This document shows, piece by piece, positions 1 to 32,000 of a DNA stretch of 32,000 bases; position 1 is the stretch's first letter; each line of letters begins with the position of its first letter. Where the stretch lies: the NCBI RefSeq assembly GCF_000007185.1, contig NC_003551.1, forward strand, positions 900,001 through 932,000, written 5' to 3'. The notes beneath the pieces were generated by a model that saw only the letters and a list, made by a program, of their open reading frames with translations, had not been told where the DNA came from and ran no database searches. A program made the translations under genes and the position numbers. The stretch is from Methanopyrus kandleri AV19. GTDB lineage: Archaea > JAADCQ01 > Methanopyri > Methanopyrales > Methanopyraceae.

Positions 1-397
1 TCCGAGTCAGCCGTCGGTGGAACCTCGCGGCCAGCTCCCCTAACTTCACCAAGGATTCCACCTCCCATCCCTCGTCGATCCCCACCGGGGCCAGCAGCAC
101 CCGTCGACCCTCCGCTTCGAGCACCGTCGACCGGCCCGTGAACGGTAGGTCCAGTGCGTCGACAAGCTCCCGTACACACCGTCCCGATACCGCCCCCCGC
201 ACCGCCGCGTCCAACCTACCCTCGACGAGGTCCTCCACCAACGCCCGCCCCGGGTCCTTCGCGCGTACTTCCTCCACATCCGCGTCGAGCTCGACGTTGT
301 GGTACACCACGACGTCCACGTCCGCGCGTTCCACGGCTTCCAGCACGCGCTCCGCGGCACCAGGCACGTCGCCGGACAGCGCTATCCCGACCCTCAT
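1..397 (-). CDS. Partial CDS (first 132 codons; continues past the left edge). Possibly MtxX / phosphate-acyltransferase-like methanogen protein.
   Basis: Absent from the ORF track because it has no stop inside the window. Hand translation of the minus strand from ATG at 397-395 gives MRVGIALSGDVPGAAERVLEAVERADVDVVVYHNVELD...LDAAVRGAVSG...RVLLAPVGIDEGWEVESLVKLGELAARF with no stops. GGGGGTG and GGAGGT lie 7 and 17 nt upstream. The family call rests only on remembered VRG and PVGIDEG motifs. Confidence 0.5.
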   Translation of the reverse strand, partial: MRVGIALSGDVPGAAERVLEAVERADVDVVVYHNVELDADVEEVRAKDPGRALVEDLVEGRLDAAVRGAVSGRCVRELVDALDLPFTGRSTVLEAEGRRVLLAPVGIDEGWEVESLVKLGELAARFHRRLTR

Positions 398-992
398 ACG
401 GACACCCCCGGCGACCTCCACCCCTCCCGGAGAACTTACCGTCCACGGTCCGACAGCGACCGGCTCGGGCACGCGACCGCGCTCCCTGATGACCGTCCGG
501 GGCGCCCCTCCGACGCGTGGCTGAACGTCACACGTCTCCGTGCGTCACGACGGCATCGCTATTAACCGGCGGGCCCACCCGGGACCTCCCGGGAGGGTGA
601 GGAGAGACGGCCCTGGCCGACGTCGATGAGGAGGCTCGGGCAATTCCGACGGCCTCGCCCTCTCGGATTCCCTCGAGAGGCGACGGTCGGTAGTACCACT
701 TACGTACGGCTTCCGCACGGTCGTCGAAGGACCGTATGGTGGTCTACGTATTACCATCCGGCTATCGTCGTATAGTGGGTGCGATCTACCACTACGGTCT
801 ACGTACGGCTCGCATACCGTCGGCGCATCGTCGTCCGACGGTTACGGGACGGTTGGGTCGGTGAAGGGCATCGCAGCGACCGCCCTGCCGACCGTCCGAA
901 ACGCCACGTGTTTGGCGGAAAAGGAACCTGTTTCTGAAATCTATTCGCGTTGGAGCCGGTGTAGTCCCAGGATTGGCGGTACGATGAGTTCT

Positions 993-1520
993 TCAGAGGA
1001 TCTCCCAGCGTCGGTCGAACGCGTTCCACTGGAGATGAACGCGACGTCTTCGGGCTTTCCGGATGATCCGCTCGGTTTCTTCGGGCCCCTCGGTCTCGGC
1101 CGCGGTGGCCGCACCGTGGACCGCCCAACCGTCGCCGAACAGGGAACCGTCGGGAAGCGGTGTCGCACGGTACCGGGTTGCGAGACTCCAGAGTCGACCG
1201 AATGGATAGCGATCGGGTGGGTTACGAGCCACGACGGTGGGAATGCCCTCGGGACCGGTCAGCTCGAGGCCGAGCTCGACGGCCTTCATCACGGTCTCCG
1301 GCTCCACGTCGACGAGTAGCACGGCGGCTAGGAGCAGGCGGTGTCGGTACACCAGCATAGCGTGCGGTCGGAGGTCGAGGGTGAGACGGCGCTGGAGGAA
1401 GCGATCGAGGAACGTCGCCGCTACCCTTCGAGCTTCCGGCGGCGGTTCCCCCTCGATCCTGTCCCTCCAAACCCGGGAATCACGCCGCAGCAGGATTCGA
1501 AACAGGAGGGCTCCCCCCAC
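993..1520 (-). CDS. Hypothetical protein (175 aa).
   Basis: GTG-started ORF with GC-rich third positions and protein-like composition (..LLLAAVLLVDVEPETVMKAVELGLELTGPEGIPTVVARNPPDRYPFGRLW..). The overlapping plus-strand ORF 861..1319 looks less protein-like. No family recognised. Confidence 0.45.
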   Translation of the reverse strand: MGGALLFRILLRRDSRVWRDRIEGEPPPEARRVAATFLDRFLQRRLTLDLRPHAMLVYRHRLLLAAVLLVDVEPETVMKAVELGLELTGPEGIPTVVARNPPDRYPFGRLWSLATRYRATPLPDGSLFGDGWAVHGAATAAETEGPEETERIIRKARRRRVHLQWNAFDRRWEIL

Positions 1521-1573
1521 GGAGCGGTGGACGTTTTAACGTCCGAGGTCACGGGGCGCCGGGGGTGCGTGCG

Positions 1574-2758
1574 ATGTCGCGGGTGGTTCTCGCGTATTCA
1601 GGAGGCTTGGATACCTCGGTTTGCATCGAGCTCCTGCGGGAGCGGTACGGGTACGACGAGGTGATCACGGTGACCGCGGACGTGGGTCAGCCGGAGGAGG
1701 AGCTGCGGGAGGCGGAGGAGAAGGCACGGAAGCTCGCGGATGAGCACTTCACGGTCGACTGTGTGGACGAGTTCGTGTGTGAGTACTGCTGGCGAGCCGT
1801 GAAGGCGAACGCGACGTACGAGGGGTACCCTCTGAGCACGGCGCTGGCCCGACCGCTGATCGCGCAGAAGGTCCTGGAAGTGGCGCGTGATGTGGACGCG
1901 GACGCGGTCGCACACGGGTGCACGGGGAAGGGCAACGACCAGTTCCGGTTCGAGTCGTATTTGCGGGCGCACGGCGGTGAGGAGTTCGAGATCGTGGCTC
2001 CGGTTCGGGACCTGAACCTCACGCGCGACGAGGAGATCGCGTACGCCGAGGAGCGGGGTATCCCCGTCCCGGTGGACGTCGACAGTCCCTACAGCGTGGA
2101 CGAGAACCTATGGGGTCGATCGATCGAGGGCGGCGTCCTGGAGGACCCCTCCGAGGAACCGCCGGAGGAGGTCTTCGAGTGGACCGTCAGTCCCGCGGAG
2201 GCCCCGGACGAGCCCGAGGTCGTGGAGATCGAGTTCGAGGACGGCGTGCCCGTGGAGGTGGACGGGCGGGACGACCCGGTCGAGATCGTCCGGTACCTGA
2301 ACGAGACCGCGGGCGAGCACGGCGTGGGTCGCATCGATATCATCGAGGACCGGGTGATCGGGCTGAAGTCACGCGAGGTGTACGAGGCACCGGCGGCGGT
2401 GACGCTGCTCGAGGCGCACCGGGCGCTGGAGGCGTTCACCCTGACACGCCGGGAGCTGTCGCTGAAGGCCTCGCTGGAGGAGGAGTGGGCGCGACTCGTC
2501 TACGACGGGCTGTGGTTCAACCCCCTGCGCGAGCACCTGGAGGCCTTCTTCGACTCGACGCAGCGGCACGTGGAGGGGACCGTGCGCGTGAAGCTGTTCA
2601 AGGGCTCCGCGACCGTGATCTCACGGGAGTCCCCGCGAGCGCTCTACGAGGAGGAGTTGATATCGTACGAAGAAAAGCAGTTCGATCAGCGGACGGCCGA
2701 AGGAGCCGTGAAGCTTCACGGACTCCAGGAACGGTTGGCTTTAAGGCGTCGTGGGTGA
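1574..2758 (+). CDS. argG: Argininosuccinate synthase.
   Basis: MSRVVLAYSGGLDTSV N-terminal ATP-pyrophosphatase motif, ..HGCTGKGNDQFRFE.., full length ~395 aa. ATG 1574 was chosen over track start 1565 because GGGGGTG lies 6 nt upstream. Confidence 0.95.
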   Translation: MSRVVLAYSGGLDTSVCIELLRERYGYDEVITVTADVGQPEEELREAEEKARKLADEHFTVDCVDEFVCEYCWRAVKANATYEGYPLSTALARPLIAQKVLEVARDVDADAVAHGCTGKGNDQFRFESYLRAHGGEEFEIVAPVRDLNLTRDEEIAYAEERGIPVPVDVDSPYSVDENLWGRSIEGGVLEDPSEEPPEEVFEWTVSPAEAPDEPEVVEIEFEDGVPVEVDGRDDPVEIVRYLNETAGEHGVGRIDIIEDRVIGLKSREVYEAPAAVTLLEAHRALEAFTLTRRELSLKASLEEEWARLVYDGLWFNPLREHLEAFFDSTQRHVEGTVRVKLFKGSATVISRESPRALYEEELISYEEKQFDQRTAEGAVKLHGLQERLALRRRG

Positions 2759-2831
2759 GGCTCGGCGCGCTCCGTTCCGGTCATCCCCGCGGTCCCCGAT
2801 GCCGCCTTCCTCATCCGAACGTCACCCGGCG

Positions 2832-3947
2832 TTACAGGTGCTCCCGTATCCTGTCGTACAGCATCGCGCCCGTCGCGATGAACACCGTCGCGAACACCAC
2901 CAGGACGGCGATGTCGACGGGGTCCAGGTAACCCAGGAGGGCCGCCTTCCTGGCGGCGTCCCCCATGTAGTACATCGGGTTCACCCGCGCGACCTCGTAG
3001 GCCCACTCCGGCATGACGCTGGGTGGCATGAAGATCCCCGACAGGAACATCATCGGGGTCGTCAGCGCCCCGGTGAGCATCTCGGCGACTTCCGACCGAC
3101 CCGCCAGCGACGCCATCAGCAGGGCGAACCCGATCATGGTGGCGGTGGACAGGATCCCCACACCCAGCAGGAGGAACGGGTGCGGCACCTTCGCGCCCAG
3201 GGCGAGCGCCGTCACCAGCACGATCCCGCAGCGGACGGCCCCCCAGAGGCTCATGTTGAGGAACCTGCCTATCACGACGTCCCTGGGCCTTATCGGGGCG
3301 GCGAACAGCGCGTAGGTGACGCCGGTCTCTATCTCCTCCATCATGACGCGACCCATGCCGAAGATCGACCCCATGGTGGCCGTCAGCACCACCAGTCCCG
3401 GCACCAGGAAGTCGAAGTACTTGAGCCCCTTCACCGGCGCCTCGAAGTCGAACGGGTTCCCGGGCACTCTCGAGATCGGCGGCTGGGGCGCCGGCATCCA
3501 GCGGAAGGCGGCCTGGAGGTCGCGCACGACCTTCTTCATCTCCTCCGAGACGCGCTTGACCCAGGCGCGCTGGATGACGCCCCGCACGTAGTTCGATCCC
3601 ATGGGGTCCGAGGGGTCGTAGTACACGGTGGCCTTATCCGACGGGAACCCCTTCGGAACGTACACGAAGACGACGGCCCTGCCCTCCTTGACCATCGTCT
3701 TACCCTCGTCGACGCTCCGGACGTGGACGACGCCCACCCGGTCGTCGGACTTCAGGGCGTCGAGGACGGGGTCGAAATCGGAGCTGTGGCTCAGGACGGC
3801 TACGGTCACATGCCTGGGCTTGACGTCGTGGAACGCGCCGTACATCACCAGGATCGTGATCACGGGCATGATCAGAGTGGGCGCGAGCCTCCTGCGGTCC
3901 TTGAGCCAGGCCCTCAGATCGCGGACGGCTATCACTCGCCAGGACAA
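2832..3947 (-). CDS. ABC-2 type transporter permease.
   Basis: 371-aa ORF with an N-terminal TM segment, a large loop and about 5 C-terminal TM segments, typical of ABC-2 exporters. It is coupled to the upstream ATPase. An alternative GTG start at 3935 forms a GTGA overlap with the ATPase stop. Confidence 0.85.
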   Translation of the reverse strand: MSWRVIAVRDLRAWLKDRRRLAPTLIMPVITILVMYGAFHDVKPRHVTVAVLSHSSDFDPVLDALKSDDRVGVVHVRSVDEGKTMVKEGRAVVFVYVPKGFPSDKATVYYDPSDPMGSNYVRGVIQRAWVKRVSEEMKKVVRDLQAAFRWMPAPQPPISRVPGNPFDFEAPVKGLKYFDFLVPGLVVLTATMGSIFGMGRVMMEEIETGVTYALFAAPIRPRDVVIGRFLNMSLWGAVRCGIVLVTALALGAKVPHPFLLLGVGILSTATMIGFALLMASLAGRSEVAEMLTGALTTPMMFLSGIFMPPSVMPEWAYEVARVNPMYYMGDAARKAALLGYLDPVDIAVLVVFATVFIATGAMLYDRIREHL

Positions 3948-4669
3948 GAGGCGACCCCCTCGTAAGCCTCGAGCACGGAACCGTGACGCTCCATCACCTC
4001 GTCGAAGGGCTCGTCGAGCTCCTTGCGACCTTCGAGGAAGATCAGCACCCGGTCGGGTCTCAGCTGCTCGACCTCGTAGACGTCGTGGGAGACGTACAGT
4101 ACGGTGGTCCCGCGGCGGTGGAACTCCTTCGTCACCCGTATCACGTCCCTACGCGCCATGGGATCGAGCTCGTTCGTGGGTTCGTCCAGGACGAGCACCT
4201 CCGGCTCCAGAGCGAGGGTGATGGCGATCGCGGCGCGCTTCCGCATACCGCCGGAGAGCTGCCCCGCCTTCCTGTCCATGAACCGATCCACCTCGAGCAT
4301 CTCCAGGGGCTCGGGGTCCGGCTCCCGACCGTACAGCTTGGAGTAGAACCGGAGGTTCTCCCGGACGGTCTGCTCGGGGTACAGACCGCCCTGCTGCGGG
4401 ACGATACCGACCCTGCGCTTGATCTCGGGGTCGGCCGGATCGCCCCCCAGCACCTCGATGCGGCCCGAGGTGGGACGCGTGACACCGCAGACGATCTTGA
4501 TGAACGTGGACTTACCGGCGCCGTTGGGCCCCAGGATGGCCACCAACTCCCCCGCCTCTATCTCCACGGACACGTCGCGCAGCGCCACGACCTCGCCGTA
4601 CTCCTTCCTGAGGTCCTCCGCGACGATGGCGGGCGGCATCCTAGATACCCCCGAACCGGCGCCGGTCAT
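3932..4669 (-). CDS. ABC transporter ATP-binding protein.
   Basis: Walker A GPNGAGKST, signature LSGGMRKR and Walker B LVLDEPT are all present. The start may instead be Met-11 (4639). Confidence 0.93.
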   Translation of the reverse strand: MTGAGSGVSRMPPAIVAEDLRKEYGEVVALRDVSVEIEAGELVAILGPNGAGKSTFIKIVCGVTRPTSGRIEVLGGDPADPEIKRRVGIVPQQGGLYPEQTVRENLRFYSKLYGREPDPEPLEMLEVDRFMDRKAGQLSGGMRKRAAIAITLALEPEVLVLDEPTNELDPMARRDVIRVTKEFHRRGTTVLYVSHDVYEVEQLRPDRVLIFLEGRKELDEPFDEVMERHGSVLEAYEGVASCPGE

Positions 4670-4796
4670 TCCTTCAGGAAGGTTTCACACCCTTCACGCC
4701 GAGGGAACCGGAGGGTAGCGATGGGGTCACCTCGACGTAGACCGAGGCCGTAAATGCTCACACATCCCACGGCGATATGTCGGGTTTTAGGGCGCG

Positions 4797-5510
4797 CTAC
4801 GTCCCGTGCCTCAGCCTCCAGTGTTCGAGTTCTAACCCCACGTCGGGGATCTCGTACCTCCCGTCGAGGGACCTCTTTCTAGAACGGATCACCTTGCGGA
4901 GGTGGATCGAGTAGTGGGCGGGCCATCCCCCGAGGGTCCTGATCAAGAACGACTCGAGTCGATCGGGGAGTTCCTCGAGTAGATCCCGGATTCTTGGTGA
5001 CTCGGAGGGTCTCGCGTTGAAGGCGAGGCTCAGTCCGCGGGCGAGCACCCTTCGAGCCCGTTTGTATGGCAAGTCCGAGACTTCGGCGAGTAGTGTCTTG
5101 AGGACCGAGCGGAGGTTCCTCATGAGGTGTCGCGCGAGCTCGAGGACCTCTCCCCGATCCAGTGAGACCAACCACTCGACGAACCGGACGCTCTCGTTCT
5201 CGGGCTTACCCAGGTAGAGCGTGCGCCCGTGCTTGAACCGCGAGTCCCTCCGCCAGCGGGCCACGTAGTACGGGCCGCACGTGCTCCCGCCCATCGTCCG
5301 GTACGTGACCTCGAGACTGGGCTTCTTCCCACGACGGTAAGCCTCTCGGAGTACTCGGAGTGCCCGGATCCTTTCCACGGGGTCCGAGGGTATCGGGACG
5401 TGAGCGTGCGACGTGATCAACCCCGGTACGTAATCCCCCGATGTGCCTCCGAGTTGTATGGAGGCAGGGGTGAAGCGGCACCTCAGGATATAAGTCTTGT
5501 CGTCTCCCAC
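4797..5510 (-). CDS. Orphan basic protein, possibly DNA-binding (island gene A).
   Basis: 237-aa GTG-started ORF rich in Arg/Lys. It carries a ..CGPYYVARWRRDSRFKHGRTLYLGK.. motif followed by a helical region. It is divergent from island gene B across an AT-rich spacer. No family recognised. Confidence 0.6.
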   Translation of the reverse strand: MGDDKTYILRCRFTPASIQLGGTSGDYVPGLITSHAHVPIPSDPVERIRALRVLREAYRRGKKPSLEVTYRTMGGSTCGPYYVARWRRDSRFKHGRTLYLGKPENESVRFVEWLVSLDRGEVLELARHLMRNLRSVLKTLLAEVSDLPYKRARRVLARGLSLAFNARPSESPRIRDLLEELPDRLESFLIRTLGGWPAHYSIHLRKVIRSRKRSLDGRYEIPDVGLELEHWRLRHGT

Positions 5511-5662
5511 GGAGGTTCCCGACTTCTGCCATACAACTTTACTCGCTCGGGAAAGCGACCGGTCGCGGCGGGGCGGTTTAGAACCCCCTCGGAAAAATTA
5601 CTGCGGGAAACGGTCCGGCAAGCGTCTCCCCCCTACGCGGACGGGAGCTCCACTCCACTTCG

Positions 5663-5678
5663 TTATAATTGATTTAAA
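5663..5678 (+). promoter_or_regulatory. TATA-like box upstream of island gene B.
   Basis: ttataattgatttaaa sits in the 230-bp AT-rich divergent spacer, about 63 nt before TTG 5741. A GGGGG run at 5728-5732 could act as the SD. Confidence 0.3.
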
Positions 5679-5740
5679 CTAGTCAGGAATCTCGACACCG
5701 GACTTTCTGTAAGGAAAATAGCACTTCGGGGGAAGAGTAA

Positions 5741-6190
5741 TTGAAAGCTCAAATACCGAAATTTTACGCCTTATGTTACCCACTAATGTATTCGATTTCG
5801 GGCTTTATTATAGCTACACTTACCGCCTTAAATGTGGCGATTCCGAGAGTCTTCTGGAGTATACTTTTAAGCTTATATGTGATATCACACGTCGGTATCG
5901 TTACGATAATAATCCTTATATCCAAGCTGATATCACCCAGTAGAAAGCGTAAGTTTTACAGAACACTGGCCTTTGTATATGCTGTACTGGGCTTCATTCC
6001 ACCCTTCGCCTGGCTCCTCGGCGGGTTCGCCTGCCACCGGATTAACCTGGATCTCCGCGAGCGAGGTTGCGCATCGGAGCGACACACGCCCAGGTACGCC
6101 GTACTGACGATCTTGACCCTCGGACTCTACCAGTCCTACTGGTGGTACGTAACCACCGAGGACGTCAACCGCTGCCTCCGACGCGAGTAA
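5741..6190 (+). CDS. Small ~4-TM membrane protein with a DUF4234-like C-terminal helix (island gene B).
   Basis: Hydrophobic segments FIIATLTALNVAI, ILLSLYVISHVGIVTIIILI, LAFVYAVLGFIPPFAWLLGGF and AVLTILTLGLYQSYWWY. The last resembles the T-x-G-(I/L)-Y-x-x-Y-W-W-Y motif of DUF4234. TTG start; Met-16 (5786) is an alternative. Confidence 0.65.
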   Translation: MKAQIPKFYALCYPLMYSISGFIIATLTALNVAIPRVFWSILLSLYVISHVGIVTIIILISKLISPSRKRKFYRTLAFVYAVLGFIPPFAWLLGGFACHRINLDLRERGCASERHTPRYAVLTILTLGLYQSYWWYVTTEDVNRCLRRE

Positions 6191-6683
6191 GATGTTGGCT
6201 CGGTCGCGCCGACTCTTTCCCCGGACGATGGACCGTCGGGAGATCGTGGATAAGGCCTATCGCTGTTCCATACAATAGAAACTTCGGACACAGTTGCGGA
6301 GGGTCGACGTGGACTGTCGTCGAGTCACCGGCTTCGAGTTCTACTCGTCGATGAGCTCACACCGCGTCTTCCAGTTTCGTTCCCTTACTGAGAAGGTCGC
6401 GCTCCCACGACCTCACGTCCGATACACGTTCCGCCCCGGGACACGTCCCGTACGGGGGAGTGTCACCCGCCTCGATGAGCGTCGGTCGGACGGAACACGT
6501 ACCCCCGGTTTCCACGATCCACCCGTTCGGTCGTACTGTCTACCGCGGGCTGACATTCTCATTGTAACGTTAACGATTCGACCGTTACTTTTCATCGGAA
6601 GGGAAACTCTTTTTACCCTTCGAACGGTGGGGCGACGTGCGAACCACTCGGCGGCTAGCCCCCTTCCCACTGGGGGGAGGCAG

Positions 6684-8201
6684 GTGAGCCGTCGGGTGGT
6701 CACCATCCCGGCGCTGATCGTACTCTTCACGGTCTTGGGACCCGTCGCGGCCGGTCCCGTGAACCTGTCCCAGACCAGCGGTGGAGAGCGCGTTATCGTC
6801 GCCTTCAACCCCGATGACCCGAACGCGTGGTCCGCAGTCCATCGACACCCTGTAGGACTCGAGCGCGGACCCTGGGCCGGCAACTTCTACGACGCGCGCT
6901 GTTTCCCGAACGAGGTTACTACGCACGGTACCAAGTTCGTCTTCGAGAAATCCGGTGGGCTAGTGTACGGACTGAAGGTAGAACCCGGTGATTCGATCAC
7001 CCTACCCGAACCCGCGAGCGTGGTGTCCGTCGCGTACGCGGCCGTATGCTGGTGGGAAAACGGACAACCCTTCAAGCGCGTCACGCTGATAGTGGAAGAC
7101 TCACACGGTCGTCAAGCCACCACCAGTCTAACCCTCGCGGACTGGTGCGCCCGCGCGTTCTCACCACACGCCCCAGACCACAACTTCCTCGTTTGCGAGT
7201 TCGACCACCGGCTGAGCGTCGAGGAGCGGAAGATACGCTTCTTCATCATTCCCATAGGGATCACCTGGAAGTGGCGCGTTGCAGGTCTGAAGTGCGGCGT
7301 ATGGGCCTTCCGGTTGAGCGCGAGCGAGCTGGGCCTCCGTGACATCACGAGGATCGAGTTCCGATACGGAGATGGGCACCTGTACATCCTCGCAGTCACC
7401 ATCACCCCGACCGGACCGTTCGACGACATCGTGGGCGGGCCGAACTGCTCGGGTACCACGGTCGGCCCGGACGGCATGGACGAGGTGGGCTCGTGCTACT
7501 GGGAGGGTGAGTGGCCGGCGAGGTTCGGCCACACGACCGTGACCGCGAACGGCGTGCCCTTCCTGATCCCACCCGCGAGCGGCCCGAACGCGCTCCTGGC
7601 GAACGGGCGACTGGTCGAGCTCCCGCGACCTGCTCGCACGGTCTGGTTCCTCTACGCGGCCACGAACTGGTGGTTCGGGGATAAGCCGTACGGACCCGTG
7701 GACCTCGTCGTGGTGGACGATCGGGGTAGGACCGTCACCGCGCGCGTGCTCCTGGTGGACTGGTGTGCGCACGACGTAGTTCCCAACAACATCGAGGTCC
7801 TGGCGTTCAACCACCGCGCGATCCCAGGTGGCCTACAGTCCATACACTGTGGCGTGTGGGCGTTCGAGCTCGATGCGGGCCAGCTCGGTCTCCCGAACAT
7901 CAAGGCCGTGTACTTCCCGAGCATGGGGCGGCGGAAGGTCTGGATCCTCGGCGCCACCCTGGACGGTCAGCCCGTCGGTCTAGGGGAGCTCAGGCCCCAC
8001 AGGATCTCACACCCATGGTCCGGGTTCAAGAGGGGTGTCGTGTACCCGGGCGGCGAGACCCTGGACGGGACCTTCCTACTACCCTCGGAATGTAGAAAGG
8101 TACAGAGGACGCCGATCGAGGGCCTAGCGGACGGTAACGCCGAGCGGCCTCTCGAACTCGAGGACCGAGGACGGGAGCGTCATCTACGTACCCGTGGGTA
8201 A
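6684..8201 (+). CDS. Secreted orphan protein with two copies of a Cys/Trp-rich domain (island gene C).
   Basis: GTG 6684 follows GGGGGGAGG (6672-6680) and opens a signal-peptide-like MSRRVVTIPALIVLFTVLGPVAAGP. The track start 6294 would add 130 Arg-rich, non-protein-like residues. The two internal paralogous domains lie at about 6879-7409 and 7494-7961. Confidence 0.75.
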   Translation: MSRRVVTIPALIVLFTVLGPVAAGPVNLSQTSGGERVIVAFNPDDPNAWSAVHRHPVGLERGPWAGNFYDARCFPNEVTTHGTKFVFEKSGGLVYGLKVEPGDSITLPEPASVVSVAYAAVCWWENGQPFKRVTLIVEDSHGRQATTSLTLADWCARAFSPHAPDHNFLVCEFDHRLSVEERKIRFFIIPIGITWKWRVAGLKCGVWAFRLSASELGLRDITRIEFRYGDGHLYILAVTITPTGPFDDIVGGPNCSGTTVGPDGMDEVGSCYWEGEWPARFGHTTVTANGVPFLIPPASGPNALLANGRLVELPRPARTVWFLYAATNWWFGDKPYGPVDLVVVDDRGRTVTARVLLVDWCAHDVVPNNIEVLAFNHRAIPGGLQSIHCGVWAFELDAGQLGLPNIKAVYFPSMGRRKVWILGATLDGQPVGLGELRPHRISHPWSGFKRGVVYPGGETLDGTFLLPSECRKVQRTPIEGLADGNAERPLELEDRGRERHLRTRG

Positions 8202-10293
8202 CGATATCGTCCCGATCGAGCTCCATACGCGCGCTTTCGACGCGGTTGGAACCCGAATAATCCTGCCCGAGGATAAGCACGTGACTGCCGTGTACGTCCT
8301 CTACGCGGCGACCTGCTGGTGGGACAAGGACGGCAACCCCGTGGACGCCGTTCCCATGACGGTGTGTTACGACGACGGCAGCGCGTACTCGACCTCGGTG
8401 GGAATCATCGACTGGTGCGCGACGGATCCCCGCGCGTACGACGACGAGAAGCGCAGGGTCGCCGCCGCCTGTGCCGTCCTACCCCAGCTCGAGGCCCACT
8501 GGGTGCGGGGAGAACCGCTGGTCTACCAAACACCCACCTTGGTCTTCCCCAAGCGCGTGTTCGCGGACGGGCGGGAGGAGCCGAACACGAAGCGTCCGAT
8601 CCTGTGGCTGCTCAAGCTCGTGTTCCCACCCGATAAACGACCGACCTGGATCGAGTTCGGGTATCACCCGGGTCACCTCTGGGTTCTAGCGATCACCGTG
8701 CGCACGACGGACGGGAAGTACTACGCGTTGGACAAGGACGGTCGCAGGGACCTCGGCGAGCCAGAGCAAAAGGTCGTCCTGGAACCTAACGGTGGCGAAC
8801 TACTTACCGCAGACACCAGCGGTTCGCTCTTTGGGACTTCCGTCAAGGTGACCGCGGAATGGTGCTGGCCGAAGAACGCACAGGTTGAAGCTCTGAATCT
8901 CAAGTTCGAGTGGCCTTTGACAACGACCGCCCTAGGCAGTGCCTTGTCGGTGACCGTCCGCGTACCGTCGGGTCATCTACTCCGCGACGCTATCCCAACT
9001 CCCGATGACTGGTACCTTAAATGGCTAAGGGACCAATTGAGGGATGAGATAATCAGATCGGCCGATAACGAGCTCCGCTCGCTGTCCCTTTCTGAGGAGG
9101 AAAAGGAGATCGCACGCCGCTGCATCGAGTATAGCGCCAACTTGACCGCCAACACGGCCCGGGGTGACGCGTTCGCCGCCCTCACCCTCGTGGCGCTGTA
9201 CGACCGGCTGGCCTCGCGGATCGCGGAGAAGCTCGGCGTCCACGTTTATCGAGCCGTCCCAGCGTACGTGACCGTCCTGACCGCCTGGCGGGCCGATCTT
9301 TGGGCAATCCTCGAACACGTAAACGAGCGGATATCCAAGCACTCGAAAGTGTTAACGTCGTTAGCGCTTCCGAAGGGATACGACACCCTCAGGCACATTG
9401 CCTTCACGCAGTTCCTAATCTATCAACCCACCCTGGGTCTGGAAGTGTACGGACCATCCCTCGAGGCCCGAGCCGTCAACGCGGTACTCTCCCTACTACT
9501 CCCGGGTCTCGAGCAGACGATCCTCGAGATCGGCAGGGGAGCCTCGGTAGCCGAAGGAGATCGGGTCGATGTCGATTGGCAGGAAGTCCGGGACAAGCTG
9601 GGGAACAATCTGAGAGAAATCGGGATCAAGGATCCCGAAGGTACCGCGCAGGAGATCGTCGAGGCCTTAAAGTACCTGACCGAGTTAGTGAAGTACGAGG
9701 ACATGGACGAGCGGCTGAAGTCCGCGGGCGTTCAGAGGTACGTCGATCCCTTCCTCGAACGCGTTCCTGTTATCTTCAACCGCACCCCTAGCCTCGAGGC
9801 GGCGGTACTATCTTACACGGACGTGGCCACGTGGACGACCACGATCTACACGCTCTTCCCCGTTCCGAGCAAAGGTGCGAGTACTCCCTCCGGTTGCTTC
9901 TGCGGTCCAATGACCGATAACCTGAAGAGGTTCTGGAATAGCTTGGCTGACAGCATCTTATACTTCCTAGCTTACCACGCCCTAGGAAACGCCGCTATTT
10001 CATTAGCAATTTCGCTTCTCATTGGCGGTGCAATAGGAGAAATAGCAGCCGGCGTGCTGACGCCTGTCATTGTAGCGGCAATTAAGGCCGGGTACTTTAA
10101 CGATTGGAGTGACTGGAACAAGCTAAAAATGTTCGCAAATGAGACTGCGAGCACTGCCCCCGCCTCCTTTACCGCAAAACTGCAGTGGGCCATCCACTGT
10201 TATGGGGGAGGTAGGGCGAAAGCCATAGCGACGACGGTCTCTTTCGCTTTTGCTTACCTATCGAGCGTTTGTACCGGGGCGAAACTGCCGTAG
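8194..10293 (+). CDS. Orphan protein with a third copy of the Cys/Trp-rich domain, a beta region, a long helical region and C-terminal TM helices (island gene D).
   Basis: 699-aa ORF whose GTG overlaps the gene C stop by 8 nt. Residues 1-170 align to the gene C repeats (YAATCWW, DWCA, W(V/I)LA-x-T). Hydrophobic helices lie at aa ~586-632 (nt 9949-10089) and ~676-693. No signal peptide and no good SD. Confidence 0.75.
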   Translation: MGNDIVPIELHTRAFDAVGTRIILPEDKHVTAVYVLYAATCWWDKDGNPVDAVPMTVCYDDGSAYSTSVGIIDWCATDPRAYDDEKRRVAAACAVLPQLEAHWVRGEPLVYQTPTLVFPKRVFADGREEPNTKRPILWLLKLVFPPDKRPTWIEFGYHPGHLWVLAITVRTTDGKYYALDKDGRRDLGEPEQKVVLEPNGGELLTADTSGSLFGTSVKVTAEWCWPKNAQVEALNLKFEWPLTTTALGSALSVTVRVPSGHLLRDAIPTPDDWYLKWLRDQLRDEIIRSADNELRSLSLSEEEKEIARRCIEYSANLTANTARGDAFAALTLVALYDRLASRIAEKLGVHVYRAVPAYVTVLTAWRADLWAILEHVNERISKHSKVLTSLALPKGYDTLRHIAFTQFLIYQPTLGLEVYGPSLEARAVNAVLSLLLPGLEQTILEIGRGASVAEGDRVDVDWQEVRDKLGNNLREIGIKDPEGTAQEIVEALKYLTELVKYEDMDERLKSAGVQRYVDPFLERVPVIFNRTPSLEAAVLSYTDVATWTTTIYTLFPVPSKGASTPSGCFCGPMTDNLKRFWNSLADSILYFLAYHALGNAAISLAISLLIGGAIGEIAAGVLTPVIVAAIKAGYFNDWSDWNKLKMFANETASTAPASFTAKLQWAIHCYGGGRAKAIATTVSFAFAYLSSVCTGAKLP

Positions 10294-10304
10294 GGGGCTC
10301 TCGG

Positions 10305-11270
10305 GTGGGTGATCCTTGGGAGGAGTTGGAACGCTTCTCAGACCCGGAATTACTCGAATTCTCCAAGCGCCTCGACGTCGAACTCTCCGGAGAAGAGTTG
10401 AAAGCCACTAAAAGGCGGGTTGAGCACGTTGAGTCACTGAAAATTAAGTGTATAATAGTCATTCCGATACTCGCTCTTGTAGGGTTAGCTATAAATGGTA
10501 AAATGCTTTCCATCCTCGCCAGCATTTATTATGAGTATCCTGCTTACGCGCTAACGCACGCCGCAGCAGTCCTAGCCTGGGATGTCGCCGTTATCTACAT
10601 GCTCCGACCGGGGTTATACAGGAAGGAAAAGCGCGCGCTCGAGCTCGCCCTACGTGTCAAAAAGCCCGTGCTCGCATATTTTTCACTTTACCACCCCTTG
10701 ACGGCGCCATTGGCTGGGTTTATCATACTGATATTCTCCTCGTACAAGCCATTACATATCCTATATAAGAACCCTAAAGGAGCTATAATAATGGTGATAG
10801 CGTATCATGTTCAGATATTTATACCGTTAATATCATATCTTGTACTTAGACTAACAAGAACCCCTGTAATACTATCATACAGCTTGATAGTGACTAAATT
10901 TGCAGTTGGACGACCGGTGGCCGTCGAGAAACTCTGGCAAGAGGCTCGCGAATATCGACCGTTAACGTTACCCCGAGTAGCGTTCATCGGGGTCTCCCTC
11001 GCGTCGACCATAGGCATGCTCCTACTCATAGGCTTGGTTAGATTGCTTCACATCGAGTACTCTACCAAGGGTATAGAAACGATCGCCCGAATGGCTCCAT
11101 TAGTAACGTTAGGAGTGACTCCAATAGTCACTGTCAAAGCGCGTAACTTACTCGCTAGGGTACCACCGACGACAATCGCAGAGGGAATCTTGACAGCCCT
11201 CAACGTACTGGCCGCGTTCACGTATACCATCCCCTTTTTCGTGATTCTACTGTATTATTGCCTCCCGTGA
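10305..11270 (+). CDS. Polytopic (~8 TM) orphan membrane protein, strongly AT-rich (island gene E).
   Basis: GTG 10305 sits 7 nt after AGGGGG. The N-terminus VGDPWEELERFSDPELLEF is soluble and helical, followed by repeated hydrophobic helices. Hand GC counts are 35% (10741-10800) and 28% (10801-10860). Confidence 0.7.
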   Translation: MGDPWEELERFSDPELLEFSKRLDVELSGEELKATKRRVEHVESLKIKCIIVIPILALVGLAINGKMLSILASIYYEYPAYALTHAAAVLAWDVAVIYMLRPGLYRKEKRALELALRVKKPVLAYFSLYHPLTAPLAGFIILIFSSYKPLHILYKNPKGAIIMVIAYHVQIFIPLISYLVLRLTRTPVILSYSLIVTKFAVGRPVAVEKLWQEAREYRPLTLPRVAFIGVSLASTIGMLLLIGLVRLLHIEYSTKGIETIARMAPLVTLGVTPIVTVKARNLLARVPPTTIAEGILTALNVLAAFTYTIPFFVILLYYCLP

Positions 11271-11319
11271 AGTTAATACTGGAGACTTCATCACAGTGGA
11301 CCAACCCCGTGTAACCCGA

Positions 11320-11400
11320 GTGGGTGATCTTGGGAGGAGTTGGAGCGTTCTTCCGACCCGGAACTCCGATCCCCACGCCGACGTCTGAGCGGCATCCGGT
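11320..11400 (+). pseudogene. Decayed duplicate of the 5' end of island gene E.
   Basis: 11320-11363 matches 10305-10349 at 39 of 45 positions with a 1-nt deletion (gtgggtgatc-ttgggaggagttgga..gacccggaa). The deletion shifts the frame and a TGA follows at 11386-11388. Weaker similarity continues to ..gacgtc. Confidence 0.6.
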
Positions 11401-11452
11401 GGATCGGAACCGCGCGTCAACCGAACGGTGTCCGCCAGGAATCCCTCAACGT

Positions 11453-11840
11453 TCGGTAAGAATGTTTATGCATCAATTACCACAAATACTCTTACTAGTA
11501 TCACACTATTTATGTATTGTCTACTGGTGATCATCCGATAATAGTAATACAATCGTTCAGGTTTGGTGGAGAGTGTGAAGGACGTTAAAGTGGGGGAATC
11601 AGTGTATCCGTAGCCCAGCCCGTTCAACACCAGTTATAACCCCGAACGTGAGGGAACGCGTTCCCGTAGGAACGGGCGGGGAGAGCCCACCGCGATGTCC
11701 GTACTCGGTAAGAACGTTCACCCACTATCCATCGGAAGTTGTATTGCTGATATCACATTATCTACGAATCGTCTACGTATGACTATTCGACGATGGTAAT
11801 ACGATCGTTCAAAATTAGCGGCGGGTACGAGGGAGGTTAA
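11453..11840. repeat. Two degenerate direct repeat units of 136 nt with a 252-bp period.
   Basis: 11453-11588 and 11705-11840 align without gaps at 91 of 136 positions by hand count. The best-conserved cores are tcggtaagaa, tatcaca-tat and cga-(t/c)a(a/g)t-gtaatac-atcgttca. Confidence 0.8.
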
Positions 11841-11950
11841 CCCTGAGAACGCGTACCGGTGAATTAACCGGTTCGATCCCTGTCTTGACGTGCTCCTACG
11901 GCGCGTCTCATGTCGTGATTATCGATGGGAGATCCCGGAGGCCGGCGCGG

Positions 11951-12499
11951 TCACCCGACCCTCCGTTCCAACGCCCTGCGGAACGCCTCCGCCAGCTCCT
12001 CCTCGTACCCCACCAGGTACACCGCCCTCACGCTCTCCAGCTCGGGTGCCAGCCTCTCGATGACCTCGACCATGGTCTCCGCGGCGTCCTCGTACGGTAC
12101 GCCGCCCACTCCCGTGCCCATCCCCGGGAACGCGACCGACTCGACGCCGAGTTCTTCGGCCTTCCGGAGCGCGGCCTCCGTGGCCTCGCGCACGTTCTCG
12201 ACGCCGATCCTCTGGGCCGGCCGTTCCATGGTGGGGGCGTGGATCACGTACTCGGCGTCGAGATCACCCGCCGTGGTCTCGACGGCCTCTCCGACCGGGA
12301 TGAGCGCCTTCTCCATCGCCTCCCGCTCGATCTCCTCCCCACCTTTCGCCTTGATGGCCGCCGCTACGCCACCTCCCATGACGCCGCGGCTGTTGGCGGG
12401 GTTGACGACGGCGTCGGCGTTGAGCTCGGTTATATCCCCTCTTAAAACGACGACCTTTATATCCTCCAATTCGAACTCGGCGACCCTCTCAAGCTCCAT
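11951..12499 (-). CDS. Macro domain protein (ADP-ribose binding / deacylase type).
   Basis: ..VVVLRGDITELNADAVVNPANSRGVMGGGVAAAI.. and ..VAFPGMGTGVGG.. are classic macro-domain motifs. Start taken at Met-15 of the track ORF (MELERVAEF). Confidence 0.88.
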   Translation of the reverse strand: MELERVAEFELEDIKVVVLRGDITELNADAVVNPANSRGVMGGGVAAAIKAKGGEEIEREAMEKALIPVGEAVETTAGDLDAEYVIHAPTMERPAQRIGVENVREATEAALRKAEELGVESVAFPGMGTGVGGVPYEDAAETMVEVIERLAPELESVRAVYLVGYEEELAEAFRRALERRVG

Positions 12500-12954
12500 G
12501 CGATCCGCCCCCGGGCCTCGGCAACCCCGTCGTCTCCTCACATCTCGGCTGGCACGGTGGTCCCCATCGGCCTCGGGCCCCGTCGTACTCGTCAGCGGGT
12601 TTCCTCGGCAGGGACAATGCTCGTCACCGGCCCGGACGCGCCCGGTGATCGGGCGCGCCCTCGAGACGACGTTCTCGCCGGCCCGGTTGGGGGACGGCGG
12701 GTCGCCCTTCCCCGGGTTAGGGGACGCCCGTCGGCGGTCCTTCCCGGGTGTGCCCGGCGGCTTGCCCGCCCCCTCATCCCGCCCGGAGCGGGCCGTCGGG
12801 GACGGCCTCGACCGGTGTGACCGGGCTACCGACGGGCCGGATCACCGGGGGCGGCGGGGGAGGCCGCCCGATCCTGACCGGCCGTACTCCCGAACCGGTG
12901 AACGGCCTTAAACCGTGTTCGGTCCGCGCGCTCCCCGTCCGGGGGAGTGATCGG
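12500..12954. other. Extremely GC-rich divergent intergenic block; candidate structured RNA or leader.
   Basis: Hand GC counts per 60-nt line across 12541-12900 are 72, 75, 73, 80, 82 and 77%. Track ORFs here are Arg/Pro/Gly junk. The block holds an 8-bp all-GC hairpin (12637-12657), two tandem related hairpins (12690-12717 and 12720-12749), and a hairpin ccgaaccggt / accgtgttcgg near 12891-12923. Confidence 0.35.
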
Positions 12955-13887
12955 GTGGATCCTTGGTCGGCGTTGGCCGTCATGATGGGGTGCTTCGTCG
13001 GGTTCCACTTCCTCTCGGAACTGCTCGTGGACGCCACGGTCGGCCTCGCCCGGAAATACGGTCTCTCGGAGTCGGTCGCCGGGGCCACCCTCGCGGCGAT
13101 CGGGACCAGCGCACCCGAGTTCGGCTCCTCGCTGAGCTCGATCCTGCTCGAACACCCGAACGTGGGTGTGGGTACCATCCTCGGATCGGCCGTGTACAAC
13201 GTCACCGTCATACCCGGGCTCGCGGCGCTCGCCGCGGGCGGTCTGACCCTCGAGCGTGCCGTGTACCGTCGAGACGTCCTCTTCTACCTCCTCGCGCTCG
13301 TGGTCGTGCTCGTCAGTCTCTGGGACCGGGTGGTCCTCCGCGTCGAGGCGCTCGCGTGGGTGGCGTTGTACGGGCTCTACGTCCTCCTCATGAGACGGAC
13401 CGACGAGAGTACCATCGGGGCCGAGGGCGACACCGGCGAGGCCTCGCTGCGGAGCCTCGTCGTCCGGGTATCGGTGGCCGTGGTCGGGATCGCGGCGCTC
13501 TCCGACCTGATGGTCCGGGCGACCGTCGACTTCTGCGAGGGGTTCGGTCTGTCCGAGTCGAGGGTGAGCCTGCTCCTGAACGCCGCGGGCACGTCGGTGC
13601 CCGACACCCTGGCCTCGGTGCACGCGGCCCGTCGGGGTTTCGGGAGCCTGGCGGTCTCGAACGCCGTCGGGAGCAACACGTTCGACCTCCTCGTCTGTTT
13701 GGGGGTTCCACTGTCGCTCGTGTCCCGGACACCGGTCCACGGGGAGTTGGGGGCGACGGTGCTGGCGCTGGTCGGCTGCGTGGTGCTCCTGTACCTGGTC
13801 ACGGTGGACGGGAAGCTTCGCAACGTGGAGGCGCTGGCGCTGCTGGGGGCGTACGCCGCGTTCGTGGCGTGCTTACTGGTATTATAA
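12955..13887 (+). CDS. Na+/Ca2+ exchanger family (CaCA / YrbG-like) membrane protein.
   Basis: Two alpha-repeat motifs, GATLAAIGTSAPEF and LLNAAGTSVPDTLAS, in a ~310-aa polytopic protein. GTG 12955 lies 7 nt after GGGGGAGTGATC. The track N-terminal extension (from 12748) is Pro/Gly/Arg junk. Confidence 0.88.
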   Translation: MDPWSALAVMMGCFVGFHFLSELLVDATVGLARKYGLSESVAGATLAAIGTSAPEFGSSLSSILLEHPNVGVGTILGSAVYNVTVIPGLAALAAGGLTLERAVYRRDVLFYLLALVVVLVSLWDRVVLRVEALAWVALYGLYVLLMRRTDESTIGAEGDTGEASLRSLVVRVSVAVVGIAALSDLMVRATVDFCEGFGLSESRVSLLLNAAGTSVPDTLASVHAARRGFGSLAVSNAVGSNTFDLLVCLGVPLSLVSRTPVHGELGATVLALVGCVVLLYLVTVDGKLRNVEALALLGAYAAFVACLLVL

Positions 13888-14027
13888 GAGAGGAACCTTC
13901 GACGTACCCGGGCACTTGAAGACTCCCGGTCCCTAGTAGGCCCACCGGAACCGCGCACCCCTGAGGGTCGGTGCTAACTAATACCCCCCACCTCACGGAG
14001 AGGAGGGGTGCGGGGCCCGCGGAACCG

Positions 14028-15068
14028 ATGGGGAGTCGTACCATGTCCGATGGTGCACTCCGCGAGTGGGAGGGGCGAACCTGGGAGGAGGTGGACGGGA
14101 AGGTACGGTGTTTGGTGTGCCCGCGGAAGTGCGTGATCCCCGAGGGGGAGCGGGGGTTCTGTCGCGTCCGGGAGAACCGGGACGGCGAGCTCGTCTTGCT
14201 GATCCACGGGAAGGTCAGTACGGCGGTCCCGGACCCCATCGAGAAGAAGCCCCTGTTCCACTACAAGCCGGGTACGGACGTGTTCTCCCTGGGCACCGTC
14301 GGGTGCAACTTCCGGTGTAGACACTGTCAGAACTGGCAGATCAGCCAGGCGGGGCCGGAGGAGGTCCCGCTGGAGGAGTGGCCCCCGGAGCGGATCGTCG
14401 GGGCCGCGAAGCGTACCGGGTGCGAGAGCGTGGCGTTCACCTACAACGAACCGATCATCGGCCTGGAGTACACGCTCGAGACCTTCGAGGCTTGTCGCGA
14501 GGAGGGGCTAGGGTGCGTCTACGTGACCAACGGGTTCGCGACGAGACGGACCGCGAAGATACTCGGCGAGGTCCTGGACGCGGCCAACGTCGACCTCAAG
14601 GCGTTCACCGAGGACTTCTACCGCGACGTCGCGAAGGCCTGGTTGAAGCCCGTCCTCCGCACGTGCAAGATCTGGAAGGATATGGGCGTACACGTCGAGC
14701 TGACCACCTTGGTGATTCCCGGGTACAACGACTCCGAGGAGGAAGCGCGGCGGATCGCACGATGGATACGGAAGGAGTTGGGTCCCGATACCCCGTGGCA
14801 CGTGAGCAGGTTCCACCCGGACTACAGGATGCTCGACGTGCCGCCGACGCCCGTCGAGACCATCGAGAAGTTCGTCGAGATAGGCTACGAGGAGGGCCTC
14901 TACTACGTGTACGCGGGTAACGTTCCGGGCCACAAGTACGAGAACACGTACTGCCCGGAGTGTAAGGAGCCGGTCGTGGTGCGCCGTGGGTTCTCGATAG
15001 TGAAGATGCACGTCACCGACGACTTCCACTGCGAGCACTGCGACGCCGAGCTACACTTCGTGACCTGA
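14028..15068 (+). CDS. AmmeMemoRadiSam-system radical SAM enzyme (PflA-like).
   Basis: Radical SAM cluster motif GCNFRCRHCQNW, N-terminal Cys cluster VRCLVCPRKCVIPEGERGFCRVREN, and C-terminal zinc-ribbon-like CPECKEP...CEHCDAE. The start is ambiguous among 13971, 14028 and 14043. Confidence 0.85.
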   Translation: MGSRTMSDGALREWEGRTWEEVDGKVRCLVCPRKCVIPEGERGFCRVRENRDGELVLLIHGKVSTAVPDPIEKKPLFHYKPGTDVFSLGTVGCNFRCRHCQNWQISQAGPEEVPLEEWPPERIVGAAKRTGCESVAFTYNEPIIGLEYTLETFEACREEGLGCVYVTNGFATRRTAKILGEVLDAANVDLKAFTEDFYRDVAKAWLKPVLRTCKIWKDMGVHVELTTLVIPGYNDSEEEARRIARWIRKELGPDTPWHVSRFHPDYRMLDVPPTPVETIEKFVEIGYEEGLYYVYAGNVPGHKYENTYCPECKEPVVVRRGFSIVKMHVTDDFHCEHCDAELHFVT

Positions 15069-15079
15069 GTCGGCCAATC

Positions 15080-15098
15080 GAGGCGTCTTCATCGCCTC
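15080..15098 (+). terminator. Small hairpin just after the radical SAM gene stop.
   Basis: gaggcg-tcttcat-cgcctc forms a 6-bp stem 12 nt downstream of the stop. This is structural only; archaeal termination usually relies on T-tracts. Confidence 0.2.
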
Positions 15099-15261
15099 TC
15101 CGGCTCCAGACGGCCCACACTCGTCATCCTTCCAGTGAGCCTTATCGTCGGGGACCGACTCGGGGGTGTGTGAACGCGTTCCGTGACTCCGGTGGAGGTC
15201 GGGGACGCACCGGGCGGAGCGAGTTTAAGGCAGGTACCGGGGCGGCGGTCGGGGTGAGAGC

Positions 15262-16077
15262 GTGAGGGCTTACCTCGAGCTCGCACGGCCTATCAACTGC
15301 GCGATGGCCGCTTTGGGAGTGGTCGTGGGTGAACTGATCGCGGGAGCCAGGCTCGACGTCGGGGCGGTCCTCGCGCCGGTGGTCGCCGCGGTCGTGTGTG
15401 CGGGAGGGAACGCCATCAACGACTACTTCGACGCCGAGGTCGACGCCGTGAACAGGCCGGATAGGCCGATCCCGAGCGGTAGGGTGTCCCCACGGTCGGC
15501 CCGGATGTTCGCCCTCGGCTGCTTCGCCGTCGGGGTCGGGATGGCCACCGTAATCAACCGGATGTGTCTGGCGATCGCCGCCCTGAACTCCGTTCTACTC
15601 TACCTGTACTCGTGGCGCCTGAAGGGGACTCCCTTGATCGGGAACGTCATGGTCTCCTACCTGGTGGGATCCTGCTTCCTGTTCGGAGCCGCGGTGGGTC
15701 AGCGGCCGGCGCCCGCGGTGTGGCTCTTCTTACTGGCTTTCCTGGCGAACCTGGTGCGCGAGATCCTCAAGGACCTGGAGGACGTCGAGGGGGACGCGGC
15801 GCTCGGTCTCAAGACGCTCCCGATCGCGTACGGCGAGGGGGTCGCCCTCCGGGTGGCGACGGTGTTCGCGATCGCGCTGGCCGTCCTCACGCCGCTACCC
15901 TACCTGGACGGTGTCGTCGGGTGGCCGTATCTGGTCCTGGCCCTACCCGCCGCCGCGGTCATACTCCTGGCCTCGGTCCTAGCGGTCGCCGGGAGCTGGG
16001 ACGCGGGTAAGGCGCAGCGGGTGGTCAAGGTGGGGATGCTGCTGGGGCTGCTGGCCTTCCTGGCGTCACTCCTCTAG
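15262..16077 (+). CDS. UbiA-family prenyltransferase, likely digeranylgeranylglyceryl phosphate (DGGGP) synthase.
   Basis: NAINDYFDAEVDAVNRPDRPIPSGR Asp-rich motif, a second motif (LKDLEDVEGD) and ~8 TM helices in 271 aa. GTG start follows GGGGTGA. Confidence 0.85.
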   Translation: MRAYLELARPINCAMAALGVVVGELIAGARLDVGAVLAPVVAAVVCAGGNAINDYFDAEVDAVNRPDRPIPSGRVSPRSARMFALGCFAVGVGMATVINRMCLAIAALNSVLLYLYSWRLKGTPLIGNVMVSYLVGSCFLFGAAVGQRPAPAVWLFLLAFLANLVREILKDLEDVEGDAALGLKTLPIAYGEGVALRVATVFAIALAVLTPLPYLDGVVGWPYLVLALPAAAVILLASVLAVAGSWDAGKAQRVVKVGMLLGLLAFLASLL

Positions 16078-17193
16078 ATCCTCGAACCTGTCCTCGAGCT
16101 TCTTCAGTACGTCCGGTAGCGTCGTGTACTCCAGCTCCTCCTCGGACAGCAGGTGCGGCTGGAACGGTCCGTGTCTCCGGATGTAGTCCGCCACCTCGTT
16201 CGCGATCTCCCTCGCCCGGTCGAACGCGGGGTCCGCGAACAGGTCCTGCGGGCCGACCAGCTCTCCGTTCCTCAGCTGGAACCCGAGCGCTATGATCCTT
16301 GGTGGACCGTCGAACCTCGTCGGGTGCGCCTCCTCCTCCGATACGGGCATCAGCGGACCGTTGTGGCTACCCCTCATCCATCCGGCCACGAGGTGCGGGA
16401 ACGTGAACGGTTCGAGCACCTCGCCGACGGCGGGGAACCCGCTCTGGCACCGCACGATGGCGACCGGGTCGTCCTTACCCACGTACTCGCCAGCGATCAG
16501 GTTCAGCCGCTCCGTGCTCGTCACGGCCGCGATGCGCTCGGCCTCGTCCCCGTCTCCCTTCTTGTACACGCGCTTGATCGCGTAGCGCTGGGTCTGACCG
16601 ATCAGGGCGAGCAGATCGTACATCTCCTCGGGACACTTCAGGATGACCTTCTTCTGGTCGATAACGTCGTGAACCTCGAACTCGAACCCGTCGTGCATGC
16701 TCGGATCCAGCACCAGACCGGCCGTGTTGTTCGGGTCCGCGAAGATCCGGAACAGGGGCAGGTTGAACGCGCTCGGCTCGGTCTTGTCGCAGCAGAACAC
16801 GATGATCGGCTCGCTCGGACGCTCCACCAGCTCCATCTCCGCCGCGCCGGGACCGAGCCCGCGCACGTTACCGCTGAACGCGTCGGACAGCAGGTCCTGA
16901 CCGGCGCCGTACAGCTTCAGGTCCTCCGCGACCTTCGTGGCCTCCTGGAACGCGTTCCACGCGAGCTCGTGCACCTTCTCGTCGTCCTCACCACGCGTGT
17001 GCGTCATGATGAGGTCGATATCGTCACCGCACCGCGTCACGTAGTAATCGATGATCACCTCATCCACGGCATCTTCGAGGACTCCCTCACAGGCCTCCAG
17101 AAGATCCGGGTGAACCTCCGAGTGACCCGGGAAACCTCCCACGTCCGCCTTGATCACGCTCACGGTGACCTTCTCCTCGGCCACCGAAACCAC
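16066..17193 (-). CDS. fbp: Fructose-1,6-bisphosphate aldolase/phosphatase (class V FBPase).
   Basis: KVTVSVIKADVGGFPGHSEVHP N-terminus and ~375 aa length are typical of the archaeal bifunctional enzyme. An alternative GTG start lies at 17184. Confidence 0.92.
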   Translation of the reverse strand: MVSVAEEKVTVSVIKADVGGFPGHSEVHPDLLEACEGVLEDAVDEVIIDYYVTRCGDDIDLIMTHTRGEDDEKVHELAWNAFQEATKVAEDLKLYGAGQDLLSDAFSGNVRGLGPGAAEMELVERPSEPIIVFCCDKTEPSAFNLPLFRIFADPNNTAGLVLDPSMHDGFEFEVHDVIDQKKVILKCPEEMYDLLALIGQTQRYAIKRVYKKGDGDEAERIAAVTSTERLNLIAGEYVGKDDPVAIVRCQSGFPAVGEVLEPFTFPHLVAGWMRGSHNGPLMPVSEEEAHPTRFDGPPRIIALGFQLRNGELVGPQDLFADPAFDRAREIANEVADYIRRHGPFQPHLLSEEELEYTTLPDVLKKLEDRFEDLEE

Positions 17194-17239
17194 CCCCTAC
17201 CGACCGGCCATCACCCGTATTAAAAGGGGCTTCGGTCAC

Positions 17240-17590
17240 TCACTCGCCCTGCAACCGCATGATAGCTTCCGCGAGGTCCCCACCGGTCTCTTCGAGTGCC
17301 TTCCTAGCCTCCTCCTCGGAGACCCCGGCCTGCTCCGCGACCAACTTCACGTCCTCGTCCGTGAACGGCTCCTCCTCCGGCTTCTCCCGCTTCGCCTTCC
17401 CGGCCACCTGGTAGAACTCCTGGTTCATGATCTTCATCCGGATGACCTGTGGCTTCTCGAAGACGAGCTTCGAACCGTCCTTGAGGTGGATCTCCACCCG
17501 TTCCACGCCGCTGATAGGTTCCTGCTCCATGCCCATCTCACGCATGAGTCTCTGCAACTTCCTTGGGTCGATCTTGCCGCCTGGGAACAA
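17240..17590 (-). CDS. nac: Nascent polypeptide-associated complex protein (NAC domain plus UBA).
   Basis: 116 aa: a [35 protein letters not shown] beta-barrel, then a C-terminal UBA-like [24 protein letters not shown]. Confidence 0.9.
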
Positions 17591-17638
17591 TTCCCGTCCC
17601 CCTCCCTCCCCGGGCGAATCCGGCGATAAAAGGATTAA

Positions 17639-18091
17639 CTAGAGGCCTCGACGCACGCGGACCGCGACCCCGTGCTCGAAGTACTCGACCTCCCACCCCG
17701 AGAGCCTCATCTTGCCCACCGCCAGCAGCTCGTCGTCCTCCGAAACCACTAGGCACTCGTCCCCCGGTCGAAGCTCCTCCCAGCCTCGAAGGGCGTACTC
17801 GCAGAAGAGGTCGCGACCCCTCCTCACGGCCTCGACCCACTCGTCCGCACAGACCACGCGGTGCTCGGGAGGCTCCGTGGCGGCGTGTAAGCGTCGAGCT
17901 CCCTCCGGGGCCAGCGAGACCAGACCGTCCGAGGCCCTCACGGTGCACAACCTTTTCCCGTCCACGAACACCTCGCGCGGGCGACCTCGGCGTACTCGCA
18001 CCTTCACCTCGCCGTCGAGCATCGCGTCCGCGGCCTCACGCCCGAACTGGTACGCCAGGATCCCACGCACGATCTCCACGTAGCGGCTCAT
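17639..18091 (-). CDS. PUA-domain RNA-binding protein.
   Basis: C-terminal ..LRPGDECLVVSEDDELLAVGKMRLSGWE.. is PUA-like. Start moved to ATG 18091 (MSRYVEIVRG..). Confidence 0.7.
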   Translation of the reverse strand: MSRYVEIVRGILAYQFGREAADAMLDGEVKVRVRRGRPREVFVDGKRLCTVRASDGLVSLAPEGARRLHAATEPPEHRVVCADEWVEAVRRGRDLFCEYALRGWEELRPGDECLVVSEDDELLAVGKMRLSGWEVEYFEHGVAVRVRRGL

Positions 18092-18106
18092 GGGGGAACC
18101 CACCCG

Positions 18107-19444
18107 TTGGATCCGGACGTCCTCCTGAGGCACGCCGAGGAGATCTCCGACGCCTGTGTCGTTTACGCCCTCGAGGGAGAACTCGTCGAGATCGAGGCTT
18201 CCAACGGGGAACTCCGGAAGGCCGACTCCGACCGCGTCCGCACTTACGCCGTCCGTGTTCTCAAGGAAGGCTCGTGGGGAGTCGCCTCCGGTCCCGACCC
18301 CGAGCGGGATCTCGTTGAGCGGGCTCTGCGGTCCACCGGTGAGGGTTCCGCGGAGATCCCTGAGGAGGTCCCGGCCGCCGAGGGATCGTACCGGTGGGAA
18401 GGGAAGCTCTCTCCGCTCGACTCCCTCGACGAGGCCGCCGAGCTGGCGGTGGAGTTATCACGTGAGGTGTCGTACGACTGCGAGATCACGTACTCCGCCG
18501 GCTCCGTCCGGTACACGATCACATCCACCTGGGGATCCGAGTGCGAGGTCCGACTCGACTGCGTGAACTTCGGGGTTAAAGTCAGCGGTAAAGGGACCGC
18601 GGGTAGGGAGGAGTACACGGAGCGGGACGGGGCTAATTGCGCGGGTTTGGAGCTGTTCTTGGAGCGGGCGGAGGAGGTCAGGGACGAAGCGGTCCGGAGG
18701 CTCGAGGATTTGTTGGAGGCGGAACCCGGTCCGGAGCGTGCGGAGTCGGTGATCACGGACCCCGAACTCCTCGGCGTGATAGTCCACGAGGCCTTCGGAC
18801 ACGCCGTCGAAGGTGACCTCGTCGCGCGCGGAGAATCGGTGCTTCAGGATTGGGTTGGAGAGCGGGTTGCCTCCGAAATCGTGACCGTGGTGGACGACCC
18901 CACCGAGCGCGGTGCGTTCGGTTCTTACCCCTTCGACGACGAGGGAGTCGAGCCCAGGCGAACCGTCCTCGTGGAGGAAGGTGTGCTGCGAGGCTACCTC
19001 ACCGACCTGACCTCGGCCGCGGAACTCGACCTTGAGGTCACCGGAAACGGCCGTTTGGAATCGATCGGTGACCACGTGCAGGTCCGAATGAGCGTAACGT
19101 ACGTCGAGCCCGGGGACGCGTCGCGGGAAGAACTGTTCGAGGAGGCGGGTGACGGTGCCGTCTATCTCCTGGGATCGAAAGGAGGTCAGACCGATACGGC
19201 CACCGGGAACTTCCAGTTCTCCGCCAAGCTCGGGTACGTGGTGGAAGAGGGTGAACCATCGCGTCCCGTCCGCGACGTGGGTTTGACGGGTGAGACCTTG
19301 GAGTTCATGAAGAGAGTCCGGATGCTCTCTGACGAGCTCAGGCTCCATCCGGGGTACTGTGGCAAGGGCGGCCAGTTGGTGCCCGTGTCCGACGGTGGGC
19401 CACACGCGCTCGTGGACGGCCCCTTCCACCTTAGATCGGGGTGA
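18107..19444 (+). CDS. tldD: TldD-type metalloprotease subunit.
   Basis: HExxxH motif in VIVHEAFGHAVEGD, ~445 aa, paired with a PmbA-like gene. TTG start lies 10 nt after GGGGGA. Confidence 0.85.
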   Translation: MDPDVLLRHAEEISDACVVYALEGELVEIEASNGELRKADSDRVRTYAVRVLKEGSWGVASGPDPERDLVERALRSTGEGSAEIPEEVPAAEGSYRWEGKLSPLDSLDEAAELAVELSREVSYDCEITYSAGSVRYTITSTWGSECEVRLDCVNFGVKVSGKGTAGREEYTERDGANCAGLELFLERAEEVRDEAVRRLEDLLEAEPGPERAESVITDPELLGVIVHEAFGHAVEGDLVARGESVLQDWVGERVASEIVTVVDDPTERGAFGSYPFDDEGVEPRRTVLVEEGVLRGYLTDLTSAAELDLEVTGNGRLESIGDHVQVRMSVTYVEPGDASREELFEEAGDGAVYLLGSKGGQTDTATGNFQFSAKLGYVVEEGEPSRPVRDVGLTGETLEFMKRVRMLSDELRLHPGYCGKGGQLVPVSDGGPHALVDGPFHLRSG

Positions 19445-20673
19445 TGGCGTTGGATGACCCGCTGTCCCAGTTCGAACCCGGCCGGGCGGTCCTCCTCGAG
19501 GTGGAGACCGAGCGGGTCGAAGTGGAACGCACCCACGACACGGGTGACCGCGGACGGGTCTCCGCCGATCGTACTATCGTCGTCCGCGTGTCGACCGATG
19601 GGGGACTCGGTGTGGCGACGGTGGCCGACCCCGGAGAAGTCGACACGGCGGTCGAGCGCGCACTCGCATCGGCCGAGATGGGGACATCCGAGCCCGTCGA
19701 GTATCCCGATTCCGTCGATCCCGCACGTGTGAGCTCGTGCGATCCTTCCGCGGTCGACGAGGACGAGTTGTGGGACCTCCTCGAGGCGGTCGTGAACGAG
19801 GTGTCTGACGACGTGACCATCACCTCGGTCTCGGTCACCGGTGTCCGTCGTCGTGTGATCTTCAGGACTCCTTCGGACCAGGCCGAGCGTGAGGAGTCTT
19901 CCGTCACCGTGAGTTTGGACGTCATAGGCGAGTTCTCCGGGTTCGCTTGGGATACCGCCGTCGGTCCACGGGACATCGATCCGGAGCTCCTCGCCCGAGA
20001 AGCCTCGGAGATGGCCTCCGAGGCACCGAAGGAGCGGGTAAGCGGTGGCGAGCTCGCCGTCGCCTTCCACCCACGGGCGTTCTCGGAACTCCTCACTTAC
20101 GTGCTGATACCGGCTCTCTCCGGGCTCGAGGTACTGAAAGGTACCAGCGGGTTCGATCGGGGGGATATCGGTCGTAAGGTCGGACCTGAGAGCCTGCGCG
20201 TCGTGAACGATCCGACACTCGACCGTCGGCCCGGTTCCTACGCATTCGACGACGAGGGTAGTACTCCGAAGCGTATGGAGCTGATCTCCGATGGAATCTT
20301 GCGGTCTTTCTACACCGACCTCTACTCTTCCAGGCGGCTGGGAATGGAGTCTACGGGGAGTGGATTGGGGATCAGGCGCCCGGAGCCGTCGCCAGCGAAT
20401 GTTATCGTCCAAGGTGACGCCTCCGAGGAGGAGGTCCTGGAAGAGGCGGACCTTATCGTATACAGGACACTCGGCGCACACACGGCGAGTAAGGTGAGCG
20501 GACGCTTCTCGGTGACCGCACTGTGGGCGGAGACCGTGGAAGGAAGGGCGGTGCCGGTATCGGTTCGGGGCAACCTGTACTCGTCCCTGAGGGACGCCTT
20601 GATATCCGAGGAGACCGAGCGCACGGGTGTCGTTGAACCACCGTACGCGCTGCTACGATGCCGGGTGGGGTGA
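19441..20673 (+). CDS. pmbA: PmbA/TldE-type partner subunit.
   Basis: Similar fold-length protein lacking the HExxxH motif. Its start overlaps the tldD stop in GTGATG (GTG 19441 or ATG 19444). Confidence 0.8.
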   Translation: MMALDDPLSQFEPGRAVLLEVETERVEVERTHDTGDRGRVSADRTIVVRVSTDGGLGVATVADPGEVDTAVERALASAEMGTSEPVEYPDSVDPARVSSCDPSAVDEDELWDLLEAVVNEVSDDVTITSVSVTGVRRRVIFRTPSDQAEREESSVTVSLDVIGEFSGFAWDTAVGPRDIDPELLAREASEMASEAPKERVSGGELAVAFHPRAFSELLTYVLIPALSGLEVLKGTSGFDRGDIGRKVGPESLRVVNDPTLDRRPGSYAFDDEGSTPKRMELISDGILRSFYTDLYSSRRLGMESTGSGLGIRRPEPSPANVIVQGDASEEEVLEEADLIVYRTLGAHTASKVSGRFSVTALWAETVEGRAVPVSVRGNLYSSLRDALISEETERTGVVEPPYALLRCRVG

Positions 20674-20821
20674 GTGATCACTGTCAATCTTGACGGTACC
20701 GTACGAAGAATCCAATTCACTTAACTACCGGAACCCCGCCAACAATTCTCCTATGCCTACCGCCGGTTACCGGCACCGGAATAGTAACTCCGCGGGGGTT
20801 TTAGTGACCGGGGGGGGGCGA

Positions 20822-21322
20822 ATGGGGACGTGTAGCCCGTACCGCGTGTACACCCTTCCGAAAGCCTTCGAGCGCTTTTATGAACCTCGGTGGGGGAAAT
20901 TCACTCGACGAAATGACCGGTGGTACTTCGGCACCCTTGAATTGGATCCGCTGACGGAAGACGATGTGGAGTTACGGGAAATAACCCTTATGGTCCCCAT
21001 CGCCGAGGCCAATTTGATCAGTAACCACAAGTTCCGGAACAGGAAGAGGGACGCGGCCTACGCCTCGTATCTGGTAGGGTCGTCATCGACGGATGTGGAC
21101 GACGTCATCCCGGTGACGGTCAGAATCCCGTGGCCCAAGGACGTGAAGGCGCCACGTGAGATGCCGTTGGTACCGGGGACGCTCACGCACCATCGCAGGT
21201 TCTGCTTCACGGTTCCTAACCCGCCGGAAACTAGGAAGCTTTCCGAGAAAACGCTCGTCACGGCGGCGCTGCTCAGGACGCTGTCACACGAGCTCGATCT
21301 GACGTCAGCCATCCGCTACTGA
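20822..21322 (+). CDS. Orphan basic protein (166 aa).
   Basis: ATG 20822 lies 3 nt after a G9 run (20810-18). Sequence MGTCSPYRVYTLPKAFERFYEPRWGKF... with no family recognised. The track start 20690 would run the reading frame through the G9 tract. Confidence 0.55.
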   Translation: MGTCSPYRVYTLPKAFERFYEPRWGKFTRRNDRWYFGTLELDPLTEDDVELREITLMVPIAEANLISNHKFRNRKRDAAYASYLVGSSSTDVDDVIPVTVRIPWPKDVKAPREMPLVPGTLTHHRRFCFTVPNPPETRKLSEKTLVTAALLRTLSHELDLTSAIRY

Positions 21323-21325
21323 TAA

Positions 21326-22747
21326 GTGCACGGCGGATCCGTCAACTCCAGGGTTCACCAGGTGGCGGACGTGAAAATAGGATTCGAGGTCCACGTGCAA
21401 CTCGACACCCGCACCAAACTCTTCTGTGACTGTCCCACGGACTACGAGGACGCGGAACCTAACGAGAACACGTGTCCCGTCTGCACCGGAATGCCCGGGG
21501 CGAAACCCCTCCCACCCAACGAGGAAGCCCTCCTGATAGCCCTCGAAATCGCGCATATGCTGGATTGCGAGCCCGTTCTGGATCGCCCGTTGTACTTCCA
21601 GCGGAAGCACTACGACTACCCTGACCTGCCCTCCGGGTACCAGCGTACCAGCGTGCCCATCGCGGTCAACGGCGAGCTCGACGGTGTTCGGATCCGCGAG
21701 ATTCACGTCGAGGAGGATCCGGGCCGTTGGGAGCCCTCCACCGGGCGCGTCGATTACAACCGGAGCGGCGTCCCGCTCATCGAGATCGTAACCGAGCCGG
21801 ACATGCGTTCCCCGGAGGAGGCTCGAGACTTCCTGCGTCGTCTCATGCAGGTCCTCCGGTACTCGGGTAAGGTGAAGGGTGACGGTGGCATCCGTGTAGA
21901 TGCCAACGTCTCGGTCGAAGGCGGGGCCAGGGTCGAGATCAAGAACATCAACTCGATCAAGGGCGTGTATCGGGCCCTCAGGTTCGAGATCCAGCGACAA
22001 CTCAACTTGATGAAACATGGGCGCGAGGTCCGCCGCGAGACCCGTGCCTTCCGTGAGGATCAAGGTACCACGGTCGCGATGCGTTCCAAGGAGACCGCGG
22101 AGGATTACAGGTACATCCCGGATCCGGACATACCGGTGTTCGAGATCACCGAAGACCTATGGGAGAAGGCCGTCGCACGGGCTCCGGAGCCACCGCACCA
22201 CCGTGCCAGGCGGATGGCGGAGGAGTACGGTATCTCGTTGGAGGCCGCCGAGGCCCTGGTCACGGAGCGTGAGTGGGCCGATTTCTTCGAAGAGGTAGTG
22301 GAGAAGGCCCCGGATGACTGGGACATCGAGTTCATCGACCAGTGGGTGCGTAAGGAGATCAAGAAGATACTCAACAAGAAGGAAATGACTTTCCGTGAAG
22401 CTAAGATAACCCCGGAAGAGTTCATCGAGCTGCTCGAGCTCGTTCGTGAGGACAAGATCACACGCCAGAACGCTCTCAACGCGCTGTGGGAAGCGGTCGA
22501 TTCAGACAAGAGCCCCGTTGAGATCATCGAGGAGAACGGACTGCTCAAAGTTAGCGATGAGGATCGGTTGGCGCGCGTCGTGGAGGAGGTCATCGAGGAG
22601 AACCCGCAGGCGGTGGAGGATTACAAATCGGGTAAGGAGGAAGCCATCCACTACCTGATGGGCCAGGTGATGCGCAAAACCAGGGGACAGGCCGACCCGG
22701 AGGTCACCATGCGACTCCTCAGGGAAAGGCTGGATTCCGACGGCTAA
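21326..22747 (+). CDS. gatB: Asp/Glu-tRNA amidotransferase subunit B.
   Basis: KIGFEVHVQLDTRTKLFCDCP...CPVCTGMPGAKP, and a C-terminal YqeY-like tail ..YLMGQVMRKTRGQADPEVT... ~460-473 aa fits GatB rather than GatE. The true start may be GTG 21362 or 21371. Confidence 0.9.
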   Translation: MHGGSVNSRVHQVADVKIGFEVHVQLDTRTKLFCDCPTDYEDAEPNENTCPVCTGMPGAKPLPPNEEALLIALEIAHMLDCEPVLDRPLYFQRKHYDYPDLPSGYQRTSVPIAVNGELDGVRIREIHVEEDPGRWEPSTGRVDYNRSGVPLIEIVTEPDMRSPEEARDFLRRLMQVLRYSGKVKGDGGIRVDANVSVEGGARVEIKNINSIKGVYRALRFEIQRQLNLMKHGREVRRETRAFREDQGTTVAMRSKETAEDYRYIPDPDIPVFEITEDLWEKAVARAPEPPHHRARRMAEEYGISLEAAEALVTEREWADFFEEVVEKAPDDWDIEFIDQWVRKEIKKILNKKEMTFREAKITPEEFIELLELVREDKITRQNALNALWEAVDSDKSPVEIIEENGLLKVSDEDRLARVVEEVIEENPQAVEDYKSGKEEAIHYLMGQVMRKTRGQADPEVTMRLLRERLDSDG

Positions 22748-23442
22748 CGGCGTCCCTCACATCGGAACACCACGGTCGGGGTGTCCGGGAAAGATTCCGC
22801 TCTCACCTCCAGAAAGAGCCGACTGAGGGCTCGGTATATCCTATCCTGCCACCGCGGATCTCGACCCGCGAACACCGACGCCGTACCCTCGTCCTTCAGC
22901 TTCTCGGCTATCGTCCTTAGGAACTCGGGAGAGAACAGCCGTGGGTTGCGCCCAGGACACGGTCCCCCGTCGTGAACCACATGATCGAAACCTCTCGGGA
23001 GTTTCGGCACGACTTCCACGGCGTCGCCCAGTAGTATCTTGACCCTGTCGTCCCTGAGCGCTTCGGAGAACTCCGGGACCGGGTTCCGGTACAACGCGAT
23101 CGCGAGCATTCGAGGATCCACTTCCACCGAAACGATCAGTTCCGGGTCACCCCACCTCAACAGCGCCCAGGTGGTTCTGCCCAATCCCGTACCGATCTCC
23201 AGCACCATGCCTCGAGCCTGCTCGGGCCACGCGATCACGTACCCCTTGAGCCCCATTTTCCCGACCTCGAACCCCTCCTTCCCGTGGCCCAATCCTCCCG
23301 TCCGTTCCCTCACGTATCGGAACAGCTCCTCCTCATCCAACGACTCCGCCCACTCCCGGTACCGCGCGGCGGCCTCACGCGCTCTCCTGTCTTCACTGAG
23401 TAACCCGCGACCGATATTATCGACCACCTCTCCTACCCCCAT
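22744..23442 (-). CDS. Class I SAM-dependent methyltransferase (spermidine-synthase-like fold).
   Basis: Motif I VLEIGTGLGRTT, followed by ..SVEVDPRM.., ..LGDAVEV.. and ..HDGGP... Specificity unknown. Confidence 0.65.
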   Translation of the reverse strand: MGVGEVVDNIGRGLLSEDRRAREAAARYREWAESLDEEELFRYVRERTGGLGHGKEGFEVGKMGLKGYVIAWPEQARGMVLEIGTGLGRTTWALLRWGDPELIVSVEVDPRMLAIALYRNPVPEFSEALRDDRVKILLGDAVEVVPKLPRGFDHVVHDGGPCPGRNPRLFSPEFLRTIAEKLKDEGTASVFAGRDPRWQDRIYRALSRLFLEVRAESFPDTPTVVFRCEGRR

Positions 23443-23453
23443 GGGGACCGCTC

Positions 23454-23702
23454 TTGCCGGAAGACCCCCTTCGCGGCTACGAGCCTTCGGTGAGGGATTA
23501 CTTGGCCCGATGTGACACCGACGAGGAGGCGCTGGAGGTGCTCCAGTACCTGGTGAAGCGGGGTGAGCTGGACGAGGAGCGTGCGTCCGAACTCGAACGG
23601 GAAATCCGAGAAAAGGGAGTTAGATCGCTGGTGGAACGCAGGCACTTCGGCTATTACCTGGAGCGCTATTACGACCCGGAGGAACGAAGGTACCGCGGGT
23701 GA
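23454..23702 (+). CDS. Small conserved archaeal protein (possibly DUF2095-like).
   Basis: 82 aa, TTG start 6 nt after GGGGA. The helical acidic core ..EEALEVLQYLVKRGELDEERASELEREIREKGVRSL.. recalls small archaeal proteins. The family name is from memory only. Confidence 0.55.
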   Translation: MPEDPLRGYEPSVRDYLARCDTDEEALEVLQYLVKRGELDEERASELEREIREKGVRSLVERRHFGYYLERYYDPEERRYRG

Positions 23703-23708
23703 GCCGAC

Positions 23709-24575
23709 GTGTCATCGGGGGCCGTGGAGCGATCCCCGGCCGTCGCGGGTCAGTTCTACCCCGCCGACCCGGAGGAGTTGAGGAAGATGATCGAGTGGTG
23801 CTTCCGACACGAGCTAGGACCCGGTGATCTACCCGAGACTAACGACGGTCCCTGTACCTTGCCCGGCGTGGTGGCGCCGCACGCCGGTTATCAGTTCTCG
23901 GGACCGGTGGCCGCCCATACGTACAAGGTTCTGGCGGAGTCAGGAACCCCCGAGACGGTGGTGATACTGGGACCGAATCACACCGGGCTTGGGTCCGCGG
24001 TCGCCACGATGACGGACGGTGCTTGGCGCACGCCGCTGGGATCGGTGGAGATCGACTCCGAGTTCGCGACCGCGCTGGTACGGAAGTGCGGCGTGATGGA
24101 CGACGACTTAACGGCCCACGCTAACGAGCACTCCATCGAAGTACAGCTGCCGTTCCTCCAGTACGTGTACGGGGAGAGTTTCCGGTTCGTTCCCGTCTGT
24201 ATGGCGATGCACGACCTTCAGACCGCGAGGGAAGTAGGTGAGGCGATCGTGGACGTGGCGGAGGAGCTGGATAGGAACACGGTGGTCATCGCGAGCACCG
24301 ACTTCACGCACTACGAGCCGCACGATCAGGCCCAGAAAAAGGATCGTAAGGTCATCGAACGGATCACGGCCCTCGACGAGGCCGGTATGATCGAGATCGT
24401 GGAGCGATACAACGTCAGTATGTGCGGCGTAGGACCGACCGCCGCGACCATAGTGGCGGTCAAGGCCATGGGTGCCTCCGAGGGGGAGCTCCTGAAGTAC
24501 GCGACCAGTGGAGACGTTTCCGGAGATTACTCTCAGGTGGTCGGTTACGCCGCTATCGTTTTCCGCCGCGGGTGA
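23709..24575 (+). CDS. MEMO1-family protein (AmmeMemoRadiSam system protein B).
   Basis: AGQFYPADPEEL, APHAGYQFSGPVAA, ILGPNHTG, EHSIEVQLPFLQYV and STDFTHYE are the canonical Memo motifs. Confidence 0.9.
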   Translation: MSSGAVERSPAVAGQFYPADPEELRKMIEWCFRHELGPGDLPETNDGPCTLPGVVAPHAGYQFSGPVAAHTYKVLAESGTPETVVILGPNHTGLGSAVATMTDGAWRTPLGSVEIDSEFATALVRKCGVMDDDLTAHANEHSIEVQLPFLQYVYGESFRFVPVCMAMHDLQTAREVGEAIVDVAEELDRNTVVIASTDFTHYEPHDQAQKKDRKVIERITALDEAGMIEIVERYNVSMCGVGPTAATIVAVKAMGASEGELLKYATSGDVSGDYSQVVGYAAIVFRRG

Positions 24576-24581
24576 CGACGG

Positions 24582-25004
24582 ATGCACCCGATCGAGTCGT
24601 TGGATCTAGCGTTGACGGCGCTCATCGCGGGCTTGATCCTCACGTCGGAGGCGCTGCGCCTCTTCCCGTTCCTGTCGTACCTCGTCAGAGTGCCCCTGAG
24701 GCCTATAACCCTGGTACTCGCGCTGGCGGCCCTCGTACTCACATTCATCGCTCCCATCAAGGGGTACGTCCCGACGCTTCTGACTCTGCTGTGCTCCGTG
24801 CCGAAGCTCAGTATCGGAGGGTACCTCCTCAGCCGCGTGTGGTGGGTGGTCTCCGGCTTGCGTGATGGTCTGATAGGAGCGCTCCGGCTGTCCTTAGAGA
24901 TCCGGACTCTACCCTTCGACCTGTCGGTAGGCTGTGCACTGACGGCCAGCGGGGTACTAGGGGTCCTCCGGTGGATGACCTCCGTTCCGGCGGTGCCGTG
25001 GTGA
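24582..25004 (+). CDS. Small membrane protein (about 4 TM), hypothetical.
   Basis: 140-aa ATG ORF made of Leu/Ala/Val-rich helices in GC-rich host-like codons. It is tightly packed between the Memo gene (6 nt gap) and mcm (16 nt gap). Confidence 0.6.
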   Translation: MHPIESLDLALTALIAGLILTSEALRLFPFLSYLVRVPLRPITLVLALAALVLTFIAPIKGYVPTLLTLLCSVPKLSIGGYLLSRVWWVVSGLRDGLIGALRLSLEIRTLPFDLSVGCALTASGVLGVLRWMTSVPAVPW

Positions 25005-25020
25005 CGGGGGCGGGAATTCC

Positions 25021-26991
25021 GTGGAGATGGAGCGTGAGTTCGAAGAGGCTCTCAGGAACTCGAAAACGTTCCTGAGGTCGATCGACCGGGTGATCACGGA
25101 CTACCCGAAGTGGCGAACCGTCGTCGTGGACTTGGAGGAGTTCGACGAACCGGACATAGCGTTCGCGGTGTCCGACGACGTCGTCGAGGCGATGAAGGTC
25201 GTCCAGCGGGTTGCCATGGAGCTCATCAAGAAAGAGCGGCCGGACGTGGATCGTGTCTGGGTAGAGTTCCGTGGGTCACCGATCCGTCTCCGTGCCCGGG
25301 ATATGAGCGTCGAGTTCAAGGATCGTCTCGTCACCGTCGAGGGGATCGTTCGTCGCGTGGATAACGTGGCCGCCGAGGTAGTTCGCGTGGAAGCCGAGTG
25401 TCCGCAGTGCGGTAATCGGTTCGAGGTCCGTAGGCGCGAGTACAGACCTGACGTGAGGTGTCCCAACTGCGGGATGCGGTGCGAGCCCGACGAGCTCTTC
25501 TACACCGACTATCAGCTCGTAGTGCTCCAAGAAGCTCCAGAGCACGTGAGAGGCGGTGAACAACCGGCGACAGTCGAGGTGGAGTTCCGGTACGATCACA
25601 TCAACCGGGTACGGCCCGGTGACCGGGTGAGGGTTACGGCGGTACCTCGGGTACGACTTCCGTCGAGTTCTCCACGACCGGGTGATACCGGGGAGATAGT
25701 CCTCGAGGCCCACGGTGTCGAGAGGTCCGACAGCCCGCTTCCCGAGGAGGACCTCCGGTTCACGCAGGATGAGGTCGAACGGTTCGAGGAACTGGCCGAG
25801 GGTGATCCATTAGGTGAGTTCGTCGAAGCGGTGGCGCCCCACATTCACGGGCACGAGGTGATCAAGAAGGCCGTGTCGTTACAGCTGTTCTCCTGCGTGG
25901 AGGAGGGTCAGATACGGGAGCGTGTTCACGTTCTCATCGTAGGTGATCCGGCGACGGCGAAGTCCCAGATCCTCCAGCACGTGATCGAGCACCTCGCCCC
26001 CCGCGGCGTGTACGTGAGCGCCCAACACGTGACGGGGGCCGGACTCACCGCGGCCGCCGAACGTACGGAGGACGGGTGGACGCTGGAAGCGGGAGCCGTG
26101 GTCATGGCGGACGGCGGCGTGATAGCCATCGACGAGCTGGACAAGGCGTCCAGGGGCGATCTGAACGCGCTCCTCGAGGCGATGGAGTCGGGTAAGATCA
26201 GCGTCGCGAAGGCCGGTATCACGACGACCCTGAACGCCCGATGCGCGGTCCTGGCGGCCGCCAACCCCGAGGCCGGCCGCTGGCAGGGCGGTCACCCCAT
26301 CGAGGAGATCAACCTGGACCCCGCCCTCCTCTCGAGGTTCGACGTCATCCTGTTCACCCGAGACGAGCCGGATCCGGAGCAGGATAAGCTGGTCGCGGAA
26401 CGGATGATGGAGGCTTTCGACGGCGAGTTCGATGAGATCGAGGGTAAGTACGAGCTGTTACGCCGCTACGTCCTGTACGCTACGAAGGAGTTTCCGAACG
26501 TCACCATCTCCGAAGACGCCCGGGAGGAGCTTCGAGACTGGTTCGTGTCCGCCCGACAGGAGGCGGCTGATCGGATCGACGAGGGAGATCTACGCACCGT
26601 GCCGGTCACACGGCGTCAGATGGGCTCCGTTCTGCGACTAGCCCGAGCTTCCGCCCGTATGCGACTCTCTGAGACAGTCGGTCGAGGGGACGTGTCCGTA
26701 GCTCTGTCGGTAGTAGAAGAGTTCATGAAGGAGGTAATGCAGGAGGACGGCGTACTGGACGCGGACGTGATCGAGACGGGTAAACCCAAGTCGGTGCGAG
26801 AGGTCCGTGAGTACGTGCTGAAGGTGGTGCGGAAGCTGGCGAAGAAGCACGAGGACGGTGTACCCAAGCGGGAGATCGTGAAGGCGGTTAAACACCGCGT
26901 GAGCCGTGAGCGGGTCGAGGAGATCCTGGACGACCTCGTCGAGGAGGGCTCCCTTCTCCAGCCGCGGCCCGGAGTGTACCTCCCGATGTGA
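25021..26991 (+). CDS. mcm: MCM replicative helicase.
   Basis: C4 zinc finger CPQCGN..CPNCG, Walker A GDPATAKSQIL, Walker B IAIDELDKA, sensor 1 ARCAVLAAANP, Arg finger LLSRFDVIL, sensor 2 TRRQMGSVLRLARA. ATG 25027 is an alternative start. Confidence 0.95.
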   Translation: MEMEREFEEALRNSKTFLRSIDRVITDYPKWRTVVVDLEEFDEPDIAFAVSDDVVEAMKVVQRVAMELIKKERPDVDRVWVEFRGSPIRLRARDMSVEFKDRLVTVEGIVRRVDNVAAEVVRVEAECPQCGNRFEVRRREYRPDVRCPNCGMRCEPDELFYTDYQLVVLQEAPEHVRGGEQPATVEVEFRYDHINRVRPGDRVRVTAVPRVRLPSSSPRPGDTGEIVLEAHGVERSDSPLPEEDLRFTQDEVERFEELAEGDPLGEFVEAVAPHIHGHEVIKKAVSLQLFSCVEEGQIRERVHVLIVGDPATAKSQILQHVIEHLAPRGVYVSAQHVTGAGLTAAAERTEDGWTLEAGAVVMADGGVIAIDELDKASRGDLNALLEAMESGKISVAKAGITTTLNARCAVLAAANPEAGRWQGGHPIEEINLDPALLSRFDVILFTRDEPDPEQDKLVAERMMEAFDGEFDEIEGKYELLRRYVLYATKEFPNVTISEDAREELRDWFVSARQEAADRIDEGDLRTVPVTRRQMGSVLRLARASARMRLSETVGRGDVSVALSVVEEFMKEVMQEDGVLDADVIETGKPKSVREVREYVLKVVRKLAKKHEDGVPKREIVKAVKHRVSRERVEEILDDLVEEGSLLQPRPGVYLPM

Positions 26992-27005
26992 ACGGGTGGT
27001 TGAAC

Positions 27006-27662
27006 ATGAGTGAAGAACTCTCTCGCAGGTATCCTGCCGTCCGTGTCCCGGCCGGCGAACTGGCGCATTCCGAACCCACGGAGGATGGTTTCGTCACGCC
27101 TAGAGGTGTCAGGTTTCACAGGGCTCTGGTAGTCGGGGTGCTCTCGGGACGGTACGTGGACGAGGAGCGGGAGTTCGCAGTGATCACGGTCACCGACGAC
27201 ACGGGTTCCGTCGACGTGTTCGCGTTCGATGAATGCTACGAGCCCGCCCGGACGCTCGATAAGTGGAGGCAGATCAAGGTGATCGGTCGTCCGATGGAGC
27301 CACGTGAAGAGGGTCGTCCCGTGGCGCTCAGGGCCGAGGTAATCCGCCTTACGTCGTACTCCGAGGAGCTCTTCCGCAGGTTGGAGTACGAGCTGATGGC
27401 CGGGGGCGAGGTACCTACCGTCGAAAAACCCCCGACGCTCGACGAGGCGATCGAGATGGTGTATAAGGAACTGCTCGAGAGGGAGGAGGAAACGTTCTCG
27501 AGGGAGGAACTGTACGAGGTCATCCGCTCCGTCGTCCCCCTCGCGGACGAGGAGTTCTGCGAGAAGATCATTAAAGAGATGGAGGAGCGCGAGCTCCTGT
27601 ACCCGATGGATCTGCCCGGAGGGAAACGTTGGTCCGTGATAGAAACCGGCTGGGGGTTGTAA
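27006..27662 (+). CDS. OB-fold plus C-terminal winged-helix protein (RPA32/Rpa2-like architecture).
   Basis: OB-like strand pattern ALVVGVLSGRYV..EFAVITVTDDTGSVDVFAF..RQIKVIGRP..VALRAEVIRL, an acidic helical linker, then wH-like ..FSREELYEVIRSVVPL..EKIIKEMEERELLYP... ATG 27006 lies 6 nt after GGGTGG. GTG 26988 (GTGA overlap with the mcm stop) is the alternative. Confidence 0.6.
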   Translation: MSEELSRRYPAVRVPAGELAHSEPTEDGFVTPRGVRFHRALVVGVLSGRYVDEEREFAVITVTDDTGSVDVFAFDECYEPARTLDKWRQIKVIGRPMEPREEGRPVALRAEVIRLTSYSEELFRRLEYELMAGGEVPTVEKPPTLDEAIEMVYKELLEREEETFSREELYEVIRSVVPLADEEFCEKIIKEMEERELLYPMDLPGGKRWSVIETGWGL

Positions 27663-27665
27663 ACC

Positions 27666-28082
27666 GTGGTCGAGTACGACTACGAGGAACTCCTCGAGCG
27701 CGCTTACGAGCAGCTTCCCGAGGAGGTGCTCGAAGATCGCCGGTTCGAGATGCCCAAGCCGAAGGTCTCCGTGGAGGGTAAGACCACGGTCATCCGCAAC
27801 TTCAAGGAGATCTCCAAGAAGCTCGACCGCGATCCCGAGCACATCACCAAGTACTTCCTGAAGGAGCTCGGTACCGCGGGACACGTCGACGGTGGTAGAC
27901 TCATCCTGCACGGGGTTTACCATCCTAAGCTCGTCGAGGAGGAGCTTAAGAACTACGTCGAGGAATTCGTGCTATGCCCGGAGTGCGGGAAACCCGACAC
28001 CAAGCTCGTCAGAGAGGATCGGCAGTGGATTCTCAAATGCGAAGCTTGCGGTGCCTGGTCCTCGGTTCGGAGGCTGAAGTGA
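27666..28082 (+). CDS. eif2b: Translation initiation factor aIF2 beta subunit.
   Basis: YEELLERAYEQLP.., ..TVIRNFKEI...L.R.PEHI.KY...ELGT.G.. and a C-terminal zinc ribbon CPECGKPDT...CEACGA, in 138 aa. Confidence 0.92.
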   Translation: MVEYDYEELLERAYEQLPEEVLEDRRFEMPKPKVSVEGKTTVIRNFKEISKKLDRDPEHITKYFLKELGTAGHVDGGRLILHGVYHPKLVEEELKNYVEEFVLCPECGKPDTKLVREDRQWILKCEACGAWSSVRRLK

Positions 28083-28427
28083 ATGGCTCGGGTGCTCTTG
28101 AACATCCACGGGACCGGAGACACCGTGGTCCTCGCCCTATGCGACGAGGATCTCCTGGGTGTGGAGTTGAAGTACAAAGGGCGCACCCTACATATCTCCG
28201 AGCCCTTCTACAGTGGAAAGTCCCTCGAACCGGACCGCGCCGCGAAGAAGATCCGGGAGGCCGTCCAGGAGTACGAGGACGAGAAGACAGTTGCAATCAA
28301 CGCCCTAGGCGAGCTCGCTTGCTCCGTCGTCGTCGACGCGGGTCTCGCCAGGGAGGATGAGATAGGGGAGCTGGGAGGGGTCCCACACGTCCAGATCTAC
28401 ATCCTCCCGCGGGAGCCGTTCCTTTGA
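28083..28427 (+). CDS. DUF424-family protein.
   Basis: ..VVLALCDEDLLG..L.ISEPFYSGK....INALGE......GGVPHVQIY.. fits the pattern of the archaeal DUF424 family. The ATG immediately follows the aIF2-beta stop. Confidence 0.7.
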   Translation: MARVLLNIHGTGDTVVLALCDEDLLGVELKYKGRTLHISEPFYSGKSLEPDRAAKKIREAVQEYEDEKTVAINALGELACSVVVDAGLAREDEIGELGGVPHVQIYILPREPFL

Positions 28428-29482
28428 CCTCGGGAGTACTGTGCACGACCGCTCCGGGCCTCGAGGACGTCTGTGCCCAGGAACTCGGCGAGATCACCGG
28501 AAAATCCGTGCGTGAGAACTACCTCGGCGTACGCGGTCGCGTGCTCGTGGAGTGCTCGGAGCACGAGGCCCTCGACCTCGCCCGTGAGATCAATCGCAGA
28601 TCCCTTACCGTCCACCGAGCCGCGGTTCTCCTGGGCGGCTTTGAGATCGAGCACCGCGACGAGCGTGGCCTCGAGGAGATACGTGAGCGCTGCCGGGAAC
28701 TACCTTTCGAGCGTTACATCCACGAACACGATACGTTCGGTGTACGGCCATCGCGGCTCGGAGAGCATGATTTCACCAGCGTGGATGTGGGGGCCGCCGT
28801 CGGCGATGCCGTCATCGAGCGGATAAAGAGGGAGGAGGGATTCAGACCTCAGGTGGATCTCGACGCGCCCTCGGTGATCGTCAGGGCCGACGTCGTGGGA
28901 GACACCGTCATCGTCGGAGTCTGTACGACCGGTGACCGCTCCCTCCACCAGCGCGGTTACAGGGTATACGACCATCCGGCGGCGCTCAACCCCGTGATCG
29001 CTCAAGGCATGCTGGAGCTGGCCGGGGACCCGGACTCTCTCATCGATCCCACCTGCGGTGGCGCCACGGTGCCCATAGAGGCCCTACTCAGGGACCCGGA
29101 GACGGAGGCCGTAGGTGTGGAGAAGTTTCGAACGCATTACGAGGGAGCCCGCCTCAACGTCCTGGCCGCCAGAGTCGACGTGGAGCTCTATCTGGCGGAC
29201 GCGACTCGACTGTTCGAGGAGGTTCCGGAGCTCCGAGATCGCGAGTTCGACGCCGCCGTCTTCAACCCTCCGTACGGCCTCAAGATAGCGAACCCGCGCG
29301 TCGTGAAGACGCTCTACCGAGGTCTCGCGCGCGTTCTCTCGGATCTCGTCAGTGTCGTCGTGACGGTGACGCCACGTGACGGTTGGATGCGGGCGGCGAT
29401 GGAGGAGTACGGGTTCAGGTTGAGCCACGATCGCTGGGTGAGGCACGGTGGTCTAGACGTGAGGCTCCTAGTCTTTCGCTAA
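28424..29482 (+). CDS. THUMP-domain RNA (probably tRNA guanine-N2) methyltransferase.
   Basis: N-terminal ferredoxin-like/THUMP region, then a class I methyltransferase with DPTCGGATVPIEA and FNPPYG motifs. The TTG start overlaps the DUF424 stop (TTGA). Confidence 0.8.
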   Translation: MTSGVLCTTAPGLEDVCAQELGEITGKSVRENYLGVRGRVLVECSEHEALDLAREINRRSLTVHRAAVLLGGFEIEHRDERGLEEIRERCRELPFERYIHEHDTFGVRPSRLGEHDFTSVDVGAAVGDAVIERIKREEGFRPQVDLDAPSVIVRADVVGDTVIVGVCTTGDRSLHQRGYRVYDHPAALNPVIAQGMLELAGDPDSLIDPTCGGATVPIEALLRDPETEAVGVEKFRTHYEGARLNVLAARVDVELYLADATRLFEEVPELRDREFDAAVFNPPYGLKIANPRVVKTLYRGLARVLSDLVSVVVTVTPRDGWMRAAMEEYGFRLSHDRWVRHGGLDVRLLVFR

Positions 29483-30169
29483 CTCCCTGACGACGTCCAG
29501 TAGCTCCCGTGGCCTGTCGATTTCGAAGTCCGGAACATCGTCGTCGTTTCTCGGCTCCATATCCTGGTATTTGCCCCTCCGGATCCTCACCGTTACCATC
29601 CCCGCGCGGTTCGCCCCCCTGATGTCCTTGTCCAATCGGTCTCCCACGTACACGGCCTCCTCCGGTTTGACTCCCAATCTGCGCGCCGCTTCGATGAAGA
29701 TCTTCGGGTTGGGCTTCTCCACGCCGATTTCCTCGGAGATCACCACCTCGTGGAAGAAGTGGTGAATACCCAATCGGATCAGCTTCTCCCACTGCTTCAC
29801 CGCTAGCCCGCTCGTGACCGCTCCCAGCTTGAATCCCATTTCCCGCAGCTGCATCAGTGTCGGGATCACGTCCGGGTAGGGCTTCAAGTAGGCGAACTTG
29901 GTGTCGTGGTATGCCACTACGGCCGCCGCGACCAGCTTCGGTTCCGGATCCGCTCCTATCCTTCTGAGCAACAGGTCGAAATGTCTGGGATGGTTCGAAC
30001 CGTACTCCTTTACCACCTCCTGCAGCTCCCGATACAGCTCCTCTTCCGACAGATCCGTTTCTAAACCCGCCTCGATCATAGCGCGGATAGCGTTCCTACG
30101 CGCTTCCTCCGCCAGCTTGGAGGACGGGTACAGTGTGTCGTCCACATCGAACAGTACGGCTTTGATCAT
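29468..30169 (-). CDS. HAD-superfamily hydrolase.
   Basis: MIKAVLFDVDDTLY (DxDxT motif I), ..AVTSG.. (motif II), ..YVGDRLDKDI.. (motif IV). Start moved to Met-28 of the track ORF. Confidence 0.85.
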   Translation of the reverse strand: MIKAVLFDVDDTLYPSSKLAEEARRNAIRAMIEAGLETDLSEEELYRELQEVVKEYGSNHPRHFDLLLRRIGADPEPKLVAAAVVAYHDTKFAYLKPYPDVIPTLMQLREMGFKLGAVTSGLAVKQWEKLIRLGIHHFFHEVVISEEIGVEKPNPKIFIEAARRLGVKPEEAVYVGDRLDKDIRGANRAGMVTVRIRRGKYQDMEPRNDDDVPDFEIDRPRELLDVVRELAKD

Positions 30170-30926
30170 GGGGGGACTCCCCACGCTTCGCATCGAGCCG
30201 GTTCCGCTGGAGAGGAAGGTACGACCCGGAGACGACCTCGCGGAGCTCATCGCGGAGTCCGCGGAGCTCGAGGAGGGGGACGTCCTCGCGATCGCTCACA
30301 CGGTAGTATCTAAGGCCGAGGGGGCCCTAATTAGTCTCGACGAGATCGAGCCCAGTCCCTTCGCTAAGACCCTCGCCGAGCGGACTGGTAAAGATCCGCG
30401 TGTGGTCGAGGTGATCCTTCGGGAAGCGGAGTCCATCGTGCGGGTCGGTCCGGACTTCATCATCACGGAAGTGCGAGGAGGGATGGTCTGCGCCAACGCA
30501 GGCGTCGACGAATCGAACGCACCGCCCGGGTACGTGATCGTCCTGCCCGAGGATCCCGATCGCAGCGCCCGAGAACTCCGTCGGCGTCTCCGCGAACTCG
30601 TCGGAGTTGACGTAGGAGTCATCATCACCGACACTCAAGGTCGACCTTTCAGGGAAGGGGTTGTCGGCGTAGCGATCGGGGCCTCCGGAGTGCCCGTACT
30701 GGCCGACCGGCGTGGGGACCGCGATCTCTACGGTCGCGAGCTGAAAATCACGATCGTAGCGCTCGGTGACCTCCTAGCCTCCGCGGCGGAGCTCGTGATG
30801 GGGCAGGCCGACGAGGGTACGCCTGCGGTCATCTTCCGTGGGCTCAAGCCCGAGCTTGAGCGGTTCGAAGGTCCCCGGAAGGCTCGAGCGATTATCCGCT
30901 CTCCAAGTAGGGATATATTCAGATGA
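30168..30926 (+). CDS. cofE: Coenzyme F420:L-glutamate ligase.
   Basis: ..IAHTVVSKAEG.., ..MVCANAGVDESNAPPGYVIVLPEDPD.., ..VIITDTQGRPFREGVVGVAIG.. are CofE hallmarks. ATG 30168 is Met-91 of the track ORF; the upstream 90 residues are Ser-rich junk antisense to the HAD gene. Confidence 0.9.
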   Translation: MGGLPTLRIEPVPLERKVRPGDDLAELIAESAELEEGDVLAIAHTVVSKAEGALISLDEIEPSPFAKTLAERTGKDPRVVEVILREAESIVRVGPDFIITEVRGGMVCANAGVDESNAPPGYVIVLPEDPDRSARELRRRLRELVGVDVGVIITDTQGRPFREGVVGVAIGASGVPVLADRRGDRDLYGRELKITIVALGDLLASAAELVMGQADEGTPAVIFRGLKPELERFEGPRKARAIIRSPSRDIFR

Positions 30927-31023
30927 ACAAACATTTGGCCCACACAAACCTCACGTGGGTTATCTCACCAAAAAGTATTTAACTAATTGTGGTTTTCAGT
31001 GAGTTCTGGATAGTACGATGATA

Positions 31024-31058
31024 CCCCGGGTAGCTCGGGCCGAAGCCCGGGTCCGGGG
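31024..31058 (+). other. GC-rich extended hairpin in an AT-rich leader.
   Basis: ccccggg-tagct-cgggc-cgaa-gcccg-ggt-ccgggg. The outer arms ccccgg/ccgggg and inner arms cgggc/gcccg are complementary. It lies ~60 nt upstream of the last gene's SD. Confidence 0.4.
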
Positions 31059-31141
31059 TTGATGTAAGTCGGGGGGTAGGTAGGAGGTTCAGGATAAAAG
31101 GAAACACCGAGCTACTAACTTTAACAGTAATCTTCACACTA

Positions 31142-32000
31142 ATGACACTGTGTGCCAACAGTGCACAGGCTAACATTACAGTACATATCACGGTGTACAA
31201 CGATTCGGACGCATGGGATCAATCACATATCCAAGCATATGATGAGTTCCTAACGCGGTGTGAGCAAAACGGTGTCAAGGTGGCGGTGTTCCACTACCCA
31301 CACTGTGAAAACACCGCCTCCGGGATCACCGACGTGATTAAAGGACATCTCGGTCCCAACGGGGCGATCGAGTTCGTCGGCGTACACGGCACTTCGCACT
31401 CGATCGCCGGACTCCCGGAGGACGTCCAGAAGATGGAAATCCAGTACTGCTGGGAGTTCCTGGAGGATCAAGGGCTCGGACCCTATCTACGCAAGGACAT
31501 AATCTCCCCGTCGCCCGAGTGGATCATGGACGACACGTTCGTCAAGGTCTGTCAGGAACTCGGGACCCGAGAGGTGGTCTGCGGCTACAGGACGTGGGAG
31601 CTCGACCCCGATAAGCACCCGCGGTGGTACGGTAAAGACTACGACTACATCGCGGATATCATGGTGATCAAGAAGCTGAATACTAACGGGTACACCGTGT
31701 ACGTCTGTCCGGTGATCGACTTCGAGGAGCTCGTAGGTGACGTAGTGGATGAACTGGGCGTCTACAATCTCAGTAACCTTAAGACCATGCTGCGGAAGGC
31801 CATCGAAACGCTGCGCAATACTGGCGCGATTCGCGACGGTAGCCACCTTATGATGTGGGTACTCATCCACCCGTGGCAGCTAACCGAAGATATACGCGTC
31901 GGCAGGAATGACAACACAAGACCAGGTATGGAATTGATCGAAGAGTTCATACAGTGGGTCAAGAAAGGTCAGCTGGACTATGAGGTGAATGGGATTAACA
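31142..32000 (+). CDS. Partial CDS running off the right edge: secreted protein, possibly DUF2334 / polysaccharide-deacetylase-like.
   Basis: Absent from the track because it has no stop in the window. Hand translation gives MTLCANSAQANITVHITVYNDSDAWDQSHIQAYDEFLTRCEQNGVKVAVFHYPH...VGVHGTSHS...WVLIHPWQL... The frame is open from 31034, and the signal-peptide h-region begins upstream of ATG 31142, so a start at ATA 31094 after GGAGG 31083-87 is possible. The function guess is weak. Confidence 0.6.
   Translation, partial: MTLCANSAQANITVHITVYNDSDAWDQSHIQAYDEFLTRCEQNGVKVAVFHYPHCENTASGITDVIKGHLGPNGAIEFVGVHGTSHSIAGLPEDVQKMEIQYCWEFLEDQGLGPYLRKDIISPSPEWIMDDTFVKVCQELGTREVVCGYRTWELDPDKHPRWYGKDYDYIADIMVIKKLNTNGYTVYVCPVIDFEELVGDVVDELGVYNLSNLKTMLRKAIETLRNTGAIRDGSHLMMWVLIHPWQLTEDIRVGRNDNTRPGMELIEEFIQWVKKGQLDYEVNGIN

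Follow-up and report, generated by a model that had tools for sequence, protein, structure and literature searches.

What is the roughly 7 kb of DNA that lies between an ABC exporter and a macro-domain gene in Methanopyrus kandleri AV19, and where did it come from? An original prediction, made from the letters of a 32,000-nt window (NC_003551.1, positions 900,001 to 932,000; coordinates below count from its first nucleotide), took it for a compositionally aberrant island of five orphan genes, A to E, encoding an envelope module that was either horizontally acquired or fast-evolving. The five ORFs are present where it placed them, with the start of C at ~6684 instead of 6294, and the products do suggest an envelope module, with a predicted secreted, membrane-anchored repeat protein and membrane proteins. 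We favour, with a probability of about 0.55, the reading that the locus is a strain-variable Methanopyrus surface display cassette, one of several copies and partly inactivated in AV19, whose function we infer from sequence. Its order is a DUF1678/MK-1 gene, a gene for a small DUF4234/MK-4 membrane protein, one for a large MK-5 protein, and a multi-pass membrane gene in an AT-rich slot. The features are as follows.

4797..5420, reverse strand: gene A, DUF1678/MK-1 family protein, likely product 207 aa (the ORF reaches 5510)
5649..5863, no strand: AT-rich segment of 215 bp, GC 0.40, covering the upstream region of B and the first ~41 B codons
5741..6190, forward strand: gene B, small membrane protein of the DUF4234/MK-4 family, ORF of 149 aa
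6684..8201, forward strand: gene C, N-terminal half of the putative MK-5 surface protein, with a signal-peptide-like N-terminus and repeats 1 and 2
7352..10123, no strand: 2772-bp stretch from where repeat 1 ends to shortly before D ends, cleanly deleted in other M. kandleri
8160..8173, forward strand: frameshift site GAGGACC GAGGACG, splitting the ancestral MK-5 gene into C and D
8161..10293, forward strand: gene D, C-terminal half of the MK-5 protein, ORF from a GTG at 8194, homology from 8161
10305..11270, forward strand: gene E, multi-pass membrane protein, the AT-rich hypervariable slot directly 3' of the MK-5 gene
11317..11387, forward strand: remains of a tandem second E copy (its 5' end), recognised by nucleotide identity to the E start
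11400..11900, no strand: non-coding DNA, AT-rich in patches, in which two tandem units of ~250 nt have diverged

Named families cover four of the five genes, and only E lacks one, so the description of five orphans does not stand. A to D are AAM02158-AAM02161, which the AV19 GenBank record of 2002 assigned to the M. kandleri-specific paralogous families MK-1 (Pfam DUF1678), MK-4 (DUF4234) and MK-5, catalogued merely as 'uncharacterized'; MK-5 is a GenBank annotation and has no Pfam model. Gene A matches PF07913 (DUF1678) over profile positions 1-195 of 196 (338.2 bits, cutoff 25, E 1.9e-101), and AAM02158.1 ('MK-1 family') is exactly its 207-aa product. Its paralogs beside other MK-5 cassettes are 83-88% identical to it, and all DUF1678 relatives found are in Methanopyrus or related Methanopyri assemblies; a literature search found no paper mentioning DUF1678. 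Gene B, for which GenBank gives a start at 5879 and thus 103 aa (AAM02159.1, 'MK-4 family'), has three to four hydrophobic helices and, as had been predicted, a DUF4234-like helix: the match to PF14018 (33.8 bits, cutoff 25.3, E 3.6e-8) spans only profile positions 4-35 of 70, at the C-terminus. Paralogs of the MK families show the same gene order as A to D. Gene E begins 12 nt past the D stop, probably at the GTG at 10305 (the ORF may begin at 10269), and has six to eight hydrophobic helices, in line with the eight or so proposed. It had no match in Pfam or NCBIfam at E <= 1, nor did an E-family profile match PDB sequences; an archaeosortase/exosortase identity was considered and set aside, as no Pfam or NCBIfam sortase model matched. 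All E relatives found lie in Methanopyrus-type contigs or related Methanopyri assemblies.

C and D, which had been counted as two genes, are one MK-5 gene by origin, cut in AV19 by a genuine frameshift. Taking out 1 nt, or the 7-nt repeat at 8160..8173, regains a single ORF, whose 1202-aa product aligns end to end at 47% identity with P0002, the 1158-aa fused homologue of a second Methanopyri lineage (species 2; our comparison took in two M. kandleri strains and this one further lineage). C alone (AAM02160.1, 'secreted protein, contains repeats, MK-5 family') is 55% identical to P0002 residues 18-~490. The split form is present in six independently assembled datasets. The MK-5 protein is predicted to begin with a signal peptide, followed by three beta-sandwich repeats of ~210 aa, then a helical region and finally C-terminal transmembrane (TM) helices, the layout originally read from C and D. 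Repeats 1 and 2 lie in C (~6849-7460 and ~7467-8078); D (AAM02161.1, 'MK-5 family') carries repeat 3 (~8160-8820), a mainly helical region (~8821-9960) and two to three C-terminal TM helices (~9967-10290), the predicted model of its helical/TM region being unusable (pLDDT 45). Profile searches recovered MK-5 paralogs, D matching those of the AAM01541 type (E 2e-26 and 4e-16) and the MK-5 protein of locus L013 (28.6% identity over 616 aa, E 1e-47). As D by itself carries no signal peptide, AV19 has probably lost at least part of the cassette's activity.

Among the relatives found, full-length ones are confined to Methanopyri, and the repeat domain recurs weakly in a Thermoprotei MAG and in Dictyobacter. 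It also occurs in giant proteins of 3631 and 3465 aa, the gene for the former adjoining a MurJ/Wzx-type flippase gene, which would support a surface context for MK-5. The claim that there was no described counterpart fails for the fold as well as for the families. An AlphaFold2 model of repeat 2 (pLDDT 82) matched AziU3/AziU2 in Foldseek (E 2e-6, probability 1.00, TM 0.58-0.62), and a sequence profile matched AziU2 (hmmsearch, E 2.2e-7 over ~140 residues), so that the MK-5 repeats appear remotely related to AziU2/AziU3 of Streptomyces sahachiroi (PDB 7wuw, 8gs1). What is shared with this aziridine synthase is the fold, to which CtaG and CcbD are also related, and a detectable sequence relationship. 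AziU2/U3 works as a heterodimer in the cytoplasm and belongs to a biosynthetic cluster (PMC12559475, PMC12865890). The MK-5 repeats, by contrast, are only ~15% identical to it and stand as three tandem copies in a predicted exported, membrane-anchored protein. A corresponding cytoplasmic, heterodimeric biosynthetic context for MK-5 was considered and does not fit these tandem repeats behind a signal peptide, and no biosynthetic genes were found near the locus. That the nearest solved relatives are cytoplasmic biosynthetic enzymes does count against a surface protein.

The compositional anomaly is smaller than the ~7 kb proposed. The GC values originally counted by hand were exact (0.350 at 5761-5820, 0.350 at 10741-10800, 0.283 at 10801-10860 and 0.764 at 12541-12900), but 120-nt windows below 45% GC occur only at 5641-6020, 10381-10570, 10651-10940, 11401-11620 and 11691-11850, five patches of ~2 kb in all that comprise the 5' part of B, E, and the decayed DNA after E. 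Third-position GC (GC3) is host-like in A, C and D (0.73-0.81) and low in E (0.53; overall GC 0.49) and the 5' part of B (0.41), the 3' part of B being normal (0.76). As had been argued, low GC is not a by-product of TM content, since the CaCA and ABC permease genes of the same window have GC3 of 0.90 and 0.94 despite their TM helices; membrane genes outside the slot range from 0.86 to 0.94.

The same arrangement recurs elsewhere. Four MK-5 loci, drawn from two lineages, each have a multi-pass membrane gene of AT-rich composition directly 3' of MK-5 (GC3 0.35-0.53); the one E allele assigned by position, whose fragment does not include the MK-5 gene, has a GC3 of 0.66. The original prediction had held that AT-rich membrane genes common across the genome would speak against an island, and in spirit this is what was found, such genes recurring beside MK-5 paralogs. 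In L010, L013 and L015, which have DUF1678 copies nearby, a gene for a 273-283-aa protein with five to six TM helices (GC 0.42-0.44) comes 7-35 nt after the MK-5 gene. In species 2, CD is followed by tandem E1 and E2 (GC 0.33-0.34), all three intact, and the E1 and E2 products are 54% identical in a gapless alignment of 314 aa. The slot is filled by two unrelated families, between which no homology was detected and whose common role we suggest from position only. The family tracks the MK-5 subfamily, D/P0002-type proteins going with the E family and L013/L015-type proteins with the other. Past duplication, as predicted, is apparent from the tandem pairs E1/E2 and Ea/Eb at other loci and from the relic here: 11317-11387 is 85% identical in nucleotides to the E 5' end at 10302-10349 (64% over 22 aa) and 90% identical to the E start of strain L005. 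Behind it, two tandem-unit cores (11499-11588 and 11751-11840) are 71% identical, and the DNA at 11400..11900, which tblastn aligns weakly but collinearly with E residues 2-119 (E 0.03) and which has no Rfam or tRNA match, is probably the decayed body of that second copy.

Strain comparison shows the locus to be variable and its slot hypervariable. The second M. kandleri strain, seen in MAG GCA_053992195.1 and an independent read set (loci L005 and L006), carries the locus in the same place, minus some internal stretches: 7352..10123 is gone, as is 5649..5863 with a clean junction, and B and E are truncated. Identity between the strains is 96% over the 3' end of D and, from ~100 nt inside E, drops to 46-73%. 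Between the E alleles dS is 1.30 and dN/dS 0.24, compared with a dS of 0.05-0.18 in the flanks, a synonymous divergence summarised as more than tenfold that of the flanks. E alleles keep long ORFs at dN/dS of 0.15-0.24, and C repeat 1 has a dN/dS of 0.19. Slot genes are maintained as deeply diverged alleles and tandem copies.

Of the two origins originally offered, fast evolution with strain variability is supported and horizontal acquisition is not. That the whole 7 kb was recently acquired in one piece from an AT-rich foreign donor is improbable. The low GC3 of E and of the 5' part of B would fit such an event, as would the failure to find E homologues outside Methanopyrus and the different neighbours of CD-E in species 2 (Amt/P-II and AIRS, versus the ABC exporter and macro domain in AV19); but the AT-richness is restricted to ~2 kb, the full-length relatives are all Methanopyri, the pairing of CD with E is older than a split that has left 47% protein identity, and the second strain offers no clean absence. 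No integrase or transposase domain was found in A to E, nor any tRNA in the window, boundary repeat or viral relative. A narrower import, of the slot gene alone from some AT-rich Methanopyrus plasmid or virus, is still a candidate.

Deep alleles, tandem spares and the exchange of unrelated families in one slot would also suit a matched pair of MK-5 and slot gene with actively maintained diversity, serving self/non-self recognition, effector-immunity or virus reception and exclusion, with low GC marking an AT-rich mobile pool within Methanopyrus. We hold this to be unlikely; if true, it would be the first such recognition or exclusion pair for a hyperthermophilic methanogen. Its most specific form, on the model of bacterial polymorphic toxins, has MK-5 delivering a membrane-active C-terminal module against which the variable downstream membrane protein protects the producer, orphans accumulating downstream. 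The order of a large, predicted secreted protein and, immediately behind it, a small variable membrane-protein gene is as expected, and so are the two families in one slot, the tandem copies with the 5' relic, deep alleles under purifying selection and hydrophobic helices at the MK-5 C-terminus. However, the divergent block begins inside E and spares the MK-5 C-terminal end, MK-5 paralogs diverge evenly with no demarcated variable tip, searches for toxin, PADLOC and PHROG matches gave none, and slot proteins of 273-333 aa with five to eight TM helices are large for immunity proteins. We therefore regard this form, too, as doubtful.

There is little likelihood, either, that the locus is functionless decaying DNA and its AT-richness mutational drift of pseudogenes in a hyperthermophile. 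Damage is plentiful: besides the CD frameshift, the deletion and truncations in the other strain and the relics behind E, one MK-5 paralog is 5'-truncated, and the non-coding relic region is itself patchily AT-rich. Among four MK-5 copies examined at the M. kandleri level, three show damage in one of the two strains, which is a point against our preferred reading too, since the cassette may then be dispensable. Against decay stand the long ORFs and low dN/dS of the E alleles and of C repeat 1, the gapless E1/E2 alignment and the intact CD, E1 and E2 of species 2. Least likely is that AV19 makes full-length MK-5 by programmed +1 ribosomal frameshifting at GAC-CGA-GGA. In its favour, both halves keep long intact ORFs, the shift falls within a short direct repeat with the C stop overlapping a GTG in the D frame, and the split is stable across independent datasets. 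Against it, neither a slippery motif nor a stimulatory structure could be recognised, the fused gene of species 2 makes the shift ancestrally unneeded, and other MK-5 copies are plainly damaged.

In the surface display cassette that we prefer, an intact MK-5 protein would be exported but stay anchored in the membrane through its C-terminal helices, with the beta-sandwich repeats pointing outward as putative binding modules for cell wall, glycans or other cells. The slot protein would be co-expressed with MK-5 and may cooperate with its membrane module in anchoring or assembly, and recombination at the conserved 5' end could reshuffle slot alleles and copies. The low GC of the slot, at all codon positions, might then come from fast turnover combined with AT-biased mutation, or from import out of an AT-rich pool of genes within Methanopyrus, and would not be due to a foreign origin of the whole locus. 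The cassette architecture, C/D split, AziU2 link and AT-rich variable slot all appear to be undescribed before. Methanopyrus grows close to life's upper temperature limit, and its surface proteins, viruses and population biology are almost unstudied; five "hypothetical" genes now form a defined, recurring, strain-variable cassette with a recognisable repeat fold, two of the annotated genes being one broken gene. A slot 20-30 GC points below its neighbours in two lineages, yet under purifying selection, is a reproducible oddity through which the upkeep of base composition in a GC-rich hyperthermophile, and the forces behind its surface diversity, become open to study.

Two kinds of known system invite comparison. 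Among toxin/immunity systems are CDI, Rhs and the pore-forming colicins with their membrane immunity proteins. Their loci share with the MK-5 locus an immediately downstream small gene, orphan copies and non-homologous replacement in the downstream slot, but MK-5 lacks the variable C-terminal toxin tip of polymorphic toxin loci, which changes together with the downstream gene; the MK-5 protein looks membrane-anchored instead of released, and no toxin domain was found. The other kind is the flexible, strain-variable island encoding cell-envelope components (O-antigen/wzy, S-layer or surface glycoprotein), with a GC often below that of the genome. Common to these islands and the MK-5 locus are a surface-exposed product (predicted here), strain variation in presence/absence and alleles, deeply diverged alleles under purifying selection, locally low GC, and polytopic membrane genes as the most divergent ones. 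Unlike them, the MK-5 locus contains no glycosyltransferase or sugar-pathway genes, its variability is concentrated in one gene slot behind a conserved gene for a putative surface protein, and its architecture is repeated at several loci within one genome.

All five ORFs of the original prediction are present, each with an exact-sequence match in the AV19 GenBank record:

4797-5510, (-) strand: A, AAM02158.1, 'MK-1 family'
5741-6190, (+) strand: B, AAM02159.1, 'MK-4 family'
6294-8201, (+) strand: C (start more likely ~6684 by homology), AAM02160.1, 'secreted protein, contains repeats, MK-5 family'
8194-10293, (+) strand: D, AAM02161.1, 'MK-5 family'
10269-11270, (+) strand: E, AAM02162.1, 'Predicted membrane protein'

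Their description as orphan genes does not hold for A, B, C and D, which carry family names from GenBank (MK-1, MK-4, MK-5) and from Pfam, A being DUF1678 over its full length (E 1.9e-101) and B matching DUF4234. These two were the only models recovered for A-E across Pfam, NCBIfam, PHROGs and PADLOC, with zero matches for C, D and E, and the window as a whole had no Rfam or tRNA match. Profiles of DUF1678, E and the D C-terminal region found nothing significant among PDB sequences. Among genome contigs, a DUF1678 scan matched only two MAG loci, and a scan with CD, the MK-5 gene as one unit, gave no match. We found no literature on DUF1678, and the SNP6/KOL6 comparative paper does not address this locus.

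Judged from their sequences, C and D are a single gene that a frameshift has broken. A search of 5.8 billion proteins returned no relative of D beyond M. kandleri except P0002, a 1158-aa protein on a JGI metagenome contig from a second Methanopyri lineage (species 2), which spans both C and D; the metagenome scan returned species-2 contigs only. Homology in the D frame extends 5' of its GTG start, where "EDGSVIYVPVGNDIVPIELH" aligns with "KDGEIIWIPAGDEVVPVELH", and a 1-base deletion at 8166 (in GAGGACC GAGGACG) gives a single 1202-aa product that matches P0002 in one alignment, at 47% identity from residue 20 through the C-terminus. Six independently assembled datasets share the split form (505 aa + 699 aa), which is therefore a genuine mutation, not a 2002 assembly error. 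D on its own has no signal peptide and would keep its N-terminal repeat in the cytoplasm; the split is thus probably inactivating. Placement of the C start at ~6684 follows from the P0002 homology, which begins at the signal-peptide-like segment of C, and 6294-6683 is probably untranslated. The ~490 nt between B and this start (6191-6683), with no convincing ORF and no Rfam match, are shared by the two M. kandleri strains at 96.7% identity and could be a long leader or regulatory region.

The repaired MK-5 protein consists, in order, of a hydrophobic N-terminus, three ~210-aa repeats (pairwise E 4e-24 to 9e-10) with the motifs LYAATxWW and DWCA in common, a mainly helical region and 2-3 C-terminal TM helices. 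Searched exhaustively with HMMER, 1.84 billion representatives yielded 16 proteins in all, including M. kandleri MK-5 paralogs, giant Methanopyri MAG proteins of 3631 and 3465 aa with several repeat copies each, and weak matches from a Thermoprotei MAG and Dictyobacter. From a 20-sequence repeat alignment, AlphaFold2 modelled the repeat as a confident beta-sandwich (pLDDT 82, pTM 0.82), whose sole significant PDB neighbours in Foldseek were AziU3/AziU2 (E 2e-6, prob 1.0, TM 0.58-0.62), and the repeat sequence profile independently matched AziU2/Azi28 (E 2e-7). AziU3/U2 has been described as an aziridine synthase (PMC12559475), with a rare fold in common with CtaG and CcbD (PMC12865890). The kinship is one of fold homology and does not speak for a shared function. 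Foldseek gave no significant match to viral structures; the AF2 model of the D C-terminal region was too poor (pLDDT 45) for a fold search. The gene for the 3631-aa relative (L024 contig, 3437-16896) adjoins a MurJ/Wzx-type flippase, which fits an envelope role, and its product is possibly a major envelope protein. This gene also lies beside a class IV aminotransferase in housekeeping surroundings, with no AT-rich gene after it.

The compositional anomaly that had been assigned to ~7 kb is real but patchy, amounting to about 2 kb in the 5' half of B, in E and in the non-coding DNA after E. The hand counts of GC behind it were recomputed with identical results (0.350, 0.350, 0.283 and 0.764). 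GC in 120-nt windows averages 0.625 (sd 0.066) over the whole 32-kb window and, at the locus, falls below 0.45 only at 5641-6020, 10381-10570, 10651-10940, 11401-11620 and 11691-11850. As had also been argued, low GC is independent of TM content: GC3 is 0.53 in E and 0.41 in the 5' part of B, against 0.90 in the CaCA antiporter and 0.94 in the ABC permease, and hence the low GC of E and of the 5' part of B is not an amino-acid effect. GC3 in A, C and D is 0.81, 0.80 and 0.73, respectively. The window has one further, unrelated patch below 0.45, at 30871-31250, apparently intergenic and 3' of an ORF (29898-30926) whose product looks CofE-like by sequence; GC is ~0.53 from this patch up to the window end.

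An AT-rich membrane-protein gene in the slot directly 3' of the MK-5 gene is also found in species 2, whose fused CD gene (GC 0.63) precedes two tandem membrane genes (333 and 331 aa; GC 0.33-0.34, GC3 0.35-0.38, compared to GC3 0.86 in the neighbouring Amt transporter). Their products are 54% identical to each other, gap-free, with weak, collinear similarity to E (about 22% identity). Another tandem E-family pair, at 53-55% identity to E, lies on a short contig (L007; 1.8 kb, GCA_039833645.1) labelled Thermococcus sp. and probably mis-binned. These tandem pairs identify the relic at 11317-11387 as the start of a lost second E copy, whose decayed body probably makes up the next ~500 nt; the right-flank units had no match in the other loci compared. 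Searching with a profile built from E plus its positional counterparts recovered Methanopyrus-type proteins only. Assignment of E as archaeosortase, Wzy-like or CPBP-like gained no support from model matches or from any conserved catalytic motif.

We also compared three paralogous MK-5 loci, L010 from an AV19-type assembly and L013 and L015 from MAG GCA_053992195.1. At all three, a gene for a 273-283-aa protein of 5-6 TM helices (GC 0.42-0.44, GC3 0.45-0.53) begins 7-35 nt after the MK-5 gene; DUF1678 copies with 83-88% identity to A lie near the MK-5 genes, and a DUF4234-like small membrane protein is also present at L010 and L015. The 273-283-aa proteins are mutually related (E 1e-4 to 1e-12); hhalign detected no homology linking them to the E family (E 0.61). 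D/P0002-type proteins are paired with E-type genes and L013/L015-type MK-5 with the other slot family, the slot family thus tracking the MK-5 subfamily. At L013, an MK-5 cassette has a toxin-antitoxin-type module, a HEPN/nucleotidyltransferase pair (12649-13455), just downstream. The AV19 paralog AAM01541 is 5'-truncated, with a breakpoint that adjoins a DUF1678 gene, which suggests that DUF1678 copies (83-88% mutual identity) mark or mediate rearrangements. The 566-aa AAM01541 (L010 9595-11701) represents the 3' portion of a gene whose product has 972 aa in another strain (compared with L015 1380-10919).

Variation was assessed across two M. kandleri strains and one further lineage. The second strain (L005, MAG GCA_053992195.1) aligns collinearly to the window, with 90-95% identity, and lacks, at clean junctions, 5649-5863 (B 5' end) and 7352-10123 (most of C/D); an independent read set (L006) has the same junctions. 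Identity between strains drops from 96% at the D 3' end to 80% over the first ~100 nt of E and 46-73% in the E body. For E, dN is 0.31 and dS 1.30 (dN/dS 0.24), against dS of 0.05-0.18 for the ABC genes and C repeat 1. Similarly, dS is 0.95 between A and its positional counterpart (L005 7492-8109), with 0.05-0.11 in the adjacent ABC genes, and 0.32 for the 283-aa slot gene of another locus, with 0.04-0.08 in its neighbours. Given these dS values relative to neighbours, the slot and DUF1678 genes are old alleles or exchanged paralogs, not merely fast clocks, and both are still under purifying selection. The excess in A suggests that DUF1678 paralogs undergo gene conversion or exchange with one another.

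Horizontal acquisition of the locus as a whole, the origin initially proposed, is not borne out: most of it is normal in composition, it occupies the same site in two strains, the CD-E pairing predates the split to 47% identity, full-length relatives of C/D and all the E-family and DUF1678 relatives recovered come from Methanopyri or Methanopyrus-type assemblies, and integrase, tRNA and boundary repeats are all absent. No relatives turned up in IMG/VR with E, DUF1678 or CD as query. The neighbours differ in species 2, and the cassette or its surroundings therefore moved within the lineage. An AT-rich Methanopyrus element could have supplied the slot gene alone.

With the architecture, recurrence, split, strain variability and selection pattern established, the MK-5 protein may be displayed at the surface via its C-terminal helices with its repeats as binding modules, and the slot protein may work with its membrane module; slot diversity would arise by recombination among tandem copies with a common conserved 5' end. 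An effector-immunity pair is an attractive alternative given the gene order, but the MK-5 C-terminus would then be expected to co-vary with the slot gene, and it does not. Pure decay, which may still apply to AV19's own copy, is contradicted by the dN/dS values and the intact species-2 locus. The gene families were already catalogued in 2002, as uncharacterised and M. kandleri-specific; what appear to be new are C and D as a single gene, the AziU2 kinship of the MK-5 repeat, the recurrence of the MK-1/MK-5/AT-rich slot/MK-4 cassette and the hypervariability of the locus between strains. The MK-5 locus is the same kind of thing as the strain-variable cell-envelope loci of many prokaryotes.
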